Translations under genes and position numbers: made by a program
The notes under the pieces: model-generated
What the model saw: the letters and a program-made list of their open reading frames with translations, nothing else
Told to the model about the DNA's origin: nothing
Database searches by the model: none
Source of the DNA: Candidatus Cloacimonadota bacterium
GTDB taxonomy: Bacteria; Cloacimonadota; Cloacimonadia; G963667145
Reading direction: 5' to 3'
Length of the DNA: 64,000 nucleotides
Assembly: GCA_963667255.1 (NCBI GenBank)
Contig: OY762940.1
Location: 896,001-960,000 of the forward strand
Shown here: positions 1 through 64,000 of the stretch, one piece after another
Layout of the letters: every line of letters starts with the position of its first letter
Position numbering within the stretch: position 1 is the first letter of the stretch

Positions 1-962
1 AGGAGCTTTCCAACTGGTATGTGCGTCGCTCTAGAGAGAGGTTCTGGTCGTTTGAGCTGACCGAAGATAAAAAGGACGCTTACTACACCTTGCACACAGT
101 TTTGGTGGAGCTGTCCAAGCTTATTGCTCCGGTTTCGCCATTTTTGGCAGATTGCATTTTCGGCTCGTTGACTGATGAGGAGTCTGTTCATTTGGCAGAT
201 TTCCCTGTGAGTGAACCTGCGAAAATCGATTTGGAGTTGGAAAAGAAGATGGACACTGTTATCCAAGTTGTTTCTTTGGGTCGTTTTGCGAGGAATAACG
301 CTTCCCTCAAAGTTCGTCAGCCTCTTGCCGAGATTAAACTTCCCAAAGGTTTGCAAGCGATTGTGCAAGGCATGGAAGGCTTGATTTTGGAGGAGATTAA
401 CATCAAGAAAATCGGTTTTGTGGACAAAGATTTCGTCTCTTATGCAGCGAAGCCCAATTTCAAAAGTGTCGGCAAGAAAGTCGGTAAGGACATAAAAGCG
501 TTGCAAGAGTTTTTGCTTACCGCCGACATCGATGCGATTCAAAAGAGTTTTGCTGATGGCGAGCCTTACCCAGTCAATCTTTCCAGTAACGATTACGAGC
601 TGGAGAAGGAAGATTTGTTGTTGGAGTTGAAAGCGATGGACGGCTACCAAGTGGAGTCTGGGCAGAATTTCTTTGTGGCTTTGGATACGACACTGTCCGA
701 AGAGTTGATTTTGGAAGGTTACACGAGAGAGCTAATCAACAAAATCCAGTTCACTCGCAAAAATTCCGGTCTTGAGGTGATGGATAGAATAAATGTCTGC
801 TATTACTATGAGGAAGATTTGAGCGAAAAATTGTCTCAGTATTTGGAAGAGTTGAAAAAAGAGACTTTGGCAGATAGCTTCACTAAAGCATCTTCGAGCG
901 ATGGTATGGAAAGGTGGGATGTGAACGGCTTGGAGATTTATCTGAAAGTGGAGAAGGTTTAG
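1..962 (+). CDS. ileS: Isoleucyl-tRNA synthetase, C-terminal part (IleRS2-like; gene begins before the window)
   Basis: Frame reads ELSNWYVRRSRERFW, then the anticodon-binding domain (SVHLADFP, LKVRQPL) and a LDTTLSEELILEG..RELINKIQ..RK..GLEVMDRI tail typical of type-2 IleRS. Confidence 0.93.
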   Translation, partial: ELSNWYVRRSRERFWSFELTEDKKDAYYTLHTVLVELSKLIAPVSPFLADCIFGSLTDEESVHLADFPVSEPAKIDLELEKKMDTVIQVVSLGRFARNNASLKVRQPLAEIKLPKGLQAIVQGMEGLILEEINIKKIGFVDKDFVSYAAKPNFKSVGKKVGKDIKALQEFLLTADIDAIQKSFADGEPYPVNLSSNDYELEKEDLLLELKAMDGYQVESGQNFFVALDTTLSEELILEGYTRELINKIQFTRKNSGLEVMDRINVCYYYEEDLSEKLSQYLEELKKETLADSFTKASSSDGMERWDVNGLEIYLKVEKV

Positions 963-1069
963 GCATAGATTTTTCTTCTGAACAGTTAGTTGCAACTTAC
1001 TGTTGACAATAACACGGCAGGTAAAATATTTACCAAGAATATGAATTTGTAGAAACAGGAGACTGAGTG

Positions 1070-1387
1070 ATGTACGCAATTGTTGATTTTAAAGGTATGC
1101 AGTTTAAGGCTGAAAAGGATAAGGTTGTTAAAGTTCCTTTTCTTAAGGATGCCGAAGTTGGCTCCAGCATTAGCTTGGATAGCGTGATTTTTTATAAGGA
1201 TGATAAAGATGTTCTTTTGGGAATGCCAAATGTAGAGAACACCAAGGTTGAGATAGAAGTTTTGGCTCACAAGAAGGACAAGAAAATAATCGTTTTCAAG
1301 AAGAAGAGAAGAAAAGGTTATCAAAGAAAACAAGGTCACAGACAGGATTTTACTGAGATTAAAGTTAAAGATATTGTAAGGAGCTAA
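1070..1387 (+). CDS. rplU: 50S ribosomal protein L21
   Basis: MYAIV..G.QFK..., [21 protein letters not shown]; lies upstream of rpmA. Confidence 0.97.
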
Positions 1388-1390
1388 CCA

Positions 1391-1639
1391 ATGGCACATA
1401 AGAAAGGTGGTGGATCGACCAAGAACGGAAGAGATAGTAATCCTAAGTATCTCGGTGTGAAAAAATATGGTGGCGAGAGCGTGATTGCCGGAAATATTAT
1501 TGTTCGTCAAAGAGGCACCAAGCTCAAACCCGGTCGCAATGTCGGCTTGGGCAAAGACCACACTATTTTTAGTTTGATAGATGGTAATGTTTTATTTACT
1601 ACTGGCAAAGACGGACGCAAGTTCGTTAATGTAGTGTAA
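1391..1639 (+). CDS. rpmA: 50S ribosomal protein L27
   Basis: [31 protein letters not shown]. Confidence 0.99.
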
Positions 1640-1658
1640 ATTTTTTAAAAATAATTTG

Positions 1659-1691
1659 AAGCAAACTTGGTGTTTCTGAGTTTGCTTTTTT
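1659..1691 (+). terminator. Intrinsic terminator after rpmA
   Basis: aagcaaacttg...tgagtttgctt stem followed by a T run. Confidence 0.7.
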
Positions 1692-1706
1692 ATTTGGAGA
1701 TTTGTA

Positions 1707-2039
1707 ATGACGAGAAAGATAGAGATTAAACTTCTGAAGATTTACAGTAGAGTTTTGACTTATTTGATTGACGACCCTGTGTTGCAGTTTGTGAATATAA
1801 ATGATGTGAAGATTGCCAAAGATTTGTCTTTGGCGAATGTTTATGTGTCTTGTTTCGATCCGAACAATAGCAAAAAAAAAGTGCTTGCTCACTTGGAGAA
1901 GAGTTCGGGAGTTTTCAAGTCAGAGTTGGCGAGGTTGAAGACTATTCGGAGAATCCCTGAGATGCAGTTTCATTACGATGACACTGTGGAGAGAGCTGTG
2001 GAGCTGAGTGGGAAGATAGAGGAGTTGACGAATAGTTGA
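1707..2039 (+). CDS. rbfA: Ribosome-binding factor A
   Basis: DP.L..V.I.DV...KDLS.A.VYVS ... RRIPEMQFHYDDTVE. Confidence 0.88.
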   Translation: MTRKIEIKLLKIYSRVLTYLIDDPVLQFVNINDVKIAKDLSLANVYVSCFDPNNSKKKVLAHLEKSSGVFKSELARLKTIRRIPEMQFHYDDTVERAVELSGKIEELTNS

Positions 2040-2141
2040 TTTAATTATACTTTCTTTTGTTCTTGGTATACGGGAAATCATTAGGGAAAATTTTTTAACA
2101 TTATGACTTGACGGCTATAAAAAATTCTGAACTTTTGCTGT

Positions 2142-2219
2142 ATGAAAATAAATAAATTAGTCAGTCAGTCAGTCAGTCAAGGCTGTATATGGTTTAGTAA
2201 GTCAATTAATTTTAGATAG
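2142..2219 (+). CDS. Putative 25-aa leader peptide MKINKLVSQSVSQGCIWFSKSINFR containing an (AGTC)5 repeat
   Basis: ATG 2142 to TAG 2217-2219, downstream of TTGACG (2108-2113); the stop is immediately before a terminator hairpin. Confidence 0.5.
   Translation: MKINKLVSQSVSQGCIWFSKSINFR
2159..2178. repeat. Tetranucleotide simple sequence repeat (AGTC)5
   Basis: Read directly: agtc agtc agtc agtc agtc. Confidence 0.95.
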
Positions 2220-2221
2220 TT

Positions 2222-2258
2222 AGAGATAGTTCGATTTGTTCGAGCTGTCTCTTTTTTT
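2222..2258 (+). terminator. Intrinsic terminator or attenuator hairpin
   Basis: agagatagttcga-tttgt-tcgagctgtctct forms a 13-bp stem (2 G:U pairs) followed by a T run. Confidence 0.8.
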
Positions 2259-2279
2259 GTGTTAAAAAATAAAAAAAAG

Positions 2280-3390
2280 GGGAGCGTGCATTTAATTGGG
2301 TCTAATTTCCACTCCTTTTGAATAATTATTGAACCAAATTTTCAAAAAATGATTCATATTTTTTTCAGATTTAAATCCGTCTAAATTTTTTAATTTCCTA
2401 TTCAATTGTCGATTAATATTTTCAATTTTATTTGTTGTTTTATCCAAAAAATCGTAATGAAAATGAGCAGTTAATAAACCAAAGTTTCGATTAATTGATT
2501 TAATAAAACGCTTATGAATTTTTAGGCGAAAAAATTTTTCATAGTGATTAAGCGAACTTAAATTATTTTCAGCTTCTTGTAAAGTTTCAGCATTTAAAAT
2601 GCTCTTAATCAAGTTCTTAAAGAAAATATTTCGTCTAAAAAACTTACTCTTTTTTGTTTTAGGAACATTGATATTAACGCTTCTTAAATAATGAACCAAG
2701 CAAATTTGATGTGGAACATCTTCAAAAAGTTGGTTAACTGGCTTAACAAAGCACTTCCCTCGCCCAAAATCTGACACAATCCCAATTATTTTGTTGTCAT
2801 ACATTTTTTTTAGTCTATTCAAAAAGTCTTCAGATGAACTACTATGTTCTCTATCATAAATCTTGTAATATATTGGTTTATCAAGTAGTTTGCTACTGGC
2901 GACTAAGACAACTTTTCGCTTACCGTTTATCTTAATTTCCTTGCCATCAATATAAATTGTTGTCTCATCTATATTGCTGTGTAACACATTATCCTGATAT
3001 AAATTAGCTCGCTGAGGTATCCAATTAAGAGTACTATTTTTACAAATCCCATGTCTTTTAGCAACTTCAGAAAGAGAACTTTTGGTTGAAATATAGTCAG
3101 TAACAACCTTATCTTTGAATTTTGGTGCAAAATGAGTTCTCTTATTATATCCAAAATTGGTAAAACTTATTTGGCAATCTTTACAATAAAATCGTTGAGT
3201 TTTGACTTTAATTTTCCCACGATTAGTTGTTCTTTCAGAGAAAATATATCCCTTCTTTTTTGTGTTTAAGCTATCACAATTTGGACAGCGTTTTTTTTGA
3301 TTATACTCATGGCATTTTAATAAATGTTCATAACTTATTCTGTCAAACATAATTAGGTCTTATTTCAGACCCAGTTATTTGCACACTCCC
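2280..3390 (-). mobile_element. IS256-family (Mutator-like) insertion sequence, copy 1, 1111 bp
   Basis: Ends GGGAGCGTGCA.../...TGCACACTCCC (about 24-bp imperfect IRs); 8-bp TSD AAAAAAAG at 2272-2279 and 3391-3398; near-identical copy at 28172-29282. Confidence 0.93.
2292..3350 (-). CDS. DDE transposase, IS256/Mutator-like, with N-terminal Zn ribbon and HTH
   Basis: CPNC...CKDC, IYIDG, IVSDFG, HQICLVH, TTNKIENIN motifs. Confidence 0.9.
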   Translation of the reverse strand: MFDRISYEHLLKCHEYNQKKRCPNCDSLNTKKKGYIFSERTTNRGKIKVKTQRFYCKDCQISFTNFGYNKRTHFAPKFKDKVVTDYISTKSSLSEVAKRHGICKNSTLNWIPQRANLYQDNVLHSNIDETTIYIDGKEIKINGKRKVVLVASSKLLDKPIYYKIYDREHSSSSEDFLNRLKKMYDNKIIGIVSDFGRGKCFVKPVNQLFEDVPHQICLVHYLRSVNINVPKTKKSKFFRRNIFFKNLIKSILNAETLQEAENNLSSLNHYEKFFRLKIHKRFIKSINRNFGLLTAHFHYDFLDKTTNKIENINRQLNRKLKNLDGFKSEKNMNHFLKIWFNNYSKGVEIRPN

Positions 3391-3408
3391 AAAAAAAGCG
3401 AGGAAAAG

Positions 3409-4875
3409 ATGAAAGTAAAAAGTCTTTTAATGATGTTGTTAGCTGTTTTTATGCTGTTTGCTCTTGGTTGTGATTTGGACAGCCTTTTTGGTAATGATGA
3501 GGATGATAAAAAAGATCCCACAAGTACTACAACTACGGTTTCTTTGAGTTATCCCGCCAATGAATCGACAGAGCAATCTACAACTATCACATTTAAATGG
3601 AGTTGTGATGCTAACTTATTTGATGTGTATCTTGGCACAAGTCCTTCAAATCTTAGCAAAATTGCCGGTAATCTTACCAGTAGCAGTTTTACTAAAAGTG
3701 ATTTAGCTCCAGGGACTAAATATTATTGGAAAGTTGTAGTGAATATTGGTGGCGTGACTATAGAAAGTCCTGTGAGAAGTTTTACTACTAAGAGTTCCAG
3801 TACAACCTCTACTTTAAATATAGCTTCTTCCTCATCAGGTGCTATAGCTACAGCAAGTAGTTATGGTAGTTATGCTGGTGAAATTAGAAATGCCTCTAAA
3901 ATTAATGATGGAGATATTAATACAGGTTGGGCTGGCACAAGTATTCCAGCTTGGAATAAAATTGAGTTTAATAAAGAGTACACAATAACAAAAATCAAAT
4001 GTACAGCTTATTATCATACACAAACTTACACCCTTGAATTATCTACTGATGGAATAAATTGGCAAAATGTAGCAACTCATACAACCCCAGACAACAAACC
4101 AAGTGGACAAGACGAGGGTTTAGATGTTTATGAAGTGGATATTAATAATATTTCTGCTAAATATGTGCGTGTTACAGTAAACAAAACAGATGCTCCAGCT
4201 TCACATATTTATCAAGCAACGATTAATGAAATAGAAGTATATGCAACAAATACATTTTTTAGCGAAGACTACGAGAGTTGCACAGTAGGTAGTTTGCCGA
4301 GCGATTATTATATTCGTCATAATGGGTCTGGCGATAGTTACCAAAAAGTAATTCAAAGTGGAAGTACCAAGTGCCTACAATTAGTATCAGCATATTATTG
4401 GGCAGTTTCTATGACTAAAAAAATTGATAATGATTTACCTTCTGTAACCAAAGGAAGTGTTGATATTAAATTTGCAACTAATTGCACAAATTATTCTTAC
4501 GGAAATACTAATCATGTTTTTGGGAAATTTGTAGAACTAAATGCTTTTAGTATTAAGAATAAAGCAAATAAAAGTTTTGGTTTCTGTGCTGCAAGACTTG
4601 CAAGTGATGGGAATTATTATATATTATGCGATGAAAAAAAACACAAAGTGAATAATGATGAATGGATTACTATAAGTTATGAAGTAGATTTTAATAATAA
4701 TAAATATGAAGTAAAAGTAAATGGCAATTCATTTTGTAGTGGCAATACTTTATTTCCTGTTACTAATTTTTCAGAAGAGTGGAGAACAACAGATGGTTCA
4801 GCTTGCATATACCTTCATGTGGGAAATTCTGCCAAATTGACAGGTTTATTTGATAATATTAAAATAACGAACTAA
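3409..4875 (+). CDS. Surface lipoprotein: Fn3-like domain, F5/8 type C (discoidin/CBM32-like) domain and a C-terminal beta-sandwich/lectin-like domain
   Basis: True start probably MKVK at 3409 (GAGG RBS; the ORF-track start lies in the IS end); lipobox ALGC; DVYLGT..YYWKVV..FTT; INDGD..TGW..LELSTDG.NW..AKYVRV..INEIEVY. Confidence 0.75.
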   Translation: MKVKSLLMMLLAVFMLFALGCDLDSLFGNDEDDKKDPTSTTTTVSLSYPANESTEQSTTITFKWSCDANLFDVYLGTSPSNLSKIAGNLTSSSFTKSDLAPGTKYYWKVVVNIGGVTIESPVRSFTTKSSSTTSTLNIASSSSGAIATASSYGSYAGEIRNASKINDGDINTGWAGTSIPAWNKIEFNKEYTITKIKCTAYYHTQTYTLELSTDGINWQNVATHTTPDNKPSGQDEGLDVYEVDINNISAKYVRVTVNKTDAPASHIYQATINEIEVYATNTFFSEDYESCTVGSLPSDYYIRHNGSGDSYQKVIQSGSTKCLQLVSAYYWAVSMTKKIDNDLPSVTKGSVDIKFATNCTNYSYGNTNHVFGKFVELNAFSIKNKANKSFGFCAARLASDGNYYILCDEKKHKVNNDEWITISYEVDFNNNKYEVKVNGNSFCSGNTLFPVTNFSEEWRTTDGSACIYLHVGNSAKLTGLFDNIKITN

Positions 4876-4892
4876 AAATAAATAAATTATTG

Positions 4893-4924
4893 AAAGAGTC
4901 TCTATAATAAGAGGCTCTTTTTTT
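4893..4924 (+). terminator. Intrinsic terminator
   Basis: aaagagtctct-ataata-agaggctcttt plus T run. Confidence 0.75.
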
Positions 4925-5124
4925 GTTTGGCAGACAATTCGAGTATTTTTTTACTCTAAATTTTGTAAAAGGGGAAGTAAGTGTACATTTTCTCCAGTAT
5001 TATTATTTGACAAATAGTGTTATATTTAACCTATAGTTTATAGGAGTTTGATTATAGCAAGATTTGCGATTCCCTCTTTCTTTGTTATTTGTTTATTGCG
5101 TTAGAAGATTGATTAAGGATAGGA

Positions 5125-7086
5125 TTGATGATAAAAAAGTTGCTTTTTATATTATTGACTTTAGTGATTTATTTCGCTATTTCTTGTACATGCAATAGCA
5201 ATCCTTTTACTCCTTATGAAATAACTGCAACGGATAGTCTTTCCGTTACCTTAGTTTCCCCTGCCAACGGAGCAACAAATCAAGATACAAGTGTGATATT
5301 GAGTTGGAGTGGAACTGCAGAAACTTATGATGTGTATTTAGGAACGGATTCCACCAGTCTTAGTAAAATTATAAGCACAGATAGCACAAATTGTATAAAG
5401 AGCGGACTAAGCAAAGGGACAACATATTTTTGGAGAGTGGTAGGTATAAGAGGCAGTGTGAGCGATACAAGTGTTATTAGGTTTTTTACCACAAAAATAA
5501 ATGTGTCTCTGATTTCTCCTACCAATGGAGCAACAAATCAGGACACAAGCGTAACATTGAATTGGAGTGGAACAGCTGAAACCTATGATGTGTATTTGGG
5601 AACTGATTCCACCAGTCTTAGTAAAATTATAAGCACAGATAGCACAAATTGTATAAAGAGCGGACTAAACAAAGGGACAACATATTTTTGGAGAGTGGTA
5701 GGTATAAGAGGCAGTGTGAGCGATACAAGTGTTATTAGGTTTTTTACCACAAAAATAGATGTGTCTCTGATTTCTCCTACCAATGGAGCAACAAATCAGG
5801 ACACAAGTGTAACATTGAATTGGAGTGGAACAGCTGAAACCTATGATGTGTATTTAGGAACGGATTCTTCTAGTCTTACTAAAATTTATAGTACCAATAG
5901 TACAAGTTATACGAAGAGCGGACTAAACAAAGGGACAAAGTATTATTGGAAAGTGGTAGGTAACAAAGGTAGCGTGAGCAGTGCAAGTGATGTTTGGAAT
6001 TTTACTACAAAAATAAGTGTTCTTCTAATTTCCCCTGCCAACGGAGCAACTGAACAACCGACCGATTTGACTTTTAGTTGGAGTGGAACAGCAGAAACCT
6101 ATGATGTGTATTTGGGAACTGATTCCACCAGTCTTAGTAAAATAGCAAGCAACTTAACAGCAACCACTTATACAAAAAACGGGTTAGATGAGATAACTAC
6201 TTATTATTGGAAGGTAGTGGGCACAAAAGGCAGTGTGAGTGGGACAAGTGGTGAGAGAAAATTTATTACTAAGCTTAATTTGAATTTGGAAATGGTGGCG
6301 GTGGACTCAGGTACTTTCCAAATGGGGCTTGGCACATTAGTTGCCACTGATACTGTGCATTCTGTAACCATAAGTAAATCTTTTGAGATATGCAAATATG
6401 AGATAACCAATGATCAAGTGGTAAGAGTATATAATTTGGCAAAGAAGAAATTAAGTGGTCTGAGTTTTAGTTCTACAGCTGTGACTTATAATAGTAATAA
6501 AATATTGGATTTAGAAGCGGGTGCGTGCTACATTGAATATGCATCTTCTTCTGATACATTATATGTAGAAGAGGGCAAAGGGAAATATCCAGTAACTGTA
6601 ATCACTTGGGAAGGAGCAACTTCTTTTGCAGAGTTTATGAATGCTTTATCAGGAACTGACAAATATAGATTACCTACTGAGGCTGAGTGGGAATTTGCAG
6701 CCAGAGGTGGTAAAAGTAGCAATGGTTATATTTATGCTGGTAGCAATACCATAGGTGATGTAGCTTGGTATTTAGACCATTCTTCCACTACTGATAATAC
6801 TTCTAGCAATTGGAAAACTAATCCCGTGGGGAAAAAAAATCCTAACGAACTGGGGATTTATGATATGAGTGGAAATGTTGGTGAATTGTGTTCAGATAGG
6901 AAAGGAAATTATAGCAGTAGCAGTCAAACCGACCCTACAGGAGCGAGTAGTGGCACTGAGCGTGTTTATCGTGGTGGTTCATGGTGTCATGGCGAAGATA
7001 TTTGCAGAGTTTATTGTCGTTCTTATACTTTTAGTTCTACGAGTTCTAGCACTATGATAGGGTTTCGTATAGCTCGTAGTAAGTAG
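5125..7086 (+). CDS. Surface lipoprotein with four tandem Fn3-like repeats and a C-terminal FGE-sulfatase (C-type lectin-fold) domain
   Basis: Lipobox AISC; 86-aa repeats; KYEIT, RLPTEAEWEFAARGG, PNELGIYDMSGNV, RGGSW...GFR. Confidence 0.85.
   Translation: MMIKKLLFILLTLVIYFAISCTCNSNPFTPYEITATDSLSVTLVSPANGATNQDTSVILSWSGTAETYDVYLGTDSTSLSKIISTDSTNCIKSGLSKGTTYFWRVVGIRGSVSDTSVIRFFTTKINVSLISPTNGATNQDTSVTLNWSGTAETYDVYLGTDSTSLSKIISTDSTNCIKSGLNKGTTYFWRVVGIRGSVSDTSVIRFFTTKIDVSLISPTNGATNQDTSVTLNWSGTAETYDVYLGTDSSSLTKIYSTNSTSYTKSGLNKGTKYYWKVVGNKGSVSSASDVWNFTTKISVLLISPANGATEQPTDLTFSWSGTAETYDVYLGTDSTSLSKIASNLTATTYTKNGLDEITTYYWKVVGTKGSVSGTSGERKFITKLNLNLEMVAVDSGTFQMGLGTLVATDTVHSVTISKSFEICKYEITNDQVVRVYNLAKKKLSGLSFSSTAVTYNSNKILDLEAGACYIEYASSSDTLYVEEGKGKYPVTVITWEGATSFAEFMNALSGTDKYRLPTEAEWEFAARGGKSSNGYIYAGSNTIGDVAWYLDHSSTTDNTSSNWKTNPVGKKNPNELGIYDMSGNVGELCSDRKGNYSSSSQTDPTGASSGTERVYRGGSWCHGEDICRVYCRSYTFSSTSSSTMIGFRIARSK
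5245..6276 (+). repeat. Four intragenic tandem repeats of 258 bp (86 aa)
   Basis: Units start at about 5245, 5503, 5761 and 6019; long near-identical blocks at a 258-bp offset. Confidence 0.9.
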
Positions 7087-7163
7087 TCGGTTTTGTTTTC
7101 ATTGTGCGTTTTGGGAATGCTTGGAGAAAATTGACAATTACGCCTTGTATTATCAATTGTTTT

Positions 7164-8009
7164 TCACCATCTCTTGTGCATCCAAAACCACTGTTCAGGA
7201 TATTGTAAGATGTATTTTTCTAACGACTTATTTATTTTTTCGGTCAATTCAGGAATTTGTTCTTTGGTGTAGTCTCGACCGTCAAAAGGCTTTTCGGCGA
7301 TAATTTTAAACCCTTTTTCGGTGCGGACACAGAAAATCGGTTGGAGCATAGCACCCGCTTTGATGGCGAATTTCGCTGGACCTTGGAATACAGATGCGGG
7401 ATGTCCGAGCCAAGTTTGTTGGAGTCCAACCTTGCGAGCGTTTTGGTCAACCATGATGCCGATACCTTCATCGTTTTTTAGGGCTCGCAGAACATCTCGG
7501 AAAGCGGTTTCCAAAAAAATACTGGGAACACCGTTGGACAAGCGGATTTTCTCCACATATTTATCGATGTATGGATTTCGCATTCGTTTTGCCAAGCCGT
7601 TCACTTTGTAGCCAATGACCTTCGTCATATAACGCATTCCGATTTCCCAGTTGCCGATATGCATATTGGGGTAGAGGATGCCTCTGTGTTGGCTGTGAGA
7701 ATATTCCAGATTTTCCATTCCGACTACTTCAAAATTCTTCAACAATTTTTGTTGATTGCAAAAGAAAAATTCGTAAGCTAACAGACCGAGATTGTAATAA
7801 ATTTGGGTGCAAAGGGAATTTATCTCACTATCATTCTTATCGGGAAACACCATTTTTAGTTGCTGAACGACAACTTTTCTTCTTATTTTGGAGATAGTCA
7901 TTATTCTGGTTAGAGCGAATTTTTGCACAAATCCGGGCATTGGCAGAAAAATTGCTTTGAAAAGTTTAAATCCCGAATATTCTAAGATGTTTTTGAGATT
8001 ACTATTCAT
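7164..8009 (-). CDS. Lipid A late acyltransferase (LpxL/HtrB family)
   Basis: HIGNWE, MVDQ, YPEQWFWMHKRW; likely start MNSN at 8009. Confidence 0.88.
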   Translation of the reverse strand: MNSNLKNILEYSGFKLFKAIFLPMPGFVQKFALTRIMTISKIRRKVVVQQLKMVFPDKNDSEINSLCTQIYYNLGLLAYEFFFCNQQKLLKNFEVVGMENLEYSHSQHRGILYPNMHIGNWEIGMRYMTKVIGYKVNGLAKRMRNPYIDKYVEKIRLSNGVPSIFLETAFRDVLRALKNDEGIGIMVDQNARKVGLQQTWLGHPASVFQGPAKFAIKAGAMLQPIFCVRTEKGFKIIAEKPFDGRDYTKEQIPELTEKINKSLEKYILQYPEQWFWMHKRW

Positions 8010-8778
8010 AGTAGGTTTCGATCCTTTTATACCAACCGGAGAGCCATCTTTGTTCATGAGGCGACATTTTTACTCTGCGTTTGAGAACATATTTGGCTGC
8101 ATCGGCAAAATCGTGAGCGGGAGAGTCTGTCAGATTTTCCATCTTCTCCAGCACTTGTAGCAGACCCCAGTGGTAACCGTTGCAAGACTCTAGAGCGTTA
8201 AGACCTTCTCCTTTGAAATTGACATAATCCAGCATGGCGTAAATTCCGTTGGCTGTTGTAGCGAGTTCGTTGATATTTTTTTTCACTTTCTCTTTGTGGT
8301 CGCTTGCATTTATGATTTTGGGGAGAGCCTCTTGCAATCGAAGAACAAGAAATTTGGTTTGCTCTTCTTGGGTATTTTGCAAAAATCTGTAAAGTTCCAC
8401 GCGTTTGGAGCTGTCGAAACCGGAATTGAACTGTTCTTCCGAGTTCCAAGGGCAAGTAGTAGAGCTGTTTAGCCAACTTGGCAGGCAAAAGTTGGTGCTT
8501 TCCAAATAGGAAATGAATTTGGGGAAACTCTCCACGAATTTTTTCGTCTCAGCATCAGGATACCAAATAAAATGAGCAATTCCCAGAGATAAGAATTTTT
8601 CGTTGGCGTTCCATTGCAATAGGTTTGAATAGTGGAGATTTGTCTCATTTTTGAAAATCTTGTGTGCCAAAATTTCTGCTTGCGACTTAGGGATTTCTAT
8701 TTCTATTGAGTTTAACAAGTTGAAAAAAGAGGCAAGTATAAAAATTATTAAAAATTTGGTATTTTTATTTTCTTTCAT
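8002..8778 (-). CDS. Secreted hypothetical protein
   Basis: Signal peptide; SLGIAHFIWYP, DYVNFKGEG, WGLLQVL, RWLSGWYKR; overlaps the lpxL-like start. Confidence 0.7.
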   Translation of the reverse strand: MKENKNTKFLIIFILASFFNLLNSIEIEIPKSQAEILAHKIFKNETNLHYSNLLQWNANEKFLSLGIAHFIWYPDAETKKFVESFPKFISYLESTNFCLPSWLNSSTTCPWNSEEQFNSGFDSSKRVELYRFLQNTQEEQTKFLVLRLQEALPKIINASDHKEKVKKNINELATTANGIYAMLDYVNFKGEGLNALESCNGYHWGLLQVLEKMENLTDSPAHDFADAAKYVLKRRVKMSPHEQRWLSGWYKRIETYYE

Positions 8779-8936
8779 ATTATTCTTTGATTTATAAGCC
8801 GTTAGCTTTACTAATTATTCAACAAACAAAATTTTTTGCTAGTTGAGAGCAAGTAATTTTTGTTTTTTTTTGACATTTTGTTCAAAAACAAGAAATTGGC
8901 TATGGTTTGTAAGAAAAAATAAAAGTAGGTTCAGAG

Positions 8937-9524
8937 TTGATAAGAGTAATAGAGTCTTGTTTTGTTAAGAGTGCCGTTAAGGTGACTGATTATCCCGTCG
9001 TTATTTGCAAAGAGGTGGCTTTTGTGGGCAAATCCAATGTGGGTAAATCTTCGATGATTAACGCTATATTGGGAAGAAAATTGTTGGCTAAGATTTCGTC
9101 TCGCCCTGGGAAAACGCAGTTGATTAATTTTTTTAGTGTTACCACAAAAGACGATGAGCAGGAGATGAAAGGCGAGTTGAGTTTTGTGGATTTGCCTGGT
9201 TATGGGTTTGCCAAGGTTCCGCTAAAAGAGAAAGAAAATTGGCGGGGAATGATACAAGCATATTTGACCAATCGCCCGCAATTGCTGGGTGTTTTGCTGT
9301 TGGTGGATATTCGGCACAAGTTCGATTATAAAGACCAGTTGATGCAGGAGATGCTGGAGGCTAACGGCATCAACTATACGCTGGTGGCGACGAAGAGTGA
9401 CAAAATCGCTAATAGTAAATTGAAGAGTGTGATTAAAGAAAATTTTCCGTTCAAAGTTCTTCCTTTTTCTGCTAAAAACAATAAGGGGATTTCTGAGGTT
9501 TTGCGGTGGATAAACGAATTGTAA
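8937..9524 (+). CDS. engB: Ribosome biogenesis GTPase EngB/YihA
   Basis: GKSNVGKSS, PGKTQLINFF, VDLPGYGFAK, TKSD. Confidence 0.95.
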   Translation: MIRVIESCFVKSAVKVTDYPVVICKEVAFVGKSNVGKSSMINAILGRKLLAKISSRPGKTQLINFFSVTTKDDEQEMKGELSFVDLPGYGFAKVPLKEKENWRGMIQAYLTNRPQLLGVLLLVDIRHKFDYKDQLMQEMLEANGINYTLVATKSDKIANSKLKSVIKENFPFKVLPFSAKNNKGISEVLRWINEL

Positions 9525-10531
9525 TTTTGGCTTTTGCGTGTTGTTTCTCTTTTTGTTTTGCTGGAGAAGAGCAAAAACTGGATGTGTTGGTGAAGAAGAT
9601 AGAGGCTCGAAAACGCGAAATTAATGAAATTAAATCCGAGCAGACTGAATATTCCCAAAAGATTAGTGATTATGGGAATCGTCTGAAAAATGCAAAATCT
9701 CGACTGACTGTGTTGGAAAAGAGATATTCCGGAAAGAGCAAAGAGAAGGCGAAGATTAAGACAGAAATTGAGCAAGTTAAGAAGGAAATTGCGGACATCA
9801 ATGCTCTGTATCTATTGGCTTTTATTCGGCTTTATGAGGCGGAATACATAGATGAGGAGCCGATGAATTCGCAGGTGCTCAGTTATTTTGTTCAGTCGTC
9901 TTCCAACAAGGTGGAGATGTATAACGAGAAAAATCTCAAACTTCAAAACAGCACGGTCGACATAAATAGGCAGATTAGGGAGTTGGAAGAGAAGAAAGAC
10001 AAAGAGGTGAAGAATATTAAGTTTTCTCAATATGTGACTTCTGTTGCGGGTGCTTTCCTCGTGGAGAGTCGCAGTAAAGAGAAGAAAATCAGTAAAGAGT
10101 TGGCTTTTTTGCAGGAAGAGCGGGATAAATTGGAAAAGATAATTGCTAATCTGAAATTGGATAAAATGCGAACGGGATACTCGTATAAATTCAGCCAGTC
10201 AAATATTTTGTGGCCTGTGCGAGGGGAGATTGTCGATAACGATTTGCGTAGGAGTGGTCTTGATATTAGCACAAAGGACAAATATTGCAAAGCGGTAGAT
10301 AATGGTATTGTGGCGGAATATGACAAAATTGGGAATAAAAAATGCTTGGTAGTTGACCATCGGAACGGTTATATAAGTGTCTATGTTTATAAAGGCAATA
10401 CATTGGCTGAATTGCGGAGTGAAGTGAAGCGGGGACAAAATCTTGCTTTGTTGCAGTCGGATTTGATTCATTTTGAGCTGGTGAAAGACAAGAAAATTTC
10501 CGTTAATCCTCGGGTTTTTTTTGTTAAGTGA
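9506..10531 (+). CDS. EnvC-like murein hydrolase activator (coiled coil plus degenerate M23 domain)
   Basis: Signal peptide, long coiled coil, WPVRG, SGLDI, VVDH.NGY.SVY, IHFE; Zn-ligand histidines incomplete. Confidence 0.75.
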   Translation: MDKRIVILAFACCFSFCFAGEEQKLDVLVKKIEARKREINEIKSEQTEYSQKISDYGNRLKNAKSRLTVLEKRYSGKSKEKAKIKTEIEQVKKEIADINALYLLAFIRLYEAEYIDEEPMNSQVLSYFVQSSSNKVEMYNEKNLKLQNSTVDINRQIRELEEKKDKEVKNIKFSQYVTSVAGAFLVESRSKEKKISKELAFLQEERDKLEKIIANLKLDKMRTGYSYKFSQSNILWPVRGEIVDNDLRRSGLDISTKDKYCKAVDNGIVAEYDKIGNKKCLVVDHRNGYISVYVYKGNTLAELRSEVKRGQNLALLQSDLIHFELVKDKKISVNPRVFFVK

Positions 10532-11091
10532 AAAGGATGTCAGGAATAAATCTGCATTTCACAGGCTTGATGTTCGGTGTAGGAGCTTCTGTGGATGACG
10601 AGGTTTCGCTGGAGAAAATCAATAGGCTCAAGCAACGACCACAAAGCAAATCTTTCATCGTTCTTTTGGAGAGTTTGCAGAAATTGAGCAAATATGTGGA
10701 AGTTGACAGCAAATTGTCAGCGTTTTTGGGGAAATTTTGGCCAGGTCCACTGACTGTTGTTTTAGCTTGCAAAAATCTGCCACATTTGAGTCAAAACGGT
10801 TGCGTTGCTTTTCGAGTTCCAATAGACGAATTTTTGCGAAGTAAGTTAAATGCTGGGGAGATTGTTAGCACCAGTGTGAATTGTTCGGGTGAAGAACCTC
10901 TTGTGGATGTGGATGTGATATTGAGTAAATATAGCAACTGGTTTGATGAGAATTGGGTGCCGAGCGGAGTAACAACGGCGAAGGGGACTCCATCGACCAT
11001 TGTGAAAATTGAAGGAGAAGAGTTGGTTTGTTTGAGAGAGGGTGCTTTGGATTTTGCAGCTGTCAGAAGAGAGTGGACAAATGTTAAGTAG
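10528..11091 (+). CDS. tsaC: L-threonylcarbamoyladenylate synthase (TsaC/YrdC)
   Basis: KQRP..K, FWPGPLTVV, VAFRVP, STSVN.SG, PSTIV, LREG. Confidence 0.85.
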   Translation: MKRMSGINLHFTGLMFGVGASVDDEVSLEKINRLKQRPQSKSFIVLLESLQKLSKYVEVDSKLSAFLGKFWPGPLTVVLACKNLPHLSQNGCVAFRVPIDEFLRSKLNAGEIVSTSVNCSGEEPLVDVDVILSKYSNWFDENWVPSGVTTAKGTPSTIVKIEGEELVCLREGALDFAAVRREWTNVK

Positions 11092-12025
11092 TTTGTTGAA
11101 ATATAAGAAGATAGGGATTTTGACTCATTCTAATCCTGACCCTGATGCTTTGGGTTCTTGTTTTGCTATGCAGATGATTTTGGGCAAAGAGAGATGCGAT
11201 GTGGTTTTGGAGTTTGGTTTGACCAGACCTCTTTTTGCGGAGTTTGGTGCGGTTGTGTTGGCAGGCGATGATTTGCATTACGATGCTCTTTTGGTGTTGG
11301 ACGCTCACCAGTCCAAGAGGTTGGGATTGTTGGAGGAATTTGTTGAGAATTTTGCCAGAGATATTTTTATTATCGACCACCATCGTGTAGGTGAGTGCAA
11401 AATTCCTACAATGGCGGAACTCATTGACCCAACTGCGGTTAGCACCGGAATTTTGGTTTTTGAACTGTGTTCGTCTTTCACTTTGCATTGGGATGAGGAA
11501 GCACGAGAAAAGTTTGCCCGAGCTATCTATTACACGATTTTGGGCGATACCGACGGTTTCCAAAATCGCAATATTGATGCAAGATGTTTTTCTGTTTGTG
11601 CGGAATTGGTAAAGTTTGGATTGAAAGCCGGTTTAGCTTTTGAAAAATTCTATTGTCAGAAAAGTTTGAACGATTTCAAATATATGGCAGAGATTTATGA
11701 GTCAATCCAAGAGTTTGAGCAGGGGAAAATAGTTTTTGCTTTTAGTAGTTTGGAGTTGCAAAATCGGCTTGGCTATGTCTATCGGGGGCTTCCGCAGATG
11801 ATGGGGGAGCTGAAAAAGTCTGCAAACTATGAGATAATTGTCATTTTCAAAGAGAGAGAAGATAATTTGTATAAACTTAGTTTTCGCTCCAAGTCGATTG
11901 ATGTCCAGTCTGTTTGCAAAAAATACGGCGGAGGCGGTCATTTATTGGCTTCCGGTTGCGAGATAGCGGGGAGTTTGGAAGATACAAAAAGGCAGATATT
12001 GGAAGTATGCAAGAGCCTTCTTTGA
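11081..12025 (+). CDS. nrnA: DHH/DHHA1 phosphoesterase (NrnA-like)
   Basis: HSNPDPDALGS, IDHH, GDTDGF, SFRS, GGGGH..ASG; upstream of truB. Confidence 0.85.
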   Translation: MLSSLLKYKKIGILTHSNPDPDALGSCFAMQMILGKERCDVVLEFGLTRPLFAEFGAVVLAGDDLHYDALLVLDAHQSKRLGLLEEFVENFARDIFIIDHHRVGECKIPTMAELIDPTAVSTGILVFELCSSFTLHWDEEAREKFARAIYYTILGDTDGFQNRNIDARCFSVCAELVKFGLKAGLAFEKFYCQKSLNDFKYMAEIYESIQEFEQGKIVFAFSSLELQNRLGYVYRGLPQMMGELKKSANYEIIVIFKEREDNLYKLSFRSKSIDVQSVCKKYGGGGHLLASGCEIAGSLEDTKRQILEVCKSLL

Positions 12026-12867
12026 GCGGTGTTCTTTTGGTAGATAAACCCGCAGGAATAAGCTCTTTTGGGGTGATAGCGAGACTGCGGAAAATTTTGA
12101 AAATCAAGAAGATTGGGCATTGCGGGACTTTGGACAATTTTGCTACGGGAGTTTTGATTATATTGATTGGCAAGGCAACTCGTTTGGCGAGGTTTGTGTC
12201 AAATCAGGACAAGGTTTATGAGGCGACGATTTTGTTTGGGGAGAAGACCAATACCGCCGATATTACCGGAGAAATAGTTGAAACTGGAGGTCTTCCGTCT
12301 GATTTACCGACAGATTTTGAGGGGAAAGTTTTGGCAATCTCTTCGCAAATTCCACCTATCTTTTCGGCAATAAAAGTCGAGGGGAAAAGAGCTTATGCTC
12401 TTGCTCGTGATGGTAAAGAGATTGAGATGAAGCCTCGGGAAATCAAAATTTTTGAGTTCAAAGTTGGCAGTTTTGATAAGCAACGGTTGAATTACACGGC
12501 GAGAGTTTCCAAAGGCACATACATAAGAACTTTGAGCGAAGATATTGCGGGGATGTTGGGCACTGTGGGAACGACAGAAAATTTGCGACGAACAGAGTGT
12601 GCTGGATTTGGCATAGAGAAGTGCGTAACTATTGATGATGGAACAAGATATGAAGTGATTAGAGATAGAATTTTGCCCGCTGATGTTTTGCTGAAAGATT
12701 TTCCTGAAATGACTCTGACGCAGGAAGAGTATGTGTGTTTTAAAAATGGTAATTTTATTGAGAAAAAAAGTGATAAAAATGGTTTTACACGAATGTATTA
12801 CGAACAATTATTTGTTGGTGTGTCGTCCGTTGAACAGGAGATGGTAAAACCGCAGATAGTTTTTTAA
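12007..12867 (+). CDS. truB: tRNA pseudouridine(55) synthase
   Basis: VDKPAG.SS, GHCGTLD..ATGVL, SAIKVEGKRAY, SKGTYIR. Confidence 0.95.
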   Translation: MQEPSLSGVLLVDKPAGISSFGVIARLRKILKIKKIGHCGTLDNFATGVLIILIGKATRLARFVSNQDKVYEATILFGEKTNTADITGEIVETGGLPSDLPTDFEGKVLAISSQIPPIFSAIKVEGKRAYALARDGKEIEMKPREIKIFEFKVGSFDKQRLNYTARVSKGTYIRTLSEDIAGMLGTVGTTENLRRTECAGFGIEKCVTIDDGTRYEVIRDRILPADVLLKDFPEMTLTQEEYVCFKNGNFIEKKSDKNGFTRMYYEQLFVGVSSVEQEMVKPQIVF

Positions 12868-12868
12868 A

Positions 12869-15235
12869 ATGGTAAGTTTTATGAATAGATTGGTAAGAGT
12901 TTTATTTATTGTTGTTTTTTCTTTTAGTTGCTTGTGTGGAGCAGGTGTTGAGAGGGATATTAGCGAAGCTTTTAATACCGAGGCAAAGCGAACTGAATGG
13001 TGGAACGGTCTTGAATATCAGTGGAAGTTGGCTTTTAATAAACTTCTTGGTTACGGGAAAAGTGTAAGGAAACCGGAAGATGTGCGATTGGAAGGTTTGT
13101 TGTGCCGTAAAGCTCTTTTGCTATACAGCTCTGAAATCACCAATCTATCCGGTGTGAAAAATCTCACACATATAGAAAATCTCAGTTGCTCCTACAATAA
13201 GATTACTAATATTCAAGGGTTAAAAAATCTTACTAATCTGAAAATATTGAAACTTAGCGACAACCGAATTAAATCTTTGGAAATTTTGAAAAATCTAAAG
13301 GATTTGGAATATTTGCGAGTTGATTTTAACGATTTGCAGGATTTGAAGGGGTTGGAGGAGTTATCAAAACTTAATCGGGTGTATGCAGACAATAATTTTA
13401 TCTCTTCGCTTGCTCCTTTGGCTGATAAGCCGGAGTTGGAAGAACTTTATATAAATGATAATAGTATTGTCTCTCTTCTTCCTCTGAAAAATAACACAAA
13501 ATTAAAAATGTTACAGGCAAGTAATAATCAACTTCAAAATATAGATGGATTGTCTTCTCTTGAGAATTTGGAGAAAGTTTATATTTTTAATAATAATTTG
13601 GTGAGTTTGGAAGGTGTCCAAAATTTGAGAAAATTAGATATTTTTGCTTATTCGGAAAATAGTGAGATATTGCCTGATGAAGAAAAAGATAAAGTGAGAG
13701 ACTTGTTTGCTAAAAAGAAAAAATTTAGGGTTAGCATTGCCAGTGCTTCGGTTTCTATTTTAATTTTTGGTCTTGTTATTGTATTTTTGGTGAAATTGAT
13801 TTTACGGATAAGAGTTAACCGAAAGAGAAGAAGAGAGTTTTTGCGTTTGCATAAACTGTTTTTGGACAAGACGGCAGGATATTTTGATAATGATGCCCGT
13901 CTCTATCAGTGGTGGGAAAATCTTAACCATCAGTGGCGAAGAGTGTTTAATGTAGAGTTGGATAACGGAGCGTCTTTATTTGTGCCGAAACCTTCCGATT
14001 TACGAAAAATTTTAACCATTACTTTTCTTGAGATTAATGTTGAAGATTTGAGTGATTTGTCAGGATTGAATAACTGCACGGAATTGAGATACTTGAGATT
14101 TTACAATGAGAAACAAAAATTTTTAGATTTATTTTCAAACATTGAATTTCTAAATAGATTTCCTAAACTGGAGAAGCTTAGGTTTTCCACCGGTAAGATT
14201 AGGAAAATCAAAAATTTTGCAAAGTTGAATGAAAAATTTAGGGTTGCTATTCCCGAAAATGAATCGGATTTTGTTAAGAGCGGTAGTATTATTGAATTAC
14301 CTTGTGAGAGAAGGTTACGATATAAGTATCCGATAGTGGCAATAGGGAATTTTGAGGGGTTGCATTTAGGGCACGCCAAGATTTTGAACAGACTTTATTC
14401 TCGGGCTCAAGACACTGGTGGAGAAGCACTTATTCTTACATACAAGGTGCACACAAGAGAGCATTTTTTGAAACTTGCCAATAAACCTATAGCACCTTAT
14501 ATGGTTTTGGACAAAAAACATAAAGAAAATTTGTTGTTTCATAAATTTGGAGTGCATTCTATTTTGTATTTAGATTTTGAACAAGGTCTTTCCGAGTTGC
14601 CGGCTGAGGAGTTTTTTAAGACTATTTTGGTTGATAAGTTGCATATTAGGGAGATAATTTGTGGATACGATACTCGATTTGGCAAGGGACGAGAGGGAGA
14701 CTATAAATTGCTTTTGAAACTGTCGGAACCTTATAAAATCAGAGTTAGACTTGTAGAGCCTTTGTTGGTTGGCGGGAAGATTGTGCGGAGTGAGTTGATA
14801 AGGGATATGATTAAAAACGGAGAGATTGCCGGAATTAAGAATTTTCTCTCGCGTCCTTATTCCATATCAGGAACAGTGATGGAAGGGAAGAAAATTGGTG
14901 GAGTCTTGGGATTCCCGACACTCAATGTGAAGCCCATACAAGAGTATAAACTTTATCCGCCCAAGGGAGTTTATATCACGCATACTTTTATTGGTGGTAT
15001 AGGATATTATGGGCTTACCAATATTGGATTTGCTCCGACTATTAGAGACAGTGAAAAAACAGAAACAATTGAAAACTATCTTTATAAATTCAAGGGTAAA
15101 GTCTATGGGCAAGAGGTTAATGTTGTTTTTCTAAAATTTTTAAGAGACGAAAAGAAGTTTGCTTCTCGCAAAGAATTGGTGGAGCAGATTAAAATAGATT
15201 TGGAGAAATTAAAGCGGTATATAAGGGTTCATTAA
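12869..15235 (+). CDS. ribF: Fusion of signal peptide, leucine-rich repeats, TM helix and bifunctional FAD synthetase/riboflavin kinase
   Basis: 22-aa LRRs; TM at about 13730-13810; C-terminal AIGNFEGLHLGH, GYDTRFG, GFPTLN, PKGVY, NIGFAPT, FLRDEKKF; truB-ribF synteny. Confidence 0.88.
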   Translation: MVSFMNRLVRVLFIVVFSFSCLCGAGVERDISEAFNTEAKRTEWWNGLEYQWKLAFNKLLGYGKSVRKPEDVRLEGLLCRKALLLYSSEITNLSGVKNLTHIENLSCSYNKITNIQGLKNLTNLKILKLSDNRIKSLEILKNLKDLEYLRVDFNDLQDLKGLEELSKLNRVYADNNFISSLAPLADKPELEELYINDNSIVSLLPLKNNTKLKMLQASNNQLQNIDGLSSLENLEKVYIFNNNLVSLEGVQNLRKLDIFAYSENSEILPDEEKDKVRDLFAKKKKFRVSIASASVSILIFGLVIVFLVKLILRIRVNRKRRREFLRLHKLFLDKTAGYFDNDARLYQWWENLNHQWRRVFNVELDNGASLFVPKPSDLRKILTITFLEINVEDLSDLSGLNNCTELRYLRFYNEKQKFLDLFSNIEFLNRFPKLEKLRFSTGKIRKIKNFAKLNEKFRVAIPENESDFVKSGSIIELPCERRLRYKYPIVAIGNFEGLHLGHAKILNRLYSRAQDTGGEALILTYKVHTREHFLKLANKPIAPYMVLDKKHKENLLFHKFGVHSILYLDFEQGLSELPAEEFFKTILVDKLHIREIICGYDTRFGKGREGDYKLLLKLSEPYKIRVRLVEPLLVGGKIVRSELIRDMIKNGEIAGIKNFLSRPYSISGTVMEGKKIGGVLGFPTLNVKPIQEYKLYPPKGVYITHTFIGGIGYYGLTNIGFAPTIRDSEKTETIENYLYKFKGKVYGQEVNVVFLKFLRDEKKFASRKELVEQIKIDLEKLKRYIRVH

Positions 15236-15236
15236 T

Positions 15237-15602
15237 ATGAAAATCAAAAAATTATTAGAGATACTTGATGGGGAATTGCTTAGTGATGAAAAGCATTTGG
15301 AGTATGAAGTGGATTACGGTTTGGCTTCTGATCTTATTAGTGACCTTTTGATGTGTGCTCTGTATCCGGCTGCTCTTTTTACGGGGCTTGTCAATCATCA
15401 AATAGTAAGAGTAGCGGAAATGATTGAGTTGCAGGCGATTATCTTTGTGCGAGGCAAGAAGCCAAGAGAGGAAATTTTGCAAATGGCTGCTGATCATGAT
15501 ATGCCGGTTATCTGCACAGAAAAGTCTCTTTATGCGGCATGTGGTTTGGCTTATCAGGGAGGATTGGAGACATCTCCAATAAAATTGAGTATCAATGAAT
15601 AG
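15237..15602 (+). CDS. DRTGG-domain protein
   Basis: ASDLISDLL, TGLVN.Q..R.AEM, IIFVRGKKP, ACG..Y..G. Confidence 0.8.
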   Translation: MKIKKLLEILDGELLSDEKHLEYEVDYGLASDLISDLLMCALYPAALFTGLVNHQIVRVAEMIELQAIIFVRGKKPREEILQMAADHDMPVICTEKSLYAACGLAYQGGLETSPIKLSINE

Positions 15603-16074
15603 CTTTGTTTATAGCAAGGATAATAGTTTAAATCCTGATTCGTTTATGATAGAACTCGGTCAGCCGATGATGAAATACGATTTTTCCATCAAATCTAAAG
15701 ATTTTATCTCTTCCGGAGAGGCGACCACTAAGGTAAAGAAACAACTCAAGGAGCTTGGTATTGATGCTGTTCCACTTAGAAGGTTTGCAGTGGCAAGCTA
15801 TGAGGCGGAGATTAATGTTGTGGCACATTCAATCGGCGGAAAGATGGAAGTTGGTATTTATTCCGAATTTGTTTATTTGAAATTTATAGATAATGGACCG
15901 GGAATTGTGGATATAGAGAAGGCTATGCAACCAGGGTATTCTACCGCTGATGATTTGGCTCGTTCTATGGGATTTGGAGCTGGGATGGGATTGCCCAATA
16001 TCAAAGATAATGTAGATATTATGCGGTTATTTTCCGATGGTTACACCAAATTGGAATTGGTGGTTTTTTATTAG
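15595..16074 (+). CDS. Anti-sigma-factor-like Ser/Thr kinase (GHKL ATPase)
   Basis: YEAEIN...H, DNGPGI, GYSTA, GFGAGMGLPN. Confidence 0.85.
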   Translation: MNSFVYSKDNSLNPDSFMIELGQPMMKYDFSIKSKDFISSGEATTKVKKQLKELGIDAVPLRRFAVASYEAEINVVAHSIGGKMEVGIYSEFVYLKFIDNGPGIVDIEKAMQPGYSTADDLARSMGFGAGMGLPNIKDNVDIMRLFSDGYTKLELVVFY

Positions 16075-16087
16075 AGGATGATTTGTT

Positions 16088-17695
16088 ATGAAAGGCAAAG
16101 AGGCTGTTCAAGAGATTAAAGAAAAGTGCATTGGTTGCACAAGGTGTGTTAGGGCTTGTCCTGTTTCGGCTATTCGTCTTAGAAATGGGAAAATAGAGAG
16201 AAATAGTGATATATGTATTAGCTGTGGTCATTGTATCAAGATTTGTCCCGTTGGAGCTATTGAGAGCGTTTTCGATGAGTTTGAAGAGATTTTGGACAAT
16301 CCCAAATTCAAGTATAGAGTTGCTCTTTTGTCTAATGTTTTCATCGGTCAATTCCCTCGAAAAGTCAGTTATGATATGGCTGTTGATGCTTTGTTAAAAT
16401 TGGGATTTGATGAGGTCATAGATGAGAATATGATTACGGGAATCATGGCTCCTATTTTTGCAGAGAAGCTGAAAAAGACTAAAATCAGACCTTTGATTTC
16501 TTCTAATTGCCCTGCAATTGTTCGTCTTATTCAGACAAATTATCCGTCGTTGCTTTCTCATATTTTGCCTTTGGAATCTTCAGTTTGCATTTTAAATGTT
16601 TATTACAGAGAATATTTGGTAGGGCTTAAAGGTTTGTCTCCGGAAGAGATAGGGATTTTTTATATCGCTCCGTGCTCTGCCCAAGTTAATGCTCAAAAAA
16701 ACCCTCTTGGGCATGATAAGTCTCTGCTTGATGGTTCTCTTGCTATGAAAGATGTTTACAACAAGATTATGAATATTTGCTTTTATCAGGAGCAAGAAAA
16801 TTTAGAGAAAAAGAAGGATAATGAGAATCTTGTTAAGCATGAGAATTGGGGAATTTATATTTCGGAAGGAAATCAGATAAAAAAAAGCAATCTCAAAACT
16901 TTGGCTGTCAGTGGGATAAAAGGGGCAAAAGATATTTTATCCAAAATAGAGGGTGGACAGCTGGAATATTTTGATTATGTGGTCTTGCGTAGTTGCACCA
17001 ATGGTTGTGTCGGTGGAGACTTGAATGTTGCTAATCCATTCCTTGCTACCAATCGAATCAGCTCTTCCAATATTGAGTTTAAGCCGATAGAGAAAGAGCT
17101 ATTTTACAAGCTTTTTAAAGAGAAAAAATTTAGTTTTCAAAAAGAAATAAAGCCTTTGGAGCATAATGTTGACAACAGTTCCATAAAAGGTAGGATAATA
17201 AAGATGAAAAGGTATGGTGATATTCAAAAACTTTTGCCCGGGAAAAATTGTGGTATCTGTGGTTGTCCGACTTGTGCTGATTTGGCGAAGGAAATTGTGG
17301 AAGGGAAGGCTAAATTTTCCGATTGTGTTTTTAACATTAAAGAGAGGAAGAAAATTTCTCTACTGGAGGTTTTGGAATATATCAAGGGCAAAGTTATTAC
17401 AAAAGAACAGGATTTATCCGAAATTTGTGTAGAGAACGCTTATGTTGGTGATTTGTTGTCCGATGTTATGGCTTCTGCTGGAGGATGTCAAGTTTGGATT
17501 ACTATTATGCAACATCAAAACTCTGTTGCCGTGGCTTCTCTTTTGGATATCAGGGCAATTATTTTTGCCAAGAATAAGATGCCGGACGAACGCTCCATTG
17601 AAAAAGCTAATGAAGAGGGGATAGTGATGATAGGTAGTTCGTATAATTCGTTTAAAATTTCAGGTATTTTGCACAATTTGATATCGGTAAAGTAA
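16088..17695 (+). CDS. Putative sensory [FeFe]-hydrogenase-like protein: 2[4Fe-4S], H-cluster domain, Fe-S domain and fused DRTGG
   Basis: Two CxxCxxCxxxCP motifs; ISSNCPA, APCSAQ, SCTNGCVGG; LPGKNCGICGCPTC; C-terminal YVGDLLSDVM...VAVA. Confidence 0.8.
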   Translation: MKGKEAVQEIKEKCIGCTRCVRACPVSAIRLRNGKIERNSDICISCGHCIKICPVGAIESVFDEFEEILDNPKFKYRVALLSNVFIGQFPRKVSYDMAVDALLKLGFDEVIDENMITGIMAPIFAEKLKKTKIRPLISSNCPAIVRLIQTNYPSLLSHILPLESSVCILNVYYREYLVGLKGLSPEEIGIFYIAPCSAQVNAQKNPLGHDKSLLDGSLAMKDVYNKIMNICFYQEQENLEKKKDNENLVKHENWGIYISEGNQIKKSNLKTLAVSGIKGAKDILSKIEGGQLEYFDYVVLRSCTNGCVGGDLNVANPFLATNRISSSNIEFKPIEKELFYKLFKEKKFSFQKEIKPLEHNVDNSSIKGRIIKMKRYGDIQKLLPGKNCGICGCPTCADLAKEIVEGKAKFSDCVFNIKERKKISLLEVLEYIKGKVITKEQDLSEICVENAYVGDLLSDVMASAGGCQVWITIMQHQNSVAVASLLDIRAIIFAKNKMPDERSIEKANEEGIVMIGSSYNSFKISGILHNLISVK

Positions 17696-18409
17696 ATGTT
17701 ATGTAAAGCTGATTTGCATACACATTCTGTGTTGTCTCCGTGTGGAGATTATTCTATGTCTCCGTCTCTTTTGTTTGAGAAAGCCAAGAAACTTGGGTTC
17801 AAGATGGTGGCTATTACGGAGCACAACTCCTTGTCCAATGCGTTGGCTTATTCCAAAATTGCCGACAAATTTGGTATTCATTACATTTTCGGTGTGGAGA
17901 TTCAAGTAGATTTGGAGATTCATGTTCTTGCTTATTTCCCCGATTGGAGTGCTGCTAAGTTGTTTAATAGTGAACTTTATGAGGTTCTGCCTAATATAAA
18001 AAATAATTATGGACTTTTTGGGGATCAGGTTTTGATAGACGAAAACGAAATGGTTATCGGATTTGAGGACAAATTGCTTTTAAATTCCCTTTCTTGGGAC
18101 TTGCAAACAGCGTATAATAAAGTGAAAAAGTATGGTGGTTTGTTCGTTGCGGCACATGTTGATGCGGAAAGTTATAGCATCAAATCGCAACTTGGTTTTC
18201 TTCCTGATGAAATTATGTTTGACGGTTTAGAGGTTGTTGGGGATATTTGTGATTGGAATAACAATAACCTTCCGATTGTCAAAAACTCTGATGCTCATTA
18301 TCTAAAAGATTTTGGCTGTAGATATACGGAGTATGAAATGAGTGATTTGAGTTTTGAGAGTTTGAAAAAATCGTTATTGGGTAGAAAGTTCAAAATAAAA
18401 TCTAATTAA
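17696..18409 (+). CDS. PHP-domain phosphoesterase
   Basis: DLHTHSVLSPC, AITEHN, HVLAY, AHVD, NSDAH. Confidence 0.88.
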   Translation: MLCKADLHTHSVLSPCGDYSMSPSLLFEKAKKLGFKMVAITEHNSLSNALAYSKIADKFGIHYIFGVEIQVDLEIHVLAYFPDWSAAKLFNSELYEVLPNIKNNYGLFGDQVLIDENEMVIGFEDKLLLNSLSWDLQTAYNKVKKYGGLFVAAHVDAESYSIKSQLGFLPDEIMFDGLEVVGDICDWNNNNLPIVKNSDAHYLKDFGCRYTEYEMSDLSFESLKKSLLGRKFKIKSN

Positions 18410-18414
18410 GGGGG

Positions 18415-18891
18415 ATGTTAATGGATACTTGTGATAGTCCTTTGTATGCTGAACTCAAGAAAATCATTGATTCCAAAAAAGATTTGCGAGATCCTTTGAT
18501 TGAGGTGTTGAGAGAGGCACAATTGTTGTTTGGGTATTTGCCCAAAGAGGTATTGGTGTTTATTGCCAGAGAGATGAAGTTGCCTATAAACAAAATTTAT
18601 GGGGTTGTTACTTTTTACAATTTCTTTTCTCTCAAGCCTCGTGGAAAGTATGTTATCAATGTTTGCACGGGAACTGCGTGCTATGTAAAAGGTGCTGCTC
18701 GTGTGGTGGAGATGTTTGAGGAATCTTTGGGAATCAAATTGGGCGAGACGACGCCTGATAAGAAGTTTACTCTCTCGTCTGTGAGATGTGTGGGTGCGTG
18801 TTCTTTGGCTCCAGTCGTGGTGATAGGCGATGAGACTTATGGTAGAGTTGCTACCAAAGAGCAGATAAAGAAAATATTGGAGAATTTCTAA
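18415..18891 (+). CDS. hydC: NuoE/HydC-type [2Fe-2S] subunit, copy 1
   Basis: GVVTFYNFF, VCTGTACYVKG, RCVGACSLAP. Confidence 0.9.
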   Translation: MLMDTCDSPLYAELKKIIDSKKDLRDPLIEVLREAQLLFGYLPKEVLVFIAREMKLPINKIYGVVTFYNFFSLKPRGKYVINVCTGTACYVKGAARVVEMFEESLGIKLGETTPDKKFTLSSVRCVGACSLAPVVVIGDETYGRVATKEQIKKILENF

Positions 18892-18906
18892 ATTTTTGGT
18901 TGAGAG

Positions 18907-19455
18907 ATGGAAGATATTTCTTTACATTTATTGGATATTTTACAAAATTCGGTTAGTGCTGGTGCGACTCTGATAACTTGTCGTTTCGTGAAGATTGCAG
19001 ACAGATTGCAATTGTCCATTGAGGATAATGGGCGAGGGATGGACGAAGAGACGGTGAATGCTGCGTTAGACCCTTTTTATACGAGCAAGAGTTTTCGCAA
19101 AAAGAAAATTGGTTTGGGTATTCCGCTATTTGCTCAGAGTGCCAAGTTGTCGGGTGGAGATTTCAGTTTGGAGTCGAAAGTTGGGCAAGGAACACGGATT
19201 AAAGCTGAATTTGTGGTTTCCAATATAGATGCTTTGCCTCTCGGGGATATTTCGCTATCTTTGGTAAACTGCATAGTTGCTCATCAAAGTGTTGATTTTG
19301 TTGTAGAGATTGTGTGTGATACGGAAGAGGAGTTTAGTTTGGATACACGGGAGATAAAGAAAGAGATGGAAGGAATTTCTTTGAATGAACCAGTAGTTAG
19401 AAAATACTTAGAAGAAGTAGTTAGTCAACAAGTATTGAAATTGGAGGATAGATGA
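18907..19455 (+). CDS. Stand-alone HATPase_c (histidine-kinase-like ATPase)
   Basis: LDILQNS, EDNGRGM, DPFYTSK, GLGIPL. Confidence 0.85.
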   Translation: MEDISLHLLDILQNSVSAGATLITCRFVKIADRLQLSIEDNGRGMDEETVNAALDPFYTSKSFRKKKIGLGIPLFAQSAKLSGGDFSLESKVGQGTRIKAEFVVSNIDALPLGDISLSLVNCIVAHQSVDFVVEIVCDTEEEFSLDTREIKKEMEGISLNEPVVRKYLEEVVSQQVLKLEDR

Positions 19456-19805
19456 AATCTTTGGCAGATTTAAGAAAATTGAAAGAAGAAGTTAAGAAGA
19501 AAATGAATTTGAGAGATTCTGATTATAAGTATAAAATAGTGGTGGGTATGGGGACATCGGGGATTGCGATGGGTGCCAGAGAAGTGATGAAAACTTTTTT
19601 GGATGAGATAAGTAAAAGAAGTATTAGTGGAGTCATTGTTACCCAGAGCGGAGAAAAGGGTGCTTCCAGTATGGAGCCGGTTGTGGATGTGATAGAGACT
19701 GAGGGGAAGACGGTTACTTATTGTCAGATGAATGCCGAGAAAGCGAGAAAAGTGGTTAATGAGCATATTGTGAATGGGACGATTGTTAACGAGTACTTAA
19801 TATAG
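19452..19805 (+). CDS. Thioredoxin-like ferredoxin (HydD/HndB-like) lacking the cluster cysteines
   Basis: VGMGTSGIAMGA...QSGEKGASSMEP...EHIVNG; located between the kinase and hydB. Confidence 0.75.
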   Translation: MKSLADLRKLKEEVKKKMNLRDSDYKYKIVVGMGTSGIAMGAREVMKTFLDEISKRSISGVIVTQSGEKGASSMEPVVDVIETEGKTVTYCQMNAEKARKVVNEHIVNGTIVNEYLI

Positions 19806-19816
19806 AGGATCGAGGT

Positions 19817-21640
19817 ATGTATAAAAGAGTCGATATCTTATTATGTTTTGGCTCGGGGTGTGTGTCAGCCGGAGCTCGAGGGATAAAAGAGGAACTTCAA
19901 CGCTTAGTTCGTGAAAATAAAATAGATAATGAAGTCAATATTATAGAGACGGGCTGTATGGGTCCGTGTGATTACGGTCCACTGATGCTGATATATCCCG
20001 AGGGAGTTTTTTACAAAAAGCTTACTCCGGAAGATATGAAAGAGGTAGTTGAGGAACATTTGATAAAAGGTAGGGTTGTTGAGCGACTCCTGATGCACGA
20101 TGATACTGTGGCTGATAGGGCTATCAGAAATGTGGAAGATGTGCCTTTTTACAAAAATCAAACGAAAGTTGCTTTGAAATATTGTGGCTACCTGAATCCT
20201 GAATCTTTGGAAGAGTATGTGGCGGTAGATGGATATTCCGCTTTGGGCAAGGTTTTGGAAGAGATGAAACCAGAAGATGTGATTAACGAAATTAAAATTT
20301 CCGGCATTCGTGGTCGTGGTGGAGGAGGATTTCCCACTCATCTCAAATGGAGTTTTGCCCGTTCCGCCAAAAGTGAAGATGGTGTAAAATACATGATTTG
20401 CAATGGCGACGAAGGTGACCCGGGAGCTTTTATGGACAGGTCGCTTTTGGAGGGAGACCCGCATAGAGTATTGGAAGGAATGATGATAGGGGCTTACGCT
20501 ATCGGAGCCAGCAAAGGTTATTTCTACATCAGAGCCGAATATCCGTTGGCTATCGAGAGGATAAAACTCGCTATCAGCAAAGCTCGAGAATACGGATTAA
20601 TTGGCGATAATATTTTGGGTAGTGACTTCTGTTTTGATGCTGAAGTGCGGACAGGTGCTGGAGCTTTTGTTTGTGGAGAGGAGACAGCTCTTATCTCATC
20701 TATCGAGGGCAAGAGAGGTCATCCGAAGCCGAAGCCACCGTTTCCTGCGAACAAAGGATTGTGGGACAAACCGAGCAATATAAACAATGTTGAGACTTTT
20801 GCTAATATTTCATCGATAATCTTGAATGGTGGACAGTGGTTTGCCTCTATGGGCACGGAGAAGAGCAAAGGGACAAAGGTGTTCGCTCTGACCGGAGATG
20901 TGAAAAATACCGGTTTGGTGGAAGTGCCGATGGGGATCACGATTGGAGAGTTGATAGACAATGTCGGTGGTGGTATCAGCAAAGGTAATTTCAAAGCCGT
21001 GCAACTTGGTGGTCCGTCCGGAGGATGCTTGACCAAAGAGCATTGGGATGTGCCGATTGATTACGATTCGCTCACTGCCAAAGGGGCAATGATGGGCTCT
21101 GGCGGTGTGATAGTGATGAACGACTCTAAATGTATGGTGAATGTGGCGAAATTCTTCTTGGAATTTTCTCTGGAGGAGTCTTGTGGCAAGTGCTCTCCGT
21201 GCAGAGTTGGGCTGAAGCATATGCACAATATTTTGGAGAAGATTACCAGCGGGCAAGGTTGTATGGAGGATTTGGATGAGCTGGAAAGTGTTGGCAAGTT
21301 GATAAAAGCGACTTCTTTGTGCGGACTGGGACAATCTGCACCAAATCCTGTTCTTTCTACAATGAAATATTTCCGAAACGAATACGAAGCACACATCAAG
21401 GATAAAAGGTGCGATGCTTTGGTTTGCACGGAGTTATTGCATTTCAATATTAACAAAGATAAATGTGTGGGATGTTCGTTGTGTGCCAAAAAATGTCCTG
21501 TTAATTGCATAAGCGGGTCAAGGGAAGAGAAATTTGACATTGCCCAAGATGCCTGTATCAAGTGTGGAAACTGCCATGATGTTTGTCCGGTAAAGGCTGT
21601 GGAAAAATTGGCTGGTAAGGTTGAGTGTGAGGAAGAGTAG
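19817..21640 (+). CDS. hydB: NuoF/HydB flavoprotein subunit, copy 1 (full length, C-terminal 2[4Fe-4S])
   Basis: C..SGC..GCMGPC; GRGGGGFPT; DEGDPGAFMDR; GAGAFVCGEE; GGPSGG; SCGKCSPCR; two C-terminal CxxCxxCxxxCP. Confidence 0.92.
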   Translation: MYKRVDILLCFGSGCVSAGARGIKEELQRLVRENKIDNEVNIIETGCMGPCDYGPLMLIYPEGVFYKKLTPEDMKEVVEEHLIKGRVVERLLMHDDTVADRAIRNVEDVPFYKNQTKVALKYCGYLNPESLEEYVAVDGYSALGKVLEEMKPEDVINEIKISGIRGRGGGGFPTHLKWSFARSAKSEDGVKYMICNGDEGDPGAFMDRSLLEGDPHRVLEGMMIGAYAIGASKGYFYIRAEYPLAIERIKLAISKAREYGLIGDNILGSDFCFDAEVRTGAGAFVCGEETALISSIEGKRGHPKPKPPFPANKGLWDKPSNINNVETFANISSIILNGGQWFASMGTEKSKGTKVFALTGDVKNTGLVEVPMGITIGELIDNVGGGISKGNFKAVQLGGPSGGCLTKEHWDVPIDYDSLTAKGAMMGSGGVIVMNDSKCMVNVAKFFLEFSLEESCGKCSPCRVGLKHMHNILEKITSGQGCMEDLDELESVGKLIKATSLCGLGQSAPNPVLSTMKYFRNEYEAHIKDKRCDALVCTELLHFNINKDKCVGCSLCAKKCPVNCISGSREEKFDIAQDACIKCGNCHDVCPVKAVEKLAGKVECEEE

Positions 21641-21666
21641 GGGATTAAAAAGAAAAGGAGATTATT

Positions 21667-22104
21667 TTGAGTATAATGAATAAATACTTGCCTGAAAAGG
21701 AAAATATTTTGGAAATTTTACATTTAGTTCAAAATGCAAATCCAAAAAACTTTTTGAGCAAAGAAGATTTAGCCGAAGTCGCCAACTATTTACATTTGCC
21801 TTATAATCAAGTTTATTCGGTGGCAAGCTTTTACTCGATGTTTTCATTAAAGCCACGGGGAAAATTTGTTATCAAGGTCTGCCAGTCTCCACATTGCGTA
21901 GTAAATGGTTCTGATAATCTTTTGGATTTTCTAAAGAAAAGGGTTAAAAAAAATCCTGAAATCTCGTTGGAAGAGTGTCAGTGTCTTGGTGTTTGTGGTA
22001 ATTCGCCAGTGGTTTTGGTAAATGACAAAATTTATGGTGATATGGATAAAGAGAAGTTGGAAAAACTTTTGAAAAATTTAGAAGGTGGTAAAAATGTTTT
22101 ATAG
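21667..22104 (+). CDS. NuoE/HydC-type [2Fe-2S] subunit, copy 2
   Basis: VASFYSMF, VCQSPHC, CLGVCGNSP. Confidence 0.85.
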   Translation: MSIMNKYLPEKENILEILHLVQNANPKNFLSKEDLAEVANYLHLPYNQVYSVASFYSMFSLKPRGKFVIKVCQSPHCVVNGSDNLLDFLKKRVKKNPEISLEECQCLGVCGNSPVVLVNDKIYGDMDKEKLEKLLKNLEGGKNVL

Positions 22105-23644
22105 AACACATCTTCTGTTTGTGAAGGACGATAACTCTATTGATAAGGGGTTGCAAGAAGTTTTAAGAGTTCTCAACGAAGAGTTGGTAAAATACGGATT
22201 GGAAAAGGAAATAGGTGTTTTGCAAACTGGTTCTCTCGGATATATTTCCAAAGGCGTTCACTTTGTCGTTTATCCTGATAATTTGCTTTATACCAAGATT
22301 ACTCAAGAAGACATTCCTTTGATAGTGCAGGAACATTTTTTGAAAGGGCGTCCGGTAAAGAGGCTTTGTGAGAGTGCCAAAAGAGATGTGGAATTTGCTT
22401 ATTCGGAAAGGATAGTTTTGAAAAATTCCGGCAAAATTGACCCTGAATCTATAGATGAATATATTGCTGTTGATGGTTATCAAGCTCTGGGCAAAGCTTT
22501 TGAAATGGGTAGAGAAGCTACTTTGCAGGAGATAAAGAAGTCTAATCTTCGTGGTCGCGGTGGAGCTGGGTTTCCCACTGGCATCAAGATGGAAATGACT
22601 GCAAATCAGAGTGAAAAGCAAAAGTATATTGTGGTGAATGCTGATGAGGGAGAGTCGGGAACTTTCAAAGACAGACTTATTATGGAAGGAGACCCGCATA
22701 AGCTCTTGGAAGGAATGGTGATAGCTGGTTTTGTGGTGAGGGCGGATACAGGCTATATCTATATTCGTGGAGAATATAGTCTTTGTGTGCAAAGGTTAAA
22801 AATCGCTATAGAACAAGCACATAATTATGGATTGTTGGGCAAAAATATCTTAGGTAGCGGTTTCGATTTTGATGTCATTATTAAGCTGGGTGCTGGCTCG
22901 TATGTGTGTGGAGAGGAGACCGCATTGCTAAACTCTCTGGAAGGAGGCAGAGGCAATCCTCGTTTTAAGCCACCTTACCCGGGGGAGAGAGGTCTTTGGA
23001 ACAAGCCAACTGTGATAAACAATGTTGAAACTTTGACAAATATACCGGCAATAGTGGAGAAAGGTGGAGAGTGGTTCGCAGGAATTGGGACACCAGAATC
23101 GTGCGGGACGAAAGTTTATACTATTTTGGGTGAAGTGAACAATCCGGGATTGATAGAAGTTCCTATGGGCACAACATTGAGGGAAATTATCTCCAAATAT
23201 GGAGGTGGACTGAAAGCGGATAAGAAGTTTAAAGCTGCTTTGGTGGGTGGAGCTGCCGGAATGTTTTTACCTGAGCGGTTATTAGACATCAAGATGGATT
23301 TTGAGAATTTGTCCAAAGAATCTGCTGTTTTGGGTTCAGGAGCTATTTTGATATTGAGTGAAGATGCTGACATACTCAGGATTTTGACTTCTATTTTGAA
23401 GTTTTTCTTGCATGAGTCTTGCGGTAAGTGCAGTGCATGCAGGATTGGCTATAAGATGTTGGTTACCTTGCTGGATAAGATAGTTTCTGGTGAAGGCAAA
23501 TCGGAAGACATTGATAAAATGGTTGAGATTGCCAATGTGATGAGAGTAACCTCATTCTGTGCTTTGGGTCAATCGTCGATTATGCCTATTGGCAGTATTA
23601 TCAAATATTTTAAGGGAGATTTTAAAAGGTTTACAGGAGAGTAA
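22094..23644 (+). CDS. NuoF/HydB flavoprotein subunit, copy 2 (short form)
   Basis: GRGGAGFPTG, DEGESGTFKDR, GAGSYVCGEE, SCGKCSAC..SFC; no N-terminal Cys ligands and no C-terminal ferredoxin domain. Confidence 0.9.
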   Translation: MFYRTHLLFVKDDNSIDKGLQEVLRVLNEELVKYGLEKEIGVLQTGSLGYISKGVHFVVYPDNLLYTKITQEDIPLIVQEHFLKGRPVKRLCESAKRDVEFAYSERIVLKNSGKIDPESIDEYIAVDGYQALGKAFEMGREATLQEIKKSNLRGRGGAGFPTGIKMEMTANQSEKQKYIVVNADEGESGTFKDRLIMEGDPHKLLEGMVIAGFVVRADTGYIYIRGEYSLCVQRLKIAIEQAHNYGLLGKNILGSGFDFDVIIKLGAGSYVCGEETALLNSLEGGRGNPRFKPPYPGERGLWNKPTVINNVETLTNIPAIVEKGGEWFAGIGTPESCGTKVYTILGEVNNPGLIEVPMGTTLREIISKYGGGLKADKKFKAALVGGAAGMFLPERLLDIKMDFENLSKESAVLGSGAILILSEDADILRILTSILKFFLHESCGKCSACRIGYKMLVTLLDKIVSGEGKSEDIDKMVEIANVMRVTSFCALGQSSIMPIGSIIKYFKGDFKRFTGE

Positions 23645-23645
23645 A

Positions 23646-25394
23646 ATGCAAATAACAATTAATGGGAAAAAAATAGAAGCGAAATCTGGACAAACCATCA
23701 TAGAGGTTGCCCGTGAAAATGGGGTCTATATTCCGAGTTTGTGCTATCACAAAGATTTGGTGCCTACCGGAAATTGCGGAGTTTGTGTTGTTAAAATCGA
23801 TGGTATGGGTCCGCTGAAAAGGGCGTGTGTAACTCCTGCCGAAGATGGAATGAGCATCACTACGGATTCTGTGGAACTCAGGAAAATCAGGCGAGAATTG
23901 CTGTCGCTTATCTTGTTGGCTCACGATGTCAAGTGTCCTACTTGCGACCAAAACGGCAAATGTGAATTGCAGGAACTTATCAACTATATGGATATCCCCG
24001 AGCCGAAATATGAGCCGATTTTTAAGAAGACTGCGATTGATAATTTCAGCCCTTCGATAGTGAAGGATACCAACAAGTGTATTCATTGCGGGAGATGTAT
24101 AGCCGTTTGCAACGATATTCAGGAAGTTCATGCACTCTGCGTAGAGGGTCGTGGATTTGAGAGCAAAGTTACTACAGCTTTTGGCGAGTCGCTTGCCAAT
24201 AGCCCGTGTGTGAATTGCGGTCAATGCACGGTTTATTGCCCTGTGGGAGCTCTGAAGGAAAAATCGCAAATCGAAGAGGTGCAAACTGCGTTATTTGACC
24301 CGAGCAAAATAGTGGTAGTGCAAGAAGCTCCGGCTGTCCGAGCGGCTCTCGGCGAAGAGTTCGGATTGGACCCCAAAGAGGTTACAACCGGCAAGATGTA
24401 TGCTGCTTTGCGTAGATTGGGTTTTGACAAGATTTTTGATACCAACTTTGCTGCCGACCTTACCATTATGGAAGAGGGTTCGGAGCTTATTCAGCGAGTG
24501 AAAGAGGGTGGCACTTTGCCCTTGATTACCTCCTGCTCTCCAGGTTGGGTTAAATTCGTGGAAACCTATTTTCCCGAGTTTCTGCCTAATGTCTCTTCTT
24601 GCAAGTCTCCTCAACAGATGTTTGGGGCGATGGTTAAGACCTATTTTGCCAAGCAGGAGACTATTGACCCAAAAGACATAGTCAGTGTGTCTGTTATGCC
24701 TTGCACAGCGAAAAAGTTTGAGGCTCAACGACCTGAGATGAACTCTTCGGGTTATCGTGATGTCGATTATGTCCTCACGGTCAGAGAGTTTATCAAGATG
24801 ATAAAGGGTGCAAAGATTGATTTTAAAAACTTGCCTGAAGAGCAAGCCGACCAATTGATGGGACAATACACAGGAGCTGGAACGATATTCGGGGCGACAG
24901 GGGGAGTGATGGAAGCTGCTATCCGCACCGCATACGCTTTACTCTCGGGTAAAGAGTTGGCGAACTTGGATGTTATCCCTGTCAGAGGTATGTCTGGCAT
25001 CAAAGAGGCGAGTTTGGATATCCCCCTGAAAGACAGTTCCGTTGTCTTGACTGTGAATGTTGCGGTTGCTCACGGACTTGGGAACGCCAAAAAGCTGTTG
25101 GAAGATGTTCGTGATGGCAAGAAGAGTTATCACTTTATCGAGATAATGGCTTGTCCGGGCGGATGTGTTGGTGGTGGCGGTCAGCCTTACGGTTCCGATT
25201 TGGCGGACAGAGCTCGTCGCGGAGAGTCTCTCTATAAGGAAGATAAAAATTGTGAGTTAAGGACTTCGCACACCAATCCGATGATTAAGAAAATTTATGC
25301 CGAATTTTTGGGTGAACCGCTCTCGCATACATCTCACAAGTATTTGCACACCGATTACAAAGAAAGAGACCAGCTAACTGGTAAACAAGATTAA
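23646..25394 (+). CDS. hydA: [FeFe]-hydrogenase catalytic subunit (group A, multimeric type)
   Basis: N-terminal [2Fe-2S], His-ligated [4Fe-4S] (HDVKCPTC), 2[4Fe-4S]; H-cluster motifs TSCSPGW, MPCTAKKFE, EIMACPGGCVGGGGQP. Confidence 0.96.
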   Translation: MQITINGKKIEAKSGQTIIEVARENGVYIPSLCYHKDLVPTGNCGVCVVKIDGMGPLKRACVTPAEDGMSITTDSVELRKIRRELLSLILLAHDVKCPTCDQNGKCELQELINYMDIPEPKYEPIFKKTAIDNFSPSIVKDTNKCIHCGRCIAVCNDIQEVHALCVEGRGFESKVTTAFGESLANSPCVNCGQCTVYCPVGALKEKSQIEEVQTALFDPSKIVVVQEAPAVRAALGEEFGLDPKEVTTGKMYAALRRLGFDKIFDTNFAADLTIMEEGSELIQRVKEGGTLPLITSCSPGWVKFVETYFPEFLPNVSSCKSPQQMFGAMVKTYFAKQETIDPKDIVSVSVMPCTAKKFEAQRPEMNSSGYRDVDYVLTVREFIKMIKGAKIDFKNLPEEQADQLMGQYTGAGTIFGATGGVMEAAIRTAYALLSGKELANLDVIPVRGMSGIKEASLDIPLKDSSVVLTVNVAVAHGLGNAKKLLEDVRDGKKSYHFIEIMACPGGCVGGGGQPYGSDLADRARRGESLYKEDKNCELRTSHTNPMIKKIYAEFLGEPLSHTSHKYLHTDYKERDQLTGKQD

Positions 25395-25408
25395 AATGAG
25401 ATTATTTC

Positions 25409-25443
25409 AAAGCACTTCCGCTAGAATGGTGGGAGTGCTTTTT
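25409..25443 (+). terminator. Intrinsic terminator ending the hydrogenase operon
   Basis: aaagcacttccgc...gtgggagtgcttt plus T run. Confidence 0.8.
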
Positions 25444-25459
25444 ATGAAAGTTGTTGAAA

Positions 25460-25516
25460 ATGAGACAAATAAAGGAGCTTAGAGATTTATTAGAATTGTT
25501 AGAAAAAAAGGGGTAA
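25460..25516 (+). pseudogene. Possible remnant of the hicA toxin C-terminus
   Basis: MRQIKELRDLLELLEKKG* ends 4 nt before hicB and resembles HicA C-terminal helices. Confidence 0.4.
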
Positions 25517-25520
25517 AAAA

Positions 25521-25841
25521 ATGTTAACATATAAAAATTATAAAGGTTATATTGATTACGATGAAGCTAATGCCGTTTTTTATGGTAGAGTGTTAGGCGT
25601 TAGTTCTATTTTGTGCTTTGAGGGAGCGACTTCTGTGGAATTGGAGCAAAGTTTTAAGGATGTTATAGATACCTATCTTGCCCATTGTGAAAAAACAGGT
25701 AAAAATCCTGACAGGTTTTACTCGGGGAAAACTTTGTTGAGAATGCCGCCTAATTTACATCGCAGATTGGCGGAAAAGGCTGAAATGAAACAAGAAAGTT
25801 TGAACTCTTTTTTGGTTGAAAGTTTGCAAAGTGTTTTGTGA
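25521..25841 (+). CDS. hicB: HicB-family antitoxin
   Basis: YKNY.G.I.YD....FYGRV.G..FEG....EL...F...ID.YL..C...GK.P..YSGK..LRMPP.LHR. Confidence 0.88.
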   Translation: MLTYKNYKGYIDYDEANAVFYGRVLGVSSILCFEGATSVELEQSFKDVIDTYLAHCEKTGKNPDRFYSGKTLLRMPPNLHRRLAEKAEMKQESLNSFLVESLQSVL

Positions 25842-26383
25842 TGGATAAAATGCGAATTTGTGTTTATTGTGCATCGGCGGATGCGATAGGCGACAGTTAT
25901 AAGAATGTAGCGAGAGAGTTGGGCAAGCTGATGGTGGAGCGAGGGCATAGCTTGGTGTATGGTGGAGGAAATGTAGGTTTGATGGGAGAGTTGGCTCGCA
26001 CGATAATGGAGAAAAGTGGTTACACATTGGGGGTCATTCCTCACAAATTGGAAGGTTTGGAGTTAGCTTACAAAGGTGCCAGCCAGATGATTTTCACGGA
26101 GAATATGCGTATTCGCAAGTCTGTGATGCAGGACAATGCTGACGGTTTTATTGCGTTGGCAGGCGGATATGGGACTCTGGAGGAGTTGCTGGAGATGATA
26201 ACGCTGAAAAAACTGGGCTATCACGACAAACCGATTGTTGTGCTGAACACGAACGGATTTTACGACAAGTTCATAGATTTTATAAACGAGACAATTGAAA
26301 AAGGGTTTTCCACTCCCGAGAAATTGTTTGCCGTCGTTGAAAATCCGCTTGATGCGTTGAAATTGTTAGAGGATTCTAACTGA
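25838..26383 (+). CDS. LOG-family nucleotide phosphoribohydrolase
   Basis: ICVYCAS, LVYGGG.VGLMG, M..RK..M, GGYGTLEE. Confidence 0.9.
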   Translation: MMDKMRICVYCASADAIGDSYKNVARELGKLMVERGHSLVYGGGNVGLMGELARTIMEKSGYTLGVIPHKLEGLELAYKGASQMIFTENMRIRKSVMQDNADGFIALAGGYGTLEELLEMITLKKLGYHDKPIVVLNTNGFYDKFIDFINETIEKGFSTPEKLFAVVENPLDALKLLEDSN

Positions 26384-27758
26384 TACTTTTAATCCAGTTT
26401 CTTCCCATTTCGATAGTTTTCAGCACAGTCTCAGGAGCTGGACCTCCGGGCAAATTCCGCTTACTTACGCAAGTTTCCAAGGAGATAGCTGGATAAATAT
26501 CGTCATCAAAGAGCGGAGAGAATTTCTTAAATTCTTCCAAACTAAGCTCTTCAATGGCAATTTTTTCGTTTAGGCAATGGTAAACAATCTGACCGACAAT
26601 ATGGTGAGCTTCACGGAAAGGCAGATTTTTTTTCGCCAAATAGTCGGCAACATCCGTAGCGTTGGTAAAACCTTTTTTGGCACCATTTCTCATAGTTTCG
26701 TCATTGATTTTCATCGTAGATAGCATCGGCGATAGTGTCAAAAGGCAACCTTTCAGCGTGTCCACCGTGTCAAAAAATCCCTCCTTATCTTCTTGCATAT
26801 CTTTGTTATACGCAAGCGGTAGAGACTTTAGAGTTGTGAGGATTCCGATGAGATTTCCGTAAACTCTCCCCGTTTTTCCTCGTATCAGTTCGGCAACATC
26901 GGGATTTTTTTTCTGTGGCATGATGCTTGAGCCTGTGGAGTAGGCATCGTCCAAAGTAACAAAAGAGAACTCGTCGCTCGACCACAAAATAATCTCTTCG
27001 CACAGTCTGGAGAAGTGCATCATCAAAATGGAAGCGGCAGCTTGAAACTCCACGATGTGGTCCCTGTCGCTCACTCCGTCCAGCGAGTTGTAGGTGATAT
27101 CGGCAAAATTCAGCTCGTCGGCGACCATTTGTCTATCGAGAGGGAAAGTTGTTGTGGCAAGTGCTCCCGAACCGAGAGGCGAGGAATCAGCTCTTTTGAT
27201 GCAATCGGAAAATCTCTCAAAATCGCGTTTGAACATAAAGAAATACGCCATAATGTGATGAGCGAAAGTTATTGGTTGTGCCTTTTGCAGATGAGTGTAG
27301 CCAGGCATAATGGTTTCTAAGTTGTTTTCCGCAAGTGTTAAAACTGCTTTTTGCAACTCAAGCAGTAAATTTTGCAAAACAGCGGTTTCTCTTTTCAAAT
27401 ACAATTTTATGTCCAAAGCGACTTGGTCGTTTCGCGACCTGCCTGTGTGGAGCTTTTTCCCGACTTCTCCGACTTTTTGGGTAAGCAGAGTTTCGATGTT
27501 CATATGGATGTCTTCTGCTCCCGAGTCAAAAACAACTTGTCCGTTTTCGATTTCAGTTTTCAGTTCTTGCAAACCCTTGATAAGCGTGTCAGCTTCTTGT
27601 GCCGAGATAACCCCTTGAGCACCAAGCATACGAGCGTGAGCGATAGAGCCTTGGATATCTTCGAGAAATAACCGCTGGTCAAAACTGATGGAAGAATGAA
27701 AATCTTCGACTAACTTATCCGTATTTTTCTGAAATCTGCCACCCCAAAGTTTACTCAT
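26376..27758 (-). CDS. argH: Argininosuccinate lyase
   Basis: LWGGRF, HTGRSRNDQ, MPGYTHLQ.AQP, GSSIMPQKKNPD, YNKDMQEDK. Confidence 0.98.
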   Translation of the reverse strand: MSKLWGGRFQKNTDKLVEDFHSSISFDQRLFLEDIQGSIAHARMLGAQGVISAQEADTLIKGLQELKTEIENGQVVFDSGAEDIHMNIETLLTQKVGEVGKKLHTGRSRNDQVALDIKLYLKRETAVLQNLLLELQKAVLTLAENNLETIMPGYTHLQKAQPITFAHHIMAYFFMFKRDFERFSDCIKRADSSPLGSGALATTTFPLDRQMVADELNFADITYNSLDGVSDRDHIVEFQAAASILMMHFSRLCEEIILWSSDEFSFVTLDDAYSTGSSIMPQKKNPDVAELIRGKTGRVYGNLIGILTTLKSLPLAYNKDMQEDKEGFFDTVDTLKGCLLTLSPMLSTMKINDETMRNGAKKGFTNATDVADYLAKKNLPFREAHHIVGQIVYHCLNEKIAIEELSLEEFKKFSPLFDDDIYPAISLETCVSKRNLPGGPAPETVLKTIEMGRNWIKSIS

Positions 27759-28171
27759 CTTCACCTCGTATAAATCAAAATTTTGATGATAAACCCTCAG
27801 AATTTGGCAGGAGTGTCAAGGATAAATAAATAGTGATAAAAATTGCTTGTCATATTAAAGCAGTAATTGAGTTTGAAATTTAAGGAAAGGAGGATGTCAA
27901 ATTGGGGAATTTATATAATGAAGACTTGTTAAAAAAAAGGATTGAAGAATTAGAAATTTTTTCTCCTAGGCTATCTTTTATATTCAAAAAATTGTATAAG
28001 TATGCTAAAAAGGATAATGGCATTAACCCAATATTAGATATAGGTTGCGGGAAAGGTCATGTTGTAGAGGAAATTGCTAATTATTTTAACAATAATATTG
28101 ATGCTATTGATATTGATTCCAATGAAATAGAAGAAGCTATGCAAAATAGTATGCATAAGAATATAAATTAT

Positions 28172-29282
28172 GGGAGTGTGCAAATAACTGGGTCTGAAAT
28201 AAGACCTAATTATGTTTGACAGAATAAGTTATGAACATTTATTAAAATGCCATGAGTATAATCAAAAAAAACGCTGTCCAAATTGTGATAGCTTAAACAC
28301 AAAAAAGAAGGGATATATTTTCTCTGAAAGAACAACTAATCGTGGGAAAATTAAAGTCAAAACTCAACGATTTTATTGTAAAGATTGCCAAATAAGTTTT
28401 ACCAATTTTGGATATAATAAGAGAACTCATTTTGCACCAAAATTCAAAGATAAGGTTGTTACTGACTATATTTCAACCAAAAGTTCTCTTTCTGAAGTTG
28501 CTAAAAGACATGGGATTTGTAAAAATAGTATTCTTAATTGGATACCTCAGCGAGCTAATTTATATCAGGATAATGTGTTACACAGCAATATAGATGAGAC
28601 AACAATTTATATTGATGGCAAGGAAATTAAGATAAACGGTAAGCGAAAAGTTGTCTTAGTCGCCAGTAGCAAACTACTTGATAAACCAATATATTACAAG
28701 ATTTATGATAGAGAACATAGTAGTTCATCTGAAGACTTTTTGAATAGACTAAAAAAAATGTATGACAACAAAATAATTGGGATTGTGTCAGATTTTGGGC
28801 GAGGGAAGTGCTTTGTTAAGCCAGTTAACCAACTTTTTGAAGATGTTCCACATCAAATTTGCTTGGTTCATTATTTAAGAAGCGTTAATATCAATGTTCC
28901 TAAAACAAAAAAGAGTAAGTTTTTTAGACGAAATATTTTCTTTAAGAACTTGATTAAGAGCATTTTAAATGCTGAAACTTTACAAGAAGCTGAAAATAAT
29001 TTAAGTTCGCTTAATCACTATGAAAAATTTTTTCGCCTAAAAATTCATAAGCGTTTTATTAAATCAATTAATCGAAACTTTGGTTTATTAACTGCTCATT
29101 TTCATTACGATTTTTTGGATAAAACAACAAATAAAATTGAAAATATTAATCGACAATTGAATAGGAAATTAAAAAATTTAGACGGATTTAAATCTGAAAA
29201 AAATATGAATCATTTTTTGAAAATTTGGTTCAATAATTATTCAAAAGGAGTGGAAATTAGACCCAATTAAATGCACGCTCCC
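28172..29282 (+). mobile_element. IS256-family insertion sequence, copy 2, 1111 bp
   Basis: GGGAGTGTGCA...TGCACGCTCCC; 8-bp TSD TAAATTAT at 28164-28171 and 29283-29290. Confidence 0.95.
28212..29270 (+). CDS. IS256/Mutator-like transposase
   Basis: Same as copy 1 apart from one visible T/I substitution (NSTLNW vs NSILNW). Confidence 0.9.
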   Translation: MFDRISYEHLLKCHEYNQKKRCPNCDSLNTKKKGYIFSERTTNRGKIKVKTQRFYCKDCQISFTNFGYNKRTHFAPKFKDKVVTDYISTKSSLSEVAKRHGICKNSILNWIPQRANLYQDNVLHSNIDETTIYIDGKEIKINGKRKVVLVASSKLLDKPIYYKIYDREHSSSSEDFLNRLKKMYDNKIIGIVSDFGRGKCFVKPVNQLFEDVPHQICLVHYLRSVNINVPKTKKSKFFRRNIFFKNLIKSILNAETLQEAENNLSSLNHYEKFFRLKIHKRFIKSINRNFGLLTAHFHYDFLDKTTNKIENINRQLNRKLKNLDGFKSEKNMNHFLKIWFNNYSKGVEIRPN

Positions 29283-29792
29283 TAAATTATCAATGTCTTG
29301 ATATAGCCAATGTTGAGAAGAAATACAGCTTAATTACTTTGGTAGAAGTTTTAGAACATATTGAAGACATTGATGGTTTTTTAGAAAAGGTTTATCAGGT
29401 TGCGGAAGAAAATTCTATTGTAATTATAACCGTTCCTCAAGGAAAAAGTATTCATGAGTTGTTGATGGCTATTGTTAGATATTTGAAAAGAATAAAATTT
29501 TTTGCGTGGATAATTAAAAAATATCGAAATTTTATTAAGCGTGGTGAGGAATATAATGAATCTCCTCATGTTCAGATGTATTCGGTTAAATCTTTGAGCA
29601 GTATATTGGAGAGGAATGGGTTTGAGATTTTGGAGGCAGAGAAAGCAGGTATTTTCTCTTTGCTTTTTTGGACTTTTGTACCTTTTATTAAAATTCCTTT
29701 TTTAATAAAAAGGCTTGAAAATAAAGTTTCACCATTTTTTAATAAATTTTATTGTGAGCAATTGTTGTTTGTGTGTAAAAAAGGTTAAAACT

Positions 29793-30776
29793 ATGGGGAG
29801 AAAAATTCTTGTCACTGGTATTACAGGCTTTGTAGGGAGGCATACTTCCAGAGCTATTTTGGCAGAGGGGAAGTATGATTTGGTAGCCATCGTTCGTCCC
29901 GATACTGACCCGAAGCGATTCGAAGAATTTGTTGGTAAGGTCGAAATTATAGAGATTGATTTGTGTGATTTGGTGAGTTTAGAGAAGTATTTGGAAACAG
30001 TCAAATTTGATGTAATTTTGCATATAGGAGCTTTGAGAGGGGGGAAGAAATTTTCTCAAGAAGAGTTCATTAAATCGAATGTAGAATCTACTAGAGTTTT
30101 AGCTGAAAAAGCCTTGATTAAGAATAGTAATCTTGTATTTTGCTCTTCTGTTGGAGTTTATGGAGGTGTTCCTAAAAATCTCCCTGTAAAAATTAGTCAC
30201 CCTAAAGTTCCGGATGGTTGTTATCATGCTACTAAGATTGAAAGTGAAAAAATAATTATGGATTGTGTAAATAGGGGACTTGATGCTCTTATTTTACGAC
30301 CTTCTATTATTTATGGGGTTGGGGACATAGGTTTTGCCTCCAATCTTGTTAAATTAGTGGATAAAGGGATAATTTTTTTGCCCATTAGGAAAACAATAAT
30401 TCATCTTACTGATGTTGATTTGTTGGTAGAAGTGCTTATTAAATCTTTAGAATTAAAAAAATTTAACACAACAATTTACAATGTTGCGGATTCAAATAGC
30501 TTAATTTTGGGAGATTTGGTTGATTTCATAAGTGAAGAATTAAATGGCAATTCTTATCCATTTTACAAAAAACTACCACATCTTTTGTATACTTTGGGGA
30601 GAAAGCTTTTCAAAATTTTGAATAATGAGTTGTGGGTTAATAGATTTGAATTTATAGCATCTGATAGAGAGTATGATAATGGGAAACTTTATGAAGATTT
30701 TGGACTGTCTTCTGTAGAAACTATTCCTTCTATTAAGAAGGTGATTGATTGGTGTAAAAACAATAAGGAAGAATAA
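29793..30776 (+). CDS. NAD-dependent epimerase/dehydratase (extended SDR)
   Basis: ILVTGITGFVG, CSSVGVYG, YHATK, LRPSIIYG. Confidence 0.88.
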   Translation: MGRKILVTGITGFVGRHTSRAILAEGKYDLVAIVRPDTDPKRFEEFVGKVEIIEIDLCDLVSLEKYLETVKFDVILHIGALRGGKKFSQEEFIKSNVESTRVLAEKALIKNSNLVFCSSVGVYGGVPKNLPVKISHPKVPDGCYHATKIESEKIIMDCVNRGLDALILRPSIIYGVGDIGFASNLVKLVDKGIIFLPIRKTIIHLTDVDLLVEVLIKSLELKKFNTTIYNVADSNSLILGDLVDFISEELNGNSYPFYKKLPHLLYTLGRKLFKILNNELWVNRFEFIASDREYDNGKLYEDFGLSSVETIPSIKKVIDWCKNNKEE

Positions 30777-30895
30777 TGAAATTAATAAAATCTATTTTTG
30801 CGTTAGTTGTTTGGCTATTTTGCTATATCCCTACAACTGTGTTTGTATTTTTGGTATTTTTTAAAAGCTTATTTAAGAGGGGACACATCAAATGA
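30776..30895 (+). CDS. 39-aa single-TM small protein (not in the ORF track)
   Basis: MKLIKSIFALVVWLFCYIPTTVFVFLVFFKSLFKRGHIK; TAATG overlap upstream and ATGA overlap downstream. Confidence 0.65.
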   Translation: MKLIKSIFALVVWLFCYIPTTVFVFLVFFKSLFKRGHIK

Positions 30896-31752
30896 AAGAA
30901 ATTTCTCAAAAAGAAAAGGAAACCCTATTTAATTTTATTGAAAGAACAATTGATATGTCTGCTGACGATTTAGATGAAGGGATAGGCACAGTTTATGAGC
31001 GAATAGTTATTGATGAATATTTTAAAAGAATCAAATTTAAGTATAACATCAATACAGTTTTGGAAACACCTGCCGATGGAGTAACGGGCGTGCCCGGGTT
31101 GAATAGTTTGGAATTTGCTAGAAATGGGGCTAAAGTATTTCAAGCAAATCCTTCCCAAAAAATGTTAGATAAAGCCAAGAAGATTTGGGATAAAAAGGGA
31201 TTGGGGGATTTTGTGGAATTTCACAAGTCTGAGATTGATGATTTACCTTTTGAAGATAATAGTTTCGATTTGGTTTGGAATTATTGCATGTTTGAGAGAT
31301 TTGAGCATCCAGAGGTTATGTTGGAAATTATGAAAAAGGTGTCAAAAAAATATGTAATGGTTATGACTCAAAATTTTTGGAATTTAGGAACTTTCGTCCA
31401 TTGGCTTTTTCATAAATATCACAAGTTGGAATGGGATCATGGATATACTAAATTCATGAAATTATCTGGAATTAAGAAAGTTCTTAAGAAGGCGGATTTA
31501 AAAATTTTAGAGATTGGAATGATTGACACTCCTCCTTGGATGGATACTTGGGATATGCCTTTGCGTGGAGAAATAAAGAAAATTTTGTCGCCTTTAGGAA
31601 TGAAATGGAATTGGTCGATTGGCTCTGGAGATGAAAAAGATAGCAAGGGTGGAACGATTTCTTTTTTCTCCAAAATAGAAAAATGGTTACCCCGTTGGTT
31701 TAATAAATTGCAAACTCACCATTATTATGTCTTGTGTGAGAAAAACAGTTAG
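30892..31752 (+). CDS. Class I SAM-dependent methyltransferase-like protein with atypical motif I
   Basis: VLETPADGVTGVPG, LPFEDNSFDLVWN. Confidence 0.75.
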   Translation: MKEISQKEKETLFNFIERTIDMSADDLDEGIGTVYERIVIDEYFKRIKFKYNINTVLETPADGVTGVPGLNSLEFARNGAKVFQANPSQKMLDKAKKIWDKKGLGDFVEFHKSEIDDLPFEDNSFDLVWNYCMFERFEHPEVMLEIMKKVSKKYVMVMTQNFWNLGTFVHWLFHKYHKLEWDHGYTKFMKLSGIKKVLKKADLKILEIGMIDTPPWMDTWDMPLRGEIKKILSPLGMKWNWSIGSGDEKDSKGGTISFFSKIEKWLPRWFNKLQTHHYYVLCEKNS

Positions 31753-32357
31753 AATAATACCATCACTATTCCTACTTGATTTCGAATTTTAATTATTTTT
31801 TCATTATTTGTTAATCTTGCCAGCGGATAAAGCACATATCCTGTTCCGTTTGGATTTAGACATCTTTTCACTGTAGAAAATACGGCTTTTTGAGTGCATT
31901 CTATTTCAAATCGAGCGATTTGCTTTCCTTTGTCATTTGGCATTTTTCCTGAATTTTTTGGAAAGAAGGGAGGATTGCAGATTATGAGGTCGAATTTTTT
32001 TGCATAAGTTCTCAAATCTTCGTGGAGAAACTCAACATTTAGCTCGCTAATTTTAGAGTTGTGTTTTGCGAGCTGGATTAGATTTTCTTGGATGTCGATT
32101 CCAGTTATTTGCCAGTTTGGTTTGGAGAGTTTTAGCATAAAACTCAAAATCCCACAACCACAACCGATATCCAAAACTTTCAAGAAATCTTGAGGATGAT
32201 TTCCCAAAACTGTTTCCACCAAAAAATTCCCGTCACTGGAGACAGCTTGCTCTGACGGAGATTGATAGATGATTTTTTTGTTAGGGAGATAGATTTTTTT
32301 TAAATTGGCAGAGTTTGTAAAATAGTTGTTTCCCAATTGATTTATAGATTTATCCAA
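31749..32357 (-). CDS. tRNA1(Val) A37 N6-methyltransferase-like protein (TrmN6/YfiC family)
   Basis: IYQ....SSD, VLDIGCGCG, ICNPPFF, IARFE. Confidence 0.75.
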   Translation of the reverse strand: MDKSINQLGNNYFTNSANLKKIYLPNKKIIYQSPSEQAVSSDGNFLVETVLGNHPQDFLKVLDIGCGCGILSFMLKLSKPNWQITGIDIQENLIQLAKHNSKISELNVEFLHEDLRTYAKKFDLIICNPPFFPKNSGKMPNDKGKQIARFEIECTQKAVFSTVKRCLNPNGTGYVLYPLARLTNNEKIIKIRNQVGIVMVLF

Positions 32358-32938
32358 TTTTTTAACAATTTCAAGCCTATTTTTCCGCTTTTCTCGGGAT
32401 GAAACTGTGTGCCATACACATTACCTCGTTGCAAAATCGCACCAAAATCCACATCGTATGTGCAGGTCGCCAAAATATCGCTCTCATTTCTCGCCATCGG
32501 ATAAAAGCTGTGAACGAAGTAAAAATCGCTACCATTAGAGATTTCGGCAAATAGAGGATGTTCCTGTTCGTAGTGAACTTGATTCCAACCCATTTGAGGC
32601 ACTCTTTGGCAGGTAAATTTTTCGCAATTCCCCTTGAAAAACCCGAACCCTTTTGCAGTTGGAGCTTCGGTGCTGCTCTCCATAAGAAGTTGTAAACCAA
32701 CGCAAATCCCCAAGAAAGGTCTATCGTTATTTAGCCATTCGAGCAGTTCGGAGTAGCAACCAGAGTTCTCCAGTTTAGCGGATGCATGCCCAAAATGTCC
32801 GACTCCTGGCAAGACGATTTTGTCCGCTTTTTTCAGGTCAGTTGGCGAATTGGTAATTACATATTTTGCACCAAGATAGTTGAGAGCGTTTTTTACAGAG
32901 TGCAGATTTCCCGCTCCGTAGTCGATGATGGCTATCAT
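32342..32938 (-). CDS. hisH: Imidazole glycerol phosphate synthase glutaminase subunit
   Basis: IIDYGAGNL.SV, LPGVG, GICVG.Q, YFVHSF, QFHPEKSG. Confidence 0.96.
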   Translation of the reverse strand: MIAIIDYGAGNLHSVKNALNYLGAKYVITNSPTDLKKADKIVLPGVGHFGHASAKLENSGCYSELLEWLNNDRPFLGICVGLQLLMESSTEAPTAKGFGFFKGNCEKFTCQRVPQMGWNQVHYEQEHPLFAEISNGSDFYFVHSFYPMARNESDILATCTYDVDFGAILQRGNVYGTQFHPEKSGKIGLKLLKNWINL

Positions 32939-33789
32939 GCGTTGTCCTTGTTATTTTTCATTAGGATGTATGAGCCTATTTTTAATCCGATGTGGTCGGC
33001 GATGACTTGGCATTTTGCTTTGAGGAAGAAATAAATCGGCAAATCGGTATCGGAGAGAGCTTCGTAATTTCCTTGCCCTTTGCTGATAATCAGGTCTGCA
33101 TTTTCCAGTTTTTTTCTAAATTCAGGAGAACAAAATTTCGGAACAGTCCCGGGGATTTTCGCTCCCGAACTGACAACCGTAGCAACTTCATCGATGCCGA
33201 TTTTTTTAGCCCAATCTACTGTAATGTCGTTGATAACGGGGATTTCCCGAGTTGCGTAAGTTACAGGCTTATTAATCTGTTCAATGAAGATTTTGTCGAA
33301 AACCCCCTCGGCTGTGTTGTCCCCAAGATAGATGATCGATTTAGCTTTTTGGATGTCTTGCCTAAAAAGTTCAAAATCGTCTATGGCAAATTTGGCAGAA
33401 ACTACGCTTTTAATCTCTTTCTCCATGTCGTATTCCAAGCAAGCACCCAAATCGATTACATTTCCCGCTATCGCTAATCTGGCAGCGGTCAACAGTTTGT
33501 CGCTGGAGTCAGTCAAGATTTTGCTTATTTTGGGTAATAGAGTTTGTGCTTTGGCAACATTTGTTGCTTTAATCTCCGCGTATGGGTCGTCATTTTTCAG
33601 GTAGTCTTTCAGATTGGAATGGATGAAATGGGCAATCTCTGGAGAGGTTGAGTTCATATCGATTTTTGTGAAAAGAGAGCCGGTAAAATCAACAATCTTT
33701 TTTTGTGTTTGTTCTTCCAAATTCGAGAGTCTGGCAAGGTGTAGTGTTTGTCGCAAAAAGCAGGGGAAGCAGTCCAAGCAGGCTTTCAT
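32935..33789 (-). CDS. DUF89/ARMT1-like metal-dependent phosphatase
   Basis: True start MKACLDCFPC at 33789; DPY, AIAGN.ID, DNTAE..FD, INDIT, SKGQGNYEAL, KAKC. Confidence 0.85.
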   Translation of the reverse strand: MKACLDCFPCFLRQTLHLARLSNLEEQTQKKIVDFTGSLFTKIDMNSTSPEIAHFIHSNLKDYLKNDDPYAEIKATNVAKAQTLLPKISKILTDSSDKLLTAARLAIAGNVIDLGACLEYDMEKEIKSVVSAKFAIDDFELFRQDIQKAKSIIYLGDNTAEGVFDKIFIEQINKPVTYATREIPVINDITVDWAKKIGIDEVATVVSSGAKIPGTVPKFCSPEFRKKLENADLIISKGQGNYEALSDTDLPIYFFLKAKCQVIADHIGLKIGSYILMKNNKDNA

Positions 33790-34376
33790 ATGCTTCCTTT
33801 TGTTGAGGGAATTTTGTTCGTGGCTCTCGGCAGATAGTTGCAGGCGAAGCGAAGAGATTTTGCCAACGCTTTGAAACACGCTTCCAATTTGTGATGGTCG
33901 CTGCGACCGTAAGGCATTCTGATTACGAGATTTGCAGGAATATTTTGGGCAAGGCTTTCGAAAAAATCTGGCATCAAATCTAAGTCGAGTTCTCCACAAA
34001 ATTGGCGTTGGAATTGGCAATCGTATTGCAGATAGGCTCTTCCGCCCAAATCGACAGCGACCACAGCCAAGGCTTCGTCCATCGGATAGACGAAGTATCC
34101 GCTTCTTTCGATGCCTTTTTTGTCGCCGAGAGCTTGGCAAAACGCTTGTCCTAAGACGATTCCCAAATCTTCCACGAGGTGATGTTGGTCAACATGTAGG
34201 TCTCCCTTCGCAGTTATTTGCAAATCGAAAAGACCGTGTTTTGCCAGCCCTTCCAACATATGGTCGAGAAAACCAATTCCCGTGTTGATTTGAGCTGTTC
34301 CTTCGCCATCAATGTTCAACCGAACACTGATTTCGGTTTCATTAGTTTTGCGGGAGATAGTGGCAGTTCTTGTCAT
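33786..34376 (-). CDS. hisB: Imidazoleglycerol-phosphate dehydratase (monofunctional)
   Basis: RKTNET.I, TGIGFLDHML, DQHH.VED, PMDEAL, DHHK.EA.FKA. Confidence 0.96.
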   Translation of the reverse strand: MTRTATISRKTNETEISVRLNIDGEGTAQINTGIGFLDHMLEGLAKHGLFDLQITAKGDLHVDQHHLVEDLGIVLGQAFCQALGDKKGIERSGYFVYPMDEALAVVAVDLGGRAYLQYDCQFQRQFCGELDLDLMPDFFESLAQNIPANLVIRMPYGRSDHHKLEACFKALAKSLRFACNYLPRATNKIPSTKGSI

Positions 34377-34378
34377 TT

Positions 34379-36040
34379 TTATCCTAAAATTAAATTCGTT
34401 ATCTCTGTAATATCGCTGATATAGTAGTCGGTTTTGGGATTGTCTATCAAGCTGATATTTGTGCAATTAGCATCAAGAGAGGCGAGAATGTCGTCCACGG
34501 TGTCGCCCACATACACGATTAGTTCAGCTTTGCTTTTTTCTTTGAGGAGGCTCAATCCGTATCCGCTCGGCTTGGATTTTTCGCCTGTGTCTTCCTGACC
34601 GATTTCCCAAGAGAATAACTCCTTTACTCCGAAAAAATCGAGAGCGTATTCTATGTCTTTGTTGGGTCTGCCGGAGAAGATTGCCAGCGGAATCTCTTCG
34701 TTGATTTTTTGCAAATCGGCAATCGGCAATAACCATTTTTCCGATTTTTTATTTTCACTGTAATAAGACTCAAATTTGTCAATCAACTCCTGTTTATCGA
34801 TGGTTATATTTCGTTGTTGCAAGGCGTATTCGGTCAAATCCCAATCGCAGTTGTATCCGCCCATGTTGCGAATTTCGTCGATTTCGTCTGCGGAGATTTC
34901 GTCGTTAGAGTAATGTGCAACTGTGTCCTTGATGGACTTGATGTAAGACAAATCGACATCAATGAGAGTTCCGTCCATATCGAAAACCAAGAGCTTATTT
35001 TCCCAGATTTTTTTAAATTCGGAGCGGAATTTTGTGTTTTCTTCGGGAGTTCCCATAGAGATTCGCAGATAATTTTTCAGCATGGGATTGCTCCCTTGAT
35101 GCCGCACCATTATCTCTTTTGAATACAGATTGGAAAAAATCTCTTTGCTCCAAACACCTGTTTTCACCAAAAGGAAATTGGTTTCGCTTGGCAGATATTT
35201 GATGTTTAGGGAATCGAAAAAATCTTGCATTTTGGTTTTTTCATCTTTGACTGTAGCCAAAATTTGTCGGAAGTGATTTTCGTCGTTCAGAGCGATTTGT
35301 GCTGCCATCAGAGAAAAATAGTTAATTCTAAACGGCAACGAAACTTTTTTTACCTGTTCCATTGTAGCGGGGTTACTCATCGCAAAGCCGATTCTGTGTC
35401 CGGCAAGAGCGTAGGCTTTGGAGAAAGTTCGCAAGACGATTACATTTTCGTGAGTCAAAACCAAATTCCAAAGTTCCTCTTTGGCGAAATGCACATACGC
35501 TTCGTCCAGCACCAAAAGTGAGTTGGGAGCGTTTGTCAGGATTTTTTCGATTGTTTGCCTGTCCAGCATATCTCCGGTTGGATTGTTCGGATTTACGAGG
35601 ATGATTAATCTTGGGTTGATTTTTGCTTTTTCCAAAAATTCATCAACAGGGAAGTTCAAATCTTTGTCATAGCAGATTTTTTCCGCAATTGCACCTTTTA
35701 TCTGCAAGAGCAAGTAATAGACGGAGAAAGTGGGAAATGGGATGAGAACTCTGTCGCCTTCGGTGATGAAAGCTTCCAAGATTAGCGTAATTGCTTCGTT
35801 AGAGCCGTTGCAAACCAAGAAGTATTTGGGGTCGATTTTGAAATATTCCGCTAAACTCTCGATAAGTGAATCTTCTTGAGGATAGACACAGGAGAGAGTT
35901 GGGTCGAATTTGAGATTCTTGAGTTTGGGAGTAGGAGGCAAATTGACCTCGTTGAAGTCCAAGCGGATTTTGTCAATTCTGTCTGAAGGAGGAGCTTGAT
36001 ATGGAGCGACTTCATCCAAATTTGATTTTGCTTTTATCAT
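34379..36040 (-). CDS. hisC: Histidinol-phosphate aminotransferase fused to a C-terminal HAD hydrolase
   Basis: NPNNPTG, DEAY, RTFSKAYALAG.RIG, then FDMDGTLID, SGRP, KP, GDTVDD. Confidence 0.9.
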   Translation of the reverse strand: MIKAKSNLDEVAPYQAPPSDRIDKIRLDFNEVNLPPTPKLKNLKFDPTLSCVYPQEDSLIESLAEYFKIDPKYFLVCNGSNEAITLILEAFITEGDRVLIPFPTFSVYYLLLQIKGAIAEKICYDKDLNFPVDEFLEKAKINPRLIILVNPNNPTGDMLDRQTIEKILTNAPNSLLVLDEAYVHFAKEELWNLVLTHENVIVLRTFSKAYALAGHRIGFAMSNPATMEQVKKVSLPFRINYFSLMAAQIALNDENHFRQILATVKDEKTKMQDFFDSLNIKYLPSETNFLLVKTGVWSKEIFSNLYSKEIMVRHQGSNPMLKNYLRISMGTPEENTKFRSEFKKIWENKLLVFDMDGTLIDVDLSYIKSIKDTVAHYSNDEISADEIDEIRNMGGYNCDWDLTEYALQQRNITIDKQELIDKFESYYSENKKSEKWLLPIADLQKINEEIPLAIFSGRPNKDIEYALDFFGVKELFSWEIGQEDTGEKSKPSGYGLSLLKEKSKAELIVYVGDTVDDILASLDANCTNISLIDNPKTDYYISDITEITNLILG

Positions 36041-36894
36041 AAGATTACCTTACTCAAATTGTATTCCAAAATGTCGCAGGCTCCCCATTTTTTCAGCTTT
36101 GGTAATAAATCGGGGACATCGGCGGTATCCAAAGTGATTTTTACGGCATAGCCTGCATCTCTGGCTAGCGGCATCACGGTTGGCGATTTTAGGCAAGGGA
36201 GTCTGTCGATGATTTCCGTCTTGTCACTGGGGATGTTCATCTCTATCATCGATTTGTTTCTTCCCAAAAGGATAGCCTCAAAGAGCATTTTCAGCTCCAT
36301 AATTTTTTCGCACTTCCACGGGTCGTCCAGTGCTGAAGTAGCGGCAACGAAGTTGGTAGCGGAGTGCATTATCTCGCCGACTATTTTTAAGTTGTTGTCC
36401 CTAAGGGTGTTACCGGTGGAAGTGTTGTCGATAATCATGTCGGCATCCTCGGGAGGATACACTTCCGTCGCTCCGTGCACCGTGAGGAATTTGTAGTTAA
36501 ATCCTTGCTTATCTAGCCAATCAGTTGCAATTTTTTTGTATTCGGAAACTACGATAATTTCTCTTTTTTTCAGCTCTTCGAGAGAATAATTTTCAGGAAT
36601 TGCAGCCACAATTTTCACGGGATTTAGCCCCAAGGACAACACAGTTGTAATTTGGTCGGAGACTTCAGATTCCATTATCCAGTCTTCTCCGGTAAATCCG
36701 ATGTCGTGTCTGCCAAAAGCCAGAAGATTAGCGATATTGCGTGGTTTCATTATCTTTACGATAAGGTCGTTTTTATTCGTTGCCGGACGAAGACCTCTGC
36801 CACTGAGAGTCAAAATAACTCCGGCTTCAGTTAGCAAATCTTTTACTTGGTCAAAAATTCTTCCTTTCGGTAAAACTAAATTTATGTTTTTCAT
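36037..36894 (-). CDS. hisG: ATP phosphoribosyltransferase (long form)
   Basis: LPKGR, DIGFTGED, HGATE, IIDNTSTG.TL..N.L, C-terminal regulatory domain. Confidence 0.95.
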   Translation of the reverse strand: MKNINLVLPKGRIFDQVKDLLTEAGVILTLSGRGLRPATNKNDLIVKIMKPRNIANLLAFGRHDIGFTGEDWIMESEVSDQITTVLSLGLNPVKIVAAIPENYSLEELKKREIIVVSEYKKIATDWLDKQGFNYKFLTVHGATEVYPPEDADMIIDNTSTGNTLRDNNLKIVGEIMHSATNFVAATSALDDPWKCEKIMELKMLFEAILLGRNKSMIEMNIPSDKTEIIDRLPCLKSPTVMPLARDAGYAVKITLDTADVPDLLPKLKKWGACDILEYNLSKVIL

Positions 36895-36904
36895 CTTGTT
36901 CCTT

Positions 36905-37231
36905 TTATTCAGCTAAAATATCTTCAATTTCTTTGATGGTTTTTAAAATATTTTTTTTCAGTGTAGCTCGTTCAAAATCGATTTCTATCTCATCTTTTTT
37001 GTCTTGGTTGTTTAAAACCTTCTTTGCTCCCTTGATGGTATATCCTTGTGTGTGAAGCATATACTTAATTTTTTCGAGAAGTTTAATCTCCTTTTTACTG
37101 TATTGTCGCTTTCTTCCCGAGAGCTTACTTGGGGATAGCTGTTTGAATTCGTTTCCCCAATAGCGAATAGTGTAATCCGGTAGTTTCAAAAGATTACAGA
37201 CTTCTCCAATCGAATAATAAGTCTTTTCCAT
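36905..37231 (-). CDS. MerR-family HTH regulator
   Basis: YYSIGEV...L...TIRYW..EF..L.P....R.Y...GYTIKGAK; likely start MEK at 37231. Confidence 0.85.
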   Translation of the reverse strand: MEKTYYSIGEVCNLLKLPDYTIRYWGNEFKQLSPSKLSGRKRQYSKKEIKLLEKIKYMLHTQGYTIKGAKKVLNNQDKKDEIEIDFERATLKKNILKTIKEIEDILAE

Positions 37232-37397
37232 ACTATGGTGAACGAAACAGGGATGCACTTTGTTGTAAAGTGTAAATTCTAAAATTTTTGGTTGACAGCA
37301 CACGAAGTCAAATGAGATTACAGATGAGTTTTGAGGTTCTGTTTGCTTTGAGTTTTTCTTATTTGTTGTTTGATTGATATACGGTTGAGGTTTTAGA

Positions 37398-38168
37398 ATG
37401 AAAAAAAGTTTTCTATTTTTTGTATTGGTTCTTTGTATCAGCTCTCTTTGGAGTTTTGATTTTGTTAGAGTTAAAGCGGCTACTTTTGTTAGAGGAATTG
37501 ACGATGGTGACGAAGATGTTAGACCTAAGCACGAGGTTTTCGTTAAATCTTTTTATATTTCAAAATATGAGGTTACACAAAAAGAGTGGAACAAGATTAT
37601 GGAATTTAATAACTCTCCTGTTAAAGGTGATAATTATCCCGTGTCTAATGTCTCTTGGTGGGATGCAGTGGAATTTTGTAATAAATTGAGCATCAAAGAG
37701 GGGTTAACTCCTTGTTATGATTTGCTGAAAGGTGAGATGATAAAATGCAATTATGATGCTTCTGGTTATAGGTTACCTTCGGAAGCGGAGTGGGAGTTGG
37801 CTGCTATAGGCGGAAGTGATGGAAACCGCAAAGCCTATTCAGGTAGTGAAGGAAGTGTGGATGTAGCTTGGATTAAGGGTTCTAATCCTAATCCTGTAGG
37901 GACGAAAAAACCTAACGAATTGGGAATTTTTGATATGAGTGGGAATGTCGCAGAATGGTGTAACGATTGGTACGACAAGCAGTATTACAAGTTTGCTTCT
38001 GTAAAGCATGATAATCCTCATGGTGCAAATTACGGTTATTACAGGGTTATTAGAGGTGGAAGTTATAAAGAGGATGAGGGTAATTCGCGAGTCTTTTTCA
38101 GAAGTTTCAACAAGCCTCAAAATCGTCTCATATCAAAAGGCTTTAGGGTTGTCAGGTCTTTTTTGTAA
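37398..38168 (+). CDS. Secreted FGE-sulfatase (SUMF1) domain protein
   Basis: KYEVTQ, PVSNVSWWDA, RLPSEAEWE, FDMSGNVAEW, RGGS..GFR. Confidence 0.88.
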   Translation: MKKSFLFFVLVLCISSLWSFDFVRVKAATFVRGIDDGDEDVRPKHEVFVKSFYISKYEVTQKEWNKIMEFNNSPVKGDNYPVSNVSWWDAVEFCNKLSIKEGLTPCYDLLKGEMIKCNYDASGYRLPSEAEWELAAIGGSDGNRKAYSGSEGSVDVAWIKGSNPNPVGTKKPNELGIFDMSGNVAEWCNDWYDKQYYKFASVKHDNPHGANYGYYRVIRGGSYKEDEGNSRVFFRSFNKPQNRLISKGFRVVRSFL

Positions 38169-38171
38169 TTC

Positions 38172-39473
38172 ATGAAGATATTAGAGAGGTATTTGCTTAG
38201 AGAGTCTTTTAAACCCTTTATTGGTGCTTTGGGAGTCTTCACATCTTTGTTTTTGATTGATATGATTATCAGCAAATTGAGCCTTATCATCCAAAAGAAA
38301 CTTTCGTTTTTCACAGTGGTGAGTTTATTCGGATACAGTCTGCCGGCAATGGTGGCTCTTACTATCCCTATGGCTATTCTGTTTGCCTCCATCATGACTT
38401 TTGGCAAGTTGTCCATAGATAACGAATTGACAGCGATAAAGTCTTGTGGTGTCAGCATTTACCGACTGATGCGACCATTGTATCTTTTGGTAACTTTGTT
38501 TTCTTGTTTTATGTTGTATTTCAATCATATTGTCTTGCCCGACAGTAACTATCTTTCTAGAGATTTGCTGCTGCATATAGCGTATCGCAATCCCATTAGC
38601 AATATTAAGACGGGTGTTTTTAATAAAAATCAGAATATTTCCGATTTGGTGATTTTTGCTGGAGGCAAGGACGACAAATATTTGCTGGATGTGCTGATAT
38701 ACAACAAGGGGCAACGGGAAACTTTTCAGATAGTTAGTGCGAAATACGGCGAGATTGATTTGGCGAATAACGGTAACGATATGGTGGCAAGGCTCTATGA
38801 TGGCGAAATTCACGAAAAAAGCATAAAAAACCCGGGTGATTATCGGGTTGTTAAGTTTAAGAAATTCAATTTCAATATTTTCGGGAGCACTAATCAGGGT
38901 GACCTCAGGCATACTCTCGGCGATAGAGAGATGAACACCAAGATTATGTTGGGGAAGATTGCTGAGAATAAGCAAATAATTCTTACAGCCGATTCTTTGC
39001 GAAAGATTTACGATGATAGATTGCAGACTATGGAGAAAGGGGAAAAATTCAATTCAGTTACCAGTTTGTTGTTGCAGGAAGAGAACAAGATGAAACGGTA
39101 TCAAGAGTATAATTATGCTTACTGGGTGGAAATTCACAAGAAAAATGCTTTGGCTTTTGCTTGTATTATTTTTCTTTTTTTGGGAGTTCCTGTCGGCTTG
39201 ATGGCTAAAAGCAGTGGAGTGGGAGCGGCTTTCGGTTTCAGTATGGTTGTTTTTGTGGCTTACCATTCTATGTTGCTCGGAGGAGAGGAGTTAGCCGATA
39301 GAGGATATGTTGCTCCTTGGGTTGCTATGTGGCTTGCCAATATTGTGCTTGTGGTGTTGGGGATTTTTCTCACTTGGAAATCCCGCCATGACACGAACGC
39401 TTTTGATTCGATTAGGTTTAAGGTTAGGATGTTCTTCAAGAAGATATTTAAAGGGAAGAAGGAAGTGAGTTGA
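38172..39473 (+). CDS. lptF: LPS export permease LptF-like
   Basis: ILERYL, PMAIL, DNELTAIKSCGVS, VEIHKK.A, W.AN. Confidence 0.85.
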   Translation: MKILERYLLRESFKPFIGALGVFTSLFLIDMIISKLSLIIQKKLSFFTVVSLFGYSLPAMVALTIPMAILFASIMTFGKLSIDNELTAIKSCGVSIYRLMRPLYLLVTLFSCFMLYFNHIVLPDSNYLSRDLLLHIAYRNPISNIKTGVFNKNQNISDLVIFAGGKDDKYLLDVLIYNKGQRETFQIVSAKYGEIDLANNGNDMVARLYDGEIHEKSIKNPGDYRVVKFKKFNFNIFGSTNQGDLRHTLGDREMNTKIMLGKIAENKQIILTADSLRKIYDDRLQTMEKGEKFNSVTSLLLQEENKMKRYQEYNYAYWVEIHKKNALAFACIIFLFLGVPVGLMAKSSGVGAAFGFSMVVFVAYHSMLLGGEELADRGYVAPWVAMWLANIVLVVLGIFLTWKSRHDTNAFDSIRFKVRMFFKKIFKGKKEVS

Positions 39474-40564
39474 TTAAGATTTTAGACCGCTATATTTTGG
39501 GCTCTTACATCAGAAACTTTGTTTTGATTAGTTTGTCATTTTCAGTTCTTTTTGTTGTTATCAGCATTTTTGACAGGCTTACCAGATTTATGAGATACGG
39601 AGCCACATTGCCGGACGCTTTGGCGTATTTTTTGTATAATATGCCTTATCTTTTCGTTCTTACTTCTCCAGTTGCTGTTTTGCTATCCAGTTTGTTTTTG
39701 ATGAACAAGCTTTCCAAGTTCAACGAATCTGTTGCCGTTAGAGCATCGGGAAGAAGTATCGTTCGGATGGTAATGCCAATTTTTATTTTTGGTATTTTCT
39801 ACAGTTTTTTTGTTATGTGGGTTGGAGAAGCTGTTTTGCCCAAAGCTATCCAGCTGAGAGAGCACACTTACATTGTCAAAATTCGCAAGGAGAAGATGGA
39901 AGACATCAAGCGGAGAGCCAATATTAACTATAAAGGTAACAACAATCTTTTCTTCAATATCGGCTTTTTCGATGGATACAGCAATAAATTGTATAATATT
40001 GACATTGTGCAGTTTAGTCCCGAGACAGGTGGGTTAGTGCAGACTATTGCTTCTCATGCTGCGAGGTGGGATGGCGATAAATGGCTTTTTGACCATTGCT
40101 ATATTCGCAAGTTTGAGGATGGGATGCCGACGGAAATTGAGCTATTTGAAAAAGATAAGGTCATTCCTATCGTTGATGTTAAGCCGATTGATTTTGTCAA
40201 ATCTTCCAAAGACCCCTTGGCGATGAGCTATTTTGAACTCAAGGAGTATATTGGTCGGCAGGAAAAAGTAGGGGAAAAGTGTTTGAAAGAGCGAGTTGAT
40301 TTGGCTACGAAATTGGCATTCCCTTTTGCGAATTTGATTATTCTCTTCTTTAGTGTGCCGATGGCTTCCGCATCCGTTCGCAGTAGGACTCGCAGTGTTG
40401 TTTTCTTGGTAGGGTTGGTGGTTTGTTTCGTTTTCCTTGCTGCTTTGCGGGTCAGTCAAAATTTGGGATATTCTGGCATATTGTCGCCATTTTTTGCAGC
40501 GTGGTCTCCCAATATCCTTTTCGCTATTTTGGGAGTTGCATTTTCTTCCAAAGCAGAGGTTTAG
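39470..40564 (+). CDS. lptG: LPS export permease LptG-like
   Basis: ILDRYI, NE.VA.RASG.S, K.AFP, AAW.PN. Confidence 0.85.
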   Translation: MIKILDRYILGSYIRNFVLISLSFSVLFVVISIFDRLTRFMRYGATLPDALAYFLYNMPYLFVLTSPVAVLLSSLFLMNKLSKFNESVAVRASGRSIVRMVMPIFIFGIFYSFFVMWVGEAVLPKAIQLREHTYIVKIRKEKMEDIKRRANINYKGNNNLFFNIGFFDGYSNKLYNIDIVQFSPETGGLVQTIASHAARWDGDKWLFDHCYIRKFEDGMPTEIELFEKDKVIPIVDVKPIDFVKSSKDPLAMSYFELKEYIGRQEKVGEKCLKERVDLATKLAFPFANLIILFFSVPMASASVRSRTRSVVFLVGLVVCFVFLAALRVSQNLGYSGILSPFFAAWSPNILFAILGVAFSSKAEV

Positions 40565-40565
40565 G

Positions 40566-41480
40566 CTATCTAAAGAGATTTCCCAGAATTGCAAATATTT
40601 CTTGCAGATTTGTGCTGAGATTGATTTTCACTCGTGCTTCAGCACCGTTTCGGATTCCTTTGGTGTATTTGGCGATATGAGAACGCATCGTGATGATGCC
40701 CTTGGTTTCGCCATAGTATTTGATAGATAGGGAATAGTGTCGCTTTATAGTCTCGATTTTCCCTTGATTTGTTGGGATTTTATTCGAGAAAATCCATGGA
40801 TTGCCGATAGCCCCACGACCTATCATCACACCGTCGCAATTGGTTTCGTTCTTCATTTTTTCGATGTCTTCTTTGGTAAAAATATCGCCATTGCCGATGA
40901 CGGGGATATTGGTTTCGTTTTTCAGAATTTTTATGTGCTCCCAGTTGCTTATGCCGGCAAACATCTGACTTTTTGTGCGAGGATGTAGGACGAGAGCGTC
41001 CGCACCCGATTTTTGCATAAGAAGCCCAAACTCCAAATAGTTGATTTTGGAGAACCCCGAACGGAATTTGACAACCAAGGGGGTGTTTTCGGGCAAAGCA
41101 AGTTTGCATGTTTGCACGATTTGTGAGGCTAATTCTGGCGTGTCCATCAAGGCGGAGCCTGCACCTGTTTTGATTACTTTTTTTACGGGACATCCCATAT
41201 TTAGGCAAAGAAAATCCATTCTTGGCAAAATGGAAATAGCTTTTTGGAAATGAGAAGGGTCACTGCCAAATAGCTGAATGCCGATAGGAGATTCGTCTTC
41301 GGAGGTTTGGGCATATGGCAAGCTTGGTCTGGGATTGTATGCCAAGCCAGCGGCACTCACCATTTCGGTGGTGAGGATATTTGCACCGTTTTCTTTGGCA
41401 ATCATCCTGTAGGGATAGTCGGTAAATCCCGCCAAAGGAGCTAACCATGTGGTATTCTTGCAGAGTTTGTCTATTTGCAT
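40566..41480 (-). CDS. dusB: tRNA-dihydrouridine synthase (DusB-like)
   Basis: LAPLAG.TD, QLFG, NMGCPVKK, HPRT, GNGDI, MIGRGA.GNPW. Confidence 0.9.
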   Translation of the reverse strand: MQIDKLCKNTTWLAPLAGFTDYPYRMIAKENGANILTTEMVSAAGLAYNPRPSLPYAQTSEDESPIGIQLFGSDPSHFQKAISILPRMDFLCLNMGCPVKKVIKTGAGSALMDTPELASQIVQTCKLALPENTPLVVKFRSGFSKINYLEFGLLMQKSGADALVLHPRTKSQMFAGISNWEHIKILKNETNIPVIGNGDIFTKEDIEKMKNETNCDGVMIGRGAIGNPWIFSNKIPTNQGKIETIKRHYSLSIKYYGETKGIITMRSHIAKYTKGIRNGAEARVKINLSTNLQEIFAILGNLFR

Positions 41481-41504
41481 TTTGCGAGGGTAAGAGGGGA
41501 ATTG

Positions 41505-41876
41505 CTAATTTCTATGAGACAACTTGTAAGTTATAAAAAGGTAGAGTTCATAAAGGTAGAGGGAAATCAAAGGTAAAATCAAACCCAAGCCGAAAATTAG
41601 AATTTCCAATTTGAGATATTTGACCGTAAAGAAACAATAGAGGACTAAAACTAAAAATCTGCCTCCAAACCCCAAGACGATACTTTTTTTTACATTTGTC
41701 GCAGGAGAGAGGGCTACCATCGTGCTAACAGCCATCGATATCAGGAAAAACAGACCTCCGATTAAGCCCAAAAGCAGACTCACTCTTGAGGGTAAAACAA
41801 GACTGGGACACGACAAAACGATACTTAATAAGCAGACCTTTCCCAGATAAATCAGATGTTTTTTATTTGATGGCAT
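41505..41876 (-). CDS. Four-TM membrane protein, ATP synthase I (AtpI)-like
   Basis: Four hydrophobic segments with LLGLIGG, GRFLVL and IFGLGL. Confidence 0.5.
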   Translation of the reverse strand: MPSNKKHLIYLGKVCLLSIVLSCPSLVLPSRVSLLLGLIGGLFFLISMAVSTMVALSPATNVKKSIVLGFGGRFLVLVLYCFFTVKYLKLEILIFGLGLILPLISLYLYELYLFITYKLSHRN

Positions 41877-42216
41877 TCTGTCCCATGGTGCAGTTACCGT
41901 TGAGGATAGCTCCCGGCTCCACTATCAGGGTTACAGCTTTTATGTCTCCAGTAATTTTAGCACTTTTTTTCACTTCGATAGTGTTATTGGCGTTAATTCC
42001 ACCGTTGATAATACCAGCGATGATGCAATTACTACAGTCCAAATTACCGTCAACTTTACCGGTGGTGGTTACAGATATTAGCGATTTGCAGTTGATATTT
42101 CCCACAAGGTCTCCGTCGATTTTTATGCCGTTTTCGCAGTTCACATCTCCGGTGATTTTCAAATCCTTGCCGATGATAGAGGACACTTCCACTTCTCTAT
42201 TTTTTTCTTTAATCAT
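41863..42216 (-). CDS. Bactofilin (polymer-forming cytoskeletal protein)
   Basis: IIG....I.G.V....I.IDG...GNI beta-helix repeats; GAILNGNC.M. Confidence 0.9.
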   Translation of the reverse strand: MIKEKNREVEVSSIIGKDLKITGDVNCENGIKIDGDLVGNINCKSLISVTTTGKVDGNLDCSNCIIAGIINGGINANNTIEVKKSAKITGDIKAVTLIVEPGAILNGNCTMGQNAIK

Positions 42217-42218
42217 TT

Positions 42219-42881
42219 TTATTCTCCTTTAAAATTTTCTATAAAATCTTTTGGATTTTGGTTAATGTCGTTTTGTTGAATCTCATAGTGTAAATGAGGG
42301 TTTGTGCTGTATCCGGAATTTCCCAGTTTGGCAATTGTTTGCCCTTTTTTCACAAAGGTTTCCGTGCTTACACAAATGGAGTCGAGATGAGCGTAAACAG
42401 TTTTAAATCCATTTAAGTGGTTGATAACAACGGTTTTCCCAAAATAAGTGTCGGCTTCGGCTTTTTCCACTACTCCCGCAGCTCCTGCAAAAACGGAAGT
42501 TCCCAATTTTCCCGCAAAATCCACAGCCTTATGTTGTTCGCTAAACTCTCGACTTACCTTGTATGGTGTGTTTACAGGCAATAAATCGGGATAAAAATTT
42601 TCTGGAGCGTTTAGTTTGCTCTCGTGTTTCTCATCTTTTTTGGGTTTCTCAGCCAAGTATTTTTCCAAAGAAAGTCGCAACTTTTCCAATTTAACATTGT
42701 TGTTCAACTTGTCATTTTGGAGCAAATTTTGGCGGTAAGAGTCCAATTGCTTGGTCAAAACCTCAACTTGCGATTTGCTTTTTTTCAGCTCATTTAGCAG
42801 ATAATAGCAAGATACCAAACTTCCCAATAGAAAAATTAGAATCAGAAAAAAAAGTAAGAGACCAAAATGATTATTCTTCAT
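42219..42881 (-). CDS. M23-family metallopeptidase
   Basis: HKAVDFA, YAHL, G.SG.ST.PHLHYE. Confidence 0.9.
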   Translation of the reverse strand: MKNNHFGLLLFFLILIFLLGSLVSCYYLLNELKKSKSQVEVLTKQLDSYRQNLLQNDKLNNNVKLEKLRLSLEKYLAEKPKKDEKHESKLNAPENFYPDLLPVNTPYKVSREFSEQHKAVDFAGKLGTSVFAGAAGVVEKAEADTYFGKTVVINHLNGFKTVYAHLDSICVSTETFVKKGQTIAKLGNSGYSTNPHLHYEIQQNDINQNPKDFIENFKGE

Positions 42882-43734
42882 TGCTTAGTTGTTTAAGAAG
42901 TTCGTCCTTTTGTAATTTTGACTGATAAGAAAAGATTATTTTGCCTCTGCTTCCCGTGCCTTTTATTTTCACAGGAGCGTTGTAGATGCTCTTTAGAGAT
43001 TGCTCGGCAAGAGAAAAATCCATTTGGACATTTTTGTTTTTGACGACAGTAGCGGAAGATTTTACCAAGGTTTCACTTGCTCTAACCGACAACCCTTTTT
43101 GAGCGATGGTTTCAGCAAGAGATTCTCTTTGCTCCGGCTCAGCTTGCATTATCACTTTGGCGTGTCCCATGCTGATTTTCCCTTGAAGCAACAGTTTTTT
43201 GATAGAGTCTTGCAACGAGAGTAATCTCAAGAAGTTGGAGATAGTTGTGCGGTCTTTGCCCATTGCAGTAGCAATCTCGCCGTGAGTATAGTTGAACTCT
43301 TCTTGGAGTCTTTGGTAACTGGCGGCTTCTTCTATTGGGTTCAGATTTTCTCTCTGGACATTTTCGATAATAGCCAGTTGCAACATTTGTTGGTTGGTGG
43401 CTTGCCTTACCACTACAGGCACGGTCTTGAGGTTAGCCAGTTTAGCGGCTTGCAGTCTTCGCTCTCCGGCGATTAATTCGTAGTGTCCGCCTTCTTGCTC
43501 GGTAACAATCAGAGGCTGAATAATGCCGTTTTCGATGATGGAGTCGCGTAACTCTTCCAATTTCTCTTGGTCAAAATGCCTTCTGGGTTGATAGCGATTT
43601 GGAAAGACCATCTTTGTTTCCACCTCATTTATGGGTATATCATCTGTGGCAGACGAATTTCCTCTGTTGGTAGCTTTGAAATCTACAGGTTGTATCAGAG
43701 CTTCTAGTCCTCTTCCCAGTTTTTTCTTACTCAT
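42871..43734 (-). CDS. parB: Chromosome partitioning protein ParB
   Basis: LGRGLEAL, YQPR, IAGERRL.A, IENVQRE.LNPIEEA, HTH. Confidence 0.96.
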   Translation of the reverse strand: MSKKKLGRGLEALIQPVDFKATNRGNSSATDDIPINEVETKMVFPNRYQPRRHFDQEKLEELRDSIIENGIIQPLIVTEQEGGHYELIAGERRLQAAKLANLKTVPVVVRQATNQQMLQLAIIENVQRENLNPIEEAASYQRLQEEFNYTHGEIATAMGKDRTTISNFLRLLSLQDSIKKLLLQGKISMGHAKVIMQAEPEQRESLAETIAQKGLSVRASETLVKSSATVVKNKNVQMDFSLAEQSLKSIYNAPVKIKGTGSRGKIIFSYQSKLQKDELLKQLSNEE

Positions 43735-44486
43735 CTTTCGATAACCTCTTTTACCAAGCTCAAGTAATCTTGAGCACCTTTGGAAGTAATGGCATAGTCG
43801 AAAATAGTTTGCCCGAAACTCGGAGATTCGCTGAGTTTCACATTTCTGGTAATATAAGTTTTGAAAACAATATCTCCGAAGAAATTTTTGACATCCTCTT
43901 CAACTTGTTGACATAGGTTCAATCTTTTGTCGTACATAGTCAGCAAAACACCCAAGATTTCCAAATTTTTATTTAAGTTATTTTTTATAAGATTGACTGT
44001 GTTCAAAAGTTGACTCACACCTTCTAGAGCGTAGTATTCACACTGAATAGGCAAAATGACATGTGTGCTGGCTGTCAGAGCGTTGATAGTGAGCAAGCCC
44101 AAAGACGGAGGACAATCGATGATGATATATTCGTAATTGTCCAAAATGGGAGCCAAAGCGGTTTTCAGTTTTTGTTCACGAGCATACTCTTTTACCAGCT
44201 CTATTTCTGCACCGGTAAGGTTGATATCGGCAGGGATTACATCGAGTTTTTTGTAATTGGATTTAACTATACACGACTTGATATTTTTTTCGCCGATGAG
44301 CATTTTGTAAACTTGGCTGCTGACTTTGCTTTTGTTGATTCCAATTCCGGATGTGGAGTTGCCCTGCGGGTCCAAGTCTATAAGCAAGGTCTTTTTTTCA
44401 TAGACACCCAAAGCTGCCGAGAGATTCACGGAAGTTGTTGTTTTGCCTACGCCACCTTTTTGATTTACGACCGATACTATTTTCAT
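43731..44486 (-). CDS. parA: Chromosome partitioning ATPase ParA/Soj
   Basis: NQKGGVGKTTT, DLDPQGN, IDCPPSLG, QCEYYALEG. Confidence 0.97.
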   Translation of the reverse strand: MKIVSVVNQKGGVGKTTTSVNLSAALGVYEKKTLLIDLDPQGNSTSGIGINKSKVSSQVYKMLIGEKNIKSCIVKSNYKKLDVIPADINLTGAEIELVKEYAREQKLKTALAPILDNYEYIIIDCPPSLGLLTINALTASTHVILPIQCEYYALEGVSQLLNTVNLIKNNLNKNLEILGVLLTMYDKRLNLCQQVEEDVKNFFGDIVFKTYITRNVKLSESPSFGQTIFDYAITSKGAQDYLSLVKEVIER

Positions 44487-44617
44487 AACAGTCCTTTACA
44501 TTTTTTGGTTAATATTTTGTCGGTTGACCCAGTAGTCAAGATGTTTTTTAGGCTCTAAATTATTCATAAAGAAATGTAACTGATTTTTTGATGCTTTTAA
44601 ATTGTTGTATAAAACAT

Positions 44618-44645
44618 TTGACTTAAATTTTGGTTAATTTACAAT
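44618..44645 (+). promoter_or_regulatory. Sigma70-like promoter of the nucleobase permease
   Basis: TTGACT-16 nt-TACAAT, followed by AAGGAG RBS. Confidence 0.55.
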
Positions 44646-44682
44646 TCGATCGTCGTGAAAAAATTTTTAAGGAGATTGAAAG

Positions 44683-46053
44683 ATGGTAAAAGAAAATGTA
44701 GATTTGGTTTTTGGTTTGGAGGACAAACCGAATCCTTCAACGGCGTTGCTGGCAGCTTTTCAGCATCTTTTGGCAATTTTTGTAGGAATCATTACTCCCA
44801 CAATCGTGATTTGTGGAGCACTTGGATTGGGCTCAGAAGTTCCTTATCTTATTGGTATGTCTTTGTTGATTTCAGGTGTGGCAACTTTTATTCAGGTTAA
44901 AAAAATCGGTCCTTTTGGTTCAGGCTTATTGAGTATTCAAGGGACGAGTTTTGCTTTTTTGGGTCCGATTTTGGCTATTGGATTTGGAGCAAAAGGCAGT
45001 GGAGGAAGCACAGAAATGATTTTAGCTACGATTTTTACAGCCTGCTTTTTTGGTTCTTTCATTGAGATGATTGGTAGCAAATTCATTCATCGAATGGGGA
45101 AAATCATTACACCTTTGGTTTCTGGAATCGTGGTGATGCTCATCGGTCTTAGTTTGATAAGAGTCGGATTGACCGATATGGGTGGAGGTCAATTTGTAAA
45201 AGACCATTTCCCCGATAAATTTGGTTCATGGGAAAATCTCGGATTAGCTTTTTTGACTCTTGCTGTGGTAATTTTTTTCAATAGAAGCAAGAAACCTATT
45301 CTGAGAATGTCCTCAATATGTATTGGTTTGGCAGTTGGTTATATAGTTGCTATTTTTACTGTAGGCGTGAACTTTAGCCCTATTGCGAAGTTACCTATTA
45401 TCAATGTTCCGATACCCTTCAAATACGGTTTCAACTTTGACCTTTCTGCTTTGCTTACTATCGCTTTCCTTTTTGTAATAACTATGATAGAGTCAACTGG
45501 TGACCTCACTGGCACCAGCATGGTTTCGGGAGAGCCTGTAGAAGGAGAAGTTTATCTTAAAAGAATTGAAGGCGGAATTCTCGCAGATGGATTTAATTCT
45601 GCATTGGCAGCAGTTTTTAACACTTTCCCTAACACTACATTTAGTCAAAATACAGGAGTTATTCAGATGACTGGAATGGCTTCTCGTTATGTTGGTATAT
45701 ACCTTGCAGGGATTTTGGTGTTCTTAGGATTTTTCCCAATTATTGGTGGAGTTTTGCAGGTAATACCCAAGCCTGTTCTCGGTGGTGCTACCATTACTAT
45801 GTTTGGGACAGTTGCTGCTTCGGGAGTAAAAATCATTACCAATCATAAGTTGGACAGAAGAGGGATAACCATTTTGGCTCTTTCTCTTGGTCTTGGTTTG
45901 GGCGTGCAATTTGTGCCTGAAATCGTTTCGCATTTCTCTTTGATACCCAAGAGTGTTTTCGGTTCTCCGATTACTACCGGTGGCTTGACAGCGATTGTTT
46001 TGAATATCGTTTTGCCACAAATTAAGACAAATAACGAATGCGAATGTGATTAA
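44683..46053 (+). CDS. NCS2/NAT nucleobase:cation symporter, xanthine-type
   Basis: QHLLA, QGTSF, NAT signature QNTGVIQMTG. Confidence 0.9.
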   Translation: MVKENVDLVFGLEDKPNPSTALLAAFQHLLAIFVGIITPTIVICGALGLGSEVPYLIGMSLLISGVATFIQVKKIGPFGSGLLSIQGTSFAFLGPILAIGFGAKGSGGSTEMILATIFTACFFGSFIEMIGSKFIHRMGKIITPLVSGIVVMLIGLSLIRVGLTDMGGGQFVKDHFPDKFGSWENLGLAFLTLAVVIFFNRSKKPILRMSSICIGLAVGYIVAIFTVGVNFSPIAKLPIINVPIPFKYGFNFDLSALLTIAFLFVITMIESTGDLTGTSMVSGEPVEGEVYLKRIEGGILADGFNSALAAVFNTFPNTTFSQNTGVIQMTGMASRYVGIYLAGILVFLGFFPIIGGVLQVIPKPVLGGATITMFGTVAASGVKIITNHKLDRRGITILALSLGLGLGVQFVPEIVSHFSLIPKSVFGSPITTGGLTAIVLNIVLPQIKTNNECECD

Positions 46054-46066
46054 TTTTTAGAATTTG

Positions 46067-46098
46067 AAAGGCAATCGATTTTCGGTTGCCTTTTTTTT
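46067..46098. terminator. Terminator between the permease and the convergent tRNA-Val
   Basis: aaaggcaatcga-ttt-tcggttgccttt plus T run. Confidence 0.75.
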
Positions 46099-46110
46099 GT
46101 GAGAAAAAAA

Positions 46111-46187
46111 TGGTGGGTGATACTGGATTTGAACCAGTGACCTCTACGATGTCGGCGTAGCACTCTAACCAGCTGAGCTAATCACCC
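46111..46187 (-). tRNA. tRNA-Val(GAC)
   Basis: Reverse complement GGGTGATTAGCTCAGCTGGTTAGAGTG-CTACG CCGACAT CGTAG-AGGTCACTGGTTCAAATCCAGTATCACCCACCA. Confidence 0.93.
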
Positions 46188-46256
46188 GATTATTTTGCAA
46201 TTTGTTGGATGTGTCAGATGGTTGTCAATATTTTGTTGCCTTTCTTTTTTTTAATC

Positions 46257-46537
46257 TTGCTTCTATGTTTCAGTTTGGGAACATCAGCAGTTGCTTCTTC
46301 CCGTATGCATTCCCAAGCTGGAGCTTGGGAACGAGGGCGAAAAAGAGAATGGGTCCCCGTGTTCATGAGGACGAGGGATTAGAGGAGCAAGAAGCCCAAA
46401 CATGCTTTGTCGCGTATGCATTTCCATGCTGGAACTTGGGAACGAGGGCGAAAAGCGACTGCTGGTGCACAGTCCGACCCCTATCCTGTGGATTCCCGCC
46501 TACGCGGGAATGAGGAGGGAGGCACGGGAATCCAGTT
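46257..46537. repeat. Cluster of REP-like palindromic elements
   Basis: 42-bp imperfect direct repeats at 46302-46343 and 46413-46454 (TTCCCAAGCT-GG-AGCTTGGGAA); ATTCCCGCCTACGCGGGAAT hairpin at 46489-46513 and degenerate relatives. Confidence 0.75.
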
Positions 46538-46651
46538 GGGGTTCTGGGGGGGCAATTCCAAGATGAACAAAACATTTTTCTTGACCTCTTATCCACTTAA
46601 ATTCTTATGACATAAATTAAATTTCAGCAAAAAAGTGGGGTGATGATACTT

Positions 46652-46861
46652 ATGCCTTTGGTTGTTGCTAAAAACAAAGAACCATTTGAGGTTTTGCTTC
46701 GTAAGTTCAAGAAGAAGTGCGAGATAGCCGGTGTTTTGTCGGACATCAAAAAAAACCAACGCTACGAAAAGCCTTCTGCCAAGAAACGCCGCGAAGTGAA
46801 TGCAGTGAAAAGGAAACTTTTCAACAAGCAACGCAAGTTGACGCGTTTGAGAGGTTATTAG
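46652..46861 (+). CDS. rpsU: 30S ribosomal protein S21
   Basis: EPFE.LLRKFKKKCE.AG....KK...YEKPS.K.R. Confidence 0.95.
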   Translation: MPLVVAKNKEPFEVLLRKFKKKCEIAGVLSDIKKNQRYEKPSAKKRREVNAVKRKLFNKQRKLTRLRGY

Positions 46862-46932
46862 ATTTAATTTTAAATTGGTGGGCAGTGTCGGTTTTCGTTT
46901 CTTAGTGAACAATTCGGCATTGCCTTTTTTGT

Positions 46933-47406
46933 ATGAATATTATCGATACAATATTTTTGATATTTACTTTTGTCTTGGCAGTTTATGGGTTTATCAAGGG
47001 GTTTCTTTGTTTTTTGACCAAAATAGCTGCCATCGTCTTCACGATTGTGCTGTGTTATATTTTCGGGTATTACTCCACCAATCTGTTCATCGTGGAATTG
47101 GGTTTGTCAGCGACCGTCGCCAAGATTCTTTCTTATGTCATTTTCTTCTTAATCGTGGTGATTTTGCTCAAGATTTTCAGCGTTTACATTCATAAAGTGA
47201 TTAATTTCTTGGAAATAGGTGTTTACAATAGATTTCTTGGTTCGGTTTTTATGATTTTCTTGTTTTTGGTCGTAATTGTTTTGGTGCTTGTGGGATTGAG
47301 AGTATTTTTCGATTACAATCTTCTACTAAATCCGACGGTTGCTTCGGCTAAAATTGTGCAAATTCTGTCTGGAATAATGCAGCGGGTTTACCCCGGGTTA
47401 ATGTAA
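46933..47406 (+). CDS. CvpA-family membrane protein
   Basis: MNIID.I....GF.KGF...NRFLG. Confidence 0.8.
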   Translation: MNIIDTIFLIFTFVLAVYGFIKGFLCFLTKIAAIVFTIVLCYIFGYYSTNLFIVELGLSATVAKILSYVIFFLIVVILLKIFSVYIHKVINFLEIGVYNRFLGSVFMIFLFLVVIVLVLVGLRVFFDYNLLLNPTVASAKIVQILSGIMQRVYPGLM

Positions 47407-47408
47407 TA

Positions 47409-48098
47409 ATGAAGAAGCTGATTTACGCTTTGGACGATGAAACTGACATTTTGGCGTTGATAGAGGCGAGTTTGCAAGACTCGAATTTGCAGGTTGAGAC
47501 ATTTTCCGGTTATAGCGATTTTGAAGGTGCTGTCATTGGGAAACTTCCCGATTTGGTTATTTTGGATTTGATGTTGCCCGGCAAAGATGGGTTTGAGATT
47601 TGCAAGGATTTGAAAAGGGCTTATCCCAAAATTCCAGTGTTGATGTTGACGGCACGAGGAGATATCACCGACAAGGTTTTGGGTTTGGAGTTGGGTGCTG
47701 ATGACTATCTGACCAAGCCTTTTCATCCCAAAGAGCTGTTGGCTCGGGTTCGTGCGACTCTGCGGAGGTCTTCGTTTCCTCCTAATTCCGAGAACAAAAA
47801 AGGCGATGAAGTTGAGCGAAAAGTGGGAGAGTCTCTTGTAATTCGGTTCGATACTCATCAGGTTTTGGAGTTTGGGCAGGAGATGAATTTGACTTTTGCC
47901 GAATTTTCTATTTTGGATTTGCTCTCTGAGAGACCGAATATCGTTTTCCCGAGAGAGAAAATTTTGGATTTTGTTTGGGGACAAGATAAGGTAGTGACTG
48001 ACCGCAGTGTTGATGTGCATGTCACGAAGTTGAGGAATAAGTTGAAATCTGTGAAAATCCGCAGTGTGAGATCTGTCGGTTATAAGTTGGAGTTATGA
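47409..48098 (+). CDS. OmpR/PhoB-family response regulator
   Basis: DDE, LDLMLP..DG, GADDYLTKPF, RSVDVHV..LR, VRSVGY. Confidence 0.93.
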   Translation: MKKLIYALDDETDILALIEASLQDSNLQVETFSGYSDFEGAVIGKLPDLVILDLMLPGKDGFEICKDLKRAYPKIPVLMLTARGDITDKVLGLELGADDYLTKPFHPKELLARVRATLRRSSFPPNSENKKGDEVERKVGESLVIRFDTHQVLEFGQEMNLTFAEFSILDLLSERPNIVFPREKILDFVWGQDKVVTDRSVDVHVTKLRNKLKSVKIRSVRSVGYKLEL

Positions 48099-49261
48099 TG
48101 ATTTGGGTTTTGTCAGTTGTGGTTTTAGTTTTGTTTTGTTACTGTTTGTATTTTAAGCAAAGCTATTTGTTGTTGTTTGAGGAAGTTAGACGACTTGCCT
48201 TGCATGGTAAGGTGAGTGAAAAAGCTGCCGGCAAGGAGTGGGCTATATATTTGCAGGATTTGAAAGAGCAAAAGAGCAAAAATAAGCAACAGGTGATACA
48301 AGAGAAAAATGAGTTGAAAGGTGTGATGCAATTTTTGCAAACGCCTGTTTGGATACAGGATGATAACGGGATGATAGTTCGGGGCAATCAGTCTTTTCAA
48401 GAGATTTTGAAGAAAAAATTTGAGCCGGATTTTTATTGGAATTTGATAGATTTTCCGGAATTGTTCAACTTTGTGGATAATTTTGACGGCACAAAAATTA
48501 CTACTTCCAATTTGCGTTTGGGAGACTCTTATTACATCGTTAGTGGTTCGCTGTTGCCTTCCGGTGGTAAGGTTTTTATTTTGCAAGATATTACGGAGGT
48601 GTCAGAATTGCAAACGCTAAAAAAAGACCTCCTGATTAATATTTCCCATGAACTCAAAACACCACTGACCACGATTAGTGGGTTTTTGGAGCTTTTGCCT
48701 GCTCAAAACGACAAAGTCCTGACAATCTTGAAAAGAAATGCTGAGCGGTTGAGATTGCTGGTGGATGATATTTTGCAATTGTCCACCATAGAGTCCTTGA
48801 GTTCGATTGAGTTGGAAAAGGTAGATTTGGTGCAGGTGGTGGAGGAGGGTATTTTGCTTTTTTCCGAGAATAAAGTGCCGATTAAAACCGATTTTTTTGA
48901 GAAGAGAGTGGAGATTTTTGCTGATCCTTTTAGGCTTCAACAGGTTGTGGTCAATCTCTTGAGCAATGCTGTGAAATACACTTCCAAAGGGGAGATTACC
49001 GTAAAAATAGGCAAAATTGGAAATGGGTGCGAATTGACGATAGCCGATACAGGAATAGGAATTTCCCAAGAGAATTTGCCGAAAATTTTTCAGAGATTTT
49101 TTGTCGGTGACAGTTCCCGCTCCAAATCCTTGGACAATACGGGTTTGGGTTTAGCGATTGTTAAAAATATTGTGGAGAAGCACGGGTGGAAGATTGGAGT
49201 GAAGAGTGAGTTGGGAGTGGGAACAGAAGTGAAAATCAGCATCGCCAATAAAAATAGTTGA
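48095..49261 (+). CDS. PhoR-like sensor histidine kinase (TM, PAS-like, HisKA, HATPase)
   Basis: SHELKTPLT, NLLSNAVKY, DTGIGI, TGLGLAIVK. Confidence 0.9.
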   Translation: MMIWVLSVVVLVLFCYCLYFKQSYLLLFEEVRRLALHGKVSEKAAGKEWAIYLQDLKEQKSKNKQQVIQEKNELKGVMQFLQTPVWIQDDNGMIVRGNQSFQEILKKKFEPDFYWNLIDFPELFNFVDNFDGTKITTSNLRLGDSYYIVSGSLLPSGGKVFILQDITEVSELQTLKKDLLINISHELKTPLTTISGFLELLPAQNDKVLTILKRNAERLRLLVDDILQLSTIESLSSIELEKVDLVQVVEEGILLFSENKVPIKTDFFEKRVEIFADPFRLQQVVVNLLSNAVKYTSKGEITVKIGKIGNGCELTIADTGIGISQENLPKIFQRFFVGDSSRSKSLDNTGLGLAIVKNIVEKHGWKIGVKSELGVGTEVKISIANKNS

Positions 49262-49262
49262 G

Positions 49263-49727
49263 ATGAAAATTGAAGATTTTTTGCCACTGATAATTAAGGT
49301 GATTAAGCCTTATTCCAATGGCAATAAGCATCTGGAAGAGGACTTGATACAAGAAGGGTTTTTGGGAGTTATTGAGGCAAAAAATCGTTACGATGAGGCG
49401 AAGGGGACGAAATTCAGTTCGTATGCGTTCTATTGGATTAAGAAAAGAGTTTTGGCATACTTGGGCAAGGAGATAGAGCAGACAGCGAACGAAGATAACT
49501 TTGTGCTTTCTGATGATTTGCCTGATGTTGAATGCGATTTTGACGAAAAGAGATTACAACTTGATTTGCCTGCCGAGATGCCTGATGAGGAAAAGCGAGT
49601 TTTGGAGTTGGTGTTTGTAGAGAATATGTCGTTGAACGAAGTGGCGGAAGTTTTGGGATATTCGCGGGAGAGAGCAAGAAGAATGAAATCTAAAGCTCTC
49701 AGGCGACTGCGTTCCAATGGGCAATAA
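49263..49727 (+). CDS. Small sigma-70-family factor (regions 2 and 4 only)
   Basis: EDLIQEGFLG....RYD..KG.KFSSYA.YWI; SL.EVA..LG.SRER.R....ALRRLR. Confidence 0.85.
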   Translation: MKIEDFLPLIIKVIKPYSNGNKHLEEDLIQEGFLGVIEAKNRYDEAKGTKFSSYAFYWIKKRVLAYLGKEIEQTANEDNFVLSDDLPDVECDFDEKRLQLDLPAEMPDEEKRVLELVFVENMSLNEVAEVLGYSRERARRMKSKALRRLRSNGQ

Positions 49728-49807
49728 GTTTTTGATTGGCGTAAAAAAAAATTGACAAACTGCGACTGTGAAAATTTTCTGAAGAGGCTAAGTAATTTTA
49801 AATACTT

Positions 49808-49883
49808 GGGGCATTAGCTCAGTTGGTAGAGCACTACACTGGCAGTGTAGGGGTCAGCGGTTCAAGTCCGCTATGCTCCACCA
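49808..49883 (+). tRNA. tRNA-Ala(GGC)
   Basis: GGGGCATTAGCTCAGTTGGTAGAGCA-CTACA CTGGCAG TGTAG-GGGTCAGCGGTTCAAGTCCGCTATGCTCCACCA; G3:U70. Confidence 0.97.
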
Positions 49884-49893
49884 TTTTTTTAAT

Positions 49894-49928
49894 AAAGCGT
49901 TCACTCTGCAAAGGCGAACGCTTTTTTT
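49894..49928 (+). terminator. Intrinsic terminator after tRNA-Ala
   Basis: aaagcgttc...gaacgcttt plus T run. Confidence 0.7.
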
Positions 49929-50011
49929 CTTGACTTTAGTTTCACATTCGTTTTTTATGCCTATTGGATGTGATTTTCATTTTAAGCTCACATTTTTTTA
50001 GGAGAGCGTAG

Positions 50012-51025
50012 ATGTTAAAGACGGTTTTTTCCAGTGATAATGCTGCCGGAGTTGATTTGCGGATTATCAAAGAGTTGGAGAAATGTTGCAAGGATTATCA
50101 TGTGCCTTATGGGCATGAACAATCTTCTGCCGATGAGTTGTTCAGTGATTTATTGGGCTGTGATGTTAAAGCTTATTTTGTCTATAATGGCACGGCTGCA
50201 AATGTTTTGGGGATTACTTCCGGTCTTCGCAGTTATCAGGCTGTGGTTTGTGCTGACACGGCACACATAAATGTGGATGAATGCGGAGCGTTGGAAAAGA
50301 TTTCGAGTTGCAAGATATTGTATGCACCTTCTGTTGATGGTAAACTTTGTCCTGAAGATGTTGAGAGTTTTTTGTGGCAAGTGGGTAGTTATCATCGAGT
50401 GCAACCGAAAGTAATCTCAATATCACAAACCACTGAGTTTGGCGGCTTGTATTTGTTGGAAGAGATTAAGGAACTGGCTGATTTTGCTCATGAGCATGAT
50501 ATGTATTTGCATTTGGACGGAGCGAGGATTGCCAATGCTTTGGTGGCTTTGGGTTGCACAGCCAAGGAATTATTGGTGGATACCGGAGTGGATATTTGCA
50601 GTTTCGGTGGCACAAAGAACGGAATGATGTTTGGGGAAGCGGTGCTTTTTTTGAATGCTGAACCGGCAAGGGGATTTGACTGCTATCGTAAGCAAAGCAT
50701 GCAATTGCACTCCAAGTATGAGTATATTTATCGCCAATTTGCGACCTATCTGAAAGATGACCTTTATCTGGAAAATGCGAAACGGGCTAACGATATGGCT
50801 GCTTTTTTGGAGAAGGAGTTGCGTGGCTGGATTGAGCTGGAGCGACCTGTGGAGACAAATATGATTTTTCTCAAGTTGAAAGCTCCGCAAGAAGAGGCTT
50901 TTCGCAATGAATATGATAGCAGAGTGTTCGGCTTGAAGAATGGTGTGTTGCGTTTGGTAACCTCTTTTATGACGGATAAGCGAGAGATTTTTGAGTTAGC
51001 GGATATTATTAAGAGAGCGAGATAG
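50012..51025 (+). CDS. ltaE: Low-specificity L-threonine aldolase
   Basis: FSSDN, NGTAAN, AHINVDECGA, HLDGAR..NA, SFGGTKNG. Confidence 0.88.
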   Translation: MLKTVFSSDNAAGVDLRIIKELEKCCKDYHVPYGHEQSSADELFSDLLGCDVKAYFVYNGTAANVLGITSGLRSYQAVVCADTAHINVDECGALEKISSCKILYAPSVDGKLCPEDVESFLWQVGSYHRVQPKVISISQTTEFGGLYLLEEIKELADFAHEHDMYLHLDGARIANALVALGCTAKELLVDTGVDICSFGGTKNGMMFGEAVLFLNAEPARGFDCYRKQSMQLHSKYEYIYRQFATYLKDDLYLENAKRANDMAAFLEKELRGWIELERPVETNMIFLKLKAPQEEAFRNEYDSRVFGLKNGVLRLVTSFMTDKREIFELADIIKRAR

Positions 51026-52288
51026 ATGATTAAAATTGTTGAAAGTAAAGATTTGCCGAAGAGTTTTTTTGCTCCTTGTGACTATAGTGGAGAAGAGACT
51101 GTTCTAAAAATTTTGGACGATATTAAATCTCAAGGTGACAAGGCTGTCAGAAAATACTCTTTGGATTTTGACGGCGTTGATTTAGAAAAATTTTTGATAA
51201 GCAAAGCGGAGATAAGCAAAGCGTATTCTTTCTTGTCGAGTGAGCAGATAGAGGCGATAGAGTATTCCAAGAAGAATTTGGAAAAGTTTGCCGAGGCTCA
51301 ACTTGAGCAGTCCAAGAATTTTGAGTTGGAAACGGATAAAGGTGTTTGGTGTGGGCAGAGAGTTGTTCCGATAGAAAATGTGTGTGTCTATGCTCCTGGT
51401 GGCAATTTCCCTTTGCCTTCGTCTGTTTTGATGGGGGTTGTTCCTGCCAGAGTGGCGGGATGCAAAAGAGTTGTGGTTGCTTCTCCTCCGTGTTTTAGAG
51501 GGTCGGTCCATCCGGCGGTTTTGGTCGCTGCCGACATTGCGGGTGCTGATGAGGTCTATGCTGTGGGTGGTGTGCAAGCGATAGGCGGATTTGCTTTTGG
51601 CACAGAGTCTTTACCTCGGGTTGATTTGATAGTTGGTCCAGGCAATAAATTTGTAACTTTGGCGAAAAAAGCTGTGTATGGCGTGGTTGGCATCGACTTT
51701 ATTGCCGGTCCGTCGGAAGTGATGATTATTGCCGATAAGGTTGCCAATCCCGAATACATTGCTGCTGATATGCTCGCACAGGCGGAGCACGATGTCAATG
51801 CTAGTGCGTATCTGCTGACGGATGACAATTATTTGGCAAAAGAGGTGAGTGCTGAATTGGACAAGCAGTTGGAAAGTTTGGCTACACGGGACATTGCCAA
51901 GCAGTCTATAGAGAACAACAGCTACATTGTAGTGTGCGAGGATTTGCAGGAGGCTGTTTCCATTTCCAATCGTAGAGCTCCAGAGCATTTGGAGTTGCAG
52001 ACTGTTTGTAACAATGTTTTGTTGCCAAAACTTACCAATTACGGGTCGCTTTTTATCGGAGAGCAATCGGTAGAGGCTTTGGGCGATTATTCCGCAGGGG
52101 TCAATCACACTTTGCCTACAGGCTTGGCAGCACGATATACAGCGGGCTTATCTGTAAATAATTTTATCAAGAGACAAACAACTTTGCGAGTAGATGGAGC
52201 GAAAAAGGTAACTGAAGTTGCGGGAATTTTCGCCAAAATGGAAGGCTTGGATGCTCATTGCAAGTCAGTATTAAAAAGGCTCAATTAG
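51026..52288 (+). CDS. hisD: Histidinol dehydrogenase
   Basis: YAPGG, GPGN.FV, AGPSE, QAEHD, APEHL, GDY.AG.NH.LPT. Confidence 0.96.
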
Positions 52289-52329
52289 TTTTTTGAGCAT
52301 AATAAAAAATAAAGGGAAAGGAGGGTAAT

Positions 52330-54039
52330 ATGACTGCGTTAATAATAATTGTTAGTCTGTTGCTTTATGTGTTGTTGTACAAATCGTACGGCGGTAAGCT
52401 GACTGAAATGGTCAAGGCAAATGATGATAATGAAACACCTGCCAATCGTTTGGAAGATGGTGTTGATTATGTTCCTGCAAGAGCTTCTGTTCTTTTTGGA
52501 CATCACTTTGCTTCTATCGCCGGTGCTGCACCGATTATCGGTCCTGTGCTTGCTTTGGCTTGGGGCTGGTTGCCTGCAATTTTGTGGATTTGGTTTGGGA
52601 ATATTTTCATTGGTGCGGTGCATGATTATTTAGCTGTAATGGCTTCTGTCCGCTATGATGGTAAATCTGTCCAATTTGTGGCTGCCGATGTGATAGGACA
52701 TCGAACCAGTAGGATTTTCTATTGGTTGGTTCTTTTCATGATTATCTTGGTAATCTCTGCCTTTGGTGCTGTGGTAGTGGGGATGTATGTTAGACAACCT
52801 GATGTTGCCTCATCTTATGTTCTCAAACTTATTGCAGCTCTTATTTTGGGTGTCTTGATGTACAGAGTTAAGATGAATTTTAGACTTGCTACTGCGATAG
52901 GTATTGTCCTGTTGATACTTGCTATTATAGGTGGTATTCAGATGCCCATTAAGCTTGGCTGGGGAACTTGGATGATTATCGTTGGTGTTTACATTGTGTT
53001 GGCATCAGCTGTTCCGGTCAATGTTTTGTTGCAACCTAGAGATTATCTTAACTCTTGGCTTTTGTATTTTGGATTGGTTGTCGGTCTTATCGCTGCTGTA
53101 TTTAGTTTCCACGGATTTACTGCTCCGGCATTTACCTCTTTCGCTCCTATTATCTCCGGTGGCAAACCAACTCCGTTTTGGCCGGCTATTGTGCTGATTA
53201 TTGCTTGCGGTTCTTTGTCAGGTTTCCATGCATTGGTTGGTTCGGGCACTACTTCCAAACAAGTTAGCAAAGAAGGCGATGTAAAAATTATCGGTTACGG
53301 GGCTATGCTTACGGAAGGTTTCCTTTCTACAGTAGTTCTTGTTGCTGTTGCCGGATTCTCTTTTGGTATTTTGCAAGATGCCGGCACGGGTCTTACTCTT
53401 GAAAATTGGGGAACTAAATATACAGGTGCTATGATGAGCACTTTCCCGAGTGCCGCTATGTTTGTTGAGTCTTATGCCAAGATGGTGGGAAGCACATTCC
53501 TTAGTTTTTTACCTGTAGAGTTCGTGAAAGTAATTGCTGGTATGTGGGTTTCTTCTTTTGCTATGACCACTTTGGACACAACCAACCGTTTGGGTAGATA
53601 CGCTATCAATGAAGTTTGTGCACCGCTTAAAGGAAAATCTGACGGCTTGCATTCTCTCCTCACCAACAAATGGGTAGCCTCTTCTATTCCTGCTTTGGTA
53701 GGTATGCTTTTGGCTTACACCAAGAGCTTCACAATTTTGTGGCCTTCTTTCAGCACGGCAAATCAACTATTAGCTTCTATCACATTGTTTACCAGTGCTG
53801 CTTGGTTGGCTAAAAGGCTCAATGTTAAAAACTTGAATATGGTTCTCGTGCCTGCCTATCTTTTGTGGTTTACGGTGACTGCCGCTATTTTGTGGTTCAG
53901 TTTTGTTGTTCTTCCGGGGACCATAGCAGCCAAACCTGTTACCGGTTACACTGTGATGGCGATAGAAGTTATTATGATAATTCTCAATTTTATTTTCTTC
54001 TATGATTTTCTTAAAAGTAGAAGAGAGTTAAAAAATTAG
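52330..54039 (+). CDS. cstA: Carbon starvation protein A family transporter
   Basis: FGHHFASIAGAAPI.GP, GAVHD, LLQPRDY, IACGSLSGFH, TTLDT..RL.RY, NQLLA. Confidence 0.93.
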   Translation: MTALIIIVSLLLYVLLYKSYGGKLTEMVKANDDNETPANRLEDGVDYVPARASVLFGHHFASIAGAAPIIGPVLALAWGWLPAILWIWFGNIFIGAVHDYLAVMASVRYDGKSVQFVAADVIGHRTSRIFYWLVLFMIILVISAFGAVVVGMYVRQPDVASSYVLKLIAALILGVLMYRVKMNFRLATAIGIVLLILAIIGGIQMPIKLGWGTWMIIVGVYIVLASAVPVNVLLQPRDYLNSWLLYFGLVVGLIAAVFSFHGFTAPAFTSFAPIISGGKPTPFWPAIVLIIACGSLSGFHALVGSGTTSKQVSKEGDVKIIGYGAMLTEGFLSTVVLVAVAGFSFGILQDAGTGLTLENWGTKYTGAMMSTFPSAAMFVESYAKMVGSTFLSFLPVEFVKVIAGMWVSSFAMTTLDTTNRLGRYAINEVCAPLKGKSDGLHSLLTNKWVASSIPALVGMLLAYTKSFTILWPSFSTANQLLASITLFTSAAWLAKRLNVKNLNMVLVPAYLLWFTVTAAILWFSFVVLPGTIAAKPVTGYTVMAIEVIMIILNFIFFYDFLKSRRELKN

Positions 54040-54059
54040 AGTTTTTAGAATTTTAGTTA

Positions 54060-54332
54060 ATGCTTAAATTTGATTTTCTAAAAAGGGCATGGGAGACCTT
54101 TGAGACGGTTCATCGGGGAAGAGCGACAGAATTATTGCAAAACGAGTTGGATGAGTTGGAAAATGTTTTTTGCTTGTTGTCGATGAGTTGTTTGGTTGGG
54201 TTTCCCATGCCTATGTTTTATCATAGCTTGGAGTATTTGCCCGATTTGCAGAATGAATTGAAGATGTTTTATCTGAAAGCGGAGAGGTCGGACGATATGC
54301 TGGCGACTATTGCGGCGATGAGTGAACTGTGA
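54060..54332 (+). CDS. Small CstA/ArsA-associated protein (CC-star-like)
   Basis: E..ELENVF.LL.....VG.P.P....LE.LP; located between cstA and the arsA-like gene. Confidence 0.65.
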   Translation: MLKFDFLKRAWETFETVHRGRATELLQNELDELENVFCLLSMSCLVGFPMPMFYHSLEYLPDLQNELKMFYLKAERSDDMLATIAAMSEL

Positions 54333-55237
54333 AAATAGCATTTTTTTTGGGTAAAGGTGGAGTAGGAAAATCCACATGCTCTTCGGCTTTGGCTTATCAG
54401 TTGGCTGATAGCGGAGAGAAAACGCTGTTAGCTTCTTTTGACCCCGCACACAATTTGGGAGATATTTTCGGATTGAATTTGTCAGGGAAGATAAAGGAAT
54501 TTTGTCCCAACTTGGATTTGCTGGAGATAGATTTGCGAAAATCAACCGAAAACTACATAGCCAAAACCCAAGAGTTGATAAAGCAAGTATATTCATACAA
54601 TTCGGCTTACAATGTAGATGGATATTTCAATCTTTTTCGTTATTTGCCAGGTATTCAGGAATATGCTTCCATTACTGCTTTGCTCGATTTGGTGCGAGAG
54701 CAGGGCGATAATTACACAAACATAATTTTGGACACTCCGCCGACTGGCTTGACTTTGCGTGTGCTGGCTCTGCCGATGATATCGATAAAGTGGCTAAAGC
54801 AACTGAAAAACTTGCGGGAAAAAATTTTGGACAAACGGCATGCGATAGCTTCCATCAACGACAGTGAAAACAAATTGCGTTGCAAAGAAGCGATGAAAAC
54901 GGACAAGGTTTTGCTCAAGGTTTGCCGAATGCTTAGCGATTATCAGAAGTTTGACGAGTTGCTGAAAAGCGAGAGTGTAAAGTGCGGAATTGTTGTTAAT
55001 CCCGATTTTTTGTCTCTGCGTGAATCTGTGCGGATAAAGGACGGTTTGCAAGAGATTGGAATTAAGAGCAAGTTTTTGATAATCAATAAGGTTACGGATG
55101 ATGACGGTGAGGCTGTGAAGAAGGCAAAAGCCTCTTTGAGCGATGGGAATACGATTGATATTGAGATTCCGTGCAATTCCGACTCGTATAGACTTGGCTG
55201 TGATTTGACGAAAATTTTAGACGGTAATTGTGTTTGA
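54329..55237 (+). CDS. ArsA/Get3-family ATPase (single domain)
   Basis: GKGGVGKST, DPAHNLGD, PG..E, DTPPTG..LR.L. Confidence 0.9.
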   Translation: MKIAFFLGKGGVGKSTCSSALAYQLADSGEKTLLASFDPAHNLGDIFGLNLSGKIKEFCPNLDLLEIDLRKSTENYIAKTQELIKQVYSYNSAYNVDGYFNLFRYLPGIQEYASITALLDLVREQGDNYTNIILDTPPTGLTLRVLALPMISIKWLKQLKNLREKILDKRHAIASINDSENKLRCKEAMKTDKVLLKVCRMLSDYQKFDELLKSESVKCGIVVNPDFLSLRESVRIKDGLQEIGIKSKFLIINKVTDDDGEAVKKAKASLSDGNTIDIEIPCNSDSYRLGCDLTKILDGNCV

Positions 55238-55258
55238 TTTAAGGAGAAAGGGAGTAAA

Positions 55259-55879
55259 ATGGAACAAAGTCCAATTTTTTATCTGTTTATAGTTCTCACT
55301 TTTGCTTTGGCTTTTAGCTATTTTGTGGGTGCCAGACGGAACAAAAAGATGTCCAGAGCTATTTTTAGGAACTTGGAGGATATTTTTCAACCGAGCAAGA
55401 AAACTTACACCAACATTGGTGGTTTGATAGGTTACAATTTTGTTTATGCCAAATTGAAAGCGAAGAAATTTTCTCGGGTGAACGGTGTGCTCACTTTGCT
55501 CCCGAGACAGTCTCCTCTGTATTTGCCAATCTCCAAATTTTTTGGGAGAAACGATAAACTGTATATGACAATTTTTGTGACGAATGTCGATTTAGGCTCT
55601 GTTTGGCATATTGTGCACAGCAAATGCAAAGAGCGAATAGACTTGCAAAATCTGCAATGCCAGAGCATTAAAGCTAATGGTCAGTCCGTGAATTTGTTTT
55701 GTCAAGAGGGTAGCGATGTGGCTGCAATTGAGAAATTTGTCGAAGAGCACAATTTCAAGTATTTGCGACATTTGGCATATCATCCCGAAGACAAGTGTTT
55801 TTCTTTGATGCTAAAGCCGGGCAATATCTCCGAAGAGTTTGCTCAGATTTACAAATTTATTACTTCTTTGATTGGTTAG
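55259..55879 (+). CDS. Membrane-anchored hypothetical protein
   Basis: Strong RBS; N-terminal TM then G.RRN; YTNIGGLIGYN, LLPRQSPLY. Confidence 0.7.
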   Translation: MEQSPIFYLFIVLTFALAFSYFVGARRNKKMSRAIFRNLEDIFQPSKKTYTNIGGLIGYNFVYAKLKAKKFSRVNGVLTLLPRQSPLYLPISKFFGRNDKLYMTIFVTNVDLGSVWHIVHSKCKERIDLQNLQCQSIKANGQSVNLFCQEGSDVAAIEKFVEEHNFKYLRHLAYHPEDKCFSLMLKPGNISEEFAQIYKFITSLIG

Positions 55880-56001
55880 AGCATCTCTATTCTTTAATTT
55901 TCCTGAATTTTCATTTTGGATTGGTTTCTCTATTATTTGGAAAAAGATTTTGACAAACAACCATACAAAAAAAGTATCGCAAAAATTGTAAAGGACTGTT
56001 T

Positions 56002-57372
56002 ATGAGCAAATTGATGGTGAGCGTGTCAGGAATGCGTGGAATCTATGGTAAAGATCTTTTACCGGAAAATGTTGTTAAGGTTGCTGCCAAATTTGGATTG
56101 AACCAAGGTGGTGGCAAGATAGTGGTGGGAAGGGACAGTCGAACTACCGGTATAGCGATGTTGCACAGTGTCAAAGCCGGACTTCTGAGTGTCGGTTGCA
56201 CCGTGGTGGATATCGGGGTTGTTTCTACTCCTACGGCTCTGCTCAAGGTGGAAAACTCCGATGCTAATGGGGGTATTGTTATTACCGCCAGTCACAATCC
56301 ATCGCAATGGAACGCCATGAAATTTGTGGATAGCAACGGACTTTTTTTGTATCCTGATAAAGCCAAAAAATTTATCGATTCGCTTGATGAACCTCCTGAA
56401 TATTCTGCTTGGAATAAAATGGGTTCGGAAGAGGTTGATGATAACGCCGTGGAAGAACATTTGGAGAAAATCTTAAATCTTTCCTTTTTGAATTTGGATT
56501 TGATTAGGGAAAAGAGGTTTATGGTTGCTCTGGATAATGTCAACGGTGCCGGTGGGCAGATTTGTTTGGAGCTGCTGAATAGGCTTGGCTGTGTGGTGGA
56601 GAGCATCAATACCGAGGCTAACGGAGTGTTTGCTCACGATCCGGAACCGCTGAATAAAAATCTCGGGCAATTGTGTGAGTTGGTGAAATCTACTGGTGTT
56701 GATGTCGGTTTTGCGACTGACCCCGATGTGGACAGATTGGCGATTGTGGATGAGACTGGCGAGTGCATTGGCGAGGAAAAGAGTTTGCTTTTGAGCGAAG
56801 ATTTTATCTTGTCTAAAACGCTCGGAGATATAGTTACGAATTTGTCTTCGTCTATGGGTAGTGACGATTTGGCAGAAAAATACGGGGTTAAACTTTACCG
56901 CGAGAAAGTAGGCGAAATCAATGTTGGAAGCAAGATGAAAGAGATAGGTGCTGTGGTCGGTGGAGAGGGGAACGGGGGAATAATCTGCTCCGAGTTGCAT
57001 TATACTCGCGATGCTATCGTGGGGATTGCGATTGTTTTGAATTATATGGCTTCTTCGGGCAAGAAATTGTCGGAGTTGAGCGATGAGTTGCCAACATACT
57101 ATTTTGCCAAAAAGAAAGTTGAGACCGAGTTTGAGAATTTGGACAAGGTGATGGAGTTAGCGGAGAAGTTGAGCAAAGACGATGCTTTTTGGTCTGGAGA
57201 GACAAAAAATTTGGATACACGAGACGGAATAAAAATTTCCGGAGATAAGAAGTGGGTGCATATCCGCAAAAGCGGCACTGAGCCTATTGTCAGAGTTTAT
57301 GTTGAGGCTGAGACAGAGGCGAAAGCCAAAAAAATTTGTAACGAAGTTTGTGCGAAAATCACGGAATTTTAG
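56002..57372 (+). CDS. glmM: Phosphohexomutase (phosphoglucosamine mutase-like)
   Basis: GRDSR, TASHNP, DPDVDR, GEGNGG, RKSGTEP. Confidence 0.8.
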   Translation: MSKLMVSVSGMRGIYGKDLLPENVVKVAAKFGLNQGGGKIVVGRDSRTTGIAMLHSVKAGLLSVGCTVVDIGVVSTPTALLKVENSDANGGIVITASHNPSQWNAMKFVDSNGLFLYPDKAKKFIDSLDEPPEYSAWNKMGSEEVDDNAVEEHLEKILNLSFLNLDLIREKRFMVALDNVNGAGGQICLELLNRLGCVVESINTEANGVFAHDPEPLNKNLGQLCELVKSTGVDVGFATDPDVDRLAIVDETGECIGEEKSLLLSEDFILSKTLGDIVTNLSSSMGSDDLAEKYGVKLYREKVGEINVGSKMKEIGAVVGGEGNGGIICSELHYTRDAIVGIAIVLNYMASSGKKLSELSDELPTYYFAKKKVETEFENLDKVMELAEKLSKDDAFWSGETKNLDTRDGIKISGDKKWVHIRKSGTEPIVRVYVEAETEAKAKKICNEVCAKITEF

Positions 57373-57392
57373 AAATTTTATCAGAGTAGGAA

Positions 57393-59438
57393 ATGGATTT
57401 TTTATTTGAAATTGGAACGGAAGAGATACCGGCAGGCTATATAGCAGGTGCTGTTGAGCAACTTGTGAAGTTTTTTCAAAAAGGCTTGGATGAGGCTGAA
57501 TTGAGTTTTGACGATTTGCAAGTTTTTGACACTCCGCGAAGAATGGCAATTTTGCTCAAGGGTTTGCCTGAGGGTCAACAAGATAAAGTTGTGGAGAAGA
57601 TTGGTCCGAAGGTGGAAGTTGCCTATGCGGAGGATGGCAAGAGTCTGTCCAATGCTGGCATGGGTTTTCTTCGCAGTAGTGGGTGTGATGAGTCGCAGGT
57701 TTTTGTTGTTGAGAGCAAAAAGGGGAAGAATATTGCCGTGAAGTTCGAGCAAAAAGGGCAGAAGACGAGCGAAATTTTGTCTCAACTTTGCACGGAATGT
57801 GTCTCAGCTATCAATTATCCCAAGTCGATGAAATGGGGTAGCGAGAGTTTTTTGTTTGCCAGACCCGTTCGTTGGTTGGTGGCTTTGCTGGATGATGAAG
57901 TTGTCAGCGTAGAGATTGCCGGCGTTAAATCGGGTAGAGTTACAAATTCTCACAGAGAGTTTGGGGGAAAACACGAGTTAGCTACTCCGAGTGATTATGA
58001 AGCTATTTTGTTGAGCGGTAGGGTTATCGCTAGTCGCAAGAAGAGATTTGAAAATGTTTTGCATCAATTTAACGAGTTGGATTTGGAAGTGGTTGAGGAT
58101 AATAAGTTGATGAATTTGGTTTGTGATATAGTTGAATATCCTGTCGTGATGGTCGGCGAATTTGACGAGAAATTTTTGGAATTGCCGGAGAAGATTATTA
58201 TCACTACTCTCTGTGAACATCAGAAGTGCTTTGCCACTCGTAAGAATGGGAAGTTGACGAACAAGTTTGTTTTTGTCTCCAACGGCAAAAAAGAGAATAG
58301 CGAGCTTATCATTGTGGGAAATCAGAAGGTGGCTAAGGCTCGCCTATCCGATGCGAAGTTCTTTTATACGGAAGACACCAAAAAGCCGCTGGCGGACTAT
58401 TATCAAGATTTGGAGCAAGTTACTTTTCAGCAGGATTTGGGTTCGCTGCTCTCCAAAGTGCAAAGAGTTGAGAAGATTTGTTCGTATTTGGCGGAAAGGT
58501 TAGCGATTGAAAATACTGATAGCTTGGATTTGGCTGCAAAGTTGTCCAAGTGTGATTTGGTGACCACGATGTTGGGCGAGAAGGAGTTTACCAAATTACA
58601 GGGGTATATGGGTCATCAATACGCTTTGGCTACGGGAGTTGACGCCTCCGTTGCTTTGGCGATAGAGGAACATTATTTGCCGAAAGGTTTGGGTGGAGAT
58701 TTGCCGACAACGGATTTGGGAGCGATTTTGGCTATTGCCGATAAGATTGATACTATTTGCGGAATTGTGGGAATCGGTATGCTTCCGACAGGTTCTGCCG
58801 ACCCATTTGCTCTCAGGCGTGCAGCTACGGGGATTTGCAGGATTATTTTGGATAGAAATTTGGATTTTGATTTGGTTGCGTTGGTTCAAAAGAGTTTCGC
58901 TCTTCAGCCCGATTGTGTGGACAGGAAGCACATCGATTTCGTTGTGGATTACCTGATGCAAAGAGTGAAGTATGTTTTCAGCCAAAACGAGGTTAAGGAC
59001 GATTTGCTTGTGGCTTTGCTTGGTGACCTATCGGAGATGAATTTAGCTAAGATTAGCAAGAAGATTGCAGTGTTGCAACCGATGTTGGCGATGGAGGAGT
59101 TCTTGCAATTGGTTTTGAGTTGCAAGAGAATCGATAACATCTTGATATCCGCCAAGCCTGAGGGAAAAGTAGCGGAAAATCTTTTGACGGAAGAGATGGA
59201 AGTAGAGTTGTATAATTTTTTCCAAAATCTCAAGTTGAGTGAAATTGATGATTTTGAGCAAAAGATAGCTAAGCTGATTGATTTTACTAGCGTTATCAAT
59301 AGGTTCTTCGACAAAATTATGGTGAATGCTGAGGACGAGAAGATTAAGAAGAACAGATGGAATTTGTTGGCTGCAATTAGAGAGGAGATTAAGGGCGTGA
59401 TGGATTTTGGCAAAATAGAAACGGGAGAGTTGAAATAA
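57393..59438 (+). CDS. glyS: Glycyl-tRNA synthetase beta subunit
   Basis: LFEIGTEEIP, TPRR, FARPVRW, RLSDAKFF, EF..LQG.MG, GS.DPFALRR. Confidence 0.96.
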   Translation: MDFLFEIGTEEIPAGYIAGAVEQLVKFFQKGLDEAELSFDDLQVFDTPRRMAILLKGLPEGQQDKVVEKIGPKVEVAYAEDGKSLSNAGMGFLRSSGCDESQVFVVESKKGKNIAVKFEQKGQKTSEILSQLCTECVSAINYPKSMKWGSESFLFARPVRWLVALLDDEVVSVEIAGVKSGRVTNSHREFGGKHELATPSDYEAILLSGRVIASRKKRFENVLHQFNELDLEVVEDNKLMNLVCDIVEYPVVMVGEFDEKFLELPEKIIITTLCEHQKCFATRKNGKLTNKFVFVSNGKKENSELIIVGNQKVAKARLSDAKFFYTEDTKKPLADYYQDLEQVTFQQDLGSLLSKVQRVEKICSYLAERLAIENTDSLDLAAKLSKCDLVTTMLGEKEFTKLQGYMGHQYALATGVDASVALAIEEHYLPKGLGGDLPTTDLGAILAIADKIDTICGIVGIGMLPTGSADPFALRRAATGICRIILDRNLDFDLVALVQKSFALQPDCVDRKHIDFVVDYLMQRVKYVFSQNEVKDDLLVALLGDLSEMNLAKISKKIAVLQPMLAMEEFLQLVLSCKRIDNILISAKPEGKVAENLLTEEMEVELYNFFQNLKLSEIDDFEQKIAKLIDFTSVINRFFDKIMVNAEDEKIKKNRWNLLAAIREEIKGVMDFGKIETGELK

Positions 59439-59448
59439 CTTAATTAAT

Positions 59449-59802
59449 ATGACGAAGGTATCTAAAAATATGCATTTGAGGCTGTTCGAGCTTTTTGGTA
59501 ACCCAAACCAGAAGTCAAAAAACAGCTATAGAATAATGAGTAGCGGAGAGCGGGAGTTTTTTACCGGCTCTGCTCAATCTTATTTGCTTGATTTGCTTTA
59601 CAGTTCTTCTATCGATTCGGGGACTTTCGAGACTATTATGGAGGTTTCGGGTGGTTTCTACCGATTTTACAAAGAAAAAATAGAAGTTGAAAATCTGAAA
59701 AAAATTGTGGAGTCTGTTGTTTTTTCGGGAGAAGAGAGCAGCGCGGATGCCAATATCAGTTTGATGGACAAGATTTATCCCGAAGAGGACGAGGTTAATT
59801 AA
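59449..59802 (+). CDS. Hypothetical protein, Smg/DUF494-like C-terminal half
   Basis: RIMS..ERE.F......YL..L.....ID....E.I pattern; directly upstream of topA, where smg usually lies. Confidence 0.5.
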   Translation: MTKVSKNMHLRLFELFGNPNQKSKNSYRIMSSGEREFFTGSAQSYLLDLLYSSSIDSGTFETIMEVSGGFYRFYKEKIEVENLKKIVESVVFSGEESSADANISLMDKIYPEEDEVN

Positions 59803-62013
59803 ATGGCAAAGAGCTTGTTAATAGTAGAGTCGCCGGCGAAGAGTAAAACGATTTCCAAATTTTTGGGGAGTAATTTTCGGATTGAGTCGTCCATGGGTCA
59901 CATCCGTGATTTGCCCAAGAGTAAATTGGGTGTGGATGTAGAAAACAATTTTGAGGTTAAATATACTAACGACAGGTCTAAAACAAAGATTACCAAAATA
60001 TTGAGGGAAGCTGCGAAAGAGGCTAAGGATATCTATTTGGCTGCTGACCCCGATAGGGAGGGAGAGGCGATTGCTTGGCATTTGACGGAGCTCCTGAAGA
60101 AAGAGATTAAAGATAAGCCTGTTTATCGGGTGATTTTCAATGAGATAACTCAGAGTGCGGTGCAAAAGGCGGTGCAAAATCCGCTTGATATTGATATGAA
60201 TATGGTGGATTCGCAGCAAGCACGAAGAGTTTTGGACAGGTTGGTTGGGTATGGGATTTCGCCATTAATTTGGCGAGTTATTTATTACGGACTGTCTGCG
60301 GGCAGAGTGCAATCGGTGGCGTTGAGGATTATTTGTGAGCGAGAAGAGTTGATTAACGCTTTTGTTTCGGAAGAGTATTGGGAGATTTTTGGGTTTTTCG
60401 GCAAAAGCAAATATTCGCCGTTCAAAGCTAAATTGGTTGCGATTGCGGGAGAAAAAGCCGAGTTTGTCAACAAAGAGCAGGTTGACGATTTTCTGAGCAA
60501 AATTGCCGGAAAGAGTGTAAAGATTGCCAATATTGTGGAGAGCGAGAGACAAAATCATCCGTTTCCGCCTTTCATAACTTCTACCTTGCAGAGAGCGGCT
60601 TCCACTTATTTGGGCTTTTCCGCCAAACGCACGATGTCTGTAGCTCAAAGGCTTTACGAAGGAATTGACTTAAAAAAACAAAGTGTCGGACTGATAACAT
60701 ATATGCGTACCGATTCCGTGCGGATGTCCGAGCAGGCTGTGCAAGCGAATAGAGAGTTCATTGTTGAGAATTTTGGGCAAAATTCGCTTGAGCCAAAGCC
60801 ACGATATTTCCAAGCCAAAAAAGGAGCTCAAGATGCTCACGAGGCTATCAGACCCACGGATGTCAGCAAAACTCCCGAGAGTATCAAAGAATTTTTGACT
60901 TCTGAGCAATTTAAACTTTATGAACTGATTTGGCAGAGATTTGTGGCTACACAGATGAAGCCTGCCGTGGTAAAATCCAAGAAAGTGGAAGTCGAAAAGG
61001 GTGATGCTCTTTTTGAGGCTCAAGGCGGTCATATTGTTGACCCCGGATTTACCGCTTGTTATAGGTTTACCAAGCTGTCGCTGGGAGAAAACATTGACCC
61101 CGCTTATAGCGTTGGGGACAATCTGGATATAGAGGAAATCTCGCCGGAGCAAAAGTTTACCACTCCGCCTGCTCGCTATACGGAGAGCTCGCTCATCAAG
61201 GAGTTGGAGAGCAATGGTATTGGCAGACCATCTACTTACGCCAATATTTTGTCAACTATCCAAGACAGAGGTTATGTTGAGTTGCAGGAGAAGAAATTTT
61301 ACGCTTTGGAGTTGGGTGTTGCTGTGAACAATTTTTTGGTAGGCAGTTTCGATTCATTTTTCAATACGGAATTTACTTCCGCAATGGAAAGCGATTTGGA
61401 CGAAATCAGCAGAGGGAAGCTGGATTGGAAAAAGTTTTTGAAGATTTATAATGATGCTATGTGTGGGTTGATGGACAAGGTAAATATCAAGAAAGCCAAA
61501 GAAAAATTGGTGATTTCAACCAAGACGAAATGTCCTGATTGCGGTAAAAATTTGGTTATCAAGTGGGGTCGCAACGGACAATTTTTGACATGTAGCAACT
61601 ATCCTACTTGTAAATTTTCGGCGAATTTTAGCAAAGACTCCAACGGGAAGATTGTTATCGAGAAAGAGAAAGTTTTGGACGATGTTTGCCCTGAATGTGG
61701 TAGCAAGTTGACTATCAAAAAAGGGAGATTTGGCGAATTTGTGGCTTGCACGGGTTATCCTAACTGCAAATTTTCCAAGCCTTTGACTCTGGGTGTGAAG
61801 TGTCCTGAATGTGGTGTGGGCGAGATTACGCAGAAGATGAGCAAGAAAGGCATTTTTTATGCATGCACCGAATATCCTAAGTGCAAGTTTGCTACGAGCT
61901 ACAAGCCGATTCCTATCACTTGTCCCGAGTGTGGCAATCCTTATATGGAGTTGAGGACGAAAAAAGGTAAAGAGATAAAAGTCTGTCCCAAGTGTGGACA
62001 AGAAGTGATATAA
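59803..62013 (+). CDS. topA: DNA topoisomerase I
   Basis: IVESPAK, DPDREGEAI, SAGRVQS, ITYMRTDS, GIGRPSTY, C-terminal Zn ribbons. Confidence 0.98.
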   Translation: MAKSLLIVESPAKSKTISKFLGSNFRIESSMGHIRDLPKSKLGVDVENNFEVKYTNDRSKTKITKILREAAKEAKDIYLAADPDREGEAIAWHLTELLKKEIKDKPVYRVIFNEITQSAVQKAVQNPLDIDMNMVDSQQARRVLDRLVGYGISPLIWRVIYYGLSAGRVQSVALRIICEREELINAFVSEEYWEIFGFFGKSKYSPFKAKLVAIAGEKAEFVNKEQVDDFLSKIAGKSVKIANIVESERQNHPFPPFITSTLQRAASTYLGFSAKRTMSVAQRLYEGIDLKKQSVGLITYMRTDSVRMSEQAVQANREFIVENFGQNSLEPKPRYFQAKKGAQDAHEAIRPTDVSKTPESIKEFLTSEQFKLYELIWQRFVATQMKPAVVKSKKVEVEKGDALFEAQGGHIVDPGFTACYRFTKLSLGENIDPAYSVGDNLDIEEISPEQKFTTPPARYTESSLIKELESNGIGRPSTYANILSTIQDRGYVELQEKKFYALELGVAVNNFLVGSFDSFFNTEFTSAMESDLDEISRGKLDWKKFLKIYNDAMCGLMDKVNIKKAKEKLVISTKTKCPDCGKNLVIKWGRNGQFLTCSNYPTCKFSANFSKDSNGKIVIEKEKVLDDVCPECGSKLTIKKGRFGEFVACTGYPNCKFSKPLTLGVKCPECGVGEITQKMSKKGIFYACTEYPKCKFATSYKPIPITCPECGNPYMELRTKKGKEIKVCPKCGQEVI

Positions 62014-62038
62014 AAAAATTTATTAAGGAGAGTCAATT

Positions 62039-63766
62039 ATGTCTAGCAAATCGAGTTTAGAATTTTACGACTCCATCGGCGATATTTCGCCTGTGAGAGC
62101 CGTGGTCGAGACCCTCTTGCATTCCAAAAGGGTAAGGAAGGTAACCGCTGCCGAAGCGTATGAGTTGGCACGGAAACAGTCCTGCGTAGATGAAACAGAT
62201 TTGGAAATTTACGAGGGAACAGCCAAACGGTTGGGACTTCCGAAGGGTGCCAAAGTGTTGGTGGACAATCACGGGAAAATCATCGGTAGAACAGCTAAAG
62301 CAAGAAGATTTTACGGGTATAGTTCCGCAGCTGACAAGAAGAAGTTGGACGGAGATTTGAGAGAAGCTGTTTATCAGATGCAAAAACAGCCGTTGATAAA
62401 AGCTGATGCCATTATTGGGCTTGATAGCGATTTGATGATAAAAGCGACTTACATTACCACCGAGTCTGATGCAAACAATGTTTTTAATTGGCTCTGCAAT
62501 TTTACACCGTTTGAGTCGATGGCAAAGGAGTATGCTGCCAGCAAAGAGTTGCCGATTCAGGACATTATAATTTTGGCTTTTAACGATTGGTCAAATAACG
62601 ACCCTTTTTATGAAAAGACAGGTGCTCCTCAATTGGCTTTGGTTGACCAAGGGCATAATGTAATCGTTAACTTAGGGATGCGTTATTTCGGAGAACGCAA
62701 AAAGGGGACTTTGACTTTGGCTTGGACTAGTGGTATGCGTTTGGGAATGGCTGCCAGTCATGGCGGGATTAAGGAGATTGATTTTTCCGATTGTGGTGGA
62801 GAGTATAGCAAATTGGGCAAAAGAGCGATAGCTTTCTATGGTTTGTCTGGAACAGGGAAATCCTCGCACACCAACTCTGCCGACAACGGTGGAACGATGC
62901 CTAAAGGTTTCAAAAAAGTTGTGTTGCATGACGACGCTTTCCAAATCGATGTTGAGAATAAAGTTTGTCGTGTTTGGGAGCCGAGTTTGTTCGACAAAAC
63001 TGATGCCAGAGATTTGGACAATCCAGAATGGAAATATCTTACCGCTGTGATGAACCACGCCTTGATTACTTACAAGGGGAAAGTTGTTCCTCTTGGTTTG
63101 GACGCTCGTCAAGAAAACGGAAGAGCTTTGTTTGACCGCGATTTGCTTGGTAAATGGGTAGATAGATGTGAATTTCCGAACTCTCTTGTTTGGTTGATGA
63201 AAGATACGATATTGCCTCCGATAATCAAAATTACGGACAAATATCTCTGTGTTGCCATGGGTGCTGCCCTGATGACCGAGAGAAACGCTGCGGAGAATGT
63301 GAAAGCAGAAGATTTGGGCAAATTGGTGTTTGTGCCTTATGCCAATCCATTCAGAGTTTACGAGCTTTACAAAGATGTGGAAGCTTTTAAGAGAGTGATA
63401 GAAAACGGTGCGGAGTGCTTTGTTTTCAATTCAGCAGGATTTTGGAAGAGCTCCGCTGATGATTTGGAAGACATTAAACTGCAAACTTCTTTGTCTTTGC
63501 AGACAGCTGTTCTTACCGATAGTTTGGAATGGGAAAAGTGGAGCGTGCTCCCTGGAGCGATGATACCTACCAAGGCTTCTATAGAGAAGATTTTGCCCGG
63601 GTATTACGAAAAATACAATCCAGATACTCGCAGTAATATGAAAGAGTATCATACAGTTATCAGAAGCAGATTCCGTCAAAGAATCGATTTCTTGGAAAAT
63701 TCGGATGTAGCTGACAAGCCGGAACTTTTGGATAGACTCATTGCTTCACTTAAGGTTAATTGTTAG
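62039..63766 (+). CDS. pckA: Phosphoenolpyruvate carboxykinase (ATP)
   Basis: YFGERKKG, GLSGTGKS, LHDDAF, FDKT, NGR, YANPFR. Confidence 0.85.
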   Translation: MSSKSSLEFYDSIGDISPVRAVVETLLHSKRVRKVTAAEAYELARKQSCVDETDLEIYEGTAKRLGLPKGAKVLVDNHGKIIGRTAKARRFYGYSSAADKKKLDGDLREAVYQMQKQPLIKADAIIGLDSDLMIKATYITTESDANNVFNWLCNFTPFESMAKEYAASKELPIQDIIILAFNDWSNNDPFYEKTGAPQLALVDQGHNVIVNLGMRYFGERKKGTLTLAWTSGMRLGMAASHGGIKEIDFSDCGGEYSKLGKRAIAFYGLSGTGKSSHTNSADNGGTMPKGFKKVVLHDDAFQIDVENKVCRVWEPSLFDKTDARDLDNPEWKYLTAVMNHALITYKGKVVPLGLDARQENGRALFDRDLLGKWVDRCEFPNSLVWLMKDTILPPIIKITDKYLCVAMGAALMTERNAAENVKAEDLGKLVFVPYANPFRVYELYKDVEAFKRVIENGAECFVFNSAGFWKSSADDLEDIKLQTSLSLQTAVLTDSLEWEKWSVLPGAMIPTKASIEKILPGYYEKYNPDTRSNMKEYHTVIRSRFRQRIDFLENSDVADKPELLDRLIASLKVNC

Positions 63767-63784
63767 TTAGTAGCGATTTATTGT

Positions 63785-63812
63785 AAGGCGACTTTCTTAG
63801 GTCGCCTTTTTT
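63785..63812. terminator. Intrinsic terminator after pckA
   Basis: aaggcgact...ggtcgcctt plus T run. Confidence 0.8.
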
Positions 63813-63869
63813 GTAGTGTATTTCTGTGCGATGGGGGGTTTAGTATCTTATAGATTTTGAAAAAGGTTT

Positions 63870-64000
63870 CTATTCTCTACTAAATTTTTTCTCCATTTCC
63901 TTATGACACTCTTTCAAAAATAGTTTTATTTTATTCATCTTTTTAGTATCATAATAGTCAATCATTAATTTGTCGTATTCTGTTTTCTTCTCTATGGGAA
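63870..64000 (-). CDS. 3' end of a gene extending beyond the window (possibly Fic-family)
   Basis: Open frame PIEKKTEYDKLMIDYYDTKKMNKIKLFLKECHKEMEKKFSRE*, convergent with pckA. Confidence 0.45.
   Translation of the reverse strand, partial: PIEKKTEYDKLMIDYYDTKKMNKIKLFLKECHKEMEKKFSRE

What the first reader, a model, noticed from the sequence alone, without database searches (positions are those of the whole stretch)
12869..15235. Receptor-like FAD synthetase: extracytoplasmic LRR, TM helix and cytoplasmic RibF in one ORF
Seen: one uninterrupted 788-aa ORF with a signal peptide, about eight 22-residue internalin/SDS22-type LRRs, and one hydrophobic helix (about 13730-13810) followed by a basic stop-transfer (RVNRKRRRE). 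After the helix come a second short LRR block and a complete RibF from about 14290 (HLGH adenylyltransferase motif, GFPTLN kinase motif). The LRR cap motif occurs on both sides of the membrane (EWWNGLEYQWKLAFN and QWWENLNHQWRRVFN). Known: RibF is normally a soluble protein of about 310 aa after truB, and this ORF occupies exactly that position, so it is probably the housekeeping copy. Inference: type-I membrane topology like an LRR receptor-enzyme, tethering or regulating FMN/FAD synthesis by an outside signal. It ends 1 nt before the flavin-requiring hydrogenase cluster.
Basis: partly seen in the sequence, partly recalled or inferred. Interest (0 to 1): 0.85.

Follow-up and report, generated by a model that had tools for sequence, protein, structure and literature searches.

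The report
Membrane-anchored FAD synthetase with LRR ectodomain
In a small group of uncultured Cloacimonadota bacteria, the only gene found for the enzyme that makes the flavin cofactors FMN and FAD is fused behind a leucine-rich-repeat domain and a predicted membrane helix, which likely tethers flavin synthesis to the inner membrane through an unknown partner on the other side.

Summary
The fusion is real. One ORF encodes a signal-like peptide, nine LRR units, a hydrophobic helix, a second capped LRR block and a complete RibF. It is the genome's only RibF match. The same architecture is in 6 of 6 genomes of the genus and in three metagenomic relatives (39-46% identical); no other of 232 Cloacimonadota genomes searched showed it. 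Both LRR blocks are under purifying selection (dN/dS 0.05-0.07, neighbours 0.07-0.15), no internal start is conserved, and AlphaFold packs the inner LRR onto the adenylyltransferase domain (pTM 0.85). The organism has an outer membrane, so the 'outside' is likely the periplasm, and the hydrogenase link is not universal. New details: the clade's adenylyltransferase has P58T, D25E and a free T165 position; one LRR-less RibF nests inside the clade; an unrelated lineage has the reverse RibF-helix-LRR fusion. Best reading: a membrane-tethered housekeeping RibF whose periplasmic LRR binds an envelope partner (0.45). A passenger fusion (0.27) and true receptor control (0.18) remain open; no partner or activity is shown. 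The scan reported this fusion before in another genome (e1-750334). My paper searches found no description.

The parts
12007..12867 (+). truB, the usual upstream neighbour of ribF
   Evidence: Pfam TruB_N, TIGR00431; 286-codon form matches G001
12881..15235 (+). Fused gene, 784 aa from the likely start (788 aa from ATG 12869)
12881..12943 (+). Predicted Sec signal peptide (residues 5-25 of the 788-aa numbering)
   Evidence: basic start plus hydrophobic core in 8 of 8 homologues; sequence variable (1 of 21 invariant); no predictor run
12971..13105 (+). First WW-type N-cap (EWWNGLEYQWKLAFN)
   Evidence: 14 of 45 columns invariant in 8 homologues; 43% identical, with first repeats, to the cap of genus LRR protein P0011
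13106..13654 (+). Nine LRR units, predicted periplasmic; invariant exposed Y109, K128, D131, R150, D155, R170, F177
   Evidence: fold match to InlA and SDS22; dN/dS 0.05
13730..13834 (+). Predicted transmembrane helix (288-312) and basic stop-transfer (313-322)
   Evidence: KD 19-mer 2.82; hydrophobic in 8 of 8 homologues with 0 of 42 invariant columns; low pLDDT here
13874..14248 (+). Second WW-cap with 3-4 irregular LRRs, predicted cytoplasmic and packed on the adenylyltransferase domain
   Evidence: pTM 0.85; dN/dS 0.07
14288..14854 (+). RibF FMN adenylyltransferase module; H28, H31, D125, S164, R168 kept, D25E, P58T, S163R, T165E changed (C. ammoniagenes numbering)
14846..15220 (+). RibF riboflavin kinase module (PTLN, catalytic E735 = E268)
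15237..15602 (+). DRTGG-like gene opening the hydrogenase region; conserved neighbour in the genus, not in L044

Best explanation
This gene encodes the cell's only detected riboflavin kinase/FAD synthetase as the C-terminal end of a predicted single-pass inner-membrane protein, whose conserved N-terminal LRR domain likely binds an unknown envelope partner in the periplasm and so would hold FMN/FAD synthesis at a fixed membrane site. Shown: in-frame fusion, sole copy, conservation of every module, purifying selection on both LRR blocks. Predicted: LRR out, RibF in; inner LRR docked rigidly on the adenylyltransferase. Inferred: an LRR gene of the lineage's WW-cap family entered between truB and ribF and replaced ribF's start; the outer LRR is a protein-binding scaffold; the likely benefit is supply of FAD to export and periplasmic flavinylation (ApbE, RnfG) or to other membrane flavoproteins.
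For: Fusion in 6 of 6 genus genomes and in P0008, P0099, L044 at 39-46%; fused RibFs form one clade (100/100). dN/dS G000 vs G001: outer LRR 0.05, inner LRR 0.07, FMNAT 0.05, RFK 0.06; six neighbours 0.07-0.15. No gap column in the outer cap and repeats across 8 proteins; 11 of 42 concave-side exposed positions invariant against 7 of 56 convex, and 10 against 0 when only charged or aromatic residues are counted (class chosen after seeing the data). Other LRR genes of this type are patchy: only the fusion matched in G000, G004, G005. Inner LRR plus FMNAT models as one unit, pLDDT 87.6, pTM 0.85. The genome makes riboflavin, has ApbE and an RnfG-like protein, and no second FAD synthase was found.
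Against: No partner, localisation or activity is shown. P0122 (377 aa, no LRR) nests inside the fused clade, so the LRR part may be dispensable; P0098 is a 419-aa call lacking it too; neither DNA context could be read. Other Cloacimonadota manage with a plain RibF. Nothing but co-presence links the protein to ApbE or Rnf. Concave versus convex invariance overall is weak (p 0.07), and some invariant charges (E192, K213, E235) are ordinary for this repeat type. The N-side of the membrane helix is also basic (4-9 K/R against 6-10 on the C-side).
Confidence: 0.45

Rival explanations
1. Passenger fusion. An LRR membrane protein with its own envelope job became fused to ribF; once ribF lost its start the join could not easily be undone. 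Each half is selected for its own work and the membrane location of RibF is merely tolerated.
For: Explains purifying selection on all modules without coupling. P0122 suggests the LRR can be shed. A second, unrelated RibF-helix-LRR fusion looks like read-through into a neighbour's signal peptide, so such joins are tolerated. Small genomes of 1.5-1.6 Mb.
Against: Inner LRR is conserved without gaps and predicted to dock on the FMNAT domain; the junction is indel-poor across 39-46% divergent proteins; the gene sits at ribF's ancestral place.
Confidence: 0.27
2. Receptor-enzyme. A periplasmic ligand binds the LRR, changes oligomer state or helix position, and the inner LRR passes this to the adenylyltransferase, switching FMN-to-FAD conversion.
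For: Layout as in LRR receptor enzymes; one continuous helix 270-331 in the model; rigid inner LRR-FMNAT packing; clade-wide changes at P58 and T165, where PMC6829536 places P56/P58 at the flavin-pocket entrance and at a protomer contact, and PMC3509593 links T165 to a conformational step.
Against: The membrane segment has 0 of 42 invariant columns and varies in length, unlike a helix that must transmit a signal; P0122 has the same active-site changes without any LRR; no ligand or dimer is known.
Confidence: 0.18
3. A soluble RibF is made by internal initiation or proteolysis and does the housekeeping work; the full-length form is minor.
For: RibF begins at its ancestral length near residue 474; some genomes have GTG/TTG with a Shine-Dalgarno-like stretch near there (3 of 6); P0098 is a short gene call.
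Against: No ATG/GTG/TTG at that place in G000, codons at the ATT ATT site differ among the six genomes, and the region is modelled as ordered structure joined to the LRR.
Confidence: 0.05
4. The adenylyltransferase half has lost or changed its activity, so the protein is mainly a membrane-bound riboflavin kinase.
For: P58 is T in 10 of 10 fused-clade sequences and P in 43 of 43 others; T165 is E/R/K/N against S/T in 42 of 43. In C. ammoniagenes P58W, P56A/P58A and T165D abolish activity (PMC6829536, PMC3509593), and G000 has E at 165.
Against: H28, H31, H57, D125, F128, S164 and R168 are invariant; FMNAT dN/dS 0.05; no other FAD synthase found; T165A stays active (PMC3509593); T. maritima RibF also departs from the FxPHP motif.
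Confidence: 0.04
5. Assembly or gene-calling artefact.
For: None beyond the oddity of the architecture.
Against: Same open frame in six genomes and three further metagenomic proteins; synonymous-biased divergence throughout.
Confidence: 0.01

Closest known systems
Bifunctional prokaryotic RibF / FAD synthetase (C. ammoniagenes 2x0k, T. maritima 1mrz)
   Same: FMNAT then RFK modules, catalytic residues, position after truB
   Different: 470-residue N-terminal extension with predicted signal peptide, LRRs and membrane helix; P58T, D25E, variable T165
Internalin / SDS22-type LRR domains (InlA 1o6v, SDS22 6obn)
   Same: 22-residue repeats, about 30-35% identity, rmsd about 2 A over about 190 columns
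   Different: WW-type helical cap, membrane helix and enzyme follow; internalin family scores far below cut-off (80.7 against 1600)
LRR receptor enzymes (plant LRR receptor kinases; recalled, no call)
   Same: Predicted signal peptide, LRR ectodomain, one helix, cytoplasmic catalytic domain
   Different: Output is a cofactor-making metabolic enzyme; an extra LRR lies on the inner side; no ligand, dimer or regulation shown
Mammalian riboflavin kinase coupling TNFR1 to NADPH oxidase (passages in PMC11605425, citing earlier work)
   Same: A flavin-cofactor enzyme held at a membrane receptor to favour FAD loading of a membrane client
   Different: Non-covalent, eukaryotic, unrelated receptor; an analogy only
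Reverse RibF-helix-LRR fusion P0013/P0250/P0251 (found here)
   Same: RibF, one hydrophobic helix and an LRR block in one chain
   Different: Opposite order, canonical active-site motifs, different LRR cap, RibF outside the Cloacimonadota clade; independent origin

Membership tests
Bifunctional RibF | FAD_syn and Flavokinase domains in that order, above cut-off | tested here: met
   TIGR00083 199.2 > 184.35; the PRK05627 models stay below their cut-offs (best 235.6 < 241)
Bifunctional RibF | Catalytic H28, H31, N/D125, S164, T208, N210, E268 | tested here: met
   mapped on 2x0k; roles from PMC2573891, PMC3509593 passages
Bifunctional RibF | Consensus GxFDG, FxPHP and SS[TS] motifs | tested here: not met
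   GNFEG, YKVHT, RSE in this protein; P58T in 10 of 10 clade members
Bifunctional RibF | Soluble protein of about 300-340 aa | tested here: not met
   784-788 aa with two hydrophobic segments
Bifunctional RibF | Converts riboflavin to FMN and FAD | not testable with these tools
   inferred from being the only copy found
Class 1 internalins | Family model score over the whole protein | tested here: not met
   InlA 80.7 against 1600, InlH 77.1 against 1050
LRR receptor-enzyme | Signal peptide, LRR ectodomain, single helix, cytoplasmic enzyme | tested here: inconclusive
   fits hydropathy in 8 of 8; no topology predictor or experiment
LRR receptor-enzyme | Ligand-dependent change of enzyme activity | not testable with these tools
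   no ligand known

The most novel reading that the evidence does not exclude
A bacterial LRR receptor whose output is cofactor synthesis: a periplasmic cue bound by the conserved concave patch is relayed through the membrane helix and an inner LRR to a rewired FMN adenylyltransferase, gating FAD supply to the cell's flavoenzymes; the separate reverse fusion would show that LRR-coupled membrane RibF evolved twice.
Probability: 0.18. Interest if true: 0.9.

Novelty: new variant of a known kind. Interest (0 to 1): 0.65.

Why it matters
RibF is a well-studied enzyme treated as soluble. A lineage that makes its only copy as a single-pass membrane protein with a conserved periplasmic binding domain would show that FMN/FAD synthesis can be placed, and perhaps controlled, from across the membrane. 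How FAD is delivered to periplasmic ApbE is only partly known (PMC9973259 passages describe a Firmicutes exporter and speculate on targeted delivery); this protein gives a concrete handle: pull down the partner of the ectodomain. The natural P58T and T165E/R/K/N variants also test active-site rules drawn from C. ammoniagenes mutants.

Tried and rejected
Mis-assembly and internal start: rejected. Obligatory link to the hydrogenase cluster: rejected as general, since L044 has an SsuA-like gene downstream. A second FAD synthase: PF01467 gave three proteins that read as CoaD, NadD and an HldE/RfaE-like transferase (my reading of the sequences); PF01507 had no match over cut-off in 5 of 5 genomes. 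Riboflavin trapping after uptake was set aside because the genus has ribH and ribE; importers were not searched. MATE transporters exist but none was tied to FAD. Expression: no RNA holder listed. Rfam: 0 matches in 6000-26000; promoter and terminator counts near shuffled values. ESM Atlas gave only generic LRR clusters. The kinase module was poorly modelled in the full-length fold (pLDDT under 50 at 661-764, 7-row alignment), which says nothing about it. The genomic context of P0008, P0099, P0098, P0122 and P0013 could not be read. Paper searches for the architecture found nothing relevant (listings only); PMC8238504 holds none of the terms RibF, riboflavin kinase, leucine-rich or Cloacimon. 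The library lacks most subscription papers, and no supplements were read.

Full report
Observation. Window 12869-15235 is one open frame of 788 codons. It carries LRR_4 repeats, FAD_syn (489-641) and Flavokinase (660-784) above Pfam cut-offs and passes the TIGR00083 ribF cut-off. Only two stretches are hydrophobic: the N-terminus and residues 288-312, which is followed by a basic run. The likely start is the ATG at 12881, which aligns with the first Met of 7 of 7 other full-length homologues. The AlphaFold model has nine strands in the first LRR block, a long helix 270-331, a second capped LRR block and the RibF fold; the kinase part was low-confidence with only 7 rows. Foldseek matches are internalin A, SDS22 and C. 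ammoniagenes FAD synthetase.

Is it real and how far does it go? The window lies in a 1.59-Mb single-contig genome whose genus relatives are titled Candidatus Cloacimonadota. All 6 genomes of the genus carry the full fusion, 57-82% identical, in the same gene order from engB to the hydrogenase genes. In a phylum-wide search, 169 of 232 genomes matched an LRR-plus-FMNAT query; of the 150 matches listed, only these 6 included the LRR part in an open frame, and the 21 unlisted matches were the weakest. Outside these genomes there are P0008 (39%), P0099 (43%) and the partial L044 (46%). A profile search of 1.84 billion representatives listed only two full-length fusions among its best 150 hits. 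P0003, P0004, P0005, P0075 and P0077 are the genus genomes again, not further evidence. The fused RibF domains form one clade (100/100) inside the Cloacimonadota RibFs. Four class relatives inspected have a plain 309-315 aa ribF right after truB, so the LRR cassette entered at that junction. Both LRR modules begin with a WW cap also found in patchy secreted or lipoprotein-like LRR genes of the genus, the likely donor family.

Is the LRR part selected? Between G000 and G001, dN/dS is 0.05 for the outer LRR, 0.07 for the inner LRR, 0.05 for FMNAT and 0.06 for the kinase; signal and membrane segments are about 0.5 (many deeper pairs are saturated). Six neighbouring genes give 0.07-0.15. Across 8 full-length proteins the outer cap and repeats have no gap column and 28-31% invariant positions, like the enzyme modules (29-35%), while the membrane region has 0 of 42. 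Invariant exposed residues cluster on the concave side of repeats 2-5 (Y109, K128, D131, R150, D155, R170, F177): 11 of 42 concave against 7 of 56 convex positions (p 0.07), or 10 against 0 for charged and aromatic residues, a class I chose afterwards. I infer a binding surface. No in-frame start codon is conserved at the RibF boundary. A model of the inner LRR with FMNAT reached pLDDT 87.6 and pTM 0.85, which predicts a fixed packing.

The enzyme. It is the only RibF match in the genome, and no other FAD synthase was found. Mapped on 2x0k, H28, H31, H57, D125, F128, S164, R168 and the kinase T208, N210, E268 are kept. Three positions are changed in the clade: P58 is T in 10 of 10 (nine fusions plus the short call P0098) against P in 43 of 43 others; T165 is E, R, K or N against S/T in 42 of 43; D25 is E in 10 of 10 against D in 38 of 43 (the five E come mostly from a scan for that motif). 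PMC6829536 (passages) says P58 was conserved in all species it compared and that P58W and P56A/P58A abolish activity; PMC3509593 (passages, tables) shows T165D inactive and T165A active; PMC2573891 (passages) gives the consensus motifs. Since the module is under strong selection and has no visible back-up, I take it as active but remodelled; this is untested.

Cellular setting. The genome has an Omp85/BamA protein and a lipid A acyltransferase, so the outer LRR would lie in the periplasm. It makes riboflavin and has ApbE and an RnfG-like FMN-binding protein in an rnf-like cluster, which need exported FAD (general knowledge; PMC9973259 passages). This is co-presence only. The hydrogenase neighbour is conserved in the genus but not in L044.

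Results against a tight coupling. P0122, a 377-aa RibF without LRR, has the same active-site changes and nests inside the fused clade in a quick tree (SH-aLRT 96). P0098 is a 419-aa call that lacks the outer part. Either could be a real loss or a calling error; their DNA could not be read. The membrane helix is not conserved in sequence, which argues against precise signal transfer. A second fusion, RibF followed by a signal-like helix and LRRs, exists in three clusters of an unrelated lineage (P0013, P0250, P0251; 19, 4 and 5 members). It can be read as convergence on a membrane-held RibF or as proof that such joins are simply tolerated.

Mechanism. Most likely (0.45): a membrane-tethered housekeeping RibF whose periplasmic LRR binds an envelope partner and so fixes where FMN and FAD are made, plausibly next to export and flavinylation. 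Rivals: passenger fusion (0.27), ligand-controlled receptor-enzyme (0.18), soluble form by internal start or cleavage (0.05), altered or dead FMNAT (0.04), artefact (0.01). The binding partner could not be tested here.

Comparison and novelty. It is a RibF by domains, catalytic residues, position and descent, but not by size, predicted location or three motif positions. It is not an internalin. It is laid out like an LRR receptor enzyme (recalled family), but regulation is not shown. The nearest functional analogy is mammalian riboflavin kinase coupling TNFR1 to NADPH oxidase (PMC11605425 passages). Four searches of the paper library found no description of an LRR-membrane-RibF protein; subscription papers are mostly absent and no supplements were read. 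Verdict: real, lineage-specific, a new variant of a known enzyme with an open mechanism; interest 0.65.

Noticed in passing
P0013, P0250, P0251: Independent reverse fusion: canonical RibF, a signal-like hydrophobic helix followed by a conserved AQT site, then 5-6 LRRs ending in PCxCxF; 539-546 aa, three clusters. Lineage not determined.
   Followed up: partly
P0122: 377-aa RibF without LRR, with D25E and P58T, nested in the fused clade; possible secondary loss of the membrane part.
   Followed up: partly
P0098: 419-aa call close to G001's protein that starts inside the inner LRR; broken gene, contig edge or real truncation unknown.
   Followed up: no
L050:1118-11297 (G003): Tandem run of lipoprotein-like genes, four with LRR blocks of differing length, three of them with the same WW cap; not matched in G000, G004, G005.
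   Followed up: partly
   Followed up: partly
window 5125-7086: Lipoprotein-like ORF with near-identical fn3-like repeats of about 85 aa and a C-terminal FGE-sulfatase domain.
   Followed up: no
window 8002-8778 (-): 258-aa secreted-looking ORF with no Pfam match, conserved in all genus genomes checked.
   Followed up: no
L033:12964-14351 (G002): The flavin-binding hydrogenase subunit homologous to window 19817-21640 appears split into two frames in this genome; assembly error or frameshift.
   Followed up: no
L044:1864-2796: SsuA-like substrate-binding protein follows the fused gene in this more distant relative.
   Followed up: partly
G117:C3:17739-18254: ribF match lies in a 559-aa open frame without the LRR part; possibly another fusion or an overlap.
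   Followed up: no
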